Shown here: piece after piece, positions 1 through 64,000 of the stretch | How the letters are laid out: each line of letters starts with the position of its first letter | How positions within the stretch are numbered: position 1 is the first letter of the stretch | Assembly (NCBI GenBank): GCA_000002445.1 | Contig: CP000066.1 | Location: 576,001 to 640,000 of the forward strand | From: Trypanosoma brucei | Lineage: Eukaryota | Direction: 5' to 3' | Length of the DNA: 64,000 nucleotides | Notes under the pieces: generated by a model | Seen by the model: only the letters and a program-made list of their open reading frames with translations | What the model was told of the DNA's origin: nothing | The model's database searches: none | Program-made: the position numbers and the translations under genes

Positions 1-594
1 TAGTAAAACAGCCATATCTGCCGCTACGCTACCACCGCCATTCCCCCTGTTACTCTCCCCATTTGAGGCACATTTTGTATGAAGTTCAATCGCTTTGGAG
101 AAGTGCCGCACAGCACTCAAATACTCGCCCTTCGTCATGGCTTCCTTTCCCTGCTCGATACCCTTGCGATAGTAGTAAGAGTCAAGGGTGTCCTTCGATG
201 CGACACCTCGGCCACTGCGCATCAGCTCTAACACTAGCTGATGTTGTTCCTTATACAAAATAGTGTTAGGGTCCAACTCGTAGGCACGAGCATAGTGTCG
301 CGAGGCCTCCTCGTAGTGCTTGAGCCCGTGGTAGGCTGCTGCCATTCGCCCATGAACTTTGCTGTTGCGGTCGTCCATCTGAAGGGCCTCCTTTGCAGCA
401 CTAAGTGCTTCAGCGAATTGTTCTCGCGCAGCATAACAGGCGCTCATATTAGAAAATGCCCGTATCTTTTGTGCCACTGTGATGTGCTCGTCGGAGCTAA
501 TCGTCTTGTACAAACCAATGGCGGCGATATGATTTCCTTCACGCACAAGGGATGCCGCCTTGACAAAGTTCTCCTCTAACGCTGCATTGGCCAT
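1..594 (-). CDS. TPR-repeat protein, 3'-partial in this window (N-terminus at 594, ORF runs off the left edge)
   Basis: Manual reverse-complement translation gives M-A-N-A-A-L-E-E-N-F-V-K-A-A-S-L... with no stop to position 1. Recurring A/Y/L-rich 34-residue motifs are typical of TPR repeats. Not in the ORF track because it is truncated by the edge. Confidence 0.6.
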   Translation of the reverse strand, partial: MANAALEENFVKAASLVREGNHIAAIGLYKTISSDEHITVAQKIRAFSNMSACYAAREQFAEALSAAKEALQMDDRNSKVHGRMAAAYHGLKHYEEASRHYARAYELDPNTILYKEQHQLVLELMRSGRGVASKDTLDSYYYRKGIEQGKEAMTKGEYLSAVRHFSKAIELHTKCASNGESNRGNGGGSVAADMAVLL

Positions 595-1318
595 TGTACC
601 CAATAAACTTCCTCACATATACAAAAAAAAAAGTCTCCTCAGAGACAATTAATGTGACAAAAAGGGGGAGAGATGTCCTCAAAGGTCGTTGAGAAGAGGG
701 AAGAAAAAACAGAATGCGCCACCAAAATGGCAATAGGATGTTTCAGCAGCACACGCCCATATGGGAAAATTATAATAGTATTTGAATGTGGTGCGCGGCT
801 AAGAGTTGCAGGCAGATCGAGAAAACATCTCATCAATACAGACTGCAAGGAACCCCAACTACCTTTCAGCAACCACCTCCACAACCGGAACAGCTCAACA
901 CCAAGTAACTCTTTAAGTGAACACTCCACCAGGCGCAAATTTTTTAATCAAACAAATCCCCTGAACCATGGAGAACCTCCACCCTCACATAGCAACTGGA
1001 GGGCAGCACGAGTCAGAGTTGTCACCACAAAAGGAAGTGAGGCATTTACACCTCGAATGAAATATCAGTCCTCACGCACGCCCAAAACGCAAAATGTCAA
1101 TATAACAGCTAGAGTAGCGATAATAATTCTATGAAAGCACAGCTACAAGAGACTAATAGCAGTCAACGCAGATATCAACAATGTGAAGATACACGTACGA
1201 AGACAAACAATGGCGCACGCAAATCGAATTAAAAAGACCTCCGAATGGGAGGCTGCTATTAAGCGACGATCGACAGAAACAGCGAACGCACCGGTTTAAT
1301 TTTACACTTCGTGTTCGC

Positions 1319-3103
1319 TCAAGCAGTACGGTTGTACACACGCAAAAGATCCCGTTGCTTCAAGGGTAACATATCTATCATTTCGCGAGACAGCTGAACT
1401 TCCTTCTCCGTTTCATCCTCCATAGGGTTTGCAGATGCAAAATCAACGGCCTTTTGAAACATTTGAATGGCAACCGAGATATTCTCGAACTCCTCTCTGG
1501 GATTTTTAAAAACAAATTTTAGCTGCAGCTGGGCAAGTCGCATAGCCGCCCTGAAAAATGGCATCCTGGACTCCGATTCGAGTACCTCAGGTACCACCCC
1601 TGATTTTGGATCTTTCCATGTATCACAGAAACGCCTGTAGAAGGACTGATTGACCCTAACGAGGGCGTTCAGGCTCTTGTCACTCAACGGTTTCTCACCC
1701 TCCACAGGGTCGCTTCTCTGACGGATGCGCAGCTCAACTACTTCCTCATGAATGACGCCGAGGTCAAATAACAGTTGCCTCACCAGTGTCGGGTACGCCT
1801 TGAAACTAAGGTCATCTGGGAATTTCTCTAGTAGTGTCACGCGACGCTGATGCATAGCAATAATACGATCACGGCCCGTCTCGAAATGAATAAGCACCTC
1901 ATACAAACGCGCCTTGTCCTTCATGATCTCGATGTGCTCAGTGCAGCACCCATCGTACACATAAAATTTAAGAGCTTCATTAAACCAGTTGGTCGCAGTT
2001 TTGAAACATTCACGGGCGTCGTCAAAAGTTTCGATAATAGGAGGGAATTCTGGTGGGGGGATGTCAAGGGGAAAATCTTCCCACCAGCCCTCCAATTCGT
2101 CCGGTAGGGGGGCACGTGAAGCACAACCACGCTTGACATCAGCATAGTGCTGCAGGCGATGCAAGTAGAACCTTCCGTGTGCCCACGCCACAACACCGAG
2201 GGTCTCCTCAGTTGGATTTTCCTTCGGCATTACGAAACGACCAGCACTGAGGCAGTGTAGCGCTTTACCGTAGTCGTAGTAACTACTGTAAAATGCACTC
2301 AGATGCAGGGCGTTCGTAGCCCAGTCCTTCTTGGAGAACTCCATCTTGTTGAGTAGCTGACTGTACAGCGTTCTGTGGCAGTAACGCGAAGCCATCGCTG
2401 TCATCTGCGATGCTGAATAAACCTGCGCCAAAAAGAAAAGTGTAGATGTAAATGCCGTATCCATTTCGTACCTTGCAGTGTATATTGCCAGTGCATCTGT
2501 GGATATGCTTTCGCGGTCAAGCCCGCCGCTTTCTTTAACAGGAACTTGTTGCATCACGCAACTTCCAGGTAACGATTCAAACCACTTGTTCCAATTGTTA
2601 TATCCCTTTTCGGCAACATGAAGAACCTGCTTGGCATCGTTGAGACGCAATGTCGCATCCCGATTAGAGAAGTAGAGCCCTAGTGCATTATGAACCCGCA
2701 GAAACTCAGTTGCGAATGCAAAACGGTGGGTCGCGTCTATGTAAGGTGCCTCGTTCTGCAGTATTAACTCTATTGGGTGGGGTGTGATGTTCTCAACATC
2801 GGCCAACAGTTCCTCCTTAGCACCGGAAAGAGTAACAGAGTATGCCTTGCGCAGCTCTGTCATGCCCTCCTCTTCTTCCGATGTTTCCAACATGTTTAAA
2901 CCAATGAATATACCACACCGGCAAACTTGACTAAGCGCAGTAAAACTAGGCGACTCTCTGTATGCATTCACAACAGAGTCCCTTAATGATTGCATTTGGC
3001 TCCTGGCCGTGAACTTGGGCTCTAGAACGTTACGCCTCGGTCCCTCCTCTTCACTTAGTTTTACGATGGCATCGTATGACAACGTGAACGCAGTGTGGTC
3101 CAT
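1319..3103 (-). CDS. KIF-binding protein (KBP/KIAA1279-family) homologue, 594 aa
   Basis: Long ORF with trypanosome-like codon usage. Segments FFLAQVYSASQ...YCHRTLYSQL...WATNALHLSAFY...KALHCLSAG and the C-terminal EVQLSREMIDMLPLK align with my recollection of human KBP (YYLAQVYQHLE...YCHSTLKRQL...WAINAATLSQFY...ARHCLSAA; ELELSKEMVSLLPTK). Confidence 0.75.
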   Translation of the reverse strand: MDHTAFTLSYDAIVKLSEEEGPRRNVLEPKFTARSQMQSLRDSVVNAYRESPSFTALSQVCRCGIFIGLNMLETSEEEEGMTELRKAYSVTLSGAKEELLADVENITPHPIELILQNEAPYIDATHRFAFATEFLRVHNALGLYFSNRDATLRLNDAKQVLHVAEKGYNNWNKWFESLPGSCVMQQVPVKESGGLDRESISTDALAIYTARYEMDTAFTSTLFFLAQVYSASQMTAMASRYCHRTLYSQLLNKMEFSKKDWATNALHLSAFYSSYYDYGKALHCLSAGRFVMPKENPTEETLGVVAWAHGRFYLHRLQHYADVKRGCASRAPLPDELEGWWEDFPLDIPPPEFPPIIETFDDARECFKTATNWFNEALKFYVYDGCCTEHIEIMKDKARLYEVLIHFETGRDRIIAMHQRRVTLLEKFPDDLSFKAYPTLVRQLLFDLGVIHEEVVELRIRQRSDPVEGEKPLSDKSLNALVRVNQSFYRRFCDTWKDPKSGVVPEVLESESRMPFFRAAMRLAQLQLKFVFKNPREEFENISVAIQMFQKAVDFASANPMEDETEKEVQLSREMIDMLPLKQRDLLRVYNRTA

Positions 3104-3398
3104 CTAAGAAAGTAGAGGTGTAAAAATTAAATTTCTTCCCCTGTCACAGATGCCAAAAGGTTCAGAAGCAATGTCAAGGATGTCAGCTGTAGGCAATAGG
3201 GGCTCAGTGGGTTAGCCCCAGGAGTGTATAAAACGCCAACCTTCAGAAAAGCAGCTAAACGAAGTAAATCAAAACAGAAATGGAGGGGCACATACTCGAG
3301 TTCAACAACCTACTATTCCGCCAACAGCGGAAAGACGTGAATCTTTAAGTTACCACCAAACAAATAAAAGCTAACCTTACTATGGGAAGAAATGCACT

Positions 3399-4061
3399 TC
3401 ACATAAAGTTGTCATCACCATCGGGAACGTTGGCAGCACCACCCTCATCCCCTATGGTGTCCAATCCCAGTGCATCTCCTGCTGAAGAGCCACCCTTTGC
3501 GGATGCCCCTTCCTTCCCCGGTTGCTCCCGCTTGTCACCCTTTGTTTGCTTCATTTTTCCTTCACAAACCTTACTTGCGTTTGATACCTTGTCCTTAATG
3601 GTCCTGAGGGTGTCAAGGGCGTTGCCTGACTTAAACTCACGGGCTATATCACGGAAAACGACAGAAAGGATTGAGTTGAAGTGTGGAGACTCAGAAAAGC
3701 TAAGAAGGCGGTCAGCCAATACGACACCGAGCGCCTCCGCCTCCGCGGCAGTGTTGACGGGCATGTCAGCGATGAGCTTTACGGCGTTCTCACTGTCTTT
3801 TACCACATTCAGGGCTTCCCCGGCACTGCTTGCCGTGCTTTTCATATCTTCAAGAGCCCTTGCAACGTCAGCGGGTAATAGCTCCTCCTCTTCAGTTCGT
3901 GCAGAAGCTCTGGCACGTCTTCGCTGCCTTTCCTTCTCCAGTAGGGCTTGTTGTTCTCGCAGTTTTCGCTTAAGGGCTTCCTCCTCGGCAGCTTCTCCTT
4001 GCTGGGCTTCAACCTCCCAGTCATCAGCAGCGTCGTCATACTCATGGTAGTCCTCCTCCAT
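3399..4061 (-). CDS. Translation initiation factor eIF3 subunit j-like, 220 aa
   Basis: Acidic Trp-containing N-terminus (DDWEVE), Lys/Arg/Glu coiled-coil region, internal ILSVVFRDI motif and C-terminal ...DGDDNFM tail resemble my recollection of eIF3j (FLEVLVRDV; ...YEDFM). The plus-strand ORF over the same region is Ser-rich and judged spurious. Confidence 0.6.
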   Translation of the reverse strand: MEEDYHEYDDAADDWEVEAQQGEAAEEEALKRKLREQQALLEKERQRRRARASARTEEEELLPADVARALEDMKSTASSAGEALNVVKDSENAVKLIADMPVNTAAEAEALGVVLADRLLSFSESPHFNSILSVVFRDIAREFKSGNALDTLRTIKDKVSNASKVCEGKMKQTKGDKREQPGKEGASAKGGSSAGDALGLDTIGDEGGAANVPDGDDNFM

Positions 4062-4930
4062 GGCTATAAGAAGCTAGTTTACCTTTATTTAAAAAAATCC
4101 CTGGCGCACGCCAGACGTTAAGTGGAATTCAAAAGTATCAAGTACAGCCACATACGCGTGCTTCACAGCACCATCACCATAAATTGAGAATAAAGAATAG
4201 TGTCGGGAACAGAAATAAACTTTAAGTGGTCGTTCATTTATTTCCTTCCGATTCTGACGCAGGCGAAATACTCATTTCTTTTTTTCGGTAAATGCCCTTC
4301 CCTTTTTAGACAAAAAAAAACATCTCACTCAACGAGGAGTCGAACAGACGCATCACGTATCGTATAGAAATGTGCAAAGAAACATAATCGCTATTTACTC
4401 CCGCTTACTCAGAGAGTGAAGAACTGCACAGCGAAGAAGAGTGGACCGCGTGCTGACAGTCCCACCACAGAAAACAATCCTATGCTGAGCTCTTTTTGTT
4501 GTTGCCGTTGAGGACTTGTAGCGGTAACATGACTTGAAATTGTGAATCAGTGTGTGTACGTCGCTACGTACATTTAGCACTGACGGATCATGAGTTCCCT
4601 CATCCAAGACGTGTCTCGCCCCTCCTCCATGTACAACCACGGTTTCCCACTCTCCCCCACACCCGTCCTTCTTTACCAAACGTTCCCCTTCCTCGATTTT
4701 TCTTTAACCCCACAAACCCAAGGGAAAAGAAAAAACGCTGCTCACACGTGCCGTTCATTGCTTTATTTGCTTTAATGCCCCCCCCCTTTTACCTTCAACA
4801 AAACATACTCCGTCTCGCTCACATTGCCCGAACCCTTAGACGTCACAAGGGGGGAAATTGTACCAAATTTCCCCTCAAGTTCCTACTGTATAAACAAATA
4901 AACGGAAAAGAAAAAAAGCGATATTGCGCT

Positions 4931-5836
4931 TTAGATTGCCCTCTTTTTCATTAACTCAGCCATCAGCGCCCCGAGCTGAGCGGGTGAATGGGCCACAACG
5001 GCACCTGCAGCTTCAAGTGCTTCCATCTTTCCTTTCGCAGTCCCCTGCCCACCAGAGACAACAGCCCCAGCGTGACCCATTCTGCGTCCTGGGGGGGCAG
5101 TGGCACCACCAATGAAAGTAACCAAAGGTTTCTTGATGGGATGATTCTTTATGAATTCTGCAGCCTCTTCCTCAGCAGTACCACCGATCTCACCAATGAG
5201 AATGATACCTTCAGTTCCAGGATCTTCCAGATACAACTTAACGCAGTCGATCATGTTGGTACCGTTGAACGGATCGCCACCAATTCCCACGCACAACGAC
5301 TGTCCAAGGTTGACGGCTGTTGTTTGGGCAACAGCCTCGTAAGTAAGGGTGCCACTTCGGGAAACCACACCAATGCAGCCCTTCTTGTGGATGTGGCCAG
5401 GCATAATACCAATCTTGCACTCCTCCGGGCGAATAATACCCGGACAGTTAGGACCTATCAGCCGGGTCTTGTTCTGGGAGAGAAGCATAGATTTTACGCG
5501 GAGCATATCCCACTGCGGAATCCCTTCAGTGATAACAACAACCAGGGGAACTTCGGCAACCAAAGCCTCCTCCACTGCTGCAGCGCAGTGAGGAGCAGGG
5601 ACATAAATAACAGTAGCGTCGGCCCCAGTGTTTTTCACTGCCTCAGCAACCGTACCAAAGACAGGCAGGTTAAGGTAGGTCGAACCCGCTTTCTTAGGGT
5701 TCACTCCGCCCACCATTTTGGTGCCATAAGCAATCGCCTGCTCAGTGTGGTATGTGCCGTGCTTCCCCGTTATACCTTGGCATATGACCTTAGTGTTTTG
5801 GTTAATCCACAAGCGGCGAACTGTCCTTGAGAGCAT
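4931..5836 (-). CDS. Succinyl-CoA ligase (succinyl-CoA synthetase) alpha subunit
   Basis: CoA-binding N-terminus ([36 protein letters not shown]), catalytic-His motif region (GRRMGHAGA) and SRSGTLTYE motif are hallmarks of SCS-alpha across all kingdoms. Confidence 0.95.
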
Positions 5837-6245
5837 TTCAAATAATGTTTAACTTTAGTCACCTGAGAACACTTAAAGCGAACAAAGAAAATATGTTGTA
5901 TACGTTGTTGTGGGCATGTTAATAATCATTATTCACAGTTACTTACAGGAAAACATTGACCATCCTTTATCATGGAGGCAGAAAACATTAACAACTAACT
6001 TAGGCATGTCTGTATCAGACGAAAATAATGCGCCACGACGTGTGGTTATAATCTTGCACAACAATATATGTATGTGTGTGTAGGAAGAAGCCGGAAAGTG
6101 ATCAATATGACGAAAGAAAGGGAATAACCGCAACGTAATCAAGCGTTGAAAAGCGAGAGAAATTAAGAAGTAAAAACTCAACACAGCTTCCACTCAACCA
6201 ACTCCAAGTCTACTACATCGGCATTTTCACCGATTCCCCTCACTT

Positions 6246-7451
6246 TTAAACCCCAATAGAGATCTTAACTGGAGGACGCGCCACCGTTTGATGAGGGAAC
6301 GCCGCGGGTAATCTAATGTCCTTCTTTTGCGCAAGCACGGTGGGTGGAGGAAGCTCGAATGAATCTTCGGTTGCATTTGTGCGGTGCACCAAAGAGTTGA
6401 TTTTTCGACAGCGCTCAATATTTCTTTGAACAAAAATGCGGCAATCATCAACTAGTTCATCACCCCGAAATGGCAGCTTTTTTTTCTGTAAACCAGATGC
6501 CCTTTTTTCGGTGATGGCATTCGCCGCCAACAAATCAGACTGACTCGCAAGCCACAAACCGGCGGCAGGGTTGCTATCAAACAAACCACTGGAGGCATAC
6601 GAGTACGTTAAAGACTTGAACACATCAACCTTCAGCTTCACAAACGTCAGAACTTCATTGAATATGTTGTGATCGACTGCAACGCAGTTCAGGCCTACTT
6701 TATGAGCCTCTTCGTATATTTTAAAGGTTTGATGGAGGAGTCCCACGGTAAGCATCTTTCCTTCACTTTGTCCGTTTTCAGTGGATCTTGCTGACCCTAT
6801 CTCTTGCGCTTGACCTATGGCAACAAGGTGACAAAACTCCAAAACAGATGCCGAGACGTCCCCGGGTCTGGCGAGTCGTACGTCACCAACTACGTATAAT
6901 TCCATGTCATCAGAGATATCCTTGACAAGACAAAAATATCCGGCAGCTTGTAAAAGATAATGGTAGCATTCCTTCTGAAGGGCAGATGCGTGACCATGCG
7001 CCGATTGCCAACATACTAACCGTTCGCTCACATTCACCAGAATAACCCCGACGTTAAAGTACATGTTCTGTAAATCATAACGAAAGTCGTCAAAGTAAAT
7101 AGTCTCTTGTGGTGAAAGGCACGGAGTCCAACAATAATAATATCCATCTGCTAGGACGGGGTAGTGGTAGAGCAAGGCAGCTAGTTCCTTCGCATAGTCA
7201 TTGACAGCATCGACGACACAGTTGATCACCTTCTCACGCTCCTCAAAATTCTTCCAAAACCCAGTCGCATAATTATTGCTCTGCTTGAACTGGTCACGAA
7301 CCGAGCCAAACTTCGCAATGCACTCAGCTCTCCTTAACTCAAAACTCCTTTTCACGTTAGGAGGTATACTCTTCCAATTTGCATCAACTTTTTCACTAGG
7401 AACAACGGACTCCTTCAAGGCAAAAGTGACAAACCTAAGTAACATCAACAC
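6246..7451 (-). CDS. Hypothetical protein with BRO1-like domain, 401 aa
   Basis: Length and several motifs (LVAIGQAQEIGSAR versus ALIX LIMLAQAQEVFFLKA; conserved aromatic clusters) suggest a BRO1 fold. This is a weak assignment by recall only. Confidence 0.4.
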   Translation of the reverse strand: MLMLLRFVTFALKESVVPSEKVDANWKSIPPNVKRSFELRRAECIAKFGSVRDQFKQSNNYATGFWKNFEEREKVINCVVDAVNDYAKELAALLYHYPVLADGYYYCWTPCLSPQETIYFDDFRYDLQNMYFNVGVILVNVSERLVCWQSAHGHASALQKECYHYLLQAAGYFCLVKDISDDMELYVVGDVRLARPGDVSASVLEFCHLVAIGQAQEIGSARSTENGQSEGKMLTVGLLHQTFKIYEEAHKVGLNCVAVDHNIFNEVLTFVKLKVDVFKSLTYSYASSGLFDSNPAAGLWLASQSDLLAANAITEKRASGLQKKKLPFRGDELVDDCRIFVQRNIERCRKINSLVHRTNATEDSFELPPPTVLAQKKDIRLPAAFPHQTVARPPVKISIGV

Positions 7452-7616
7452 ACTGATCTGCTGTTCTCAGCAGTGTTCCCAGGGGAGCCACACAAGTATG
7501 GGGGAAGTGCAAGCAATTTACTGTTCAAAACAATACATGCACATGAGCAGTAAGACAACCAATAAAAAAAATGATAGCAACTGTCACAAAAAATAAGGAA
7601 GTCGTGTAGGCGTTTG

Positions 7617-8513
7617 TCAAAGACATGCGGACGACAAATGCGCTATGTTCTCCTTACCCAAAACAGCTAGACACTCCGACAACAGCATTTCCATATCTTT
7701 GAAATATTCACCTTGCTCGCTGACTAGATTGGACACGGGGTTGTACTGGAGATATTCATCAACATCAGTACAGTCACTGGTAGGAAGGGTAGTTGCCCCT
7801 GACACGCATTTCTGAACTAAGGAAGGATCATCGGTATTAGGCACACACTCACACCGGTTCTCTAAAAGTGGCGATGTATGCTTCACGTAATATCCACGCA
7901 TCTCGCTAAGTGCCAGCATGACCACTTCATTGCGTGAAACATGTTCCTCATCCCATAGGAAGTTACGAACCTCCGTCTCCTGTTGAATTAACCGAGTAAT
8001 CGAATTACCGACCCGAATATCGTTGAGTCCTTGCTCCAGGATTCTTCGTGACGCTGCGAGATCCGCCAACTGTGTTGCAACCTTGTGAACGTTGGTACGG
8101 CAGCGGTCCAAGCGAACTGCCAAACATTCTAGCAATCTTTCCATATACTCTGATTTCTCTGCGAAATTTTTCGTCACATCTTTTATGCCCCGTCTAACCG
8201 ATACTAGCGTCGTGTCAGGTTCAGTCTGCGTGGATGAAGAAAATGTGAAACATTCCGTCTGCGTATCACGGTTTGTAGGTTGTTGAGCGCACTGGATCCC
8301 AACATCTTTCAGATATATGGAATGTTGCACACCTTTACTGAAGATTTTTGACTCTGTTTGGATAGATTTGGAAAACGAGCTTGGCGGGGCCACCACGGGT
8401 TTCCCCTCTATGCTGGGTTGTTGCAACTTATCCTTCCTTGGGTAGCCTTCTATGGACGCTATTACCTCATCGGCGATAGCCAATATACTTTCGGTCTCCC
8501 TCTTCACGGTCAT
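7617..8513 (-). CDS. Hypothetical protein, 298 aa
   Basis: Uninterrupted ORF co-oriented with neighbours in the same gene cluster. No recognisable domain. Confidence 0.5.
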   Translation of the reverse strand: MTVKRETESILAIADEVIASIEGYPRKDKLQQPSIEGKPVVAPPSSFSKSIQTESKIFSKGVQHSIYLKDVGIQCAQQPTNRDTQTECFTFSSSTQTEPDTTLVSVRRGIKDVTKNFAEKSEYMERLLECLAVRLDRCRTNVHKVATQLADLAASRRILEQGLNDIRVGNSITRLIQQETEVRNFLWDEEHVSRNEVVMLALSEMRGYYVKHTSPLLENRCECVPNTDDPSLVQKCVSGATTLPTSDCTDVDEYLQYNPVSNLVSEQGEYFKDMEMLLSECLAVLGKENIAHLSSACL

Positions 8514-8706
8514 TACGCCTTCGGGAAGAAAACCAACATATGATAGCAGAATTTTCTCTCACTTAGTTAAAAGAAAGCATGCACAGGATATTTCCATTTG
8601 TGCCACGTTGTAACAAAAGCAGAAGGTCGTCATAATCCTCTTTTACGAAGATAATCGAAATAAATCCCAATAATAACAATTCGGTGCCACAGTAAAATCA
8701 GACAGT

Positions 8707-9393
8707 TCATGAACTCTGCTTCATCCCACTATAATATGTCCTCCCAAAATACCCCTTTGGCCGAGCTTCGTAACGTGGTGCCAAGTTTTGTAGTGGCTGC
8801 ATCTCCATCTCTTTGTATGGACTACGCTTCACATCTTCCGCTGTTATTTCGTCCACAGTCCAATCCCTGGGTCTCTCATCGTCCCTGTGTAGCAAATGGT
8901 CGTTCTGTTCAATTGCGTCAATTTGTGATTGCTCTGTTACACCATATTCTCCTAACGTCTTTTGTGGGTCCAATTCTTTCCCATCGATAGCAAGATGAAA
9001 GGACGAAACACAAAGATAGGGAGACTGATTCTCAACGAGAACAAGATCCTTTACTTGTGCAATAGTACTGTCTTTCGGAGCCATAATCTGAACAACCTGC
9101 ATACGCTGCTCCCAGCCAGATGTAACCCAGGTAAATATTTTGAACCTTATTCTTAATGGAATTAGGTGCTGCACCCTCGGGTCGTCAGTTACTGCCCGCC
9201 AATAGTGCCTGTCAGTATCATGAAGAATGGACTCTAAGCTCCCCGAATAAAAGCGCGTATCTCCAGGTGTCGCTGCTCGGATGGGTCCAGGATATGTCGT
9301 GGACTCTTCAAACCGTTTTCGGGCTTCAAACGCCTCCTGCTGGTAGTGTCCAAGAAGTCCTGCCTTCAACAGAGAAAGGGCGCCGCGCCTCAT
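8707..9393 (-). CDS. Hypothetical protein, 228 aa, possible ubiquitin-like domain
   Basis: ORF at the end of the minus-strand cluster. The central segment (STIAQVKDLVLVE...HLAIDGKELDPQKTLGEYGV) is beta-grasp-like. Confidence 0.5.
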   Translation of the reverse strand: MRRGALSLLKAGLLGHYQQEAFEARKRFEESTTYPGPIRAATPGDTRFYSGSLESILHDTDRHYWRAVTDDPRVQHLIPLRIRFKIFTWVTSGWEQRMQVVQIMAPKDSTIAQVKDLVLVENQSPYLCVSSFHLAIDGKELDPQKTLGEYGVTEQSQIDAIEQNDHLLHRDDERPRDWTVDEITAEDVKRSPYKEMEMQPLQNLAPRYEARPKGYFGRTYYSGMKQSS

Positions 9394-11857
9394 CTGCCGG
9401 CAGACAGCCCGATAACAAACTTTTGTGAAAGCGAGTGAAAATTAAAAAAGGCAGGTTTTTTCTTTTTAATGAGACACAGCGGTATATTGCAAGGTGTAAG
9501 CAATCCCCTACCCCCCCCCCCATCTTAACAGGTGGAGTGCGCAGCTATATACACGCACACATATGTGCATATCCATGCCCGAAAAAGGCAAATAATCCTA
9601 GAGTCGCGGGCGCGCACGAAGAAACAGGTCTGGAAGCTTCCAAAACAACGTGCCAGTAGACAGCATACAATAGAGCAACAAAACGATAGCAGACAACTCT
9701 ACACGTTGTCTTCAAGGAAGGTTTCCACACTTCTGCAAAGCAGACAAGAGGAAATCGAAAGTGACAGGACCGAAAAGGGTTAATAAACCCAAAACACCAG
9801 TACAGCCAGCCCACCCACTGTCCGCCAAAACGGGACCACTGTCTAATGAAATTTAGACATCTGCAGACCCTCAGAAAACTACGGCCCCAAATTCCTCAGT
9901 AGTAGATGCGACCTTTTATCCCCGAAATAAATTTAAAAAGTGGAGGATAGCGCATACAATACTTACCATTTCCCCCAGCCAAACTTCCCGATGCGAAAGT
10001 CTGAGGACCCGCAGGGAACGGCACTGCACTCTGTCCTCTTTCTCAAATTGAAGGACGGAACAAGATGTTAGTAGACAGAATGATAGTTGTCCGGTTCTGT
10101 GGCTTTTCGGGAAACCGATAAATGACATTATTGAAGGAATGGCAGGATGATTTGAAAAATCGACCGTAAAAAAAAAAGAAAGAAACTACTGAGACATCTG
10201 GCGTTCGAAAGCTGGCCATCTCGGAACGAACGCAAGGCAGTGCGACTATACAGATGTCGGGGTGCTGCCACTAAACCTAAGAAACGCTACAGCATCTGCG
10301 AAAAGAAAGGGAATGAAAAGGCCAGAACTGTTAGCCCTCATGCCAAAGGTTGCGGTTGCCCCTAGAAACATCTTAGCTTAGGGGGGCCAAGCTTCGGTAC
10401 TGCACTCAACCGCCATCAGCCACAGCTGCATATGTTTTGTTGGTTATTTAAGCCTAGTGGTGCGTGTCGCAAAGCCCTTTTAGGCTTCCAGCTTCCATTG
10501 CCTGGGATATGCCCCTTATTTCTGAGAAGCATGGCGCGAGTCTGGTAACATTCCCAAATAATCAACAACGGCAAGACGACGTGCACAACACCCGTCTGCT
10601 GAGCGAGAGTGTGATTATAATAAAGAGGGCGGGCCAAATAACTCTGCTTGTGGAATCGCCCCCATGGAAGCCTCCTAGGGTGCCAGCGTCCCTCCAAGGT
10701 CGACCCGTTCTACGTTTGTTGTTTTTTTTTTCCTGGTTGGCAGCCGTGATTTTAGTTGCGTTTTCACATACACTGAACGGCGGCAGTGCAAGTGCAATGG
10801 CCAAGCGTCCGGATACACACAACTCTGTTTAATTACTTACAATCACCGTTCATGCAATACCGTTTTGTTTTTTTTTTGTGGGGAGAGGGTAACGGCCAAC
10901 AGTGACTCGAAGACGCAGCGCATGTTTGCACTTGCCTATCACAGTTTGCGCGTGTTTTGGTGCTGCCCGCGACACTCCATTTGCCTTGTCCGACAGTTCC
11001 TTGAACAAACTAGGCGTTTGGGGGCGAGATATTCTCAGGACGGTCCCTTCTAGCATGCAAGATTGCCCGTCCAAGCTTGACGCCGCGCTGGTGCAGCTTT
11101 CCCCTCCCACGCGCGCCGCCATTTCCGGGGTTTCAATCCTGTAGGTGGAGGTGACCTTCCGCTACACTCGTCCAAGAGTCCGGTGCAAATCTGAGCGGGT
11201 TTCTGTGGGGCCGTTGGGCCCGCCGCCGCTATGTTTGGTTCACTGCCGGGAGGAAAGTGCCCCCCTCCCCTGTTGCGGGTGTTCGGTGGCCTTCGGGTCA
11301 GTAGTGCGAACTTCCCACCCGGGCTTTGGCGTGTTCCCCTGTTGTTGTCTTGACCGGGGAGGTTACGCTCCTCTGTGTGCGTGCGGTTGCCATTCCAATC
11401 TTTGTTTGAAGGCGAAGATCTGCCGCGGCCACTTCGCGATCCGCTGCTGCAATGGAAGTGAGAGTGGAAGATATTCTTAGCAATGATGTGGTCTTTCGCT
11501 GCCCCTCTTAGTACCACCTTCCTATTATGTTTTTTTTACCGCTATCAAAGACACGTTCTTCAATTGTCACGTCACATACGAAACTGTGTTTTTCGTGCGC
11601 GTGCACACGCACGCATGTAAAAGCTGAGTTTGCTGACATTGTAATGCATACACTTTTTTATTACACTATTTCCAGACGATGCATCCCAAAATAGAAACGT
11701 TTGATCGCGTGGCTGGTTAGTTGTTGATTGGGGCGATTTTGTGCTTCACGACGCTTCTTGTTATTTTTTATTTGTATGGCTATTGTGTGATTCTTTCTCA
11801 CTCTTTTTCCCTTTTTTTCTTTGTTTTCCCTGTCACTTATTCTTACGAACAGGGGGT
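9394..11857. promoter_or_regulatory. Divergent strand-switch region between minus-strand and plus-strand gene clusters; probable RNA Pol II transcription start region
   Basis: Coding strand flips here (last minus-strand CDS ends at 9393, first plus-strand CDS starts at 11858). It contains a C11 homopolymer (9511-9521), a G6 run (10381-10386) and a GC-rich block (11150-11480). Divergent switch regions are the known Pol II start sites in trypanosomatids. Confidence 0.7.
11150..11480 (+). ncRNA. Candidate structured small RNA (possibly 7SL/SRP-RNA-like); identity unconfirmed
   Basis: A roughly 330-bp block is much more GC-rich than the surrounding spacer. Only GC-driven Cys/Arg/Gly-rich pseudo-ORFs appear on both strands. 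Many local hairpins are present (GGGAGG...CCTCCC, GGCCUUCGGGUC). Segment GGUCAGUAGUGCGAAC resembles the human 7SL 3'-domain GAUCAGUAGUGGGAUCGC. A T8 run lies at 11520-11527. Confidence 0.25.
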
Positions 11858-13183
11858 ATGTCCGCCATAGAACAGGCTAACTTTCGCCTACAAGCAGGTT
11901 CCGAGTTAGTGGTTGTAGTGCCCTACAGCACCGAGCGTTGTTCCGCTACCTTAAAAGTGGTGTCTGGGGCCGGTGGCTTGGAGCCGCGGGTGGATGTGCT
12001 TGGCGCCCCAGTTATTGTAGATGTATCGTACAATCTTCCTCCTGGAATCACCTTTACAGTCTTTACATGGAGCAACGCTAACATTCGAATTGAAGGATCA
12101 AAACAACTCGTTCAGAACTGTTTTCGCTCAACAACCCATCCATTTGCCCGTTCCATTGTTGAGTACCACTGCTTAATTCATAACGCTCGTCTACTTGCTG
12201 ACAAACAGGGTTTGTTTGGACCGATGGTCCTTATATGCGGGCAAAATGACACTGAGAAGCATGCAATATCTAGGACTCTTAGCAGCTATGCCGCAAGAAC
12301 AGGATGGGCCCCTCAATTTGTTGATCTTGATTGTGGGATGGGTCAGTTATTAAGCACTCCGGGAACTGTTGCAGCATGTGTAAGTGAGTGTCCGATGACA
12401 TTAGACGAGGATACCAGCACTGGTCCCCTTTCGGTTGCTTTTTTCGTAGGCTCGACCGAACCGCAGGTAAAAGGTGTTTCTGGGGAGTGGAACATGTTTG
12501 CCCCTTATGTTCATTATTGCCGTTTGCTACTATCATGTGTAAGTGAGCGAATAGCAAGACACAAGGGCGGGGCTGGAGGATCTAGTGGTGCAATCATCGT
12601 GCTGCCTGAACTGAGAGGGAGCAATGGACTGCTTTTCGTCGTGGATATCATTCGTCAGTTCAACATTTCGCATATTCTATGCGTGGGTGACGATTTCCTC
12701 TTTTGTGGACTCCACGAGAGGATACCGAGGTTGCGTGAACATATGGCTTCGCGTGTTGGTGGGGATATTCGTCTTGATAAACTATCGGGATCGCCTCACT
12801 TTCCTTCGCCAGACACTCGAACCGAACGTCTTTCCTCCATAATGGAAAGATATTTTTTTGGTGGTGGTGCAGTCGATCTCCAACCTTCAGAAATTAATAG
12901 GCGGTATGCAAGCATTGAGATACTTCTCTTAAAGGAAGCTAACGGACAGGCGGTAGTTTCCCCAGTAGAGCAGGATGCACTAGAGGGAGTTGTTGGGTGC
13001 GTGGGGTCCTTGTTTGAGTCATCCGCCATTCATGAGAAAGGTGCTCTTTCTCTTGCCCCATTTGCTCTCGCGAGGGTGCAGGGGATCGACGCCAATGGAG
13101 TCAGCCTTCTTGTGAGCACGCACTCGGCAATTCCAGAGAGGCTAACCATGATCGTGGGAGCTTTCCGGTGGGTAACAAGTTAA
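11858..13183 (+). CDS. Clp1-family protein (pre-mRNA cleavage complex II / polynucleotide 5'-kinase Clp1 homologue) with non-canonical P-loop
   Basis: FVDLDCGMGQLLSTPGTVAA matches the Clp1 signature (human [20 protein letters not shown]). Walker-A position reads GQNDTEKH instead of GPTDVGKS. The ORF track starts at 11741, but the first 39 codons translate a pyrimidine tract, so ATG 11858 (MSAIEQ) is chosen. Confidence 0.7.
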   Translation: MSAIEQANFRLQAGSELVVVVPYSTERCSATLKVVSGAGGLEPRVDVLGAPVIVDVSYNLPPGITFTVFTWSNANIRIEGSKQLVQNCFRSTTHPFARSIVEYHCLIHNARLLADKQGLFGPMVLICGQNDTEKHAISRTLSSYAARTGWAPQFVDLDCGMGQLLSTPGTVAACVSECPMTLDEDTSTGPLSVAFFVGSTEPQVKGVSGEWNMFAPYVHYCRLLLSCVSERIARHKGGAGGSSGAIIVLPELRGSNGLLFVVDIIRQFNISHILCVGDDFLFCGLHERIPRLREHMASRVGGDIRLDKLSGSPHFPSPDTRTERLSSIMERYFFGGGAVDLQPSEINRRYASIEILLLKEANGQAVVSPVEQDALEGVVGCVGSLFESSAIHEKGALSLAPFALARVQGIDANGVSLLVSTHSAIPERLTMIVGAFRWVTS

Positions 13184-13442
13184 TGAACAGGATATATTTT
13201 TTTGCTGTGCAATTCCACCCATTTACGACATCGTGAAACGGCCGAAGGGAGGGTTTGTACTATTTAACGTATTTGCAGACATTTCCTGGAGTGGATAACC
13301 ACACAAATGCCCACACATGTATGTGATCGTGTGGCCACTACTAACGCGCGATTGCTATTTTTACACTCCGGCTTTGAAGGAGGCTCTTTCTGCTTCTTGT
13401 CGAACTCTCTAATATTTCTGTAACCAAAGAGTTCAAAGCTTT

Positions 13443-15236
13443 ATGAACCCTTTATGCGAAATCATTAAGCTTAGCAGTCTTCGCGATGCTATGGTTGAGG
13501 AGCTAACGAAAATTATTAAGGGTCCCAAGTCAACTGAAAGTGATACGAAGGTGATTTATGCGTCTCCTAATATCCACTCAACATTGGGGACTATTTTTCC
13601 GACTGAAGAAACACTTCATAGTGGCCTTGGGGTATTGGGAATATTTCCGTTAGGTGTTGAAGCTGACATCGTAGAGGCAGACCGGGGTGTCTTCTTGGTG
13701 AATGCGGACATCGAATCACTTCGAAAGCTAGAGGGAACTTTGCTTAAATTCGCAGAGACAAACCCAAACGCCCCGCTCCATACCCTTTTTGTACCGAAAA
13801 AAACTGTTATGATTGAAGAAATAATGGAAAACAGTTTTCAGTCACTACTCTCTAACCCGAAGTTGCAAATAGAAGAGTTTGATTGGGACGCCTTCCCGCT
13901 AGATGATGACGTTGTGTCATTGGAATTGCCCCTTTCTTTTAGGCAGCTGGTGGGCGATGGAGATCCGACGGTTCTCTTCTTGTGTGCGAGAATGGTACTA
14001 AAGCTCCAGACATCGTTCTTTGGTTCAATACCCATAGTAAGAGGTCGGGGAGCACATGCAGCAAAAGTGGTTCATATGCTTAAGAGGATGCGCAGCGAAA
14101 TTGGCAGTGATTCTTTCGTAGCTGTGGCACCCAAGATCGAGTCTTTGCTTATTCTTGATAGGTCGGTGGATTTGTTAACACCGTCGCTCACCCAAATGAC
14201 TTATGAGGGTATCATAGACGAATTTTTCTCCATAAGCTCCGGGGGCGTCACTTTATCGTTTGACGTTGGCGAAGGTTCAAACCTGTGCACAGGTCAACGC
14301 ATTCACTTGTCTAACGACGACAAAGTATTCAAAGAGATCCGTGACAAGAACTACACCCATGTCGGGTCCGTTCTCCACAACAAGTCGGTTTGGATAAAGC
14401 AATGTTACGACAAGCGAAAGGAACTTCAGCAGCTCAAGGAACTCAAGGATTTTATGAAAGGGTTACCTGAAATGCAGGAAATGCATCGTTTAATTGGAGT
14501 CCACACAGCGATAGCAACAGAGATTGGAAAGAGGACGCAGACCATTGACTTTAGGCGGCGAATCGTCATAGAGCATTATATCTTACAGCAGACGAATGAA
14601 CGAGAAGTGTTTGAGTACATTGAAGAGCTCGCCAACGACAGCGCGCCGATGGAAGATGTTCTCAGACTTCTTTCTTTGTATTCAGTTATAAATGGAGGCT
14701 TGAAAGACAAATTTTACGATCATTTTAAACGGGTTCTGTTACTTTCATACGGTATTCCTTTTGCTATGGCCACGCTAATGTGTCTTGAACGATGTGGTTT
14801 GATAACAAAATACGATACGAAGCATTCAAATTATTCGTCACTACAGAAGCAATTTAAATTATGGACATCCGAATTACAGAATCAGCAGCAGAATGACTTA
14901 GCACTTCCATATGGCGGGTACGTGCCTCTCTCCGTACGACTGCTTGAAAAGGTGATAACTCATCCCGAGTCGTGGAGCACACCTGGGAGTATGGGAGAGT
15001 CCAGTCCTGATGAAAAAGTTGAAATTCGCTACAATGAAGAGACACCTGAAGGCCCACCGGTAACGATGTTTCTTCTTATTGGAGGTATCACACGCGCTGA
15101 GATAAGCGCAATAAGGCTCCTGCAGTCGAAGTTGGCCGATGCCGGTAATCCACGACGCATTGTCGTTGCGACGACAAGTATTGTGAATGGGGCTACAGTT
15201 ATAACTTCAGCACTGCCCTATCCTTTGGAAGAGTAG
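13443..15236 (+). CDS. Sec1/Munc18-family protein VPS33
   Basis: Multiple colinear matches to human VPS33A as I recall it: [30 protein letters not shown] versus [43 protein letters not shown] versus [24 protein letters not shown] versus YSGYAPLSVRL; C-terminal [10 protein letters not shown] versus VIATTKLMNG. Confidence 0.85.
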   Translation: [597 protein letters not shown]

Positions 15237-15398
15237 TGTACCGTTGCTGTGCTCACAAGTTTTTTTCTCCGGCGGCTAGTCGCGTTACCATAATTGTTTT
15301 TTTTTTAATTGCTGGAGGAAACAAGTGATCAAATATATGAGGTTCATTGGCTTTCTTTTGTCCCTTCTCTTTTTTCTTTGAACACACTTTCTCTCCAG

Positions 15399-16520
15399 AT
15401 GTCCGGGCCGCCTAAGCAGTGCTACTACGAGTTGCTTCAGGTTGACAGAAAAGCGTCATCAGAGGAAATACGCCAGGCATACAAGAAACAAGCACTCATT
15501 CACCACCCGGACAAGAACTATAGCAACGAACAAAGTACGATAGAAAAGTTCAAGGATATTCAAAATGCCTATGCCGTCTTAAGTGACCCTGATGAGCGTG
15601 CCTGGTATGATGCTCACCGAGAAAGCATACTAAATGGGGAGGACGCTGACAGTTCTCAGCATGAGGTTAACCTCTATTGCTACTTCACATCCAGGTGCTT
15701 CGATGGCTTTGACGATAACGAAGGAGGATTTTACTCTGTATATAGGAAGGTCTTCGACCAGCTTATCGAAGATGAAAGTGAGTATAGTTCAAATGCGAAA
15801 ACTTGGCCTCGTTTTGGTGACAGCGCGACGAGCTGGAGTTCTGTTTCCAAGTTTTACAGTCACTGGAGGAATTTCAGTTCCTGCAAGACGTTCGCGTGGA
15901 AAGATGAATATAAGGTGAATGAAATCCCTGACCGCGCATCTAGGAGAATGGCTGAAAGAATCAACCAAAAGCTGAGGACGTCGGCGAAAAAGGAGTACGT
16001 GCAAATTGTCCAGGGTTTGACTCGGTTTGTCCACCGTCGCGACCCTCGTGTGGCTGCGGAACTTACACGGCAGGAGGAAGAAAGACGACTGAAGGAAGAA
16101 GAGAGAGAAAAGAGGGAGCTTGAATGGGCGAAGAACCGTCGTGAAGCTAACGAGAAACTTTGGGCTGAAGCCGCTGAGAAGGAGGCCGAAGAGGAGCGGG
16201 CCAGAATTGAGCGGGGTGAGGCCCCCGATTCGTGCACTCTGGATCTTCTTTACGAGAAACAGAGGCAATGTGAAGAGGCGCGAAAGGTAAAAGGTGGGAC
16301 CAACTGTGGCTTTGCCATGTTGGAGGATGAGCATGAGGACAACTTACCCGAAAAGAAGCGTAGTTGTCCCGCGTGCAAGAAGCAGTTCAAAACTGATGCT
16401 CAGTACAAGGAACATGTGAACAGCAGCAAGCACAAAGCGAAGCTGCGGCAGCTGTCGGCAAAGGGTGTTGACATTGAAACCCTAATGAATGAGGAGAAAG
16501 ATATCAGTACCTGCGTGTAA
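15399..16520 (+). CDS. DnaJ (J-domain) protein with C-terminal C2H2 zinc finger (DNAJC21/Jjj1-like)
   Basis: J-domain (YYELLQV...HPDKN...AYAVLSDPDERAWYD), charged Lys/Glu coiled region and CPACKKQFKTDAQYKEHVNSSKHK C2H2 finger. The ORF-track N-terminal extension (15309) is pyrimidine-tract read-through, so ATG 15399 (MSGPPKQ) is chosen. Confidence 0.85.
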   Translation: MSGPPKQCYYELLQVDRKASSEEIRQAYKKQALIHHPDKNYSNEQSTIEKFKDIQNAYAVLSDPDERAWYDAHRESILNGEDADSSQHEVNLYCYFTSRCFDGFDDNEGGFYSVYRKVFDQLIEDESEYSSNAKTWPRFGDSATSWSSVSKFYSHWRNFSSCKTFAWKDEYKVNEIPDRASRRMAERINQKLRTSAKKEYVQIVQGLTRFVHRRDPRVAAELTRQEEERRLKEEEREKRELEWAKNRREANEKLWAEAAEKEAEEERARIERGEAPDSCTLDLLYEKQRQCEEARKVKGGTNCGFAMLEDEHEDNLPEKKRSCPACKKQFKTDAQYKEHVNSSKHKAKLRQLSAKGVDIETLMNEEKDISTCV

Positions 16521-16646
16521 AACATTTAATTGTATGCTTTCATAGTTCTTATCAAGTTTTTGGGCACTCGTTCTTTTCTACCCCTCCCCAACACACTGCC
16601 AGTATGCTCTACACCTGACCTCTACACTTATTTGTTTAAGTAACAA

Positions 16647-17252
16647 ATGCTCCACACAGTGAGCGAGTTGGCGATGCGCAGGTGTTTGTGCCTGCGTGGC
16701 TTTCGTCCTCAGGTGGCGGTAAGCGCCCTTGGCATTGATTTACGGAGTTGTGGCGTGCGCTTTTGCGCATCGAAGCCTCCTGGGATTCATTTGACTCAGC
16801 GTACGTCCGAGGGCCCGGTCAGCGATGACCCCAGGCGGGGTGCTGTGAGGAACAATATCGAGGAGTTGGTAAAGAATCTCTCAGAGGAGGACCAAAGATT
16901 AATTCTCAGCGCTCTGCAGGATCCAGAGGCGCAACCCAGTTCGAAGATGGGTGGCCCTGGAATAGGCACAAAAACAGGTGACATGGTTGCGGCGTTCACG
17001 TGTGGGCAGTGTGAACATCGTATGGTCAAGAGGTTTAGCAAACATGCTTACACAAAAGGTATTGTAATTGTTCAGTGTCCCTCTTGTGAAGTGCGACATC
17101 TACTCGCCGACAACCTTGGCTGGTTTGTGGATGGGGCCAAGAACGTTGAAGAAATGCTCCGCGAAAAAGGCGATTCTTTTATTCGTGTGGGTAATGATTA
17201 TCAAGTTGAACCGACTAGTGTTGGGACTGAGCGCGACGGTAATAATAACTGA
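16647..17252 (+). CDS. DNL-type zinc-finger protein (mitochondrial Hsp70 escort protein Hep1/Zim17/Tim15 family)
   Basis: FTCGQCEHRMVKRF...VIVQCPSCEVRHLLADNLGWF is the diagnostic DNL zinc-ribbon motif. The Arg-rich N-terminus is consistent with a mitochondrial presequence. An alternative start at 16674 is possible. Confidence 0.8.
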   Translation: MLHTVSELAMRRCLCLRGFRPQVAVSALGIDLRSCGVRFCASKPPGIHLTQRTSEGPVSDDPRRGAVRNNIEELVKNLSEEDQRLILSALQDPEAQPSSKMGGPGIGTKTGDMVAAFTCGQCEHRMVKRFSKHAYTKGIVIVQCPSCEVRHLLADNLGWFVDGAKNVEEMLREKGDSFIRVGNDYQVEPTSVGTERDGNNN

Positions 17253-17474
17253 GTTTTCCTCCGTTTTCCCTTCCCACTCCCCTCTTTGGTTGTCAAACTA
17301 CCCGGTGAGGATACCAGATTTCACTAAAGCTACCCTGTTGAGACACTTGCTGGTTTGTATCCCCCTCAACATTTTATGCCGCACTTATACACTTCTCGTT
17401 AGGTTTTGGGGATACCTGCATCACCTGTAGCATAGTAGGACGATACACGTATATCAACGAGAAGTGTCACAAAG

Positions 17475-18377
17475 ATGAGTTACGAGATACAACCCATATT
17501 GAAGGGGACGAAACGCGACCCAGCAACGCGGAAGTACAACAGGGCAGCGGGAAAGGGTCCTTTTGGTGCCTTCCCCCCAGGCTACGCTCCCAAGCAGGAG
17601 AAGCCCAGCATCCCTATCGAGGGACCGGTAGCGGTGCAAGGTGTGCGCTTCGCGTATAAGGGAACCGTTCAGCGCACAGGTGGCACCACGACATCCTTGT
17701 ATAAGGGTCGCCAACAACATGAGAGTGCAGTCGCCTTTACTACCAACGGTGCCGGTGACAGCAAGCCACCCAAAGCGGGTGCATTCAAGCGTCGATTGAT
17801 ACCACCCACTGAGTTCCGTCGGTACTATGATCGTGGAGACTTGCCGTTGTCTGTTGCTCATGGAAACCGCCCCACTATTGACTGGAAGGTAGATGTGGAA
17901 AGGCTTGATTATCACCATTATCTTCCTATATTCTTTGATGGGATTCGTGAGACGGAGGAGCCGTATATGTTTCTTGCGAGACAAGGGTGTTTGGATCTGC
18001 TAAAGCGTGGTGGTCCCAAGATACTCCCAACAATCCCTCAGCTGATTATTCCCATAAAAACTGCTTTAAACACGCGGCACCCGGAGATCATTTGCGCAAC
18101 GCTTCGGATTCTTCAACAACTGATTGTCAGTGGTGATCTGATTGGTGAGGCCTTGGTTCCTTACTACCGTCAGATACTTCCTATGTTTAACCTCTTTAAG
18201 AGCCGCCACAAGAATCGAGCCCGTGGAGATGCCATTGATTTTGGACAAAGGAAGCGCGACGATGTCGGCGATTTGGTTATTGAGACACTTCAGCTGTTGG
18301 AGGTTCATGGTGGCGACGATGCGTATATCAACATCAAATATATGGTGCCGACGTATGAGAGCTGTATTTTCAGTTGA
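17475..18377 (+). CDS. PACRG: Parkin co-regulated gene protein (PACRG) homologue, axonemal
   Basis: Near-identical blocks to human PACRG as recalled: [67 protein letters not shown]. Confidence 0.9.
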
Positions 18378-18908
18378 GCAGCGTGATGCCGGAGGAACGT
18401 CGAGAAGAAAGAATGAGAAAAGATGCGTTTTTTGAAGTTAGAAAAGAAAGCTCACCCCAACTATTGGTTGATTTGTATTCAAAGGCCCCATGATGTCCTC
18501 ATGTAATTTAGATAAGCCTTTTGTTACATGCAGCTGAATACAGTGAAGAAAGCAGCGGATGAATTCCAGGAAGGGGGCGCTCTTCTTCATTTACACCAAG
18601 CAGATAATTTTGTTTTGTTTTGATAGAGTGGCTGCAAGGTGAAGCATACGGTGCTTACCACATAAACATGTACGATGTTCTCCATCAGGTGAAGGTATAG
18701 CCGTGTGCATATACGCAAGGTGTAATTGTGATCATTACCCTTGTATCTTCTTCACCCTTCCATTTACACCATTGTGTTTATATTTCTATCTAATTTATTC
18801 TGCCGTTCCTTTTATTACGCCTCCTTTGGTTACGTAAGTTGGTCGCTCCTTTCAGCGTATACCTCACGGCTGCTTTTTCATTGTGTTGGTTAGGCAAAAG
18901 GAGCATTA

Positions 18909-20231
18909 ATGGAGGATTATTATTATTACGAAGACGACTATGGTGATGAAGAGGGTGAATCACAGGATTCAGCCCTTGGGGATGCCTACTCGACGGCCAA
19001 ATCGCTGATGGGCACAAATCCCCTTCAGTGCGTTGCCGGTCTCCTCGCTGTGGAACGCGACGATAGCAGTGGTGGCAAGTGGACATTTAAGTCTCTCAAA
19101 GCGCTGGTGAAGGTAAGTAGGCAGATGGGCGCCTACGAGGATATGCTCCGGTACTACGAAAGAGTCTGCACATTCAACCACAAAGATGTGGACAAGGGTT
19201 CGTTGCAGAAGGCCATGACGAAGTTCATCGACGAATCACAGCGTGTCCCCGTGGATTACCTGGGTCGCGCACTCAGAACGACAGCGGAAGTCACGTCACG
19301 AGACCTCAAAGCATACAGTAGATTGTGGTTCAACGCAAAAGTGAAGTATGCAACTTTGCTGTTGGATGCAAACGATGTTGGGTCAGTCATCAGTGAAATA
19401 GAACCTGTTTTGGCGTGGTGCAAAGAGGAAGATCCACTTGGCTTTAAGAAGGGTAGTCAGTTGTTTTTTTGCTATGCGCTGTTGCTTCAAGCATACACAG
19501 TCGGAAGAGACTGGAAAAAAGTGCGCGACATGTTTTTTTCCACCATTTCCATAGTTAACACCATTGCTCCATCTCGAGTTGTGGGAAGTGTACTGGAGTG
19601 TGGTGGTAAGATGTACGTTTGCTACCGTGACTGGCAATCAGCTTTCCAGACGTTTTCTGCTGCCTTTAGGTACTACAATGAAGGCGGTGATCCCCGAAGG
19701 ATTAACTGCCTAAAGTACCTTGTGCTGACATGTTTGCTTAGTGGCTCTGATGTTGATCTATTTGCCGCACCAGAGACGAGAGCGTATGAGGAAGTTGCTG
19801 AAATAGTACCCTTCTCAGGACTTGTGAAGGCTTATAGGAGGAATGACGTTCAACGATTCCTTAGTACTGCGGATCTAGTGCGTCAGTGCTTCACAGCAGA
19901 ACCTGCTGTGCTTGTGTGTCTTGACCTGCTGCTTGATAACCTTAGACTGCGGGCCCTTGTTGCTTTCGCATCTCCGTATGAACGGTTGTCCATGCAGCGG
20001 CTTCAGAGTGTGTTGCTTGTCGACAAGGATGAGGTGGATCGCCTATGCCTAAGAGCAGTGAGTGAGGGAGTGCTTCGTGCCAAACTTGACAACGAGAATG
20101 GTGTTGTTATTATGAACGGGGAGTCTGAAGTCGGGCCTGAGACGGAGAGGCTGCTAGCATTTGACCGGTGGGTCAATGCCCTCCATGAATTTAACAAAAG
20201 GTCATACAAGGACATAGAACGTAACCTTTGA
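18909..20231 (+). CDS. COP9 signalosome subunit 2 (CSN2, PCI-domain protein)
   Basis: RLWFNAKVKYATLLLD, KKGSQLFFCYALLLQAYT, ECGGKMY and DPRRINCLKYLVL match CSN2 blocks as recalled (RLWFKTNTKLGKLYLE, KKGTQLLEIYALEIQMYT, ECGGKMH, SPRRTTCLKYLVL). C-terminal PCI domain. Confidence 0.85.
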   Translation: MEDYYYYEDDYGDEEGESQDSALGDAYSTAKSLMGTNPLQCVAGLLAVERDDSSGGKWTFKSLKALVKVSRQMGAYEDMLRYYERVCTFNHKDVDKGSLQKAMTKFIDESQRVPVDYLGRALRTTAEVTSRDLKAYSRLWFNAKVKYATLLLDANDVGSVISEIEPVLAWCKEEDPLGFKKGSQLFFCYALLLQAYTVGRDWKKVRDMFFSTISIVNTIAPSRVVGSVLECGGKMYVCYRDWQSAFQTFSAAFRYYNEGGDPRRINCLKYLVLTCLLSGSDVDLFAAPETRAYEEVAEIVPFSGLVKAYRRNDVQRFLSTADLVRQCFTAEPAVLVCLDLLLDNLRLRALVAFASPYERLSMQRLQSVLLVDKDEVDRLCLRAVSEGVLRAKLDNENGVVIMNGESEVGPETERLLAFDRWVNALHEFNKRSYKDIERNL

Positions 20232-21682
20232 CCTGATTTACCTTTGTTTTTGTATCGTACTGTTTTGCCTTTAGGCAAAGGGTGTTGTGTGAAACGTGCA
20301 TCAAAGGTGTTCGACGTTCACTGGGGGTTCGAATGGGAGCAGCGCACAACATTGGGGAGTGTTTCCTATAATATTATTTACCCGTTGCGCGTTTCTTCTC
20401 AACTTCCCATTTTTTCTAGCTCCCTCCTCATTCCTTTCCCGGTGCGAAGGACTTTCGTTTCTAGTTGGCGGCCCCTTTTTAGTACACGGTGTAATTAGAG
20501 ACTGTAGACGTTGTGCGGTCGGCTTTTTCGTCAATTAGATTCCACTATGTGGAGTTAGCCATTTGTCGGTCGATATATAAACCTGCACGTGGAAATGTAA
20601 CGCTTTCTTTACTTTTGTGTGTTGCCGTTACTGGTAAACACATTATTCGAAACTTTATTTGTCCAGACGGTAATAGAGGAATGGGTGACAACCCACCCAT
20701 CAGAATTGAGGAATCAATGACGTGTTGCTGTTGCATCCCATTTGTGCTGTGTAAATGGACCGTAACATCTCTTTTGCCTAGCTACTTGAGCAGTCATAAC
20801 CTCTTGTTGTGAGCAGAAACACTTGCGGGTAACACCGATCCGCCTCACACTGTGGCGTGCAATTATTAGTCACCGTCTCATCTCCGCCTTCTTTCTGGAG
20901 GAGCAGCAGCAGCAGAGAGAGAGAGAGAAAAGCAGGAGGCGGGAATTACTAAAGTTGCTTGGGTGATTTTTAGCTTTGGTGCCACTGTAGATCCGTTGTG
21001 TTGCTGCCTTTCTTCAGTTTCCGATGACATAACTGGAAGTACACTGCTGAACTTGTGCTGGCACGACTACCGTTTTCTTTGTTATTGTTGGAGGAGGGGA
21101 ATGATCATAGGCTGTACCTCAGCTTTATCCTTTGGGAGTGGAGAGGGATAACAATATCTATCTTATCAGGGAGAATTGGTACCTGTGATTTTGTGGACTG
21201 TCACAGACTCTGCAGTCAAGTGTTCTTACTACTCTACTCGTGACAAATATCATGCTGGCAATGGCACTAGGCCCTTATGGTCGCTGCGAGCCCGTGTGAG
21301 TAGGTTCGTTTGTTTAAGTGCCTGAACGAACGTTGTTCGTTTGACTAAACAAATGTGCGTTGGTGGGTTTTCGATGCGTTTGTTAACAACGTGTCGTACA
21401 CGAACAGCGACTGTTCAGTTGTTGTTGTTTTTGAGTGCTACAGACCCCCAGATTTTTGGTGTGGAGAGTCTCCTGGCAAGGTTTCTCACGCAGAGGAGGT
21501 CGGTCTCCGCTCCTCCCCATTTTTTCCCCCTCCTTTTCGCAGCTGATTGAACAAAGCACCGCTGTATTACGGCATTTTAGTGGGTAGCAAGTAGCCGCTA
21601 TCCTTGCCCAACAATTTTAAAGTTTCATAGTGTTCTGGAAGAAAAAAAACATAGAAGGTGTTGGCACCAATAGCTATACAGA

Positions 21683-23539
21683 ATGAAGTCTCGACAACCG
21701 ACGAAGAATTGCATCAACATGCACGACATTGTTGCCCAGCCACTTGACGCGGTGGTGGGTGCCATCAACGCTACTTTACGGCGGCCAGAGGAACTTGACG
21801 ATGCCGAGGTCCGCAGTATTTTCGAGGAAACTTCGTTTATTTTGCTACGGGCTGAAGAGGCGCTGATGGCCTCTGAGGAAGCTGCATTTCGTGCTCTCTT
21901 CACGCTTCTCAACAAGGGGTTTGCTCATAGCGCCGAGTCATTTGGCAAGGGCGTGGAGGTGTTTAGTTCCCAAGTCATGCTGCTGGAAGTGTTGGAAAGC
22001 ATTTTTCATCGTGCCGTCAAGCTCCAAGTCTTCCCGCTGCAGGGCGAAGCCGTTGCAGCGCTGCTTTACACCGTTGGAAACTTGTGTGATGGTGATGGCA
22101 CTAAAGATTCCTGTGGTCGCCTCTTTATTGGTGGGCTGGCAAACATCCTTGTCCACATGTACAGCCAGGATGTTGAAGAAGCACACCAGCACTTTGTCAC
22201 GCAACGCGCTGCTGTAGGTGCGATGATTAAATTGATGAAGAGGTCCCCACGGAATAGGAAACTCATCACTTCGTGGGACTTTTTGGCGAATTGCTGTGCT
22301 TTGAGCGTCGACCCCTTCTTCCAATTGCAGTGTATTGAGTTGTTGTATCGTGTTTCCCGCTCTAACAAATCGATATTTAAGCAAATGAAGAGTCGCCTTT
22401 CGACTGAGGTTATAGAGAAACTCGCCTCCTTGACAAACAGTGCAACATTGATATCTGATATGATGGGCGTGCTTGCGGTCATAAACCGTGACCGAGAGAG
22501 TCTTCTGGTGTTTCCTTTGGGAGCTTGTGAAGTGGCTGGTGTAGACTTAAACGGCTCGATGACGTGCTACTTCGCACCGCACTATTTTGTGCTTATATCC
22601 TCCGATGCCGTTACGGAGAGTACCATTCCTTATTCATCCATTCGGTCCGCGAAGTTTGTGGAACCCAGCGGTGTCGCTATCCGTGTTCACGAATTTCCTG
22701 CAAGTTTGGTGGCAGGGTTATCTAGAAAAACTCCAAAAGGCGATACACTAACGCTCCGTGTGAGCAGGGAACAACTCCAACGATTTAAGAGCTCGTCGAT
22801 TCATTCATGGATTACCGCTGCTATGAAAACTAGAGAAGGTGCACACCAGACCCCCGTTGGTGCACCCGGGGCCGGCAACAATGAACGCTGGAGCTCTGGT
22901 GTGACTCCAGTGGCATCGGACCATCCCCAGGACGGCAGCGGTCGTAAGAGATATCGAGAAGAATCCGTACAATCAGCAGGAAGCGGTAAGCCTGGCACAA
23001 CTTCCGACTTGAAAAATGTTGGGTCTTCGGAGGGACCGACAAGCGGTATCATGAAACATTCGGCTGAAGCGGTGAAGTTGATGAGCGAGGTATTCCCCCA
23101 GAAGGTAACTTCAATTATGTCTGAATCGATAAATAAGATCCAGGAAGCAGTCGACGGTGCACGTGTAACGACCGATGGATACCGCAGTCACGTCAAGTCG
23201 GCTGTCGAGGGGGCCATTCAACTCGTGGAGGATTCCCTTATGGCATCGCATTCAAAGGCTGCGGCAGCGGTGGAGAAACTAAACCACGAGCTGCAGGAAC
23301 GAAAAGCAACCGATACCGCCTTTCATCAGCGGATCGCGTGCATAGAGATTGCCGCGCAGCAGGCCTTGGAGGAAAGTAGAGAGAGTGAGGTGAGGTCGCT
23401 CGATTCGATAAAAAAGGAATTCGAGCAGCATGCAGCGAAGTATGCGGCAGCACTCGATGATGAACTTATACGACTGTCGAACCCGGTGAGTACCCTTTTT
23501 AACATTTTTAATTCCGAGGGTAACCAAAGCATTTGTTAG
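21683..23539 (+). CDS. Hypothetical protein, 618 aa (helical N-terminal region, apolipoprotein-like helical/coiled C-terminus)
   Basis: Long ORF co-oriented in the cluster. No confident domain. An alternative start at 21719 is possible. Confidence 0.6.
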   Translation: MKSRQPTKNCINMHDIVAQPLDAVVGAINATLRRPEELDDAEVRSIFEETSFILLRAEEALMASEEAAFRALFTLLNKGFAHSAESFGKGVEVFSSQVMLLEVLESIFHRAVKLQVFPLQGEAVAALLYTVGNLCDGDGTKDSCGRLFIGGLANILVHMYSQDVEEAHQHFVTQRAAVGAMIKLMKRSPRNRKLITSWDFLANCCALSVDPFFQLQCIELLYRVSRSNKSIFKQMKSRLSTEVIEKLASLTNSATLISDMMGVLAVINRDRESLLVFPLGACEVAGVDLNGSMTCYFAPHYFVLISSDAVTESTIPYSSIRSAKFVEPSGVAIRVHEFPASLVAGLSRKTPKGDTLTLRVSREQLQRFKSSSIHSWITAAMKTREGAHQTPVGAPGAGNNERWSSGVTPVASDHPQDGSGRKRYREESVQSAGSGKPGTTSDLKNVGSSEGPTSGIMKHSAEAVKLMSEVFPQKVTSIMSESINKIQEAVDGARVTTDGYRSHVKSAVEGAIQLVEDSLMASHSKAAAAVEKLNHELQERKATDTAFHQRIACIEIAAQQALEESRESEVRSLDSIKKEFEQHAAKYAAALDDELIRLSNPVSTLFNIFNSEGNQSIC

Positions 23540-23845
23540 ACTGCCAATTCGTATTTACTGGCATGTTTTACTCCGACTTGTCCTTCCACGCTTGTATATA
23601 AATCACTTCTCGCGTGTATGCGGCAAACCATGGATCGTTCGTTGCCATGGCTGAGTAATGACGTAAACAGTAGTGAGCGTGCATGAAGCAATCGTTCGCA
23701 TGTACATGGGTCGATACTGCAAGATAGTTGTTTGGCATGGCTCCCTCATCTTCGTTCCCGTGTCCCTTTCCCCTTCCCCGCGTTATATTCTGCAGGGGAA
23801 GATATAAGAAAAAAGTTTTTTTAAAAAGGCATTAATACCACAGTC

Positions 23846-24844
23846 ATGGCTTGGATAACTGATGCTGCCGTTTCGCAGTTCCCATTGGCCACGGTCCTGA
23901 AGCAGCAGGGAGCTCTTCCCACATCCAACATGTTTACCGCTCTCCCCGAAAACCGAGTGCTTCGCATCTTTCAGCTCAATGCACTGACGACACAGGAGGA
24001 GGTTGTAGAGATCCTTCGTGGTTATCTGTTAGACATATTCAACATAGGAGCTCTTCAATCATACCGTTATGTTTACCAGGACGAGTTTAGCTTTCTTCTC
24101 GACGTCATTCTCTTTTTCGGGTCGACTTGGAGGTGCGGTCAGTCCGTGGGAGATCGTATGCAGAACCTTGTTTTACGCAATGAGATCAAAGCACTGGAAT
24201 CTGGGCAGAGCGACGCTGTACAGCTGGTCCATTCACTCGTGCCAAGCCGCGCTCGTCTTCTTTTGTATGGGGTACTTAATCTCTTCGTACCTTATTTATT
24301 CCGAAAACTGCAGCGGCGGACCTTGGAGGAAGGTTGGGAGGACGGGGGCGCAGGCGTTGTTAAGCGTAAATTGGCCAAACTACTGAAGGCTGTATCCGTT
24401 TCGTGGATGATCATCTCCCTGCTACACACCCTGCACTTCCTTGCTACAGCGCAGTATCGCACGCCTGTGGAGAGAATGCTTTCACTTCGGCTAGTATACG
24501 GTAGCCAGGATACTCGGAGGTTTACGAACCTTATCTACTTGAACCAACACATATTTTGGCAGATATGGAGTTCTTTCATAAGTGTGCTCAATATCGGCCG
24601 ATACACCTCAAGAGTAACTCGGTTTCTGCAAGCTTTCACAGCGAAGCCGGGAAATCCCTCTTTGACCGATAATGCATGTTCTGCATGCCACAATAAGCCA
24701 ACACTCCCACAACGATCAAACTGCGGGCACTTGTATTGCTATTACTGCATCAAGAGTCGCCTGTTAGGTCCTGGCTCCGCAAAGTCGTTTAGATGCTTGC
24801 GTTGCGGAACGGTTGTAAGCACAACCACCCCATGGGCACAGTGA
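23846..24844 (+). CDS. PEX2: Peroxin 2 (PEX2), RING-finger peroxisomal/glycosomal import ubiquitin ligase
   Basis: C-terminal C3HC4 RING CSACHNKPTLPQRSNCGHLYCYYCIKS...FRCLRCGTVV parallels human PEX2 [27 protein letters not shown]...FTCPKCGTEV. N-terminal Pex2/Pex12-type membrane region. Confidence 0.8.
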   Translation: MAWITDAAVSQFPLATVLKQQGALPTSNMFTALPENRVLRIFQLNALTTQEEVVEILRGYLLDIFNIGALQSYRYVYQDEFSFLLDVILFFGSTWRCGQSVGDRMQNLVLRNEIKALESGQSDAVQLVHSLVPSRARLLLYGVLNLFVPYLFRKLQRRTLEEGWEDGGAGVVKRKLAKLLKAVSVSWMIISLLHTLHFLATAQYRTPVERMLSLRLVYGSQDTRRFTNLIYLNQHIFWQIWSSFISVLNIGRYTSRVTRFLQAFTAKPGNPSLTDNACSACHNKPTLPQRSNCGHLYCYYCIKSRLLGPGSAKSFRCLRCGTVVSTTTPWAQ

Positions 24845-25320
24845 TCTATATGCAGTGGATAAGATGATGGTTGGGCAGGACGGGGATGGAGGAGTAGTGC
24901 TAAACGGACTGAAGCAACATCAAACGCTGGAAGGGGAGGAGCGTGTAAATTTAAGTGTGTGTTCATGCGTATGAACTCTGTCATTCCAACTTCTTCCGAC
25001 TCCGCGTGTGTGTTTGCTGAGGTGGTATTGCGCGTAATCCCGCAGTTCGGTGTTGAATATCCTTTTCTTTTACTTTGATCTATGCAAAGGCAGAACCACA
25101 GGCTTCTCCGGCTTGAATGTAGTAGGCAACTTGCGAGCGCTTACTCGCTTTTTTGAATTTCTCAAATAAAGTGACCAGCCCTCTATGGTCCATCTGCCCC
25201 TTTGTTTTTCTCACCGTCCGCATCTTTGGTTATTATTAATTTTTTTTTTGCGTTTTGTTGCCCTCCATCCTCGCTCCCGAATTACTCTTTGGAGTATCGT
25301 AGACTTTCTCCCTTCAACAT

Positions 25321-25842
25321 ATGGATCCGGCGGTAGGGGTCTTCTCCCCTTTCCACAGCGTCCTTGACGGGAAGAATAGCCGGATAAACCAAGCATTGGA
25401 GCTGGCGACAAAGGTGACCGTAAAAGAGGAACCGGACACTGAGAACGGCGGTGGCAAGGCAGCGATCATCAAGACACCGAAAGAAAATGGATCAAACCCC
25501 AACGGAACGTTGTGTGGCGGCTGCGAAAAGGTTTACACAACGAAAAAAATCCCTAAAGGGGGGACTTACCTTTGCAAACAGTGTGGGGAGAGGTACATTT
25601 CCAAATCTGCCGCCGGTCATTTCCCACCAAACACGCTGAAGTGCTGTCCTGCTAGTGTTACGGAGGGTACCGACGGTGTTGTACGTTGTTGCGCATGCCA
25701 CAGCTGGTACCATTGTGCGTGCTTGGGTATAGTTGATAAAACGCTCAAAGAGTATATCTCGTTGTCTACTACTAAGTGGTATTGCATGGAACCCGCTTGC
25801 TGTGAAAAGGTTCTGTGCGAGAAATTGAAGCGGAAACGGTAG
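25321..25842 (+). CDS. Small zinc-finger protein with PHD-like finger, 173 aa
   Basis: Cys/His spacing in ...CCACHSWYHCACLG...WYCMEPAC fits a C4HC3 PHD-type finger with the conserved Trp before the His. Confidence 0.5.
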   Translation: MDPAVGVFSPFHSVLDGKNSRINQALELATKVTVKEEPDTENGGGKAAIIKTPKENGSNPNGTLCGGCEKVYTTKKIPKGGTYLCKQCGERYISKSAAGHFPPNTLKCCPASVTEGTDGVVRCCACHSWYHCACLGIVDKTLKEYISLSTTKWYCMEPACCEKVLCEKLKRKR

Positions 25843-26104
25843 AAAAAGATTAACAGGGGGGGATACCGACCCGAACTGTGGTCACCCCCAGCGTTTCCAA
25901 GTCGATTTTATTCTTTTGTTGGTTGATCTATTTGTGGGGAAAGCGCTCCGAAGTTGCGTGAAGACCCGTCAACCCCCGCTGCTATCCGGTGTGGTGTGTG
26001 GTTTGTATCCTCCCTTTTTTTATCAACGTTCCTCTGTCTTTGCTTTATTTAGCACAAGTAACGTCAACAGAGCAAGGCGATTAGTGCACGCGTGATCATT
26101 CGCC

Positions 26105-27532
26105 ATGATTCACTTCGTCTTACTATGCTATCTCCTTTTCCCGCACGTACACCCGCAAGCCGCACCACTTCTCGAAGCGCTGGATCATCCGCTGTACTTC
26201 AGATCCAGCATGATGGCACAAAAAACAGATATTATAAATGGCAGTGTAATGAAGAAGCTGTTGGATTGGTACGTGGTCCGCGAGGCAAGTGAGTTGGGCT
26301 TTCGTGTTGCTACACTATTACAGACTGAAAACATGACACACTCAGAGCATGCAGAACCTTCCCTTGTTGCTCTTGGCCATGTAGTCACACGATGTAAACC
26401 CGTTTCAATGCCATCGTCTGCACCTGACGCTGCTTCTGTTGCATTACAGACATCACCTAGAACTATAAGGTTCTTTTATATCTGCAGCGGGTGGTCCTCC
26501 GCAACTCTTCGTGCCGTGGTTGCCCACTGGCGGGAAGGGACACTGGAGACAGTGGTGGACGAACCAGTCCTTTCGCTTGGTGCAGCGCGGGGGTGGCATT
26601 TGCCTATCAGCGTCCCAGATACGCCTCAACATTTGCTCTACGTTCTTGCGGCCGATGGGAAAACAACGGCAGTGCTGATCGAGGCCGATGAGTCTCCCAC
26701 AAGTGCACAACCCACTCGCATAACGACCCTACGCTTACCTCAGAAGTCGGCCGCGGGCGACACAAGATTAGTGTCATCTTGTTACCTGCCGAGCGTTGGG
26801 CTCAGTGGTCTCGTGCACCATTCAGAGACAGATGGACACTCGCACTTTGAACTGCACCGTGTCTTTTCCTCTGCACAGTCAGCAGAATTGCTACTGGAAA
26901 CATCAACGAACATCTTTACTGAACTCAGCGTGGAAGAGCGGCTTCACTGCAGCCTCTCGTCCCGCGTCACTTTCACTGACTGTAGCCTCACCTTCTCCAA
27001 TGAGGCGGTGTCTCGTGTGGACGTAACGGTTACCGCCCTTGTTGAGTCTCCAGTCGGAAGCGGTGGACACACAGTCGATGAGTGGATTTTGTGTGGCAAA
27101 ATAACACTTTCAGGAAACGCTGTGGTAAAAGAAAGTGGACTAAGAATTCAAGTGGCTCCTTTGCGCCGAGAGCGATTTACACCTGCGCGAACGACTCTTG
27201 AGCACGTTGCGCGCTTGGGATCGAACGGAAGTATCACGGGCCACATGAGGCGCTGTATTTTTTACCACGCTGGCGGTGCCGCCAGAGCTGAAGGTGGCGG
27301 TGAGGAGGTCGTGAATTGTAGCAGTGCCACAACCCACTTCCGCAGCGGTCGCCGCGGTGTTTCCAAGAGCTGCGTGGCGTTGCGGGTGTGGTGGAGACAA
27401 GAAGAGACCATCAATGGATATTTGTGCAATAAATTTGGTCTCTCCACCACCGAATTAAGCTCCGTTTTCTTTGTACTATTCACATCATTATGCGGTCTCC
27501 AACTTACCGCTTATTTTTTTTGTTCAACCTAG
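26105..27532 (+). CDS. Hypothetical protein, 475 aa (possibly 440 aa from ATG 26210)
   Basis: Long ORF with cluster-consistent codon usage. No recognisable domain by eye. Confidence 0.55.
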   Translation: MIHFVLLCYLLFPHVHPQAAPLLEALDHPLYFRSSMMAQKTDIINGSVMKKLLDWYVVREASELGFRVATLLQTENMTHSEHAEPSLVALGHVVTRCKPVSMPSSAPDAASVALQTSPRTIRFFYICSGWSSATLRAVVAHWREGTLETVVDEPVLSLGAARGWHLPISVPDTPQHLLYVLAADGKTTAVLIEADESPTSAQPTRITTLRLPQKSAAGDTRLVSSCYLPSVGLSGLVHHSETDGHSHFELHRVFSSAQSAELLLETSTNIFTELSVEERLHCSLSSRVTFTDCSLTFSNEAVSRVDVTVTALVESPVGSGGHTVDEWILCGKITLSGNAVVKESGLRIQVAPLRRERFTPARTTLEHVARLGSNGSITGHMRRCIFYHAGGAARAEGGGEEVVNCSSATTHFRSGRRGVSKSCVALRVWWRQEETINGYLCNKFGLSTTELSSVFFVLFTSLCGLQLTAYFFCST

Positions 27533-27855
27533 AGGCGGTTCTCTCTTAAGAGCATGAGGTCCTCGGTTTTGATCCCGTACAATATCCTAGTTTGTTTGTT
27601 GTTATTGTTCGTTTGTTTGTTTTACGTTTGTCTGTTCTGTTTGCTGTCTATTTTGTATAATTTTTACTATATTGTGCCACTTTCATTTTTGTTATCTTTC
27701 TCTCCCACGTACCTCCCCTCTCCCTACTCCCATGGAGCGGTGCACCGCATTTTGTGTGAATTTATCACATATGTTCGCTCCCACAGGTACATGTTCATCT
27801 GCGTATATTTTTCTTCCTTTTCCCTCGCCTTTGTACTTCGTGGAGCGAGTTAAGG

Positions 27856-28260
27856 ATGAACAACAAGGCACCGGGCACGCCGCCCCGTCCGGAAGGGTAT
27901 GAAACGGCGGGAGGTGCTGCAACAAATGAAAATTTTTTCCACCCCAAACGTAAGATGACGAAAAGCATTCAGCGAGCGGGGTTCCGCTCTGCGCGGCGCC
28001 TAATGGTGTGCTTTTCGGTAGTCATCGGAACAATTGTTATAGCGCCTTCGTACTTGGGACCATTTTATGTAAACTACGTGGCCGGTAAGAACTGGTTAGA
28101 GCGGGCGAGCAAGTCCATTTGGACCCGACGTAACGAGAAGGATTACGACCTCTACATGACGCAGCGCAAGAATGGGTGGTGGGAGTATTTAGGACTCAAA
28201 CACTACAACATTGGGGGTGAAACTAATGTTGGCGAGATCCAGACATACCGAAGCAAATAA
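27856..28260 (+). CDS. Hypothetical small membrane protein, 134 aa
   Basis: Single predicted TM segment (LMVCFSVVIGTIVIAPSYL). GC3-rich codon usage consistent with neighbours. Confidence 0.4.
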   Translation: MNNKAPGTPPRPEGYETAGGAATNENFFHPKRKMTKSIQRAGFRSARRLMVCFSVVIGTIVIAPSYLGPFYVNYVAGKNWLERASKSIWTRRNEKDYDLYMTQRKNGWWEYLGLKHYNIGGETNVGEIQTYRSK

Positions 28261-28764
28261 AACCATGAAGCCAGCATATGGAGGGAATCAGGGGAAAGCA
28301 GGTTTTGCTGTGCGGGTGCAAGTACCTATTTAGTCGTTGGTTCTAGCGTACGTAGTTGTTTCTTTTTATATATATATATATATATTATTTTTGAATTTAG
28401 TTTGTTTCATGTCAAGTTTCCCCTCCCTTTTCCCTTTTTTTTTCCTTTTGATCACATTTCAGCCTTTATATATGGTTTGTTGTCTGGCTCATAGAAGGCG
28501 TGTGTGGAGCTCTTGGCGTACCACAAATGGACTACCATTAGGCAGACAACAATCTGCTTTGGCTTTACCGGAAGCCGAACAATTGAAGGGCTTATTGTTG
28601 TTTGCGAAGTTTGGGGGACACCACACTCGATTTGCATGTGTTTCTTTTTTTTTTCTTTTACCTTTTAGCGCTTGACCTTTGGCTTATATAGCCCCCACTT
28701 TCCCCGTTATAATGTTGCGGACCTTCATCATCCTCTTTGCCTTTTTATAGCATAGCAAACGCAT

Positions 28765-29085
28765 ATGGAAAAAAATGCGCATGGGCTACTAGCCGATGCA
28801 GATTCACCGAAGGCCCATCGGCACATACGCAATACATTGAAAGTGAACAAATTGAGTAGTGCGCTTATGTTTATGGCAGTTGTTACGCCCGTAATGGTTT
28901 TGGTTTCGTTTTACAGCGCAAAGCTTGAAGCAGTGCGGGAAAAGTGGGTGGATCCGTATGAGTTGCCACCCGGCTTTAATCCCAAAACGGGAAGGTTTAT
29001 GTCTGACAGTAAACCTCAAGGGGTAACGGAGCCGCCGGCGCCACTTCTGCTGCGGGGCGCTGTGCCAGGGGCAACACGGCAATGA
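28765..29085 (+). CDS. Hypothetical small membrane protein, 106 aa
   Basis: Single TM segment (LMFMAVVTPVMVLVSFY). The call is marginal. Confidence 0.35.
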   Translation: MEKNAHGLLADADSPKAHRHIRNTLKVNKLSSALMFMAVVTPVMVLVSFYSAKLEAVREKWVDPYELPPGFNPKTGRFMSDSKPQGVTEPPAPLLLRGAVPGATRQ

Positions 29086-29612
29086 GGCAATTAAATCATA
29101 ACTAATAAGAGACACCGGCTGAATGTCAAAACAAAAAAATTCCAATCGGAACATGTACATTTGGGGCTTTTCCGCCTGAAGAATATGTGAGCGTTCGACA
29201 CCCACGAGTTTGTTTTGTCTTTTTGTGTGTTTTGATTTGCTTGACAGGACGAATGGCACGCGTTTGTCGTCAGCTGGGCATGCAATGGTGTATATTAGTG
29301 TCATATCTTGGGTATTTTATCCTAGTTTAGCCTCTTTTATTTGTGTTGGTGTCCGACTAAACTGCATGCCACAAAATTGTCTTGAATTTTTTTTTCACCT
29401 TTTTTTTTCTTTTTTGTTCTGTGTTTTCGTAATACTCAAGACCATTGGGAGCTTTTTGTACCTCTAAAAAAAAAAAAGCTCACCCGACGCCATTTGATTC
29501 ATATCCCACTCCTAGTGGTGGCATCGGCACAGAACTTTGTTTGTTTTGTTATTTTCTTTGTATTTAGTGGCTGGCACATATCGTTTGTGTTTGGAAGCCC
29601 ACGTAGCTGAAT

Positions 29613-30956
29613 GTGATACGGCCCTTCATGAAAATATTACGCGATGTTTACAGGCAAACCTTCCCAAAGAAATTGCGATTCGACAAGTCTTCCCGAATTC
29701 TTTACGCCCAGATATATGTGATAGCGAGGCGCCACAAGCATCGGAAATACATACCGAAGGAGGATATCGAAGACGTCCTTAACAATTACACAACGCTACC
29801 GGGATCCCCATGGTTACAGCTTCCGATAATCCGACATGTTTTGCTGATACGACAGATAAATGGGATCCGTGGCTTCTTTGGGAAACGCTCTTGGCTTCTC
29901 AACCGGGCTGTGGAAGAGGAGTTTAACAAAATTGTGCGGTGGATGAATGCGCAGGAGCAGTTAGTATTGAGGACGGGAGCGGGTAGATGCGCTGCAAATC
30001 TTGTGCTCCGAGAAAAGTTTGTAAAGGAGGTACTGGACGTTTTTCACGTAGCCACGGCTTACCAACGTATGGTGCGTGTTGGGGCCCTTTTGATTGTTAT
30101 ACTTTTACTTCTTCTTATCGTTATGGTAAATGTGGATCGTTTCGTGTACGTATACCTGGTACACTGGTCGGGCATGTGTCGCACGGAGGTGATGGAGTGG
30201 TTCCGTGAGATAACTGAGCAGCACGCCGTAGCGGAGGTGCCTCCGGCGTATCGAAGTTTGTTGCCACCTCCCTGTGTGATGCGTGTCGCTGAGGATGGCC
30301 GGGTAAAGTATGAATTAAAAATAGCTGAACTTGTTTCTAAGGATGAGAATATCATTGTTCTTGCGGTCCCCTGCCCACAGGTTGGGACAAAGTCGTTTTT
30401 TGCTGCACTGGGAAAGACGGTGGGGCTATGCGATGCTGTTCTCATGGAGGGGGTATCATTTGAGTATATTGATCGTATTGCCCCTGCATCCCTGTTTCCC
30501 CTGCGTGATGACACATTCCCCGCCCTTGGTGTGCATCATCGCTTTCTCGACATTCTTCGTGACTCGCGTGAGCCACCGTTTTTGTACCCTGCGGGCACAG
30601 AATTGAGCTGGTCGGCTTACTTGCAGCACCTTCTAATTCCATTTGAAGTCAAGTGTATTTATTGGCCCACATTCTCCTCTGCGTCAAAAGGGGAGGCGCG
30701 GGTGGGTTGGGGTCGATTGAGGGAGCTCATTGAAAAAGTAACTGTGGAACAAGAACGAGCACAATTAGGAGAGGATAAGAAAGAGCTGAAGCCGTATGTT
30801 ATTTGCTTACCGTGGACAGTGAACCAGATAGTTAATCTGGAGGCTAGCTTAGTTAAATTGGGGTTTCGCGTGAGAAGGGTGTTTCCATTGGAGTGGATCG
30901 ACCGCGACCACATGGGCGAGCATTTCTGTAATTATTACAGCCTTGTTGGGGAATGA
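29613..30956 (+). CDS. Hypothetical membrane protein, 447 aa
   Basis: One strong TM segment (ALLIVILLLLLIVMV). No confident domain. Confidence 0.55.
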   Translation: MIRPFMKILRDVYRQTFPKKLRFDKSSRILYAQIYVIARRHKHRKYIPKEDIEDVLNNYTTLPGSPWLQLPIIRHVLLIRQINGIRGFFGKRSWLLNRAVEEEFNKIVRWMNAQEQLVLRTGAGRCAANLVLREKFVKEVLDVFHVATAYQRMVRVGALLIVILLLLLIVMVNVDRFVYVYLVHWSGMCRTEVMEWFREITEQHAVAEVPPAYRSLLPPPCVMRVAEDGRVKYELKIAELVSKDENIIVLAVPCPQVGTKSFFAALGKTVGLCDAVLMEGVSFEYIDRIAPASLFPLRDDTFPALGVHHRFLDILRDSREPPFLYPAGTELSWSAYLQHLLIPFEVKCIYWPTFSSASKGEARVGWGRLRELIEKVTVEQERAQLGEDKKELKPYVICLPWTVNQIVNLEASLVKLGFRVRRVFPLEWIDRDHMGEHFCNYYSLVGE

Positions 30957-31320
30957 ATCACATCTAAACTTCTTTTTGTTAATAAGGGAAGGAAGCACAC
31001 CCTTCAAACGAGCAGAGGTCCCCGTGCATGTGTACGAGGTGCCGGTGCCGTTGTGTGCTTAGGTGTGTGTGTGTGTGTTTGAGGACATTTTTGAAGTTCT
31101 AAAGTGCGTCACTCACATCTCCCTCACTCCATTTTTGTGTTTGAATATGTTTTTTCAAACGGCTATGTTGTATTTTGTTTGTTGATTGTAGTGCATGGTC
31201 TTACCATAACCCTTTTGCCTTTAATGTTAGCCTTGTAGTGCAAAAGAATCATCGTCGGATGAGATTTGGAAAATAGAACAACAACTTCAACGTTTCTGTG
31301 GCGCTATAGTGTAGGGTCTC

Positions 31321-32244
31321 ATGCTCAGCTTTCTTTCCCCCAAACGTGCTGGCGCCATCCGAGTTTGGCGCAATGGTGCGTTTTGTGTGGGACCCAACTA
31401 TATTTTCGCAGCTTCATGTTTTCTTTCCATTATCGCTGTGTCTACTGCTTCTATCGCGCTTAACAATATGCTGATGTTACGAATTTTGTGTGGTACCTCA
31501 GCCTTTCTGTCTCTAGGATTCATGTGGCTCTGCTCCACATCAGATCCGGGAATTTGCCCATGGCGTACTCGTGAGGAAATGGAGCGCGATACAAAGAATG
31601 GGGTGTCAAAAGGAAAGGATGCGGAACTCGTTACGTTTATTAATAAAAATGGTGAGGAAGAAAGCGCCTTGCTGCGTTGCAAATGGTGCTATACCTGTAA
31701 TCAGTTTCGGCCTCTACGTGCAGTTCACTGTAGTTACTGCGGCGTTTGCATCTTACGACGCGATCATCATTGTCCTTGGGTTGGTACATGCGTAGGGGAG
31801 CGCAACTACCGCTTCTATTGGTTCTTTTTGTGGTCTGTGACCTGCCTTTCCTTAACAGTTTTAGTCAGTGGGGTTTGGGGGATCGCAATTCGGGTTGCGC
31901 GACTCTGTGGCACCGTGTTCTGCACCGAGAAGAGCATGTTTGTTTCAGCATTTGGGGAAACGCACTACATTGAACCAACAATTTCATTAGTTGCTCTCAT
32001 TTCGTGCGCTTTTGTAGCACCATTGGCGGTGTACCATGCGATGCTGGTAACAAAGAACATGACCACTGGCGAGGAACTGAACTGTGATGGCGTTTCGGTG
32101 CACTACTTCAGCCGTGGTGGGTGTGTGGCTAACGTAAAAGCCTCACTTTGTTCTCCTATCCCACCGTCGATTTTCCAGGAAGGTGTTAGCAGTTTAACGC
32201 CACTCGCTACGGCCGTCGTGATGGTTGAAGAGGCGGAGGTGTGA
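31321..32244 (+). CDS. zDHHC-type protein S-palmitoyltransferase
   Basis: CKWCYTCNQFRPLRAVHCSYCGVCILRRDHHCPWVGTCVGERNYRFYW is a canonical DHHC cysteine-rich domain. It is flanked by four TM segments. Confidence 0.9.
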   Translation: MLSFLSPKRAGAIRVWRNGAFCVGPNYIFAASCFLSIIAVSTASIALNNMLMLRILCGTSAFLSLGFMWLCSTSDPGICPWRTREEMERDTKNGVSKGKDAELVTFINKNGEEESALLRCKWCYTCNQFRPLRAVHCSYCGVCILRRDHHCPWVGTCVGERNYRFYWFFLWSVTCLSLTVLVSGVWGIAIRVARLCGTVFCTEKSMFVSAFGETHYIEPTISLVALISCAFVAPLAVYHAMLVTKNMTTGEELNCDGVSVHYFSRGGCVANVKASLCSPIPPSIFQEGVSSLTPLATAVVMVEEAEV

Positions 32245-32796
32245 TCCATTTTTTCCTTAGGCTGCCCACTAGATGTCAGACGTGTATCTACACACGTCAT
32301 ATGCCCTGCCGAAACCACTGATTTGGGCCTGCGCTTGTTTATCCGTTGAGGGCTTTGCTTCAAGAAACCCAACAGTCGACGACTTCCGTTCCTCGTAACC
32401 ATGGTTATGGACGGACCTGTCGATTTTTATTTAGTTTTGCTGGTCTTGCACACCCCTCTCTTTTCCATTTTCCGGTTTTGCCCCCCCCTCAACAACCTAT
32501 TTTTACTTTTACCTTTGATGTCACACAAACACACACACGCCTCATCTGCCTATTGAATTGGCTCTTTACATCTTTTTTCTTTCATTCCTTTCACTTGTTG
32601 TCTTTGGATTAATATTCTTGTGTATGTTACACTTTGGAGAGGTGTTTGTGATTTCAATACAACAAAAAATATATATACATATCAATAAATAAAGGAGAAC
32701 AAAGGAAGTAGAAGTGTATCACATATTTTACAGTGTGTAAGGGAACTCGGCCAAAGAGTGTTGTGGCTTTAATAACGTGGCGCACACATCTGAAAA

Positions 32797-33693
32797 ATGC
32801 AACCGGCCACTGCACCGTACCTTCTGCGCTCGTTGTACAAGGATGATCACATCATCAGCACGCATCTGAATCGGCAAATCACAAATATAGTCACTGCTCT
32901 CTTCGGCGCACACACCACCAATTGCTACGATGCGCAACTCTGTTACTTAGCAAAGGGGATTTATGTGGCGTTTGCGCTGCTGCGTGGGCAGACGTTGGGA
33001 CAAGAATTCTGTGACCTCTTACCAGTGACGGGTAGTAACCCACCTCGGCTGGTCGGCATGCGGAGAAAGCTGCTTCTCGCAACATTTCTCGCTTTGGAAC
33101 CAGCGGTAGTTTTTCAATTTGCAGTGCGTTTATTCCCCCGGCTCCCACCACACGATGTCGTATCGAATGTGAGCAAATGTACTTTGATGATGTTGATGCT
33201 GCTTGAAACATACGGTACTCTTGCCCACCGTTTCCTCAGAGTGCGTTATCTCAGCCTTGTGCCTTCGGGTGCCCTTCAAAATGGTGAAGGTGCCCCCCGT
33301 ACATATCTTAAACTAGGATTTGTGTTAATGCTCGAGCTGTTGATTCGGCTCTGGCGGGCTGTGGCAGAATGGCGGGGGAATCGTGGCGCGGGTGAACAAA
33401 ATGAGCAGGGCGGAGCTGCAGGTCGCGGAGAGGATGATTCAGACACGGCGGATGAGCATGCGTCAGTGTCTGGTAAATGCATGCTTTGTCTTGGGAACCG
33501 TAAGCAGCCCACGGCAACTCTCTGCGGCCATATTTTCTGCTGGCGCTGCCTTTCAGAGTGGATTAAGTCGAACACACAGGGAGCCATTTGTCCTTTTTGC
33601 AGACGGCGAATAACAGTAAACTCGTTAGTCCCGCTCTATTTCTATGTGGCGAAGGAGCCCCCGGTTGCGGATGGCGACAGCGGTGCGTCGTAG
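32797..33693 (+). CDS. PEX10: Peroxin 10 (PEX10), RING-finger peroxisomal/glycosomal import ubiquitin ligase
   Basis: Contains the PEX10-signature TLGEEY-like motif (QTLGQEF). RING CMLCLGNRKQPTATLCGHIFCWRCLSEW...CPFCRRRI parallels human PEX10 [28 protein letters not shown]...CPLCREKF. Confidence 0.85.
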   Translation: MQPATAPYLLRSLYKDDHIISTHLNRQITNIVTALFGAHTTNCYDAQLCYLAKGIYVAFALLRGQTLGQEFCDLLPVTGSNPPRLVGMRRKLLLATFLALEPAVVFQFAVRLFPRLPPHDVVSNVSKCTLMMLMLLETYGTLAHRFLRVRYLSLVPSGALQNGEGAPRTYLKLGFVLMLELLIRLWRAVAEWRGNRGAGEQNEQGGAAGRGEDDSDTADEHASVSGKCMLCLGNRKQPTATLCGHIFCWRCLSEWIKSNTQGAICPFCRRRITVNSLVPLYFYVAKEPPVADGDSGAS

Positions 33694-33766
33694 ACTGACG
33701 GCAGAGGAGGAAGAAGTGGCAGGTGCAGTTGGTACGCAAGGTTCCACCTCCGCGTCTTTTCCCTGC

Positions 33767-33808
<42 letters not shown>

Positions 33809-33820
33809 GTGTGTGTGTGT
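33767..33820. repeat. Compound microsatellite (AT)13(GT)12
   Basis: Read directly: atatat... followed by gtgtgt... in the spacer after PEX10. Confidence 0.95.
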
Positions 33821-34096
33821 ATCCCTCACTTCCATCCCTTTGTTTGTCGGTTACAGTAATTGACCGTACATTTCTCACACGGCGTACACGTTCTTTGTAT
33901 GTGTATGTACGGGATTGTCACTTGTTCCTTTCCAAACTGAATACAGTACCGATTGTCATAAGCTCCCTTGCTCTTTACTTTCCTTTGTGCCTTATCAATT
34001 CACCCGCGTGATAACAATTACAATAATATTAAGTAAGAAAAAGAAAAGCGTGTGTAAAAACTTTTTTTTTCGTTGCCAGTTTCGTAGCATTCGAAT

Positions 34097-34492
34097 TTGT
34101 TCAAAGCTCAAATGGCTGGTGCAAAGGAAGTGCAGTCCGTGCACCCTTTCACACGGTGGGTTGCGGGGCTCTCATCACCCATGTCTTTAACAGATCAGCG
34201 TGCTGCGGCAACGAGGATCAGCCACCTTATGCTCACTACCGTTTTTGTCGCGACAGTGTGCGGTTACTTCGTTGGAAACGTTCACACGGCATTTTTTGCT
34301 GTAGCGGCGGCGTGCGGAGTGTCGCTTATTGTCTGGGGCCCAAATTGGTACCAAAACGAAGATCCGGATCAGCGGTGGTGCGATGAAAACGAAGTGAAGA
34401 AATATTACGAAACGCTGGAACAATTGCGTGACGAGGCGAAGCAGAAAATAATTGACGAGTTCGAGTCAAAAGGAGAGAAAAAGCGAAATTGA
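34097..34492 (+). CDS. Small two-TM protein, possible signal peptidase complex subunit 1 (SPCS1/SPC12)-like
   Basis: 131 aa with two adjacent TM helices followed by WGPNWY. The layout and motif (D-x-[KR]-x-A...GY[FI]xG...W-P) are reminiscent of SPC12. This is a weak assignment. Confidence 0.4.
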   Translation: MFKAQMAGAKEVQSVHPFTRWVAGLSSPMSLTDQRAAATRISHLMLTTVFVATVCGYFVGNVHTAFFAVAAACGVSLIVWGPNWYQNEDPDQRWCDENEVKKYYETLEQLRDEAKQKIIDEFESKGEKKRN

Positions 34493-34861
34493 AGGAGGGA
34501 CCTTGGCGTTATGCGAACCCACGACTTATGCATGGAAACGAGCTGTAAGTGAGGTTGTAAAGATGATGCTTTCATTTTATCTAATGAGTGAACTTGCCCG
34601 TGCGCTAAGCTTCCCTATTGTCATTATTATTATTATTATTAGATTCCGCCCCTTCATCCCCACGCCTTTCTTTGGAGGAAGGGGGAAGGGTGCCACGCAA
34701 CTAAAGGCTCCTCTTTCTTCTCTGTTCCTTCCTTTTCTTTGCTTTACGCTACCCTTCGGTCCCTTATTTTTTTCAACTTCTCATCGTGGTCCAAGCAGCG
34801 ATATAGTTGGAGCGGACCAGCTGAGATTCAAAAAGGAAAAAAGAGAGAGGGAAGTGAGTTC

Positions 34862-37624
34862 ATGAAACGATGCAACAGTGAGTCTGAAACTGAGTTCGAT
34901 TCTTTAAAGAGTGAGAACCCGCTCCTTCATTCACCGTCTCTGAAGAGCTGGAACATAATGAAAAACACTCCCGTTGTGCCTCCTTTTTCCTCTGCCATGA
35001 CTATGGCAATGAAGGAACATTGCGGTGCCTCAACCGCAACCTCTGCAGCCAATGAACGGCAATATAAGGAACTAAACGTAGATTTCAACGATAAGTATTT
35101 CGGGGAAGTGACTCGTTCAGGTTCCATTGAGGTGCCTCATGGAAACGGGAGGCTGTTTTCGGGGGAGGGGAAACATTTTTATGAAGGTGGTTTCGTTAAC
35201 CGCTGCCGTGACGGGTACGGTGTGCTGAATACGGAGCGATATGCATTATGGTGTAAGTGGAAAATGAACCGTCCCGACCTCACGAGTCAGTCCCGTGTTG
35301 ATTACCGTGATGGCACAAGGTACAACGGTTTTTTGTCCGCTCATCAAAATAACAGTGCGGCCGCAAATATTCCCTCCTCCTTGCGGTGCCGTTTGTCGAA
35401 GTTTTCCATTTGGGTTCACAGCCTGACTTTAGTGCGTGAACGTTGGGGAGAAATTGTCCATAGCGGGGGTGACCGTTACTTTGGTCAATGGGACAACGAC
35501 ATGCCGTCGGGTTTCGGTTGTTATGTGACAAAATATGGCGACCGCTATATTGGATTGTTTCAACGAGGTAGGTTCCATGACACTGGCACGCTTTTTGTGC
35601 ACGCATGCAGGTGGGGAAATAGGGCTAGTAAAATTCCCGATGGTGTGGGCTTTTTGTATCAGCAGGAACAGGTGGAAAATCAACACGTCGAGGCTGCGGA
35701 GGCGGCTAAACAGAGAATAGAGGATCGTTTTAAAAATACTTTCACCGAATCCTGCGGTTGTAGCGGCGCGGACTATGAAATAAGTGGTCACAAGCGCCAG
35801 GGACCACCACGGGGTTGGGATGGCGTTATATTTGACGGTGTGTGGGAAATGGGCCGTTTCCTGGGCGAGGGACATGTGACGCTTCCATGTGGATCTCGCA
35901 TAACAGCTGAGTGGAAGAATCTATTCTCCCCCACGCAAGGGCGTGTGTTCATGGCATCCTCCAACGACAATAAAGCGAGTGGTCGGCAAGATATGGATAC
36001 GCGCGGTTGGTTCCAATGCTTTCATTGGGAATCGCTGCTCTCAGGACTCACTGACGAGTCAAAGGAGCAGAAATATGCCGCGTGTGCTTCTTTCCGTGAG
36101 CGACTGGGTCTCGCAACCACGGAAGAGGAGGAGCAGGTGGTTCTTGCCGACTTCTGCAGCAATGAGGATGCAATAAGAAACGCCCTAAAAGTTTTTCAAC
36201 GTTGCTTTTACTTTCTTCATGGGTCGTGTGGGAGCAGCAGTGAAATAGGATCTGGCTGGGGGTCGAACCCACTCGGTTGGTGTTATGTACGTAACTCATA
36301 CGGCGGCTGTATCCACAACATAAAGGGGCGACGGATAACGGCATGTGATGTGGACCTTGCGCTTACCGACATTATTTCATTTGTCCGCTCAACAGAGCGG
36401 TGGGTAGTGGAAATGTTAGGCGACTCTTCATTGTCGAGTCCAAGTTCGCATTTATTCGTCATGCGGAAGCTACTTGACTTAACGCTTCGCAGCGTCTACA
36501 ATGTGCTGTTCAACCTTTATGTTCATGCGTATGATGTGGAGGACATTGCGCTTACTCAGGCGTTGGAAAGAGTGCGTGAACATACCACACTTGACGACCT
36601 CGGAGTGAGTTTCGCGCGGCAGCAAAGTTCGGAAGAGCTCTTCGACCCGTACGCCGACGCTGTCAACCGGATTGAGCGTCTAGCCCGTGGTGTGTGGACG
36701 TATGGAAGCAAACTCAAGATTCTTGCACAGTGGTCTATGGAAATTGACCTTTCCACACGTCTGGCACGTGTAACTCTTGATGATGGGCCTCTGGCACTGT
36801 TGCCCAAAAGGAATGCGCAACCAGCGTCTGGCTCCGCTGACGATCTTATTCCCATTCACCAATTTGTGTTGATGAAAGCAAAAGTGGACCACTTATACGT
36901 GCACACGAAGTTGCTGGTGGACCTTAGTAGTGAGGACGTGTTCATGGAGTTTACGTCGCAGGAGAACTTCTTTGTTATCACGTTTCAGGCATGTACCATG
37001 ATATTATCGAAGTTTCACCCCCTGCTTCGTGATGAGTCACATGTGTTAGCACCACCTTCTCTGTTTGAGGAACGGCTGCGTTCTGGCGTGCATTCTATTA
37101 GACGACTAGCCGAAACATTTATTGCTCAGCTGTTGAAGTCGCATGGTGTATTTGAGGGGGAGGAATCGCGGGAATTCTCTGCTGAGGAATTTGGGGCTGT
37201 GGCTCTTGGCTACATCAAGGCGTGGTTAGCTGAAGCCGTTGACATGGCAGCGACGCACGGGGGCACCGCAGTTGCCAGTGGAAGTGATCAAATCCTTCCC
37301 GTAGCTGAATTATTGCAAATGGAGGAGACTCGTCAGTTGGCCCTTCTGAGCGAGCCGAACTTTCCGCGAGTGTTGGCACTTTTCTGTTGGCTTGCAGTTG
37401 CAAACGTCCTCTCGGTGCTTCACATTCACCTTGGTGTAATGGCGGCAAATGGTGATGACTTGCTAAATGTCGATACCGACCCGGCTAAGCTTCTAGACGA
37501 CTATGTTGCATGGCGCAACGTATGTGGTGGAGATGTTTCATCCCTCGTATTGCTCTTGGGCAAAGGTGCACCACGGCCTCTTTTCCTACGGCGAGCTGCG
37601 GCATTTATTGCATCTATTTTATAA
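34862..37624 (+). CDS. MORN-repeat and VPS9-domain protein (alsin/ALS2-like putative Rab5 GEF)
   Basis: Several Y-x-G-x-[WF]-x-x-G-x-x-x-G MORN units lie between about 35090 and 35600. The VPS9 catalytic-core signature ADDLIPIHQFVLMKAKVDHLYVHTKLL is at about 36839-36916. The ORF-track start (34739) lies in a pyrimidine tract, so ATG 34862 is chosen. Confidence 0.7.
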   Translation: MKRCNSESETEFDSLKSENPLLHSPSLKSWNIMKNTPVVPPFSSAMTMAMKEHCGASTATSAANERQYKELNVDFNDKYFGEVTRSGSIEVPHGNGRLFSGEGKHFYEGGFVNRCRDGYGVLNTERYALWCKWKMNRPDLTSQSRVDYRDGTRYNGFLSAHQNNSAAANIPSSLRCRLSKFSIWVHSLTLVRERWGEIVHSGGDRYFGQWDNDMPSGFGCYVTKYGDRYIGLFQRGRFHDTGTLFVHACRWGNRASKIPDGVGFLYQQEQVENQHVEAAEAAKQRIEDRFKNTFTESCGCSGADYEISGHKRQGPPRGWDGVIFDGVWEMGRFLGEGHVTLPCGSRITAEWKNLFSPTQGRVFMASSNDNKASGRQDMDTRGWFQCFHWESLLSGLTDESKEQKYAACASFRERLGLATTEEEEQVVLADFCSNEDAIRNALKVFQRCFYFLHGSCGSSSEIGSGWGSNPLGWCYVRNSYGGCIHNIKGRRITACDVDLALTDIISFVRSTERWVVEMLGDSSLSSPSSHLFVMRKLLDLTLRSVYNVLFNLYVHAYDVEDIALTQALERVREHTTLDDLGVSFARQQSSEELFDPYADAVNRIERLARGVWTYGSKLKILAQWSMEIDLSTRLARVTLDDGPLALLPKRNAQPASGSADDLIPIHQFVLMKAKVDHLYVHTKLLVDLSSEDVFMEFTSQENFFVITFQACTMILSKFHPLLRDESHVLAPPSLFEERLRSGVHSIRRLAETFIAQLLKSHGVFEGEESREFSAEEFGAVALGYIKAWLAEAVDMAATHGGTAVASGSDQILPVAELLQMEETRQLALLSEPNFPRVLALFCWLAVANVLSVLHIHLGVMAANGDDLLNVDTDPAKLLDDYVAWRNVCGGDVSSLVLLLGKGAPRPLFLRRAAAFIASIL

Positions 37625-38433
37625 GTTGAAGACGCGTATGTGTGTGATGCCGGCAACATTTGAATCCTGGGCAAGAGGGTGGGTGTGGGAGGGGGGGATG
37701 GGCTTTTCAGCATGGTGCTTAACGTGTCGACAAAAAATTTGAAAAAAAAAGAGGCAAATGTGCGTTGCTGGGCTGCTACGCTGGTTGCAGTTGCCTTCTC
37801 TATTTTTCGCCTACGGTTGCTTACTTTTCGGATAACAATCACATTCCAAAACATGTGGTTCACAATCGCCACACAAATCTCTCTTTATGTTTTTTGCTTT
37901 TACTTTTTCTCTCAGTGTTTTTTTTTTCAGGGTAGTGGCGTGAATACGCTTGAAAAAAAAAAGGAGGAGGGTGTGCGGTTTTACGGTTCAATCGCTCAAT
38001 CCCTTGTTGTTTTTTGCATTCATTCATTTATTATTATTATTTTTTTTTTTTTTTGCAGTCACTGCCTGAAAAGGGGTATATGCTGCTTTCTTTGTTAACT
38101 GAGTGGAATTGGTTTGTTTCCTCCTTCATTTGCTTCCTTTTCTTTCCATCTTTCCATCTACATTTCTCATTCCAAGTGCTCTGCCGGCAAACACCCGGTG
38201 CTGAGCAAGAAAAAAATAATAAAGTAAAAAAAGGAAACATAAAACAAGGGTGCAGAGCAACCGTGTGTGTCTGTGTGTGTGAGCCGTCGGTTACAACAAC
38301 CGTTAATACTTTGCTGCCTTCGTATTTGTTTGTGCAGCGAAGCAAATAATAAAAATAATAATAAGCGTAGAGGACGAACAGTGTGTAGTGCATAATATAT
38401 ATATATATATATTAAACGTGTTGGGAAGAATAA

Positions 38434-39702
<1,269 letters not shown>

Positions 39703-41807
39703 GGTGTCAAATATGCCCTCCTTTTCAGCATTGTTGGTAATGAAAGGGTGCAGTAAAGAAAAAAAAACGAAATAAAATCAAACAAAAACTAAAAAAATAA
39801 AAAAGGCAAACGTAACACAAGAAGAGGAAAATAAAACAAGAGGGTAATGAAAGAAAACAAAAGAGAGTTTGGGATGAAATGAGTGTGGATGAACGTTGTG
39901 ACGAAAGAAGAGCATGAAAAGGGGAAATTAAGAGTAAGTAAAGTGTAAGTGTTTGTAGGAAGAAAAAAGGGGGTGCGTTAGGAGCTGGTGTAGATATGTG
40001 ATGTTTGTGTTTGTGGCGTGAAATACAGGACTGATACTTTTTTTTTACTTTTTTTGATCTCTCTCTTTGTGTTTGTGTGTGTGTGTGTATGGTTTTTTTT
40101 TTCTTCCTTCTTGTGTGGTGTGTGTTATAACTGTTGCGTTTGTCCTTGCTTGTGTATTTACCATTTCATGTGCATTTTCCACCCACCCCCTCATTTATTC
40201 CTGATATATTTCCCTTATCTACTTTTTCGATTCCGTTCCTGCCACCACGTCACGTTACCGCCATCCAACCAACCACTTTTTCAATTTTTCGTGTGTTTTA
40301 TATGAATTAAATGCATGTAGGCTTTCATGTGCAGTAATTCCTCTTGTCATTAAACGACAACACACGGAGCCACGGACGCGTAACATTTCGTTTTTTTTTT
40401 CTTGTTCTTATTGTTTGGAGGAGAGTTTCATCATTTATTGACTCTTTTCATAATTCCCTTGCAATATGAATGTATGTATTTATATATATAATATATATGT
40501 TTACTTGTGTTTCTGTGTGGGTATGTTTTTTTCCTTCTTTCTTGGAGCTTCAGATGTGATGATGCTAATGATCATGGTCAGCACAATTATAAGTGTTGCT
40601 ATTTTCTATTTTTTTTTCTTTCATTTGATTTTTCTCCAACATTTTTTTCTTTTTATTTAACTATTCCGTGCGGCGCGTCGATATGCCTTGAGTAATTAAC
40701 TGATTGGCTCCCTGTGTTTTATTTTGTTTGCTTGGATGTGTGGAAGAGCGATGGCAGCAGCAGAAGCAGGAAATAAAAGAAAGAGGAAGTAAAAAAACAA
40801 AAAGGAGGCAATGGGAGAGAAAGTATATTATAACAGCAGCAACAAAATGAAAAAAAAAAAGAAGGTATATATATACATTGATTAAACAGAAATTCAGGAC
40901 AAAACAAACGAAAATAAAATAAAACAGATATCTCTTCACTGGCTCACCACTTCGTTTGTTATTTTACCAACAAATCCCGCTGGGCGTGTGACATGTGCAG
41001 TTATCCTTACGTCTGTGAAACCGTTATATTACCACTACTACTCTTCTTGCTCTTGTGTTTCTTGTTTCTTTTTAATGTTTTTTTTTCCTCTTTCACTTCA
41101 CTTCACTTGCATGGCACTGCAGCGAACATTAGACTTTTTTTTTGTTTTCTTCCCTTGTTGGCGTTTTTGGCGTTGCTGTTTTCTTTTCTTTTTTTGAGGG
41201 GGGTGGGGGTATTATTATTGTTATTATTATTACTATCATTATTTATTCACTGCTATTTGCGTTTCTCCCGGTCAGACCGATTGAGATGCTCATATATCTT
41301 CCTTTTGATTGTTTTCATTTCCTTTTTGTTGATGATGATGATGATGATGTTTTTGATTTGTTTTGTTTTGTTTTGTTTTGTTTTGTGCCCACCAGCACCT
41401 CACTGTCAGTTGTTCACACTTTTCCGCTACCTTTTTTTTTTTGCCGTGCAGGTCTCCAATAATATAAAGAAATATATACGTTTGTACTGAACAAATGATG
41501 ACCTCTTGCATTGGGAAATGAGTGAAAATGCACCGGGTTGTAACGCAAACGCAGCGATGTCCTCGTCCGTTACCTACTCTTTTTTTTTTTTCGTTTCTTC
41601 ATCACTTTTGTTTTTCTTCCTTCCTCTTGTGTCAGTTTCCTCCCTTCCTGTATCGCAAAGTGAAGGCTTTTTCCCCCTTTTTTGTTTGGTTTGGTTTCCT
41701 TCGCTTTCACCCCAACCACTGTGTTAGTTACAAACTGTAAAGTTACGCAAAGAAGTACACACATATATATATATACGCGCATAGTGACGGTTTTGAAGCG
41801 TAAAGAA
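39703..41807 (+). other. 2.1-kb low-complexity inter-CDS region (probable long 3'UTR and processing region)
   Basis: Strongly strand-biased pyrimidine and A-rich simple sequence. Contains (GT)n at 40070-40095, (GAT)7 at 41330-41350 and (TTTTG)5 at 41360-41385. ORF-track entries here are compositional artefacts. Confidence 0.7.
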
Positions 41808-42815
41808 ATGAAAGAAGTTAAAGGGGAAAATGAGTTTTTAAGCTGCAATGTGGAACTGTCAGAAGGTGTTGAAGATATTGCTGATGCCTTAAAACTTTGG
41901 GAGGATCAATTATATGCAGTAGAGCCACTTCTTGCAATATCGCTCAAGCTTCAACACCTCCAAGACACCACTCGCGGCATTGTTGCATCACTTGCCACTT
42001 CCAAAAAGAAATTACTGCAATCCACAAGATGCCACAAATATAAGCGTCAATATTTACTAAAAATGGAAGACACACCAAAGAAAGAAACAGCGTTATCGGA
42101 TTTTTCTTCACCCGATCCAATTGATGAATATGTGCGGCTGCATAAATGCAAGAGGGCGAGGGATGTAAATGTAAATGTAAATGCAAATGCAAATACGGAT
42201 GCGGGTGATGTTTCGTTGAGTGTTACCGCTGAGGAACATCAGACATGTGTGGAGGCGCTTCTTCGATGGGTTGATGAATCCATGCCATCGGTTGCGGAAC
42301 CTCATCTCACAGCCTCACGGAAGAAATTAGTCGCTCTCCTCACAAAAGGGGAATCACATGGAAAAGCAAAACCAACTAAAGAAACGCTCAGTAATGCTGA
42401 TGCATTTTGTAGTAAGCATTGGGCATATTATGCGGAGCAGCTGCATGCCGCACACAATGATGAATATGCGGCACTTAGGCGGGTGTGTGCTACGGATATC
42501 GGTGAGAGAATTCGCTCTCAAATGAAGTGGGAACAGTCACAAAGCAATTCAGTTCATGTCGTCACGCCTGCTGCTTCTGCTGGTGGTCTTCAGAGAAGTT
42601 TCACGCAGTTGTTAGGCGCAAAGGATGCATTGGCGGATTGTCAAAAAGCTGTTACGGTTTTATTATCGCTTCTGGGTGGCGCACTTGATGAATACGATGA
42701 ACAAACGCACAACGTCATCAAACGCGAAGAGGCATTTTGGAACAACGTACGAATTGCTGAATGTGAAAGTGAAGCGTTACGTTCCTTGTCTCTTCGTGTC
42801 AAAAAGCATTGTTGA
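41808..42815 (+). CDS. Hypothetical protein, 335 aa
   Basis: ORF after a long pyrimidine tract. Contains an in-frame hexanucleotide repeat (GTAAAT)3(GCAAAT)2 at 42165-42194 encoding VNVNVNANAN. Confidence 0.55.
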   Translation: MKEVKGENEFLSCNVELSEGVEDIADALKLWEDQLYAVEPLLAISLKLQHLQDTTRGIVASLATSKKKLLQSTRCHKYKRQYLLKMEDTPKKETALSDFSSPDPIDEYVRLHKCKRARDVNVNVNANANTDAGDVSLSVTAEEHQTCVEALLRWVDESMPSVAEPHLTASRKKLVALLTKGESHGKAKPTKETLSNADAFCSKHWAYYAEQLHAAHNDEYAALRRVCATDIGERIRSQMKWEQSQSNSVHVVTPAASAGGLQRSFTQLLGAKDALADCQKAVTVLLSLLGGALDEYDEQTHNVIKREEAFWNNVRIAECESEALRSLSLRVKKHC

Positions 42816-43536
42816 CTGCATCGTCTGTCATAAGTGCTTTTTCCCCCTTGTTTTAAAAAAAAAAAAAACGAGCATTGTCTCTACCTTGTATTACGTATGA
42901 TGCCTTTTTTTCCACTTCGTTTTTGTTGGTGTTTACCTTTTTTTCTTCCGTTATTTTTACCATTTTCCCTGTATTTTCTCTCTGTCTCTGTATCTGTTGT
43001 TGCTGTTTTGTTTTCGTTTTCGTTTTTGTTCTTTGCTTGGCTCCTTTTCATGATTGTGAAGACGAGACCTCCGACACGAGGTATCGAAGGTTATGACGAT
43101 TGTGCTGTTTAATTCTATGAATCCACATTACGTTGGAATTAATAAAACGGAACTTTCGCCTGGCGGTGGAGGGCGATGTGGACGCGTTTCTGCATCCTCC
43201 CGGGGGGGATCATATATTTTCAGTGACAAAAATGTCGACCCCTTGAAGGTGCTAAAAACTTCCTTTTTTATTTTTCTCTCTATTTTTTTTCTATTTGTTA
43301 TTTTTGTTATTGTTATTGTTGTTGTTGTTTTAGTCCTATAATTGGCGCGTGTTTCGCCTCATTTCATCATTCACACCATATCCTTTGTTGTTTTCATCTT
43401 TTCCCCCACACGTACTTTACATTTCTTTCCTCTTTTTTTTTTTTATTTTATTATTTTTTTCACCCTCTGCATGTGTATGGTTTGCATTGCGTGTGGGAAA
43501 AAAAATAATAAAATAAACTAAAATAAACAACAAAAG

Positions 43537-45351
43537 ATGGGTAAAACTAACACAAAAAAGCAGGAGGCTCGTGTTGCCCGCCTGCGTAGCCTTCCAAAGT
43601 CGGAGAGGCTCGTAAAGATTGCACGAATTAAAAAGCGTGAGGGAAGGATTCTCGACTCAGCAGAGAAACATGCCTTAAAGATGTCTTCCGAGTATGGTGA
43701 AATCATACGGCTTTGGGAGGTTCTCCGCACATCTGAGGGACAATCTAAAGAAGAGGAAGAGAAGGAAAAACAAAAAAAGAAAGGAAAGAACAAAAAAGGG
43801 GAGGATTCCACCGATGATGTGAAGCAGCAGAAACTCAGTCGATACAAACACAAATACCCAACAGTTGACAAACTGCTAAAAAAGATTGAGCCAAAATTCG
43901 ACACATATGTGAGGACGCCTCGTACAAGTCGTGTCATTCAGTCCATGATAAAGTACGGCTCAACTGAGCAGCTTGGGAAAATTGTTGGACTAATTTCTAG
44001 TGGATATGCGAACTACGCAACTGATGCGTATGGTCATTTTGTCGTCGTCGCATTACTTCGTCATGCACCGCATGATTTGTTTGATAAAATCCTGTCACTC
44101 ACCATTCCCGCCGTCCCCACGCTGATTTCGCATCGCTTCGGCATTGAGGTGATCCACAGCGCGTATAGCAGTAACCTTTGTACGGCTACGAACCGAAACC
44201 TTCTAATTTTAGCCGTGTTCAAGGACAACATTGCGCTCATGAAGCGGTGGAAAGGTTATCCCATTTTGGAGGATGTGTTAGCGCAAGAGGTGGAGCAGCG
44301 CAAGAGACTTCTTCCTAAACTCTTTGAATTGTGTGAAAAACTTGTGTCGCAAAAAAGTGCTGTGGATTTCCCATTTGTCCAGCGCTTAGCCGCTGCCTTT
44401 ATTCGAAACGGAACAAAACATGAAGTATCTGAGCTGTGTGACACACTTCGACCACATTTGGCGGTGCTGTGCACAATTCGCGAGGGAGCACCTCTTGCAT
44501 CACTTGCCTTTTCACTTACGGAGCCTAAAAAGCGAAAGGTTATTTTACGCGCCTTCTCTGAAAACCTTGGTGTACTCGTGGTGAGCAAATACAGTGCTCC
44601 CGTCATTGCGCGTCTATTTGATATTGTGTATGATGTGCAACTTCTCTGCAAATATGTGGTGAATGATGTGGTCTCGCATATTACACAACTTATCAACAGT
44701 CCCTTTGGACATCAAATTTTGTTACACCTTTTAACACCACATGACGAACGCAAAACTAAATTCCTCCTTCCCAACTGGTTCCAACATAACCTTTACTCCG
44801 TGGAGAATACGCGGTGGAATTGCCACACATGGCTCACACATGAGTACAAGGAAGAGGAAGTTGAGCTGTGTAGCAAAGACGCTGAGCAAACGCATTTGGC
44901 TGTGTTGCCAACTTTAATTAAAAAGTTCTTGGAAGTTCTGAGCAACTCCGAAGTGGCTTCAAAACTTAATAAACATTACGTGGGTCTCATTGCAAGGGAG
45001 GTGCTGCATGTTCATGAAAAGGAGCCAGCTTACCGGAAGGCACTGAAGCTTTCAGCGAATGATGTTCAAGTGCTGGAACGCTTATCGCTTTCACGTGGAA
45101 AGAAGGAACCACGACATGAAGAAGGCGGAAATTCTGTGGGGAAAATCACATCAGAGGTACAAAACAAAACGAAAGGGCGGAGGTTGGAACGGCCGCAAAT
45201 GCAAAAACCCGCCGAGACTCCCCGAGTTGTTAAAAAGATGATGAAAAGTAGCGGTGTTGAGAGATCTCGCAAGGAAGGAACTAAAGTGGAAACTGTGAGC
45301 CATGCGGTGAGTACACTCAAGAAGAAAAAGAAGGTTCTCCCCAAGAAATAA
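43537..45351 (+). CDS. Pumilio/PUF-family RNA-binding protein (Puf-A/Puf6 nucleolar type)
   Basis: Repeated PUF-type helical units (QSMIKYGSTEQLGKIV...ATDAYGHFVVVALLRHAPHDLFDKIL and others). Lys-rich basic N- and C-termini are typical of nucleolar PUF-A proteins. Confidence 0.7.
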   Translation: MGKTNTKKQEARVARLRSLPKSERLVKIARIKKREGRILDSAEKHALKMSSEYGEIIRLWEVLRTSEGQSKEEEEKEKQKKKGKNKKGEDSTDDVKQQKLSRYKHKYPTVDKLLKKIEPKFDTYVRTPRTSRVIQSMIKYGSTEQLGKIVGLISSGYANYATDAYGHFVVVALLRHAPHDLFDKILSLTIPAVPTLISHRFGIEVIHSAYSSNLCTATNRNLLILAVFKDNIALMKRWKGYPILEDVLAQEVEQRKRLLPKLFELCEKLVSQKSAVDFPFVQRLAAAFIRNGTKHEVSELCDTLRPHLAVLCTIREGAPLASLAFSLTEPKKRKVILRAFSENLGVLVVSKYSAPVIARLFDIVYDVQLLCKYVVNDVVSHITQLINSPFGHQILLHLLTPHDERKTKFLLPNWFQHNLYSVENTRWNCHTWLTHEYKEEEVELCSKDAEQTHLAVLPTLIKKFLEVLSNSEVASKLNKHYVGLIAREVLHVHEKEPAYRKALKLSANDVQVLERLSLSRGKKEPRHEEGGNSVGKITSEVQNKTKGRRLERPQMQKPAETPRVVKKMMKSSGVERSRKEGTKVETVSHAVSTLKKKKKVLPKK

Positions 45352-45864
45352 CGAACTGTTTTTTTTTCCTGCTTTGTTTACGCGGGCGAAGAATAAATGT
45401 CACAATGGTGTGAAATGGGGCGGGGGAGGGGAACAGAAGCCCTTCGTTCTTTCCCTTCCTTTTCAAGTTAGCAGTTGGATTACTTCAGAAGGCACAAAAC
45501 AAAAAAAAAAAGAAAAACACATAGCAGGGCAAAAAAAAAAATTTTAAAAAGGAGGAGGACGAGGAGGAGGGAGGAAAGAGGACAAAGTTACGCAGCACAA
45601 ATGCAACGTATGCGGTTCCGCTATTTAGAGGAGAGAAAAGTTAAATTGATGTTAGTGTTAGTGCGCCACGCGTCGTCATGCGCACCAAAACATAATTCTT
45701 CGTTTCAGGTGTATGCGTTCGAACTCACCATTACCTCCTCCCTTCCTCCCCCCGCCCCACGCAACCGACCCGAATGACTCTCTTAATTCGTTATTCGCAC
45801 CGTTAAAATCATTTTTTTTTTGTTTTCACAATGTGCAACGCATCCATTCCTTTTCACCCACCCA

Positions 45865-46098
45865 CCCCCCCCCCCCATTCCCTATCACTTAACATAAGTT
45901 TCGAATAAAAATAATAATAATAATAATAACAAAATAAAATAAAAATAAAGTGAACGAAAAGTTGCGGTTTGATGTGTGTCCCAACCCATTCTCTTGAATG
46001 TGCAATATTTTCCCCTCCTCTCTTCTCGTATCTCTTCTTTTAATGTTTACTCCCGCATTGTTTGTTTATGTGTGTTTGATTGAGTGGGGGGGGGGGGG
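45865..46098. repeat. Paired homopolymers: C12 (45865-45876) and G14 (46085-46098) about 210 bp apart on the same strand
   Basis: Read directly from the sequence in the spacer downstream of the PUF gene. Confidence 0.95.
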
Positions 46099-46434
46099 GC
46101 CCACAGTGAAGGAAACACGGAGGAAAAACCTTTAGAAACCAAACAAACAAATAAATAATAACACCAACATCAGGGGAAATAATACCGGAGCGAAGAAGTA
46201 CTGAATTCAAAGTGATATATAGAATAGAAAGAAAAATCAATCAAAAAAAAGGAGTATTAAACACGAATAGAAGGTACGCAACGAGTAGTCTCCTCATATC
46301 TGATTGCATACCCACACTCTGTTATTATCACTCCCTTCTATTTTATTTTTTATTTTGTTGTTGTTAGAAGAAAGAAAAAAAAACTGAGAAACGAAAAAAA
46401 AAAGGTTGTGGTGGTGGTACTGTTGAAGAAATAA

Positions 46435-46815
46435 ATGCCACCAAAGAAGAGCAGCAATGCCAAAGCCGGCAAATCCGAAGCTGTCAGCGAAGTGAGCAAA
46501 ATTAATATGGATTATGTGCAATATGAACTTCCATCACCTGATATGGCTGTTGTGGAAAAATATATTGAAACGGCCAAAGCAAAAGCTCGCGCCTCATCTG
46601 CGCAACGAAGGCGGGAAGGCCGAAAGAGTTGTTGGAGGGCGGCGTCACCAAACATGTCACTTTGCAAAAAAATTCGTGGAGTGTTTTGTCCAAATATCTT
46701 TCAAACTCTGAAAGGACCTGTGAGGGATTTTGTGTTGGGATTTGTCGTTACTTTCTTCGTCATGTATGTATTTTTTGTGGCGTTGTATTTCGAAAAGGCG
46801 CCTTCCAAGCGATAG
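46435..46815 (+). CDS. Hypothetical tail-anchored small protein, 126 aa
   Basis: Basic N-terminus and a single C-terminal TM helix (FVLGFVVTFFVMYVFFVALYF). Isolated between 1-kb spacers. Confidence 0.4.
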   Translation: MPPKKSSNAKAGKSEAVSEVSKINMDYVQYELPSPDMAVVEKYIETAKAKARASSAQRRREGRKSCWRAASPNMSLCKKIRGVFCPNIFQTLKGPVRDFVLGFVVTFFVMYVFFVALYFEKAPSKR

Positions 46816-47856
46816 GCGGTAAAATAGATCTCAAAAACAAAAGAAAGAAAGAAAAAAAGAGGGACTGAAGAAATGAAGATGAAGATGAGAGAAATGAGTG
46901 AAGAAGTTACGAGGGGAGGGAGAGAAAGAAAAAGAAAAAGGGAGGGAAGGAGGGAAAGAAATAATTTCAAAATAAAACAAAAAAAAAGGGAAGTGACCAC
47001 AAATAGACGGCAACGCAAACGTTTTACGGTGTCGTATAATTTGGTAACCATCTTTAATGAAAAGTGTCTTCATTAGGCGAGGGACACCGTTCGTTTTTTG
47101 TTTTCTTTATATATACATATATATATATATTTATTTATTTATTTATTTATATTTATATATCCTCTCTCTCTCTCTGTGTGTTCCTCTTCCTTTCCCTATC
47201 CCTTTCTCTCTAATTCGCTAAATCTTCATTTATCTTCTTTCCATCCCCTCCCTTTCCACATCCTTTGATTTGTTTTGGAGGATTTTCGCACATCTTGTCG
47301 AGTTTCTACCGATTATTGTGGTGGTGAATTCTCGAATGCATCAAATGGTACAAATATTTCTTTCTGTTGCTTTTGTGTTCTCCCCTCTTTTTTTCTTTTA
47401 GGCGTTGTTATTACCGCTACGGTTGGTATTTTTGTACTTTCTTCGCATTCTTTTGGCATGTGTTGTCTTTGTATTTATTTAAATCTTGTTCTTGTTGTCG
47501 TTTTGCCTTCATACTCTTACAGTTCTAAACAGAAACAAACAAAAAAAATACCTTTACATCACTTTCCTTTACTTCCCTTTTACTTCATTTCTTTCTTTCG
47601 GCTTTCCTCTACCCATCTGCTGTTTGATTTATTTATTTATTGGTGCTTATGCGTCACGTAAATGTGCACATGAATAAATAAATAAATGAATGAATTGTTC
47701 TTTGCTTTATTAGTTCAAGGGAGAAAAAATAAATAAATAATAAATAGTAGTAACAGCATCACCAACAGTAGCGGCATAACAAAGAAAATTTCAAAAAAAA
47801 AGAAATAGAGGTGTGAGTTTATTTGCATCATTTATAAATATTAATATCAAATATAA

Positions 47857-48054
47857 ATGCCTGAGACGCCACAGCGAAATGGATTCAAGCGTCCAAGTCT
47901 TGCAGCTAAATTATTCGGTGATGCGGATGTCGTTTATTCGAGAGAAACAACATCTCGACTAACGGATTTTGCGGGAACATTTTTAGTCGGATTTTTCGCG
48001 GTTTACTTCACAATTGCGGGATATTTACTTTATCGTGAGGCAGCGCTCTCGTAA
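47857..48054 (+). CDS. Hypothetical tail-anchored micro-protein, 65 aa
   Basis: Single C-terminal TM (FLVGFFAVYFTIAGYLLY). GC3-rich codons contrast with the AT-rich surroundings. The call is marginal. Confidence 0.3.
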   Translation: MPETPQRNGFKRPSLAAKLFGDADVVYSRETTSRLTDFAGTFLVGFFAVYFTIAGYLLYREAALS

Positions 48055-49139
48055 AAAATAAAAAATAATATAATAATAATAAATAAATAAATAAATAAAG
48101 GAGAAGAAGAGAAAAATAAAATAAAATAAAACGTGTCATGGCGATGTTGTTGGATATTATTATTATTACTATTTATTCCAACAATGAAGATGCACCCATA
48201 ACGATCAGTTGAAGGGAAGGAAAGTGTGAAAAATCAATCATTACACTACCTATTTAGACATAGGTTTGGAGGGGAGAGATCTTTTTTTAAAAAAAACAAA
48301 AAAAAAATCTCCCCGGGTCCCTTTTGTGTTCTTCCTTTTATACGTGCGGTGTGTTGCGCTGAGAACTCACTGAGAAGTGCGTGACTGCGTATTTAAAAAT
48401 AAAAATAAAAAAAACACCGTCACCTTCCCTCGGTATTTAGTTAATCATTATATTGCCATACCTGTTTTTATTTTATTTTATTTACTTACTCACTTTGATC
48501 ACAATGTAAGTTCTCGGGCCGGTGCCGTTTTTTTTTTGCAATTTTTGGTGTTATGATCTTCCATTCGTCCCTCTTTTTTATCTCCTTTTTTTTTCCTTTT
48601 TTTTTCCACTGCTTTCTCCGCCTACACACTTTTAAAAATGAAATAAAAATTGTGCAGCATTTTCGCGCAGAAAGTCAATGTGCTCCCTTTATAAAAGCTA
48701 AGAGAATGGGGGAGTGTTGCGTACGCTCATGCGTTTTTGTGAGGGTTAATGAGTTTTCATCCTTTCAAAACAAAAACACAAAAGGGAGAAAATAACAGGG
48801 ACAAAGGGGGGGAAAAAAGTAGCAATGTTTTGTTTATTGATAATCCGCTAATTTATCTTAACTGCGTTACGGAATATATGATATATATTTGTGTGTGTAC
48901 GCGTGCATGTGAAATATCCAACACTCATTGCGTCATTTTGAAATTTATACCTTCTTTCTTTTTTGTTTTCCTTAAAATAATTCCGCTCCGCTTGGTTATT
49001 GCTCTGAAAGCTCAAGCGGCGCAGCGGGGGGGCGACTTTCCGTTGTTGTTGCTGTTATTATTATTATTATTATTGCTATTGTTGTGTGTTGTTCTTTTTT
49101 TTTAAAAATAAATAAATAAATAAAAGGAAACAGCATTGT

Positions 49140-49898
49140 ATGCTCCGGTGTATACAATGTAATGCGGCGGTCTACCGAATTGTTCAGCCGGAAAACGAGG
49201 TGGTTGAGAAGTGTGGGACATGCGGTAGGCGGTGTGATAGGTATTATGAATTCTCTAACTGTCAAAAGTGGATAAGCATCACGTTGCTTGAGAAACCTGC
49301 ATGGATTCATGTGTTATTTAACAAAAAAGATATCCGCGCGACATTATTTTGCACAGCCCTCCTGTCACGACTTATTGAAGCGTACGTCGTGCGAACGAGT
49401 TTGGTGTATGGCGCCTTACGCATGCTTCGGTCTAAGGGACCGGTTTCTAACGTAAGTTCGGTTGCGACACTTCAGCTTTTCCGGAATGTGAATCCCAAAA
49501 TAGAACCGCTGATGGCGTATCAGGACACTTTGCCCAATATATTTATTTGTGCTTGTGGAGAATATTTGCTTTGCCTTTTGGTCACTGTTATATTTGCGCT
49601 TCATTCGTGGCGTCGTGGTGGCTCGGCTTTATGGGATGTTGTACTCACATGGATGACATGTGTTAATCTTGCCTATTCAGCGAAGTTGTGTTTCGTAGTG
49701 TTCCTTATTTGGCGCATTCCCATCGCATTAGTATCCCTGGTGGATCTTATCAGTCTCCTTTGGGCTGCTCGCGGTTTCAGTCTTGTGGAAAATAGATATC
49801 CACCATTATTTACATCTGTTGTTGTGCTGATTTGTACGGCAGCCACACGATATCTCTTCCGTAGTGTTACGCAGTGGAGTCCACAACTTCTGGTGTGA
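49140..49898 (+). CDS. ARV1: ARV1-family protein (sterol/lipid homeostasis)
   Basis: N-terminal zinc-ribbon Arv1 homology domain CIQCNAAVYRIV...CGTCGRRCDRYYEF...IHVLF, followed by multiple TM segments. Confidence 0.65.
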   Translation: MLRCIQCNAAVYRIVQPENEVVEKCGTCGRRCDRYYEFSNCQKWISITLLEKPAWIHVLFNKKDIRATLFCTALLSRLIEAYVVRTSLVYGALRMLRSKGPVSNVSSVATLQLFRNVNPKIEPLMAYQDTLPNIFICACGEYLLCLLVTVIFALHSWRRGGSALWDVVLTWMTCVNLAYSAKLCFVVFLIWRIPIALVSLVDLISLLWAARGFSLVENRYPPLFTSVVVLICTAATRYLFRSVTQWSPQLLV

Positions 49899-50647
49899 TC
49901 GAAATGAATGTGAATGTCTCTTTTTCCCATTGTTCTCGCCCTTTTGTAATCATATTTATATATTTTTTCTTGTTTTTTTTTGTATTCTTCCGTCCTCGGT
50001 CCGGTCGGTTACCACTGTAAATGTAACCTACAACTTTCCTTTCCTTTCCTTTCTGCTTTGGTTTGGTTTGGTTTGGCTTGGTTGCACCGAAAGCACTTTT
50101 CTACTTCTCCATCGCCGCAATAATTGTTTTTTGTGGTGTTTCCCGTTCATTCGGTATCAGCATCAGATGGGAACTTTGTCGCTGCTTCTTTTCTTTGTTG
50201 TGTACCTTCCTCTTCTCCACTATTAATTGCGGTGCCCTCTGATTTATTTGCTTCGTCGTGTATATGCTGATGTATGTATATATATATATATAGAAATATA
50301 TAAATATACATGTGTGTATATGTATATATTGGCCCTTTTTGTTTCAATTTATTTCTTCGTCGTCTTTTCATGTTTCGTTATTGTGCAAGTAGAAACACCC
50401 ACAGGTGTCTGACACTTAGGCATAACAGTGTAAAAAGGTGGGGATTAGTTACGGGTGGAAGAAGAGGAGGAAGTTGAGGAAAAGATAGCAACGAAACAAA
50501 AGCTAAAGCTAAAGCAAAAAAAAAAAAGAAGAGAAAACGATAGAAGGGAGAGTAAAAAAACGGAAAAAAAACGGGAAAAAGTTAAGAGAACAATCATAGG
50601 GCAATAAAATAAGGCCAGATTTTCGCACAGGTGATAAACAGGAAACA

Positions 50648-53539
50648 ATGGATGCGAAACTTGTGTTCTGTGCGCACTCGCTCAAGTTACCAACGCTGAG
50701 CATTCCCCCAGCTCTGTCAGTAGATAATGAAACCATCAACTTCAGATGTCCGGAACCTCTTGCAGAAGCTGGTTTCCCCGTTCCAAACGCATCATTTACT
50801 GCTGACGTGATGATGGAGCAACCGCAATCCCGCTCCATTTACCAGCGGGTGTTCGCAACAGCTGCACGGGATTTCGAAGGGCGTAAAAATCTGGTAGTTT
50901 TCAGCTACGGCGTGCGTTCCACACCGAAACGGCAGCTTATGTTTGGTTCGGAATCGGGTAGCGGTTATGCTGCGAAGATCATTGGCGATGTTGTGGATGT
51001 TGGTGCCACCAAAGGCATCTTCGCCATCTCTGCGTATGGTGTTGGTTCCTCAGAGCATCTCACCGACTTCACTGATGAGAATAACGAAATGGGAGTAATT
51101 GTAGAATCGGTGAAGGAGGGCCCGCGTGTGCGTATGGTTGGGCGTGTTCGTGTAACGTCATCGGAGGATGTGCGTTCCGTTTTTAACACAGTTACGAAGA
51201 ACTATCAAAAACATTTCGAGTCAGTACTCCGCGAGAGGCAACCAACAGCTGAGCTTGAAGCCCTTCCGCCATATATGCCTGAGTCAATGATTCTTCAGCT
51301 CTACCGTTATGATGATGAGGAAGCATTCAGCGAGTATGTGGAAGCGAACTCCATGACGTTTGTTGCACTGGGAGACTCGGAACGGCCTGTTCTTTGTGGA
51401 ATTGAAGAAGAAACTCAGCAGGAGTATGAAAAGACACAGAAAGTCCTTGCGTCAGCAGTAGGAATTATCTCCAGTATTCGCTGTAATCGTCTGCGCATTC
51501 CATTCGGCAAGTCGAAATTAAGTCAGCTCCTTCGCCGTGCATACAATGCCGAGAAGGGCAACCCCAACAACGGCTACAATGAGCCAACATCAACCGTTTT
51601 TATTATTCATGCCTTTACAGACGCTGTTTGGGCAGAGGAGTCATACCACTGCCTTTTACTCTCGCGACGAGTTAGCAGCGTTGTTGGCACGAGCAGCATC
51701 GGTTCCATTACGCGCGACCTCAGTGTCGATAAGTGGCGTTTGGATCAAGATATTATGGAGTTGCGTGATGAGCTTCAAATTGCGCGCACAGTGTATGACT
51801 ACAGGCCCTGTATATATGACCAACCGAAGCCAGTTCAGAATATCAGAGAGGAGGAACAGAAACGCATTAGCGCCATTGTTTCAAAACGGGAGGAAGCCCG
51901 TGAAAGGCAGCTGAGTTTGGTCCGCGAGCAAGCCAAGCAGGATGCTGATAAAATCATTAAGGATCTCGAAGCTCGGACGGGGACGACGCTCTCGGCGCTG
52001 GAGGCCTCCCTCGAGGCGAAAATGAAGGAAAACTCGGCGCTTCATGCGGACAGGGAAAAACGAATTCATGAATATGAGCAAACCTTAGAAAAGATTCGCA
52101 AAAAGAAGCAGGAGGAGGAATCCGCGTGCGAGAAGCTACGTGAAGAGATGCTCCAGCTTGAACAGGAACTTAGTGTTCGGCAAAACGCAATTGAGAGCAA
52201 GCAGAAGAATTTGGAAATGATAAAGCTGGATAAGTCAAAGGGCCGTGACGCGGTTATGCGTGAGCGACAGTCCATACAAGCGATGCGCAAAACGGTGCTA
52301 GAGGAGAGGCGGCGTCAGCGCAAACAGTGGATTAACCAAATAAAAGAAATCAACGCTAAGGTTATTGATCAGGTCCGGATGCTGGCCGAGGAACGGAAGA
52401 AAAACGGTGAGCAGCCCACAGCAAATGAAGAGGCTGCTGAAAAGGCAATCATCGCGGATGTGCGAACTATCGAGGAATACTTGCCAAAACTCATTTCACT
52501 TGAGGACGTTCCCGTGAATTTGGAGGAGACGGAAGCCATTCGCCGACAATTTGCGGATGTGTTTGCGGAAGAGAAAAAGACATATCTTGCGCGGATCGAA
52601 GAGGAGAAGGCGCGGAGAGAAAAGCTGGAGCGTGGCCTCGAAGTATATCGTCAGCGCCTACTCGACACATATCAAGCTAAGAAAAAGGAGAAGGTGCATG
52701 ACGCCATAACAAAAGAGCAACACCTCAGCTCATTGGTGGATCAAGTCATTACGTACTTGCGCAACGGTGTCCGAATGAGCAAAATTTCAAGCAAAGGAAA
52801 TATTCGCCGGCGGTTCTACTTCCTCTCCGAAGATTACAAACGCATTCACTCCTGTGAGATTGATAACCAAGGCGCGCCAATCAGCCGGAAGAAACCACCC
52901 GTCACCATATGGCTGAAAGATATAAAGAAAGTGGTTATTGGCGTATACACATCTTCATTTACAAACTTTAGCAGTGAGGCTCAGTTGGCGAAGACGCGTC
53001 AGGAGGCCGTTTCTGACAGCGGAACTTACCGTCAAGACCCAACGCAAAACATCACCTCAGCCAACCTTGGTTTGCATAATTACAGATCCTTTGCACTTCT
53101 GCTTCGTGGAGGTAAATCTCTGGAAGTTGTTTGCGAAACGGACAGCGACTGCGAGGCTTGGCTTGTTGCGCTCAAGCGACTCCTTCAAATAAAATCTCCT
53201 ATTGAGCGAATTCTTGAGGAAAGGATGAACGGCAATACGACGAAAGAATCACCAAGTAACACACATGAAGGTGCTGTTGATATAAAATGGGGTGGTTCAC
53301 TTGATATACACAACATGCGCGGGTTTGTTTCCCTGTCGTCTGAAGAAGCCACGCTGTGTAGTGAAAACCACATCCCGCCCGCTTTGTTCCTTCGGATGAA
53401 GCAAGAAATGGCAGAAAAGGCGGAAAGGAATACCATCACGATTTATGATGTCCGTGTTTCTTCCGGTCTTGACTTATTCCGCTCAGGGAAGCTTTATGAT
53501 TTCTTATGCGAAAAGAGAGTCATACCGCTCCCGTACTGA
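50648..53539 (+). CDS. Large coiled-coil protein with C-terminal PH-like domain, 963 aa
   Basis: Extended heptad-rich Lys/Glu/Arg/Gln region (about 51850-52700). C-terminal RRRFYFLSEDYKRIHSCEI...ALLLRGGKSLEVVCETDSDCEAWLVALKRL fits a PH-domain pattern. Confidence 0.65.
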   Translation: MDAKLVFCAHSLKLPTLSIPPALSVDNETINFRCPEPLAEAGFPVPNASFTADVMMEQPQSRSIYQRVFATAARDFEGRKNLVVFSYGVRSTPKRQLMFGSESGSGYAAKIIGDVVDVGATKGIFAISAYGVGSSEHLTDFTDENNEMGVIVESVKEGPRVRMVGRVRVTSSEDVRSVFNTVTKNYQKHFESVLRERQPTAELEALPPYMPESMILQLYRYDDEEAFSEYVEANSMTFVALGDSERPVLCGIEEETQQEYEKTQKVLASAVGIISSIRCNRLRIPFGKSKLSQLLRRAYNAEKGNPNNGYNEPTSTVFIIHAFTDAVWAEESYHCLLLSRRVSSVVGTSSIGSITRDLSVDKWRLDQDIMELRDELQIARTVYDYRPCIYDQPKPVQNIREEEQKRISAIVSKREEARERQLSLVREQAKQDADKIIKDLEARTGTTLSALEASLEAKMKENSALHADREKRIHEYEQTLEKIRKKKQEEESACEKLREEMLQLEQELSVRQNAIESKQKNLEMIKLDKSKGRDAVMRERQSIQAMRKTVLEERRRQRKQWINQIKEINAKVIDQVRMLAEERKKNGEQPTANEEAAEKAIIADVRTIEEYLPKLISLEDVPVNLEETEAIRRQFADVFAEEKKTYLARIEEEKARREKLERGLEVYRQRLLDTYQAKKKEKVHDAITKEQHLSSLVDQVITYLRNGVRMSKISSKGNIRRRFYFLSEDYKRIHSCEIDNQGAPISRKKPPVTIWLKDIKKVVIGVYTSSFTNFSSEAQLAKTRQEAVSDSGTYRQDPTQNITSANLGLHNYRSFALLLRGGKSLEVVCETDSDCEAWLVALKRLLQIKSPIERILEERMNGNTTKESPSNTHEGAVDIKWGGSLDIHNMRGFVSLSSEEATLCSENHIPPALFLRMKQEMAEKAERNTITIYDVRVSSGLDLFRSGKLYDFLCEKRVIPLPY

Positions 53540-55197
53540 GCGGTGAAGGAAATATGAGAGTGTTATCAGGAGCCAACAGAATTTGTTTCTGAACTTTACC
53601 TTCCCTTCCTCTTTATTATTTCCCCTTATTTCAGTGATGATTCTGCTGCCGTCGCATTGTCCCACCCGCTACGTTCAATTATTTAGTAAATAGTTGGGAA
53701 GGGTGTCCACGTTTTTTTTTCAAGTTCTTTTTTTTTTTTTGGAACTTCCGGTCATATCCGAAATGGGCAGGGAGGTAGAAAGAGGAGGAAAGAGCAATAT
53801 AAACTTGGTTCCAGTCTGCGTTGCGTGAAATCCCCACGTTTCGAAACTGAAATAATATGTTCGAATGTTATGCTTAATAGTAACAATCACAATAATAATA
53901 ATAATACGTCTCACATCATCTTTCTTTCTTTCTTTATATTTAAATTTTTATTTGACAAAGAAAAAAGGATTATGGGTTTATAGTTAGGAAAAAATGACTA
54001 TATTTCCCCAATAACTGAGTTAAGGCGCATACCGCAGCAACATGCGAAACCCAAGTTTCAGTACCACTCAAATATACATTCATTAGTTAAAAATTTTTTT
54101 GCTTGCGGAATGAAGCTCGTTAGCTCACGCAAAAGGTGATGAAGTGGAACCGGCAATTTTTACAAAAAAAAAGCGTTATTGCTTTAATGACACAAGGGTG
54201 GGTATTCTTCGTAAAAACATAACGGCGTGATATGGGGTCAAATATGCGGACAGCCGCATATTTTAATTTTCGCACATGAAAAAAGCTCACCCGCAGCCAC
54301 ATCTCACTAGGGAAAGTTAGGAAGGGTAAAGTGCTCCCGCAAACGATGTGACGGAAGGATCAGAAATGATGCATTTGAAGATGGGGGCTGCCGGATTTTA
54401 TTATTTTGGGCCGGGGGAATACTCTTGCAAATGTGTGGAACGGGGGAAAAGGCAACACGAGGGGAGGGTTTTTTTTTAAAAAAAAGTGTCCGGGGAACAG
54501 GAATTTAATACGCTGTGCGGAGCATGGTGAAATTGGCAGAGGATGGTTTCATGGGAAGGACAGAGGTAGAATTCGGGCAAAACTGCTTGGAAGAAACTAA
54601 GCGAGGGTGCAATTTGTTAGAAATATCTAAATAAAGCGAACGTGGCGGATTGGGGGAAAGGGCGAGAGGAAACGCAAGAAACGCGAGCGCTTCTGTCAAA
54701 TACGGAAATACAGGAAATTGGAAGCAGGGCCAAGTTATCCGGTCAGATGCATAAAGACGCAACTCCCTCGTAATAATCCTCTGGAGAATACCATTAGGAA
54801 GTTTTATTTTAAAAAAAAAAAACTTTCGAAGTTCAACGCAAGATTCTTCGGAAGTACCGCAAAACTAAAACCGTGCCTACACTCGCTCCAGTCGACAAGA
54901 CGCTTTTAGCTAGTTTCTCAGTTGAGGTTGCACCTTTTGCTCCCAAGCATACTTGTTGTTTTGCTTTATCTGAAGAGATATAAAAAAAATACCACGCATC
55001 CGCAAAATGCGTCTGAACCAAACCGATCTTTTATGTATCGTATCAACTAGCCGATGAGGTGCGTGAGGAAACTTCCTTCATAGAATTGCTAAAACAACAG
55101 GTGTGTGGGGAGGAAGAAAGTGTTGTATAACAGTTTTGCATCGTTAAGACTCCGTGGGCACGTACCTGAACCAAACGTTAGGATTTAAGGGGTGTGC
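53540..55197. terminator. Convergent strand-switch region (probable Pol II transcription termination zone)
   Basis: Plus-strand cluster ends at 53539 and minus-strand cluster ends (3' side) at 55198. AT-rich with no credible ORF. No tRNA found by eye. Confidence 0.65.
54155..54400 (+). repeat. About 245-bp repeat, copy A (inverted partner at 63150-63395)
   Basis: The reverse complement of 54155-54400 aligns with 63150-63395 at roughly 90% identity by manual comparison. One example is atcatttctgatccttccgtcaca[c/t]tgtttgcgggagcactttacccttcctaactttccctagtgagat. Confidence 0.85.
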
Positions 55198-56385
55198 TTA
55201 AAAAACTAGAAAAAATAACTTAAGTGGTTCTGGGAGGCGGTTTACACCGCTGGAGGTGAATAATCTTCGTATGGAAGTCACGCATTCGCTCCCATTCCAT
55301 TCGCACCGCGGCTTCTGTTCCAGGCAAGTTACCTTGCTTTCGAAACCAGAGCATCCTCTTTTAGAGGACGTAGTCGGTTTTTTCCCCTCCAGTCCATTAT
55401 CAGTATTATTGGATTCGTCCTTTTCTTTTTCGCTTGAATTGTTTGGGACAGGTCGTGCCCCCCTCTTCAATTCGTTTACTTGGTTTTGAATCTTCACGAG
55501 GTACTCCTCGGCTTGGATCAGTTCTTCCATTCTGGTTGCAGCTTCTCGCAACTTTAGATACCACGAAATTGTTGGCGTGCTTTCATTGACGTGTCTTGGG
55601 AGATATATTACGCATCGGCCATGGCCAACCTCGGTGCTTCCGTCGCAGCCGTTGTGTAAGTCGGCGCCGCGCGCGCCCAGTAAGTTTCGTGAATCCGATG
55701 AAGAGTCCGGTATTTCCTGGAGTTCGCCAAGGAAGAAAGCGACCGCCTCTGAGAGCGCTTGAAGCGGCCGAGTTTTCTCTCTCCTCACGTTGCTGCACTT
55801 GGGATGGAGCAAATTCCAGTGATCAGGAGAATTTCTCTGGGGTACCCATGATCCTACATAAGTGGTGTTGCATCCATCACAGCAAACCGCGCTGCCGCCT
55901 TTGCCTTCGCTGGATGCTGCACAGATGCACAGTAAATCAAGCGCCAGCGCATCACCCGCTTTATTTCCGGGCTGGCCGCCAGCTCTTCCACATAACTCCG
56001 ACCTCCCACCCCGCGTGCGCCCGACCACCACCTGTTTATGACCGTTGCCGTACAGCGCTTCTGTTAAATTTTTTCTGATAGCTGATAAGGCCCGGCCGTT
56101 CCATAAATCACCGTTCTCTTCCTTATATGTTTTCGCTTTTAGTTTAAGTTCCTCAAGTTTTTTAACATTTTCTTCGGGCGCTTCGGCCTCTCCCTGAATT
56201 TCGTCTTCTGTTTCCTTAACCTTGCGCTCCAGATCCTCCGGTGTTTGTGTATCCAGCGCAAGATTTACAAAACCACACAGCGCTTCGAATTCCTTTCCAT
56301 TCACAATGTTGTTTTCATGCGCCTTTGAATTGACGCAGATATGTTGCAGCGTTACCACCGCAACAAACACGATGTAACTCCTCAT
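55198..56385 (-). CDS. Predicted secreted/GPI-anchored surface glycoprotein, family paralogue 1 (VSG-related-like)
   Basis: Signal peptide (MRSYIVFVAVVTLQHICVNS) and C-terminal hydrophobic GPI-type tail (LKLFFLVF). Shares EFEALC and ALALDLLCIC motifs with the three downstream paralogues. ATG 56385 chosen over the ORF-track start 56553. Confidence 0.6.
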   Translation of the reverse strand: MRSYIVFVAVVTLQHICVNSKAHENNIVNGKEFEALCGFVNLALDTQTPEDLERKVKETEDEIQGEAEAPEENVKKLEELKLKAKTYKEENGDLWNGRALSAIRKNLTEALYGNGHKQVVVGRTRGGRSELCGRAGGQPGNKAGDALALDLLCICAASSEGKGGSAVCCDGCNTTYVGSWVPQRNSPDHWNLLHPKCSNVRREKTRPLQALSEAVAFFLGELQEIPDSSSDSRNLLGARGADLHNGCDGSTEVGHGRCVIYLPRHVNESTPTISWYLKLREAATRMEELIQAEEYLVKIQNQVNELKRGARPVPNNSSEKEKDESNNTDNGLEGKKPTTSSKRGCSGFESKVTCLEQKPRCEWNGSECVTSIRRLFTSSGVNRLPEPLKLFFLVF

Positions 56386-56831
56386 CCCCAACAATTTCGT
56401 ATATGCCTTTTTGTTCACAATGATGTCACCTGTCTCCCCAGAAAATTCGAAAGATGACGTACCAAACTTAGCGAAAAATACACACATACCGCGTAGGTGA
56501 GGATCATGACGAATAAAAAGCTCTCTCGGCTTCTCTCCCCAGCACACACACAAAAAATTGTTACATAACGTTTCAGCTCCCTTGAGAAGTCATAGCATCA
56601 CAAGAGAGCTCCACATGGAAGCCACCGCTGCTATCTCGATAGCAGCATCAAAAAGCCAGACACAAATTCCAAAAAAAGAAGGTGATACCACCTTAATTAT
56701 TCATCCAAAGAAAAACGAATTCATATGCGATTGTTAATAAACCCACATATTGTTAAAATGAAACACACGTACACATAAAAGCAAAATATAAAAAAGATAC
56801 TGCACGACAATGTTGGTAGCGTACCAGTAAA

Positions 56832-58202
56832 CTAAGACATACAAAAAAGGGATAGAATCATTAATGTAAAAATATCAGTTGTTATATCTATATAGTTGAA
56901 TCCATTATTATTTACTTCAGCATTGCCACCTTCACCATCATCCTGACCTCGGTTACTTCGCCATAGCTCAGCATCACCACCTAGCTTCACCTCAAGAAAT
57001 ATTTCCTCTGCCTCATGTTGGTATTCTTCCAATTCGTGAAGATGACTGTCAGACTCTTTGGCATACTTTGCCATTTCTTGTAGTTGCTCGGTGGCGTTAG
57101 TAAGATGGTTGTACCAAGGGATCCCACCATTTTCAAGTGTGTAGTTGTAGCTGACACATGTGAATCCAGCAGTATGACCCGTGCAGGTGCGATTCTCGTT
57201 GTTTAATGTTTTCACATAACCAAGAATACCCTTCACCTGATACTTATCCTGTTCCATTTCCACTAACGCATCGAACTGAGCTAGCGCACTCTTTAAGGTT
57301 TTCACATTAGATGCAATATTCTTGTACACGCAAGCTTTACTAATCACATCCCATGCCTCAGTATGGTTGTATTTTATATTTTCAGGCTTGCAGGTATTAT
57401 AGTTGCTCGGACAATACTCAGCCATCATAGTCCAACTACCATTTTTAGGTCTCCTTATTGCATCCTTACAAGGACAGTCATATCCACTGTATATGTTTTC
57501 ACTACTTGAGCCAGTATCCATTTGGTATACGCGTGTCTGTCGCTCTTCCTTCTTTTTTTCTATAGCCTCTCCCACACATAGGCAAAAGAAGTCATTAATT
57601 AGTGTCTTTCCAACTAGCTTGTCTCCGTAAGAACCACAGCTTGCGTCCGCATTGTAGACACTATTGAACAACAGTGATTTGTTTCCCCTCATGGCTTCCT
57701 CCAGAGTTTTATTCTCATTTCTTGCCACATCCACAGCGTCGCCATACACAGCCCTCAGCATATTTTCTTCAGCAGAGCGACTTGCATTCAAGGCTTTTGT
57801 CCTATTCACCTCTATCTGCTCCTTAAGCTTTTTCGCCTTCTCAAATAGTTTCTTCATCTCCTGATATGCTGTCGTGCTGTTAGATGAATTGTTCGAGCCC
57901 TTATTGCCACCAGCAGCTTCTGCCTCACTGACCATTTCCTCCAAATTCTTCAGAATCTCTCCTTCCTTCTCACGATTCTTAAAGGAGGGTTGCGGGGCCT
58001 CTGCTTGCGTGATTCGGTAAATCTTGCACAGTGTTTCGAACTCACCAACGTTGTGATGTTTTTCATCTGCATCGACGGTCTCCATAATCCTATCCCAGTC
58101 AAGCATATCAGTTCTCCATCGATATTCTGCCATATCACCCTGAGAGGAAGGAGATAAAACAACCACAAGCATCCCAACGGCAAACACTGTTTCGTGTCTC
58201 AT
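56832..58202 (-). CDS. Predicted secreted/GPI-anchored surface glycoprotein, family paralogue 2
   Basis: Signal peptide (MRHETVFAVGMLVVVLSPSSQG), motifs EFETLC and LINDFFCLC, multiple N-glycosylation sequons, and C-terminal hydrophobic tail (IFTLMILSLFCMS). Confidence 0.6.
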   Translation of the reverse strand: MRHETVFAVGMLVVVLSPSSQGDMAEYRWRTDMLDWDRIMETVDADEKHHNVGEFETLCKIYRITQAEAPQPSFKNREKEGEILKNLEEMVSEAEAAGGNKGSNNSSNSTTAYQEMKKLFEKAKKLKEQIEVNRTKALNASRSAEENMLRAVYGDAVDVARNENKTLEEAMRGNKSLLFNSVYNADASCGSYGDKLVGKTLINDFFCLCVGEAIEKKKEERQTRVYQMDTGSSSENIYSGYDCPCKDAIRRPKNGSWTMMAEYCPSNYNTCKPENIKYNHTEAWDVISKACVYKNIASNVKTLKSALAQFDALVEMEQDKYQVKGILGYVKTLNNENRTCTGHTAGFTCVSYNYTLENGGIPWYNHLTNATEQLQEMAKYAKESDSHLHELEEYQHEAEEIFLEVKLGGDAELWRSNRGQDDGEGGNAEVNNNGFNYIDITTDIFTLMILSLFCMS

Positions 58203-59418
58203 CGTGATTTTGCCTCTACAATCATCAGTCAAAAGGAGGGAAAAAAATCTTATTATCACGTTCATTACTGTTATTGACAAACACAACAAACATGGAGATA
58301 CATCAATGTATCGAAGTTAACAAGTGCCCGACACAAGTCAACCGAAACAGTATCCAACAAAACAGGAAGCACATCCCAATACATACAGTTAGATGAGTGT
58401 ATTCTTTCAAGCTGGACATCAACGTTAGACTTCCTCACAACTGCGGTATTCTCCTTTTCGTTACACCATTTCTCCTAATTTCCTCCCCAAAAAATCTGCT
58501 TTATTTGATACCATGCCAGTATATCCAATTTTCCAACTGAGTTCCTCTTGCACTCCCTTGATTTCCTCAATAATAAGCTGATCCATTCTCTTAATGAAGA
58601 CTTGCACCTTTATGCCATGTTTTTTTCCACATCCTTCATTGGATCTGTTAGTTTAAGTTGCCATTTTATGGTCTTATTTGCTAATAGATTACGTGCTTAA
58701 TTCGCACGTGTTACCTTTATCCAATGCACACAACTCTGCTGCTGAACTCCACTCAGCATATCCTCCTCCACTCATACGCATACTCACAAAACTTTTTGTT
58801 TACCTATTCTTGACCATGCACAGTTTCCTGCCTTCCATTTTCTTAAGCCATACACTAGAAAAGATAAAAGTTGTATTTTCAAAACACCATCTCGGATACT
58901 TATGCTCACTATTGAGGCCCTTGATTATATGGTGACATGATGGAATATTATGGTATTTTCCAACACAAAAAAGTCCCAGAATAATTAGTGACCTTCCCTG
59001 TCAGCACCCTCATTTAGATCGTTCACCTCATTAACCAGCCACCATCCTTATAGATACGCTGGTAGAAAAAAACGGAAGTTATGCACGTTATCGCCCATCC
59101 CCTCAACGAATTCTATCCACCCTTACCCCACACAGGTTTTTTGCATAAGAAACGACAAACAAGAAACAAAACTACTCTTGTGAGCACAAAACCAAATATT
59201 TCTTCCTTACTTCACATGCAGAAAGAATTAACACACCCCACTACCCTACAACACAAATGGTGGAGGGACAGCCATAGTCACTACCACTCACAATTAAGAT
59301 AACCCAGACAGGGAAACTCCAGATAAAGAAATGCCCAGTTACGAGAAAGATCCTAGCGCGCACACGTAAAGATATTTCATTTATTATGGAACAGGGAGAA
59401 TATTAATGAAAGTACTTT

Positions 59419-60393
59419 TCAGATGGTAAAATTAGTACTCTTCATATTATCAATGTTATTCGTGCTGAACTGCAGCGAAGTGAAATTCCTATGGATATCG
59501 TTGAAGTAGCTCTGCAGTAAAGTGATATTGGCCATCATATCCAGGAGTTCAGGAGGTGCTTTGCCAGAAGTAAAAGGTTCGATAAGAGGGTCAAATATCT
59601 CCTCCACGTAAATTTGGAGCTGAAAAAAAGCGGGGCCGTTCTCACGCCAGTTTATTAAGCCAGTTGAATTCTTCACCGCACCACCCTTATATAAGTTGTC
59701 ACGCGGTAAGTTCAAGCATTTGCTCACAGATCCAGATCCAGTTAAAACATCAATTTGAAGGCAACCTCCCCTGTATTTTTGGAGAGTGATCTCGTTCACA
59801 CCGGTTAATAAAGGACATGTCTGATCAACACATACGACTGGGAACCCCCTGACACCTTTCAGCGCTCCTTTCTTGCACTCGGGTCCTTCATCATTGCTCA
59901 CGGCTTTAACGTCATCCCACACAGTTCTTGCGATCTCAGCAATAGCTGTGTAATATTTATTTGATGTTATGAGGGCACCAGGTATTGCATTCCTCACTGC
60001 CCTCACGCTTTCATTAACCTCAGCAAATAATCCACCTGCCTTAGCAACAAGATCTCCCATTGCATTTCCATAAGATATAAGGTTTTCCAATTTATCATTT
60101 TCCTCTACCATTACACTGCTAATAACACTCAAATATATAACACTTTCGCCTGTTTTCCCTTCCATGTCATCCAGCATACGAGACGCATTTGCGTATACCT
60201 CCTCATTCAAAAAAAGCTTCCTCTCGCCATCTGTATATAGTTTGTTTAAGGCATCTGAAAGACATTTGAGGTAACATACGGATTGGTTTAAGTTTGTGCC
60301 CTTGTCATCATCTATTGATGTGCAATAACTTTCTTCTGCCACTCCAAAGGTCACAAAAAAAAAAACAACCAATCCTACAATCTTAATTTTCAT
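59419..60393 (-). CDS. Predicted secreted protein, family paralogue 3 (no obvious GPI signal)
   Basis: Classical signal peptide MKIKIVGLVVFFFVTFGVA directly after a pyrimidine tract. Cys pattern and N-glycosylation sequons are present. The C-terminus is hydrophilic. The ORF-track upstream extension to 60684 is judged non-coding. Confidence 0.5.
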   Translation of the reverse strand: MKIKIVGLVVFFFVTFGVAEESYCTSIDDDKGTNLNQSVCYLKCLSDALNKLYTDGERKLFLNEEVYANASRMLDDMEGKTGESVIYLSVISSVMVEENDKLENLISYGNAMGDLVAKAGGLFAEVNESVRAVRNAIPGALITSNKYYTAIAEIARTVWDDVKAVSNDEGPECKKGALKGVRGFPVVCVDQTCPLLTGVNEITLQKYRGGCLQIDVLTGSGSVSKCLNLPRDNLYKGGAVKNSTGLINWRENGPAFFQLQIYVEEIFDPLIEPFTSGKAPPELLDMMANITLLQSYFNDIHRNFTSLQFSTNNIDNMKSTNFTI

Positions 60394-61732
60394 TACTAAA
60401 CAATTACATTTGACAAGAGGAATGAAAAAAACACATACACATCGCCACACAAAACCAATGAGTGTCACAAATGTATAATCCCAATACCCACAGTGTTTCA
60501 TACACATAACATTGAACCACATAATAAATATTGCTACAAGAGACGTTAAACCCAACAGAATATGATGCTCCTTCTTCATTGTCAATCCTCCTTCATCCGT
60601 CACATCGTCATCATCCTCACTTCCATTGCATTTCCTCCCACTCTCCTTGAAATATTTACACACAATCAGGTTTTGAGATAGCAACTCTTTCAGTTTATTT
60701 TCATGCCCAGTAAAGGAAACAAAGATCAGCTCTACATCACCGTACCGTTTGGTGATACTCCCATATCATTTTGTGACTAAATTGTAGCTGTTGATAAGCT
60801 AGGGCACTATATCACTGAACATTAGGGTGACAACACCATCCCTATGGTAGTTAACGAAACCTCCGGTAGTTCCCACTATGAAAGTTCCAACTCCTGCAAC
60901 CGCAGCACCTTACGTACCCATGATCCAGCAATTGATGGTTGCTATCGGTTGTAAATTCAATTGGTTGATTAGCTGTGTAATTATTTGTGCAACCAATATA
61001 CCATCATTTGGCATATCTTCAGTGAAAGAGAAATTACACATGTTAGGAGATTCCGCTACTCTGTGCTTATGTTAATTACTTTAACATTCATTTCCTGAAG
61101 AGGCGGCTTTCTCCTTCACAAGACAACAACCATTTGCTTTAGCATTTGTTTGTCTAAAAACCATTACCAGATCCTTCAACACTTGTCCAATTGACAATGA
61201 TGCATTCACAACATGATTAGACACTCTTATTTCGTTTAAATAACTTGCGTCTATTACCTGTCCAGGTTCATCTGTATTCTTCATTATATTCCTCAACCTC
61301 TACGTTATCGCTTTCCATGCCCTTCCCTTTACATCATAGTGATATCACCACATCAGAAACCCATTCAACATTTACATAGCCTCCGATTGTCATCTTCAAA
61401 ACACTAACACTCACAGTCCCCAAGGCACAACTGAAGCTAAATACCGTTTGTGTCCCTTGACGGACACCTCAACTCAGTGCCAGGGTCTAGCACCCTGCTC
61501 AGGTAAGAGAAAAAAAGCGACAGCATCCTACTCCATTAGGATTAAGTTCAGACGGAAAATCCAAGGCTTCAATTCACAATGGAGCACACACCGTAAACGT
61601 TACAGGACAAGCATTATTCTTGGAAATAAAATAGGCACAGTTGCTGTGCCGTCAACTATACCAAAAAGAAATCCACTATTATTACCATTAGTGTTAGTAT
61701 TGGCGCAGTGGAGCCACATATGATGTTGTGTG

Positions 61733-62845
61733 TCACAGCAGAAAGAGCAAAAACACCACCAACGGTGAAATAGCCTGAGCGACATTTTTCGGCCGAAGTG
61801 GCTGGTGTGAGGGTTGGAGTGAGTGATTGGTTCTTGTTTCACCAAGAGGAACCAAGTCAGGGTCGGTGGTGCTTTGTGTAGCTGCACTTGTGTTGGGTGC
61901 CATTGGTGTATTGCCATCAGTTGCCGTTGAGGGAGATTGCTTGGGACGTTGCTCGGGAGATGGATCCTCCTCTGGTTGTACCTTTATTTCCGGGGGTGAC
62001 TGACGGGGTGGTGAGCCTCTTGTTGGAATAGGCGGTTCCCTCTGCTCCTGCGGTGGCATTTTGTTGACTTTTTGTGCATTTTCCTTTTTAGGGGTTTTCA
62101 ACCTTTTGACAAGGTCTTCTAGTTGTGTCAACCACTCAATTTTGACTTGATTTGCTCCTCCGCCTTCCATTTTATAGAAAACACATGGGGCGTTATTTGC
62201 ACTGCCAGACCCTCCACAAGATTTGGTGATCGGCTCCCGCCCGTGTCCGAAGCGCTTAGTTTCCCTCTCTGTTGTTTTCTCGGTCATTTCATTCAGTTTT
62301 TTCCTAAGATTTTGGACGGTTGTGGTTAATGATTCAAAACCGATGCTTTCTATATTAATTTGCTCGGTGCACTTTTGCTTGATTTTCCCCCAACTTTCTT
62401 CGGCTCTGTCCTTGTTTCCCCAACTTTCGGCAGGATCATACCACGCATTGGCTTCGTAGCACAGATTTTTTTGGTGGTCACCGTTTCCGCTGGGTCTGCA
62501 AAGACACAGAAGGTCCAGCGCTAACGCTTTGCCTCCAAATCCGCCTCCGAATATGCTGGTGTAGCCACAGTCAGCTTCTCGTTTTTCTTTTCCAGTCCAA
62601 TTAAGGGAGCCATCGCTGTCACTACCGTACAAGACTTTCATCGCGGAACTGTCGAAGTCGTTTGCGACCTCGGCTGTGAGTCTCTCTTTCTCCACCCACT
62701 CGTGTATTCTCAGTGTCAAATTTAAGAAACTGCAGAGCACGTCAAACTCCCTTTGGTTCAACGTATTTTCTATCTCTGCGGCCGGCACGCTCAACCCTGC
62801 CGCCTTCCAAACCACGCACAGCATAGTCACTAATATTTTCCACAT
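61733..62845 (-). CDS. Predicted GPI-anchored surface glycoprotein, family paralogue 4, with Pro/Ser/Thr/Gln-rich stalk
   Basis: Signal peptide (MWKILVTMLCVVWKAAG), motifs EFDVLC and ALALDLLCLC, a roughly 70-aa mucin-like stalk (PPQEQREPPIPTRGSPPRQSPPEIKVQPEEDPSPEQRPKQSPSTATDGNTPMAPNTSAATQSTTDPD) and hydrophobic tail (ISPLVVFLLFLL). Confidence 0.6.
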   Translation of the reverse strand: MWKILVTMLCVVWKAAGLSVPAAEIENTLNQREFDVLCSFLNLTLRIHEWVEKERLTAEVANDFDSSAMKVLYGSDSDGSLNWTGKEKREADCGYTSIFGGGFGGKALALDLLCLCRPSGNGDHQKNLCYEANAWYDPAESWGNKDRAEESWGKIKQKCTEQINIESIGFESLTTTVQNLRKKLNEMTEKTTERETKRFGHGREPITKSCGGSGSANNAPCVFYKMEGGGANQVKIEWLTQLEDLVKRLKTPKKENAQKVNKMPPQEQREPPIPTRGSPPRQSPPEIKVQPEEDPSPEQRPKQSPSTATDGNTPMAPNTSAATQSTTDPDLVPLGETRTNHSLQPSHQPLRPKNVAQAISPLVVFLLFLL

Positions 62846-63149
62846 CGCCTTCCTAAGCATCAATAAAAAAAATGAAACAGATAGTAGAGAAATCTCCAAT
62901 GAGAGGGGCAGGGACACTTTTAAAGGGTGAAAGTTTAACCCTATTAGGTATTTCATGAAACATCAGCAGAGGTCAACCAGAGAAGATATGAAAGCTCATA
63001 TCTCCATAGACTACATTTATTTTTTTAAAAGTCTCTTTACCATCCCAAGACTAGTTTGGCACTTAAGTTTACTTCTGGTTTTGATACTTGCTGCCATTGT
63101 CTTAACCTATCTGCCTTAAAGTTTTGATAACATCAAGGGTTTCCGCTCT

Positions 63150-63395
63150 TTTTTGGGGGCCTCCATCTTCAAATGCATCATTTCTGATCCTTCCGTCACA
63201 TTGTTTGCGGGAGCACTTTACCCTTCCTAACTTTCCCTAGTGAGATGTGGCTGCAGGAGAGCTTTTTCATATGTGGAAATAAAACCACGCGGCTATCCGC
63301 ATATTTGACCCCATATCACGCCGTTATGTTTTTACGAAGAATACCCACCCTTGTGCCATTAAAGCAATAACGTTTTTTTTGTAAAAATGCGATTA
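63150..63395 (-). repeat. About 245-bp repeat, copy B (inverted relative to copy A)
   Basis: See copy A. Similarity ends abruptly at both edges (gtaaaaat | divergent). Confidence 0.85.
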
Positions 63396-64000
63396 ATTAT
63401 TAACATGACTATTGAAAACGCTATTGTGATGTTGAACATGGTTTACCGTTTCAATTCAATTATTTCACCACAACAATAGCCAAATAATACACGATCTACC
63501 AAACAAACGCAACAGAAAGGCATTCACCAACTTCAGAAAAAAAATTTATTCAAACGGTTTTCAAACAGTACATATCCTACCATTCCCACCCAAAACACCT
63601 CAGAAACTGTTGATTTTCAAGGTAAATCACAAATCGAAACATAAGCAGCAAACTACCCCACCCATACAAATACACGAGAATAAATGTGGTATAACAATAC
63701 CAGATAAGCTCGGTGACCGTATCCTACACCAAAATAGGTATTAATAACAATGTGAGGCTTGGGCACAAAATATGAAGGGCCATTGATTCCGCCTTTTTTC
63801 TTAGGGCAGAGGAGTTCTGTTCCCTTTCATTGGTGATGAGGCTATTATTATCACCCCAAAACCAGTTTTTTTTATCACTGCCTCTCCATGTGGATATTTT
63901 CCTTGTCTGGCGACCCGGCACTCACTTTTTTCTGCTTTTCTTAGGTGATGTTAATTGATTGCCTTACAGCCTATACCATTTATCTATTCACGAACGTTAC

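What the first reader, a model, noticed from the sequence alone, without database searches (positions are those of the whole stretch)
54155..63395. Four-gene surface-protein array bracketed by inverted 245-bp repeats next to a convergent strand-switch region
Two copies of a roughly 245-bp sequence (54155-54400 and, as reverse complement, 63150-63395, about 90% identical) flank exactly the minus-strand block that encodes four paralogous secreted/GPI-anchored proteins. Everything else in the window is conserved housekeeping. Long inverted repeats around a cell-surface gene family suggest an inserted or invertible accessory segment, or a recombination substrate for family diversification.
Basis: seen in the sequence. 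Interest (0 to 1): 0.65.

Follow-up and report, generated by a model that had tools for sequence, protein, structure and literature searches.

The report
Old inverted duplication flanking trypanosome surface genes
A real but short and partly decayed inverted repeat of non-coding DNA flanks four already-annotated, Trypanosoma brucei-specific surface-protein genes at a place where transcription converges; it looks like the scar of an old rearrangement, not a mobile element or an active switch.

Summary
Window 54155-54392 and the reverse complement of 63155-63389 are about 236 bp, 93% identical and 8.76 kb apart. They are the only significant repeat in the 64 kb.

The window is T. brucei brucei TREU927 chromosome 3. 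The enclosed genes are Tb927.3.2500, an ESAG-annotated VSG_B-fold gene, an ESAG1-family gene, and the VSG-related gene Tb927.3.2540. They sit at convergent strand-switch region cSSR 3.3, a published case of base J/H3.V-dependent silencing.

Both arms and the same orientation are present in gap-free sequence of T. b. gambiense DAL972 and T. b. equiperdum IVM-t1. Arms group by position rather than by strain, so the duplication predates these lineages, and no flipped copy was seen.

The repeat has sharp edges. It has no target-site duplication, no 3' poly(A), no coding potential, no RNA-family match and no stable fold. No further copy occurs in about 230 kb of trypanosomatid DNA I could fetch.

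The surface-gene island continues at least 9 kb beyond the right arm, so the arms do not delimit it. The four genes are not close paralogues.

Best reading (about 0.45): a locus-specific inverted duplication made during an old inversion or repair event, with occasional short gene conversion between arms since. Genome-wide copy number could not be tested. Interest is low to moderate.

The parts
54155..54392 (+). Left arm of the inverted repeat (non-coding). It lies in the convergent gap, about 615 bp after the stop codon of the PH-domain gene.
   Evidence: conserved at the same place in L002, L003 and L004
63155..63389 (-). Right arm of the inverted repeat (non-coding). It lies about 200-310 bp upstream of the Tb927.3.2540 start codons and downstream of the Tb927.3.2550-family tandem array, inside the minus-strand transcription unit.
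   Evidence: position relative to the array from L005
53540..55197 (.). Convergent strand-switch gap between the last plus-strand gene and the last minus-strand gene. It corresponds to cSSR 3.3 and probably to CTU6 in the literature.
   Evidence: ORF layout; GC-skew sign change; PMC4721609; PMC3447711 supplement (exact coordinate correspondence not verified)
55198..56385 (-). g1 = Tb927.3.2500 (XP_843844, 395 aa). VSG_B-domain protein with a signal-like N-terminus and a hydrophobic C-terminus. Annotated 'T. brucei spp.-specific' in DAL972.
56832..58202 (-). g2 = XP_843845 (456 aa), annotated 'ESAG, putative'. It has a weak VSG_B fold; 'ESAG2-like' is my inference. It is mosaic between strains.
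59419..60393 (-). g3 = XP_843846 (324 aa), ESAG1-family gene (GRESAG1-type, chromosome-internal). It is frameshifted in DAL972.
   Evidence: Tb427.03.2530 is annotated as an ESAG pseudogene
61733..62845 (-). g4 = Tb927.3.2540 VSG-related gene. It is annotated as 407 aa from 62956 in TREU927, but that ATG is absent in DAL972 and IVM-t1. The likely start is 62860 or 62845.
62969..63158 (.). Hyper-divergent 190-bp patch that abuts the inner edge of the right arm. It is about 21% diverged in TREU927 vs DAL972/IVM-t1, while the arm itself is 2-2.4% diverged.
50648..53539 (+). Context: conserved kinesin-like PH-domain protein (XP_843843), the last gene of the plus-strand unit and the last gene with synteny in other trypanosomatids.

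Best explanation
The two arms are a locus-specific inverted duplication of about 236 bp of ordinary non-coding spacer DNA. They are a structural scar, not a gene, a mobile element or a switch.

The most likely origin is a single old rearrangement in the T. brucei stem lineage. Staggered breaks, or a template switch during repair, at one end of an approximately 8.8-kb cassette (VSG-related gene, ESAG1-like gene, ESAG-annotated VSG_B gene, VSG-like gene) were filled in and rejoined with the cassette inverted. That leaves the broken spacer copied at both ends in opposite orientation.

The cassette lies at the meeting point of two converging polycistronic units. Such an inversion therefore only moves the genes from the tail of one unit to the tail of the other, and each gene still faces the same way as the unit that transcribes it, so it is tolerated.

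Since then the arms have diverged by about 7%, with occasional short gene-conversion patches between them.

Shown here: the existence, limits, age relative to the subspecies and uniqueness (within the DNA I could reach) of the repeat; the absence of coding, RNA or retroposon hallmarks; and fixed orientation in three assemblies.

Inferred: the inversion itself and its mechanism.

From the literature: the enclosed genes are nearly silent in bloodstream forms and are derepressed when H3.V and base J are lost. Nothing ties that silencing to the arms.
For: Repeat and limits. Sharp edges and unrelated flanks on both sides. This pattern fits a discrete duplicated segment.

No other copy is in the window. 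A profile search of about 190 kb plus 42 kb of other ESAG1/VSG_B loci found none either.

Functional and retroposon hallmarks are absent. There is no tRNA or Rfam match at gathering or E<=1. Fold z-scores are -1.6, +1.2 and -0.6 and disagree between arms. Stops occur in all frames and frames are not shared between arms. By direct reading there is no target-site duplication and no 3' A-tail.

The duplication predates strain divergence. L-L identity is 95.3-99.6%, R-R 96.6-99.6% and L-R 91.6-94.0%, with 8 fixed arm-specific differences. Both arms and the same orientation are present in gap-free DAL972 and IVM-t1 sequence.

The arms are not under visible constraint. TREU927-DAL972 divergence is 4.0% (left arm) and 2.0% (right arm), against 1.5-1.7% in the left-side non-coding flanks.

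The site is rearrangement-prone and a synteny break. T. vivax has a retroelement plus an unrelated surface gene after the PH gene, and T. cruzi has RHS genes. In L. tarentolae and T. theileri the PH gene is 7-9 kb from a chromosome or scaffold end.

The staggered-break model predicts exactly this signature, inverted duplication of non-repetitive sequence at both ends of an inverted segment (PMC1885836).
Against: No outgroup shows the cassette in the opposite orientation. Its genes are T. brucei-specific, and T. congolense DNA was not retrievable (no contig on record). The inversion is therefore inferred only from the repeat geometry.

The T. brucei genome could not be searched as DNA with these tools, so additional copies of the 236-bp unit elsewhere cannot be excluded.

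From my own knowledge, not tested here: T. brucei lacks canonical non-homologous end joining. Rejoining would have to be by microhomology-mediated joining or a replicative template switch.

The 190-bp hyper-divergent patch that ends exactly at the right arm's inner edge is not explained by this model.
Confidence: 0.45

Rival explanations
1. The two arms are fragments or members of a dispersed repeat family (RIME/ingi/DIRE-type retroposon remnant or another low-copy interspersed element) that happen to lie in opposite orientation near this cluster.
For: Synteny breaks and strand-switch regions in trypanosomes accumulate retroelements. The T. vivax counterpart of this site carries an ingi-like element with endonuclease and RT ORFs, and the T. 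cruzi counterpart carries RHS genes. The sharp edges are also what element copies would show. Genome-wide copy number could not be measured.
Against: No 3' poly(A): the A-run is at the 5' end in one reading and becomes a T-run in the other. No target-site duplication at either copy. No coding remnant. No similarity to the T. vivax retroelement locus or the T. cruzi RHS loci, and no further copy in about 230 kb of trypanosomatid sequence, including three other ESAG1 loci. No ORF call resembling it exists among 1.84 billion protein representatives, apart from one chance bacterial hit.
Confidence: 0.2
2. The arms are a live recombination substrate. Homologous recombination between them periodically inverts the four-gene cassette (a flip-flop), changing which transcription unit reads it or driving diversification of the genes.
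For: There are signs of sequence exchange between arms. At core columns 65 and 77 both arms share one allele in TREU927 and the other allele in IVM-t1/DAL972. TREU927's two arms are identical over columns 64-77, whereas the right arms of the other strains differ at 4 sites. The arms evolve as fast as or faster than most neighbouring spacer, as conversion would cause. The enclosed genes g2 and g3 are mosaic between strains.
Against: The orientation is the same in three independent gap-free assemblies. The arms are only about 236 bp and 6-8% diverged, with 8 fixed differences clustered in the centre, so no recent full-length exchange has occurred. The mosaicism of g2/g3 is explained better by a paralogous ESAG1/VSG_B cassette elsewhere, 74-78% identical over 2.8 and 1.45 kb. 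g4 has essentially no family to diversify with.
Confidence: 0.08
3. The arms are cis-acting elements that bound or help silence the cluster. They could be chromatin or termination boundaries met in the same sense by both converging polymerases. Alternatively they could form the stems of a long hairpin RNA when read-through transcription crosses both, feeding the nuclear RNAi pathway.
For: Each arm has the same orientation relative to the transcription that approaches it. The enclosed genes are derepressed on loss of H3.V/base J at cSSR 3.3. T. brucei inverted repeats and convergent units are known siRNA sources. The chromosome 3 CTU6 interval at 626.6-634.3 kb yields a few DCL2-dependent siRNAs.
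Against: Tb427.03.2580 and .2590, which by gene numbering and the DAL972 gene order lie beyond (upstream of) the right arm, are derepressed too. Termination on that side is therefore set several kb before the arm. The arms show no sequence constraint relative to their flanks. CTU6 is among the weak siRNA loci, with 227 reads. A published genome-wide inverted-repeat survey lists seven IRs of 422 bp or more and 99-100% identity, none on chromosome 3.
Confidence: 0.1
4. The repeat is an assembly artefact.
For: None found.
Against: The repeat is present with lineage-specific substitutions in TREU927, DAL972, IVM-t1 and (left arm) T. equiperdum OVI. There are no gaps in L003/L004.
Confidence: 0.01

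Closest known systems
Inverted duplications at inversion breakpoints (staggered-break model; Ranz et al. 2007, PMC1885836)
   Same: Non-repetitive sequence is duplicated in inverted orientation at the two ends of a segment. The edges are sharp and the flanks unrelated. The copies then decay by substitutions and small indels.
   Different: That model was established in Drosophila with outgroups that show the un-inverted order. No outgroup is available here, and T. brucei would need a joining pathway other than classical NHEJ (my own knowledge).
The seven long inverted repeats of T. brucei that produce siRNAs (Tschudi et al. 2012, PMC3447711)
   Same: Same organism. Paired inverted copies separated by a few kb, in or near regions transcribed on both strands.
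   Different: Those are 422-10,011 bp and 99-100% identical, which suggests active homogenisation, and they are strong siRNA sources. This one is about 236 bp, 93% identical and not in their list, and the chromosome 3 convergent unit gave few reads.
Chromosome-internal VSG-related/GRESAG clusters at strand-switch regions silenced by base J and H3.V (Jensen 2009 PMC2771046; Jackson 2013 PMC3605285; Reynolds 2014/2016 PMC4150806, PMC4721609)
   Same: The enclosed genes are exactly such a cluster. Tb427.03.2500/2530/2540 are listed as derepressed in the H3.V knockout, cSSR 3.3 is a figure example, and VR genes typically sit at internal strand-switch regions.
   Different: None of these papers, in the text and supplements searched, mentions an inverted repeat around the cluster.
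RIME/ingi/DIRE retroposon fragments
   Same: Short non-coding repeats common at trypanosome synteny breaks, of a size similar to half a RIME (size from my own knowledge).
   Different: No poly(A) tail, no target-site duplication, no coding remnant and no other copy found.
Leishmania low-copy repeated sequences that mediate amplicon formation (Ubeda et al. 2014; from my own knowledge, not read here)
   Same: Low-copy inverted repeats flanking gene groups in a trypanosomatid genome, which could serve as substrates for rearrangement.
   Different: Those are mostly SIDER-derived, genome-wide and shown to generate linear amplicons. No amplification or SIDER relationship is seen or tested here.

Membership tests
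RIME/ingi/SIDER-type retroposon fragment | Many dispersed genomic copies | not testable with these tools
   No T. brucei genome is searchable as DNA. Partial check: no further copy in the window or in about 230 kb of fetched trypanosomatid loci.
RIME/ingi/SIDER-type retroposon fragment | 3' poly(A) tail | tested here: not met
   The only A-run (8-12 A) is at the start of the unit in the A-rich reading and becomes a T-run at the end in the other reading.
RIME/ingi/SIDER-type retroposon fragment | Target-site duplication flanking each copy | tested here: not met
   The 10-12 nt on either side of each arm are unrelated, by direct reading. The flanks score no better than shuffles.
RIME/ingi/SIDER-type retroposon fragment | Conserved 5' signature (about 77-79 nt) or similarity to ingi ORFs | tested here: inconclusive
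   No reference sequence was available. There is no similarity to the ingi-like element in T. vivax L006 or to the T. cruzi RHS loci, and no coding remnant.
Inversion-breakpoint inverted duplication (staggered breaks) | Non-repetitive sequence duplicated in inverted orientation at both ends of one segment, with sharp edges | tested here: met
Inversion-breakpoint inverted duplication (staggered breaks) | The segment is inverted relative to the ancestral order in an outgroup | not testable with these tools
   The enclosed genes are absent from T. vivax, T. cruzi, T. theileri and Leishmania. No T. congolense contig was on record.
T. brucei siRNA-producing long inverted repeats (Tschudi 2012) | Arms of 422 bp or more with 99-100% identity | tested here: not met
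   About 236 bp and 93.1% identity against Table 3 of PMC3447711.
T. brucei siRNA-producing long inverted repeats (Tschudi 2012) | Abundant Argonaute-bound small RNAs from the arms | not testable with these tools
   Literature only: chromosome 3 CTU6 gave 227 reads in wild type, with no arm-level resolution.
Invertible DNA segment (flip-flop between inverted repeats) | Both orientations occur | tested here: not met
   The orientation is the same in TREU927, DAL972 and IVM-t1, all gap-free. This is only three genomes, with no population data.
Invertible DNA segment (flip-flop between inverted repeats) | Arms kept near-identical by repeated exchange | tested here: not met
   L-R identity is 91.6-94.0% with 8 fixed arm-specific differences. 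Only one short patch looks exchanged.
Chromosome-internal VR/GRESAG cluster under base J/H3.V control | VSG_B-fold and ESAG-family genes at the distal end of a polycistronic unit next to a convergent strand switch | tested here: met
   Pfam VSG_B in three genes and ESAG1 in one; identities from exact matches; layout.
Chromosome-internal VR/GRESAG cluster under base J/H3.V control | Low expression in wild type and derepression on loss of H3.V and/or base J | not testable with these tools
   Literature: Tb427.03.2500.2530 and .2540 are up 1.6-, 2.7- and 11.9-fold in the H3.V knockout (PMC4721609 supplement).

The most novel reading that the evidence does not exclude
The repeat is the footprint of an inversion that moved a four-gene, expression-site-like cassette (VSG-related gene, ESAG1-like gene, ESAG-annotated VSG_B gene, VSG-like gene) across a convergent strand-switch region, from the tail of one polycistronic unit to the tail of the other. 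The site corresponds to an ancestral chromosome end. If this is general, 'tail-swapping' inversions at convergent regions would be a specific, architecture-permitted route by which trypanosomes reshuffle and silence surface-gene cassettes. The leftover arms could still act as conversion or re-inversion substrates, or as a read-through hairpin source.
Probability: 0.12. Interest if true: 0.5.

Novelty: new member of a known kind. Interest (0 to 1): 0.25.

Why it matters
The gene cluster is already annotated and has been used as a textbook example of base J/H3.V-dependent termination inside a transcription unit. The inverted repeat around part of it was not mentioned in any source I could search, including a published genome-wide survey of T. 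brucei inverted repeats.

If it marks an inversion, it gives a dated, sequence-level example of how gene order changes at convergent strand-switch regions without breaking polycistronic transcription. It would also show how T. brucei-specific surface genes came to lie in a silenced compartment.

If it is only one pair of a dispersed repeat, it has no special significance.

Either way it is a small structural feature with no demonstrated function, and the practical consequences are limited.

Tried and rejected
1. Structured RNA or tRNA-derived element: Rfam at gathering score and at E<=1, ARAGORN and single-sequence folding of both arms and both strands were all negative.

2. Protein-coding remnant: six-frame translation shows stops in all frames and no frame shared by the arms. 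tblastx against all held DNA gave nothing meaningful.

3. Indirect copy-number check through spurious ORF calls: exact look-up of seven arm ORFs found none in 15 billion proteins. A full HMMER scan of 1.84 billion representatives with the 79-aa left-arm ORF gave one hit, a 2249-aa repetitive bacterial-type surface protein. I judge this a chance match.

4. Literature search for the arm sequence itself: no paper contains any of five 16-20-mers.

5. Extended decayed homology beyond the arms: none found.

6. Association of the unit with other ESAG1 or VSG_B loci: absent from T. equiperdum L001, IVM-t1 L011 and DAL972 L012.

7. TREU927 itself could not be fetched by exact-protein look-up, so the sequence beyond the window came from DAL972 (L005).

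8. T. congolense synteny: the orthologue has no contig on record.

9. Telomere-repeat relics in the convergent gap: none in the window.

10. The self-BLAST 'palindrome' at 33766-33797 is only a (TA)n(TG)n microsatellite.
Full report
**1. Observation**

The repeat finder on 50000-64000 reports two abutting inverted pairs: 54159-54283/63263-63387 at 90% and 54280-54388/63159-63267 at 96%. A BLASTN of the whole window against itself finds one significant non-trivial hit, 54156-54388 vs 63388-63159, 93.1% over 233 bp, E=3.5e-93. The only other hit is a (TA)n(TG)n microsatellite at 33766.

From the alignments and the raw sequence, the arms run 54155-54392 and 63155-63389 with an 8762-bp spacer. They differ by one internal 1-nt indel and a variable A-run. 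The 500 bp inside and outside the arms align no better than shuffled sequence, so the edges are sharp.

**2. What the locus is**

The ESAG1-family ORF is 100% identical to a T. brucei brucei TREU927 protein on a 1,653,225-bp record, which I take to be chromosome 3. Exact look-ups identify the other genes:
- PH-domain gene: XP_843843.
- g1: Tb927.3.2500 (XP_843844).
- g2: XP_843845, annotated 'ESAG, putative'.
- g3: XP_843846, ESAG family.
- g4: XP_843847, 'VSG-related', i.e. Tb927.3.2540.

Pfam gives VSG_B for g1, g2 and g4 and ESAG1 for g3. Among themselves the three VSG_B proteins share only 23-28% identity at E of about 1e-4 or worse, and g3 matches none of them. g1, g2 and g4 have signal-like N-termini and hydrophobic C-termini. 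g3 lacks the hydrophobic C-terminus. 'Four paralogous GPI-anchored proteins' is therefore too strong.

Plus-strand ORFs run from about 11.7 kb to 53539. The four genes are on the minus strand and the GC skew flips at about 55 kb. The left arm therefore lies in a convergent strand-switch gap.

**3. What is already published about it**

Reynolds et al. 2016 use 'cSSR 3.3' (chromosome 3, 617-670 kb) as an example of transcription termination inside a polycistronic unit. Their supplement lists Tb427.03.2500, .2530 (ESAG pseudogene in strain 427), .2540 (VSG-related), .2580 and .2590 as one unit. These are derepressed in the H3.V knockout and further on base J loss. The wild-type to H3.V-knockout changes are:

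| Gene | Fold change |
|---|---|
| .2540 | 11.9 |
| .2580 | 7.5 |
| .2530 | 2.7 |
| .2500 | 1.6 |

(.2590 also in Reynolds 2014).

Other published points:
- Jensen et al. 2009 note that VR genes typically sit at chromosome-internal strand-switch regions.
- Jackson et al. 2013 place VR genes and ESAG1 as T. brucei-specific, and describe T. brucei-specific signal-peptide families arrayed in tandem next to strand-switch regions.
- Tschudi et al. 2012 surveyed the genome for inverted repeats and list seven (422-10,011 bp, 99-100% identical), none on chromosome 3.
- Their convergent unit CTU6 (chromosome 3, 626.6-634.3 kb) gave only 227 small-RNA reads.

The gene cluster is known. In everything I could search, the repeat is not.

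**4. Comparison within the T. brucei group**

Using the PH-domain protein as an anchor I fetched three orthologous regions:
- L004: T. b. gambiense DAL972.
- L003: T. b. equiperdum IVM-t1.
- L002: T. equiperdum OVI, whose contig ends inside g2.

Window 50000-63500 is collinear with L003 (97.4%) and L004 (95.3%). Both arms are present in the same places and orientation, with no assembly gaps.

Arms group by position across strains:

| Comparison | Identity |
|---|---|
| Left vs left | 95.3-99.6% |
| Right vs right | 96.6-99.6% |
| Left vs right | 91.6-94.0% |

Eight arm-specific differences are fixed, seven of them clustered in core columns 105-136. The duplication therefore predates the split of these lineages and has not been homogenised.

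There is nevertheless a patch (core columns 64-77) where TREU927's two arms are identical to each other, while the right arms of the other strains differ at four sites. At columns 65 and 77 both arms carry one allele in TREU927 and the other allele in IVM-t1/DAL972. I read this as at least one short inter-arm conversion tract. With seven sequences it is suggestive only.

TREU927-DAL972 divergence is 4.0% in the left arm and 2.0% in the right arm, against 1.5-1.7% in the left-side non-coding flanks. This gives no sign of purifying selection on the arms.

**5. The island is larger than the repeat-bounded block**

L005 (DAL972, 10 kb beyond g4) shows the minus-strand unit continues. It contains a tandem array with a period of about 1520 bp that encodes one 250-aa and three 219-aa proteins with signal-like N-termini and hydrophobic C-termini. 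It also contains a 149-aa ORF and a 305-aa cysteine-rich, acidic protein with the same end features.

The array matches the description of array 13, Tb927.3.2550: unit of about 1536 bp, four copies in both subspecies, present only in T. brucei (Jackson 2007 and 2010). The right arm lies between this array and g4, inside a transcription unit and not at a strand switch.

**6. Outgroups**

T. vivax keeps the upstream genes and the PH gene (66%, 48% and 71% protein identity). It then has an ingi-like retroelement and an unrelated 232-aa putative surface gene on the plus strand before the first minus-strand gene. In T. cruzi the Arv1-PH pair is followed by an RHS gene, and the unit is duplicated.

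In L. tarentolae the PH gene is about 9 kb from the end of an 887-kb record, with a histone H4-like gene last. In T. theileri it is about 7 kb from a scaffolded (TTAGGG)4 fragment near a scaffold end.

None of these loci contains homologues of g1-g4 or of the repeat. The site is therefore a synteny break. I infer that it is a former chromosome end, and that the genes on the T. brucei side are lineage-specific.

**7. What the repeat is not**

- It is not a known RNA and not a tRNA.
- It is not a stable fold. The z-scores are -1.6, +1.2 and -0.6 and the predicted structures differ between arms.
- It is not coding.
- It lacks retroposon hallmarks: no 3' A-tail and no target-site duplication.
- It is not associated with three other ESAG1 loci.
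- It is not an artefact.
- It is not the strong near-identical type of inverted repeat that yields siRNAs.

Genome-wide copy number remains untested because no tool here searches T. brucei DNA.

**8. Best explanation**

A discrete, non-repetitive, about 236-bp spacer segment is present once at each end of an 8.8-kb segment, in opposite orientation and with sharp edges. This is the signature that the staggered-break model predicts for an inversion (PMC1885836).

At a convergent strand-switch region such an inversion is architecturally harmless. The cassette leaves the tail of one unit and joins the tail of the other, still facing the same way as the unit that transcribes it. I therefore favour an old inversion or repair event in the T. 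brucei stem lineage, followed by decay and rare short conversion between arms (confidence about 0.45). The inversion itself is inferred and not shown.

Rivals:
- Dispersed element: 0.2.
- Cis-acting boundary or hairpin source: 0.1. Genes upstream of the right arm (.2580, .2590) are co-derepressed and the arms are unconstrained, which counts against it.
- Active flip-flop: 0.08.
- Artefact: about 0.

**9. Other things seen**

- g2 and the g2-g3 spacer are mosaic between strains: 15-16% diverged in TREU927 vs DAL972, and 4-6% vs IVM-t1.
- The OVI contig breaks inside g2.
- The g3-g2 pair has a 74-78% identical copy on another IVM-t1 chromosome, a plausible type of conversion donor.
- g3 is frameshifted in DAL972.
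- g4 has only one distant paralogue, at 40% identity.
- A 190-bp patch that abuts the right arm's inner edge is about 21% diverged between TREU927 and the other two strains. This is unexplained.

**10. Verdict**

The repeat is a real, conserved, previously unremarked inverted duplication in a well-known silenced surface-gene cluster. It is most likely a rearrangement scar. It is a new member of a known kind, of low to moderate interest.

Noticed in passing
window 62969-63158: A 190-bp patch directly abutting the inner edge of the right arm is about 21% diverged between TREU927 and DAL972/IVM-t1, which are identical to each other there. The arm next to it is only 2-2.4% diverged. The cause could be an old haplotype or ectopic conversion; no donor was found.
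   Followed up: partly
window 56832-59418 (g2 and g2-g3 spacer): Strain mosaicism: 15-16% divergence in TREU927 vs DAL972 but 4-6% vs IVM-t1, within otherwise 1-2% diverged DNA. The g2 protein is only 77.6% identical in DAL972. The T. equiperdum OVI contig ends inside g2.
   Followed up: partly
L011 5786-10507 (T. b. equiperdum IVM-t1, CM010678.1) vs window 56815-61290: A paralogous copy of the ESAG1-like plus VSG_B-fold gene pair and their spacer lies on another chromosome. It is 78% identical over 2.8 kb and 74% over 1.45 kb, arranged as if in tandem units. It is a possible conversion donor type for g2/g3. The inverted-repeat unit is not part of it.
   Followed up: partly
L004 18810-19780 (DAL972 orthologue of g3): The ESAG1-family gene is split into two frames with an internal stop in T. 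b. gambiense and has no gene call there. It is intact in TREU927 and IVM-t1, and annotated as a pseudogene in strain 427 per PMC4721609.
   Followed up: partly
window 62845-62956: The ATG at 62956 that gives the annotated 407-aa Tb927.3.2540 is ATA in DAL972 and IVM-t1. A pyrimidine-rich stretch lies inside the 'N-terminal extension'. The real start is probably 62860 or 62845, where a signal peptide begins.
   Followed up: partly
L005 885-8611 (DAL972; beyond window position 64000): Tandem array with a 1520-bp period, about 3.75 units at 98.5-99.5% identity, encoding 219-250-aa proteins with signal-like N-termini and hydrophobic C-termini (Tb927.3.2550 family, T. brucei-only). A further 305-aa cysteine-rich, acidic protein with the same end features lies upstream. 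None has a Pfam match.
   Followed up: partly
L009 (T. theileri) and L010 (L. tarentolae): The PH-domain gene orthologue lies 7-9 kb from a scaffold or chromosome end, and a (TTAGGG)4 fragment is scaffolded next to it in T. theileri. The T. brucei convergent region therefore probably marks an ancestral chromosome end or fusion point.
   Followed up: partly
L006 14467-21123 (T. vivax): Directly after the PH gene, T. vivax has an ingi-like non-LTR retroelement (endonuclease- and RT-like ORFs) and an unrelated 232-aa cysteine-rich putative surface protein on the plus strand.
   Followed up: no
L007 5519-22889 (T. cruzi): The RHS-Arv1-PH gene unit is tandemly duplicated with a period of about 10.6 kb.
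   Followed up: no
window 9393-11741: A divergent strand-switch region: minus-strand ORFs run up to 9393 and plus-strand ORFs start at 11741, with a GC-skew sign change at about 10-11 kb.
   Followed up: no
window 38000-50000: A markedly AT-rich stretch (GC 0.34-0.41 against 0.45-0.50 elsewhere) with several A/T-rich microsatellites at 45.9, 47.1, 48.05 and 50.3 kb.
   Followed up: no
window 33766-33820: A (TA)n followed by (TG)n microsatellite. It accounts for the only other 'inverted' self-hit in the window.
   Followed up: yes

What the first reader, a model, noticed from the sequence alone, without database searches (positions are those of the whole stretch)
55198..62845. Tandem array of four highly diverged paralogues of a VSG-related-like surface family
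All four proteins begin with a signal peptide and share an N-proximal EF-x-x-LC motif plus an (A)L(A)LD(L/F)(L/F)C(L/I)C motif, yet are otherwise strongly diverged and differ in length. Three end in GPI-type hydrophobic tails and one (59419-60393) appears purely secreted. One (61733-62845) carries a Pro/Ser/Thr/Gln-rich mucin-like stalk that is absent from the others. Divergence within a compact array suggests diversifying selection on surface molecules.
Basis: partly seen in the sequence, partly recalled or inferred. Interest (0 to 1): 0.6.

Follow-up and report, generated by a model that had tools for sequence, protein, structure and literature searches.

The report
Known trypanosome VSG-related/ESAG gene cluster
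These are four already-annotated Trypanosoma brucei genes (Tb927.3.2500, .2510, .2520, .2540): three very distant relatives of the parasite's variant surface coat protein and one unrelated ESAG1-family gene, so the cluster is real but ordinary and is not four copies of one family.

Summary
The window is T. brucei brucei TREU927 chromosome 3, bases 576001-640000. The four minus-strand ORFs exist at the stated coordinates and are annotated genes:
- Tb927.3.2500: atypical VSG-like, labelled 'hypothetical'.
- Tb927.3.2510: ESAG2-family (GRESAG2).
- Tb927.3.2520: ESAG1-family (GRESAG1).
- Tb927.3.2540: VSG-related VR8.

Three of them (2500, 2510, 2540) carry the b-type VSG N-terminal domain (Pfam VSG_B, E 1e-24 to 4e-45). 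They share the EFxxLC and LxLDLLCxC motifs, a signal peptide and a GPI-like hydrophobic tail. The fourth (59419-60393) has neither motif, is Pfam ESAG1 (8e-115), and shows no detectable homology to the others (hhalign probability 0.5%).

The three VSG_B genes are only 21-23% identical to each other. Each has much closer paralogues on other chromosomes, so this is not a locally duplicated array.

dN/dS between T. b. brucei and T. b. gambiense orthologues is 0.2-0.5, so there is no sign of positive selection. The diversification I could detect is mosaic gene conversion of the ESAG2 copy with chromosome-1 paralogues.

Published microarrays show all four mRNAs enriched in bloodstream forms.

Side results: the AlphaFold model of the ESAG1 copy looks like the HpHbR/GARP three-helix-bundle receptors, and a 230-bp inverted repeat brackets the cluster.

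Verdict: already known; low interest.

The parts
55198..56385 (-). Tb927.3.2500: atypical VSG-like protein, 395 aa. It has a signal peptide, a b-type VSG N-terminal domain, a Ser/Asn/Lys-rich linker, a 4-Cys C-terminal domain and a short GPI-like tail.
   Evidence: Exact match to XP_843844. Pfam VSG_B E 4.4e-45. PDB VSG1954 8b3w at 1.3e-10. The C-terminal 96 aa give a sub-threshold Trypan_glycop_C hit, E 0.0035, 18.1 bits against a cut-off of 21.4. The T. b. gambiense orthologue is 98% identical.
56832..58202 (-). Tb927.3.2510: ESAG2-family gene (GRESAG2), 456 aa, with a signal peptide, a VSG_B domain and a hydrophobic GPI-type tail.
   Evidence: Exact match to XP_843845. Pfam VSG_B 1e-24. 65-79% identity to named ESAG2/GRESAG2 proteins. 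Named ESAG2 at chr3:632832 in the supplement of PMC2771046.
59419..60393 (-). Tb927.3.2520: ESAG1-family gene (GRESAG1), 324 aa, with a signal peptide, 7 N-glycosylation sequons and no TM segment or GPI tail. It is not a VSG_B protein.
   Evidence: Exact match to XP_843846. Pfam ESAG1 8.4e-115. 48-64% identity to ESAG1 proteins. No similarity to the other three. The AlphaFold model is a long helical bundle.
61733..62845 (-). Tb927.3.2540: VSG-related VR8, 370 aa from the ATG at 62845. The reference annotation starts at 62956 and gives 407 aa. It has a short VSG_B domain, a Pro/Ser/Thr/Gln-rich disordered stalk and a GPI-type tail.
   Evidence: The 407-aa form is an exact match to XP_843847. 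Pfam VSG_B 2e-27. PDB VSG1954 at 1.6e-6. The paralogue Tb09.v1.0300 and a 370-aa strain variant start at the same Met. Stalk composition and pLDDT below 50.
53540..55197 (.). Convergent strand-switch region between the plus-strand PH-domain gene (50648-53539) and the minus-strand cluster.
   Evidence: ORF strands. The GC-skew sign changes at about 56 kb. No tRNA or Rfam hit.
54159..54388 (.). Left arm of a ~230-bp inverted repeat that brackets the cluster.
   Evidence: the repeat finder pairs I1/I2, 90-96% complementary. blastn 93% over 233 bp. Also present in the T. b. gambiense locus.
63159..63387 (.). Right arm of the inverted repeat, upstream of VR8.
57058..59212 (-). Tract that diverges between T. 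b. brucei and T. b. gambiense (67-91% DNA identity per 200 bp). It covers the 5' ~85% of the GRESAG2 coding sequence plus ~1 kb upstream, and is read as segmental gene conversion.
   Evidence: Windowed identity against L001, where flanks are 97-99%. dS 0.42 against 0.01-0.08 for the neighbours. Mosaic best matches to chromosome-1 ESAG2 paralogues.

Best explanation
This is a chromosome-internal cluster of four T. brucei-specific secretory-pathway glycoprotein genes. It lies at the 3' end of a polycistronic unit that ends at a convergent strand-switch region on chromosome 3.

In the direction of transcription the genes are VR8 (Tb927.3.2540), an ESAG1-family gene (2520), an ESAG2-family gene (2510) and an atypical VSG-like gene (2500).

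**What is shown**
- Three genes descend from b-type VSG and keep its cysteine scaffold. One is an ESAG1-family gene unrelated to them in sequence.
- Each gene is closer to paralogues elsewhere in the genome than to its neighbours.
- The cluster is syntenic in T. b. gambiense.
- All four mRNAs are bloodstream-form enriched in a published microarray.

**What is inferred**
- The proteins enter the ER through cleavable signal peptides.
- The three VSG_B proteins receive GPI anchors and sit at low abundance as non-variant VSG-fold proteins in the surface or flagellar-pocket membrane. VR8 would be held on a disordered, probably O-glycosylated, stalk.
- The ESAG1-family protein is a soluble N-glycosylated helical-bundle protein of the endomembrane or secretory lumen.
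- The large divergence between the genes reflects old separate lineages (ESAG2, VR, VSG-like, ESAG1) that were brought together, not diversification in place.
- The ongoing change I could detect is ectopic gene conversion between ESAG2 paralogues, together with relaxed purifying selection.

The ligands and biochemical roles are not known.
For: - **Identity and coordinates:** exact protein look-ups. Published gene start coordinates equal the window coordinates plus 576000.
- **Family assignment:** Pfam, named homologues and PDB VSG hits.
- **Shared scaffold:** invariant columns in alignment A2.
- **Unrelatedness of ESAG1:** blastp and hhalign probability 0.5%.
- **Not a VSG cassette:** no 70-bp-type tandem repeats and no VSG 3'UTR 16-mer.
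- **Synteny:** 95.5% DNA identity over 16 kb with T. b. gambiense chr3.
- **Selection:** dN/dS 0.47, 0.29, 0.21 and 0.46, against 0.10 and 0 for the PH-domain and Arv1 neighbours.
- **Gene conversion:**
- **Expression:** microarray signals for cultured bloodstream / slender / stumpy / procyclic log / procyclic stationary (supplement of PMC2771046; these genes fall in its group B, 'BF>>PF'):
  - 2500: 775/712/925/188/292
  - 2510: 1585/2288/2159/788/447
  - 2520: 6414/8146/10328/1226/660
  - 2540: 2297/3917/3527/703/263
- **Literature on location:**
  - VR genes sit at internal strand-switch regions without 70-bp repeats (PMC2771046).
  - ESAG2 localises to the cell-body membrane, ESAG1 is not surface-localised when tagged, and VR proteins are enriched in the surface proteome (PMC4587319).
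  - Similar internal ESAG1/ESAG2/ESAG11/VR groupings are listed on chr1 and elsewhere on chr3.
Against: - No dedicated SignalP or GPI predictor was available. Anchoring is inferred from tails and from literature on family members, not on these particular genes.
- The tail of Tb927.3.2500 is short (8 residues, including a Lys). Its mRNA signal is low (under 1000), so it may be poorly expressed or decaying.
- The ESAG1 copy carries a frameshift in the T. b. gambiense assembly, so it may be dispensable.
- The AlphaFold model of VR8 was poor (pLDDT 53) and gave no structural match. Its VSG fold therefore rests on sequence homology only.
- No protein-level data for these exact genes were found.
Confidence: 0.85

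Rival explanations
1. One reading: one family duplicated in tandem four times at this locus, and the copies were driven apart by diversifying (positive) selection on surface molecules.
For: Three genes share the VSG_B domain, the two motifs and the signal/GPI architecture. Orthologue dN/dS for Tb927.3.2500 and .2540 (0.47 and 0.46) is higher than for the housekeeping neighbours (0-0.10).
Against: One member is ESAG1, which has no detectable homology to the rest. The three VSG_B genes are 21-23% identical to each other but 40-80% identical to paralogues on other chromosomes, so they did not arise by local duplication. All omega values are below 1, with only 12-13 substitutions per gene.
Confidence: 0.05
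2. The cluster is a transposed piece of the telomere-proximal part of a VSG expression site (ESAG2 / ESAG1 / VSG region). It was inserted as a cassette between the two arms of the 230-bp inverted repeat at the end of a core transcription unit.
For: - The gene content (ESAG1, ESAG2, a VSG-like gene with a C-terminal domain, and a VR) matches the promoter-distal module of bloodstream expression sites.
- In BES11 a VR replaces the ESAG2-11-1 module (PMC2567434).
- A ~230-bp inverted repeat brackets exactly these four genes.
- For the internal ESAG6/7 pair, secondary transposition from an expression site to a strand-switch region has been proposed (PMC3605285).
Against: - The order here is VR-ESAG1-ESAG2-VSG-like, whereas expression sites read ESAG2-ESAG11-ESAG1-70 bp-VSG.
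- There is no ESAG11, no 70-bp repeat and no VSG 3'UTR 16-mer.
- The inverted repeat and the cluster are shared with T. b. gambiense, so any such event is old.
- The genome-wide distribution of the repeat could not be examined.
Confidence: 0.15
3. Tb927.3.2500 (and perhaps VR8) is simply a silent archive VSG or a decaying VSG pseudogene that serves as a donor for antigenic variation.
For: Strain orthologues are deposited as 'variant surface glycoprotein 1125.4916', '1125.1387' and '1713'. Tb927.3.2500 has VSG-like N- and C-terminal domains and a tail resembling a VSG GPI signal. Its mRNA signal is low.
Against: - The location is chromosome-internal, with no 70-bp repeats and no 16-mer.
- The ORFs are intact and 98% conserved between subspecies, with omega about 0.47.
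- Expression is bloodstream-enriched but not clonally variable, typical of VR genes.
- The closest solved VSG is only a distant match.
Confidence: 0.07

Closest known systems
VSG-related (VR) genes of T. brucei (Marcello & Barry 2007 nomenclature, cited from my own knowledge; described in PMC2771046 and PMC3605285)
   Same: Tb927.3.2540 is listed as VR8. It is chromosome-internal at a strand-switch region, lacks 70-bp repeats, has a b-type VSG-like N-terminal domain and is bloodstream-enriched. Tb927.3.2500 behaves the same way, although it is annotated as hypothetical.
   Different: VR8 and its paralogue VR16 (Tb09.v1.0300) carry a ~110-residue Pro/Ser/Thr/Gln-rich stalk in place of a VSG C-terminal domain. 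Tb927.3.2500 keeps a degenerate VSG-type C-terminal domain.
ESAG2 / GRESAG2 (VSG_B-derived expression-site-associated gene family)
   Same: Tb927.3.2510 is 65-79% identical to ESAG2 proteins over its full length and has the same signal peptide, VSG_B core and hydrophobic tail.
   Different: It lies in the chromosome core, not in a telomeric expression site. Its 5' part is a strain-specific mosaic of chromosome-1 paralogues.
ESAG1 family (Pfam PF03238)
   Same: Tb927.3.2520 matches the whole ESAG1 profile (E 8e-115). It has the family length (~325 aa), the conserved Cys positions and the C-terminal ...TNxTI ending.
   Different: It is a core-genome copy only 48-64% identical to expression-site ESAG1s. 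The T. b. gambiense orthologue carries a frameshift.
Canonical b-type VSGs (e.g. VSG1954, PDB 8b3w; VSG615, PDB 8ok8)
   Same: Homologous N-terminal domain with the conserved EFxxLC, YG, CG, GKxLxxDxxCxC and CVxY/W columns.
   Different: Identity to VSGs is not above about 25%. There are no 70-bp repeats, no 3'UTR 16-mer and no telomeric or subtelomeric location. The genes are conserved between subspecies and do not vary.
Trypanosome three-helix-bundle receptors (HpHbR 4wjg/4x0j/4e40, factor H receptor 6xz6, GARP 2y44, Tb427.07.360 5vtl)

Membership tests
b-type VSG N-terminal domain superfamily (Pfam VSG_B, PF13206) | Profile match above Pfam's gathering score | tested here: met
   154.9, 87.9 and 96.8 bits (cut-off 25) for 55198-56385, 56832-58202 and 61733-62845. 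There is no hit for 59419-60393, which therefore fails this test.
b-type VSG N-terminal domain superfamily (Pfam VSG_B, PF13206) | Conserved cysteine scaffold and N-proximal motifs shared across members | tested here: met
   Invariant columns F34 L37 C38 Y73 G74 C93 G94 G105 L108 D111 C114 C116 C129 W135 W152 C159 C221 V222 Y224 W238 in 17 sequences. These motifs are absent from the ESAG1-family protein.
b-type VSG N-terminal domain superfamily (Pfam VSG_B, PF13206) | VSG three-helix-bundle fold | tested here: inconclusive
   Sequence homology to solved VSGs: 8b3w at 1.3e-10 and 1.6e-6, 8ok8 at 3.2e-10. The AlphaFold model of VR8 was poor (pLDDT 52.7) and Foldseek found nothing.
Canonical variant surface glycoprotein gene (usable in antigenic variation) | 70-bp repeats upstream of the gene | tested here: not met
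   No tandem repeat with a period near 70 anywhere in 53000-64000.
Canonical variant surface glycoprotein gene (usable in antigenic variation) | Conserved 16-mer TGATATATTTTAACAC in the 3' UTR | tested here: not met
   Only two 3-mismatch matches in the window, none downstream of any of the genes, and no more than chance gives.
Canonical variant surface glycoprotein gene (usable in antigenic variation) | VSG C-terminal domain (Pfam Trypan_glycop_C) | tested here: inconclusive
   Only Tb927.3.2500 gives a hit, and it is sub-threshold: E 0.0035, 18.1 bits against a cut-off of 21.4.
Canonical variant surface glycoprotein gene (usable in antigenic variation) | Telomeric or subtelomeric location | tested here: not met
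   Position ~631-638 kb of a 1.65-Mb chromosome, flagged 'I' (internal) in the supplement of PMC2771046.
ESAG2 family | Full-length high identity to named ESAG2 proteins | tested here: met
   65-79% identity over 97-100% of the query to ESAG2/GRESAG2 entries.
ESAG1 family (PF03238) | Profile match above the gathering score and full-length identity to ESAG1 proteins | tested here: met
   382 bits (cut-off 27), covering profile positions 1-227 of 227. 48-64% identity to 39 ESAG1 proteins.
VR (VSG-related) genes | VSG-like coding sequence at a chromosome-internal strand-switch region without 70-bp repeats | tested here: met
   Named VR8 in the supplement of PMC2771046.
GPI-anchored surface proteins | C-terminal GPI signal: a small omega residue, a polar spacer and a hydrophobic tail | not testable with these tools
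   No GPI predictor was available. By eye, the tails are IFTLMILSLFCMS (2510), PLVVFLLFLL (2540) and the short LKLFFLVF (2500); there is none in 2520.
HpHbR/GARP-type trypanosome three-helix-bundle proteins (considered for the ESAG1-family gene) | Elongated three-helix-bundle fold | tested here: inconclusive
HpHbR/GARP-type trypanosome three-helix-bundle proteins (considered for the ESAG1-family gene) | Detectable sequence homology | tested here: not met
   The profile search of 1.84 billion representatives found only T. brucei ESAG1 proteins. The profile against PDB found nothing at E up to 10.

The most novel reading that the evidence does not exclude
ESAG1 has been reported to lack homology beyond T. 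brucei, with a suggested de novo origin inside the expression site (PMC3605285). On this reading it is instead a highly diverged, anchorless member of the trypanosome three-helix-bundle receptor class (HpHbR/GARP/factor-H-receptor-like). All four genes of the cluster would then encode elongated helical-bundle proteins of the host-parasite interface. On the same reading the cluster, bracketed by a 230-bp inverted repeat, would be a mobilised or invertible module related to the promoter-distal end of VSG expression sites.
Probability: 0.3. Interest if true: 0.45.

Novelty: already known. Interest (0 to 1): 0.15.

Why it matters
The cluster itself adds nothing new. These are reference-genome genes whose families (VR, ESAG2, ESAG1), internal strand-switch location and bloodstream-stage expression were described between 2005 and 2015.

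The check is useful mainly as a correction. A shared signal-peptide/GPI architecture and adjacency made an unrelated ESAG1-family gene look like a fourth paralogue. Deep divergence between neighbours was read as local diversifying selection, when it reflects old, separately evolving lineages plus ectopic gene conversion.

Two small by-products might interest trypanosome specialists:
- A predicted HpHbR/GARP-like helical-bundle fold for the orphan ESAG1 family.
- A clean example of mosaic conversion between core-genome ESAG2 paralogues on chromosomes 1 and 3.

Tried and rejected
- **AlphaFold of VR8:** I used a mixed VSG_B alignment. The result was low confidence (pLDDT 52.7) and Foldseek found no match, so it cannot be used as a fold test.
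- **afdb50 fold search:** the library was not available.
- **ESAG1 profile search:** the search of 1.84 billion representative proteins for relatives outside T. brucei returned only four hits, all T. brucei ESAG1 proteins or fragments. The same profile against PDB found nothing.
- **hhalign of ESAG1 against the VSG_B group:** only the signal peptides align, probability 0.5%.
- **VSG cassette hallmarks:** the searches for the VSG 3'UTR 16-mer and for 70-bp repeats were negative.
- **RNA genes:** the tRNA and Rfam scans of the window were empty.
- **Intergenic ORFs of 50 aa or more:** none looked like a further family member such as ESAG11, and tblastn found no extra copies or fragments in the window.
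- **Protein-level data:** supplement searches of PMC4587319 and PMC3605285 for these gene IDs gave no hits.
- **dN/dS among the four genes:** not attempted, because 21-23% protein identity means synonymous sites are saturated. I used orthologue pairs instead.
- **Marcello & Barry 2007:** not in the paper library.

Full report
**Where the window comes from.** Exact-sequence look-ups place the four ORFs and the upstream PH-domain gene on the 1,653,225-bp chromosome 3 of Trypanosoma brucei brucei TREU927. Gene start coordinates in a published microarray table are 631198, 632832, 635419 and 637733. These equal the window coordinates 55198, 56832, 59419 and 61733 plus exactly 576000. The window is therefore chr3:576001-640000, and the genes are Tb927.3.2500.2510.2520 and .2540 (supplement of PMC2771046).

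**Check of the observation.**
- The four minus-strand ORFs exist as described. They lie just beyond a convergent strand switch: the plus-strand PH-domain gene ends at 53539 and the first minus-strand gene ends at 55198.
- All four start with a charged N-terminus followed by a strongly hydrophobic stretch. The published table flags a signal peptide for 2500, 2510 and 2520. It does not flag one for 2540, most likely because that gene is annotated from an upstream ATG at 62956.
- The two motifs are present in three proteins only: EFEALC/EFETLC/EFDVLC and LALDLLCIC/LINDFFCLC/LALDLLCLC. The 59419-60393 protein has neither.
- Hydrophobic C-terminal tails occur in the same three proteins. The 59419-60393 protein ends in a polar ...KSTNFTI.
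- The Pro/Ser/Thr/Gln-rich stalk of 61733-62845 is real. P+S+T+Q is 38-55% over residues 241-360, and those residues are predicted disordered. Its paralogue Tb09.v1.0300 has the same stalk.

**What the genes are.**
- Pfam assigns VSG_B (b-type VSG N-terminal domain) to 2500 (4e-45), 2510 (1e-24) and 2540 (2e-27). It assigns ESAG1 (8e-115) to 2520.
- Tb927.3.2500 and .2540 match the solved b-type VSG1954 (8b3w) at 1.3e-10 and 1.6e-6. A profile of the three groups matches VSG615 (8ok8) at 3e-10.
- Tb927.3.2510 is 65-79% identical to proteins named ESAG2 or GRESAG2. Tb927.3.2520 is 48-64% identical to ESAG1 proteins.
- Tb927.3.2540 is annotated VSG-related and listed as VR8. Its only closer paralogue is Tb09.v1.0300 at 40% identity, which PMC2771046 calls VR16.
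- Tb927.3.2500 is annotated hypothetical, but its strain orthologues are deposited as VSGs. It keeps a four-cysteine C-terminal module with a sub-threshold match to the VSG C-terminal domain.
They are genuine family signatures.

**Relationship among the four.**
- blastp gives 21% identity for 2500 against 2540 (E 3e-12) and 23% for 2500 against 2510 (E 2e-4). For 2510 against 2540 only the motif aligns. Nothing aligns for 2520 against any of them.
- Profile-profile comparison of the ESAG1 family with the VSG_B set aligns only the signal peptides, at probability 0.5%.
- Each gene is far closer to paralogues on other chromosomes than to its neighbours. The cluster is therefore an assembly of four old lineages, not a tandem array diversified in place.
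- This agrees with the literature. [quoted passage not shown] Similar ESAG1/ESAG2/ESAG11/VR groupings occur on chromosome 1 and elsewhere on chromosome 3.

**Not VSG cassettes.** No 70-bp repeats and no VSG 3'UTR 16-mer are present. This matches the published description of VR genes as residents of internal strand-switch regions.

**Evolution between subspecies.**
- The syntenic T. b. gambiense DAL972 locus (L001) aligns over 16 kb at 95.5% identity, with the same gene order.
- Protein identities are 98.0% (2500), 98.4% (2540) and about 96% (2520). The gambiense copy of 2520 has a T7 to T9 change at codon 255 that shifts the frame, and no gene is called there.
- Nei-Gojobori dN/dS is 0.47 (2500), 0.46 (2540) and 0.21 (2520), against 0.10 and 0 for the PH-domain and Arv1 neighbours. 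This indicates relaxed constraint and not positive selection, and it rests on about a dozen substitutions per gene.
- The ESAG2 copy is the outlier, at 78% protein identity and dS 0.42. Windowed DNA identity falls to 67-91% between about 59212 and 57058, with 97-99% on both sides.
- The C-terminal ~40% of the ESAG2 protein is 98-100% shared between the two subspecies. The N-terminal part of the gambiense allele is 94-100% identical to a TREU927 chromosome-1 ESAG2 (P0072). The N-terminal part of the TREU927 allele is 95-97% identical, over alignment columns 60-180, to a different chromosome-1 lineage (P0055/P0073/P0074).
- This is segmental ectopic gene conversion, the process already documented for expression-site ESAGs (PMC2567434).

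**Expression and location.**
- Microarray signals are given in the order cultured bloodstream, slender, stumpy, procyclic log, procyclic stationary:

| Gene | Signals |
|---|---|
| 2500 | 775/712/925/188/292 |
| 2510 | 1585/2288/2159/788/447 |
| 2520 | 6414/8146/10328/1226/660 |
| 2540 | 2297/3917/3527/703/263 |

- 2510, 2520 and 2540 are listed in that paper's group B, 'BF>>PF'; 2500 shows the same bloodstream-over-procyclic pattern. Tb927.3.2540 also falls during differentiation to procyclic forms (PMC2753553).
- For the families, tagging and surface proteomics place ESAG2 on the cell-body membrane. They find VR proteins enriched at the surface, and find ESAG1 not surface-associated (PMC4587319).

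**Fold of the ESAG1-family protein.**
- The AlphaFold model was built from 36 ESAG1 sequences and has pLDDT 75 and pTM 0.68, with two of five models confident. It shows two ~60-residue helices (35-94 and 99-164), a third helix (280-309) and a small mixed subdomain.
- Its nine best Foldseek matches in PDB are all trypanosome three-helix-bundle surface proteins: T. brucei and T. congolense HpHbR, factor H receptor, Tb427.07.360 and GARP. E-values are 0.004-0.08.
- No sequence relative exists outside T. brucei in 1.84 billion representatives or in PDB. This is consistent with the published statement that ESAG1 lacks homology beyond T. brucei.
- No paper in the searchable library links ESAG1 with a helical-bundle fold.
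- I treat this as a lead, not a result.

**Inverted repeat.** A ~230-bp inverted repeat (54159-54388 and 63159-63387, 90-96% complementary) brackets exactly the four genes and is also present in T. b. gambiense. Its genome-wide distribution could not be checked with the available collections.

**Verdict.**
The genes are VSG-related, but they are not one family, not a local duplication array, and show no evidence of diversifying selection.
- The object is already known and annotated.

Noticed in passing
window 54159-54388 and 63159-63387: A ~230-bp inverted repeat (90-96% complementary) brackets exactly the four-gene cluster, next to the convergent strand switch. It is also present at the syntenic T. 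b. gambiense locus. Its nature and genome-wide copy number are unknown.
   Followed up: partly
window ~57058-59212 (Tb927.3.2510 and ~1 kb upstream); L001 ~9000-11150: There is a sharp block of 67-91% identity between T. b. brucei and T. b. gambiense inside a 97-99% identical locus. The ESAG2 protein is a mosaic: its N-terminal part matches different chromosome-1 ESAG2 paralogues in the two subspecies, and its C-terminal ~40% is shared. This indicates ectopic gene conversion.
   Followed up: yes
L001 7774-8744 (T. b. gambiense orthologue of window 59419-60393): The ESAG1-family orthologue in DAL972 has a T7 to T9 homopolymer change at codon 255 that shifts the frame, and no gene is called there. 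It is either a pseudogene or an assembly error.
   Followed up: partly
window 62845-62956: The reference annotation of Tb927.3.2540 starts at the ATG at 62956 (407 aa), which buries the signal peptide; a published table flags no signal peptide for it. The paralogue Tb09.v1.0300 and a 370-aa strain variant start at the Met at 62845, so the shorter model looks correct.
   Followed up: yes
window 59419-60393 (model mba4e1a298959): The AlphaFold model of the ESAG1-family protein resembles the HpHbR/GARP/factor-H-receptor three-helix-bundle proteins, although the family has no sequence relatives outside T. brucei.
   Followed up: partly
protein P0071 (T. b. gambiense XP_011780785, 146 aa, on the 4.53-Mb contig): A protein annotated 'T. 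brucei spp.-specific' is a divergent fragment related to the C-terminal half of ESAG1 (profile E 3e-14).
   Followed up: no
L001 1-3254 (beyond window base 64000): In T. b. gambiense, three tandem 219-aa genes without Pfam hits lie upstream of VR8 on the same strand. The transcription unit therefore continues beyond the window, and the cluster is its terminal part.
   Followed up: no
window 38000-50000: G+C drops to 0.36-0.41 here, against 0.45-0.50 elsewhere. A divergent strand switch lies at about 9.4-11.7 kb. Neither was examined.
   Followed up: no
window 55596-56078 (+): A 160-aa ORF runs antisense to Tb927.3.2500. It lies wholly within the Tb927.3.2500 coding sequence and was not examined further; I assume it is not a gene.
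   Followed up: no
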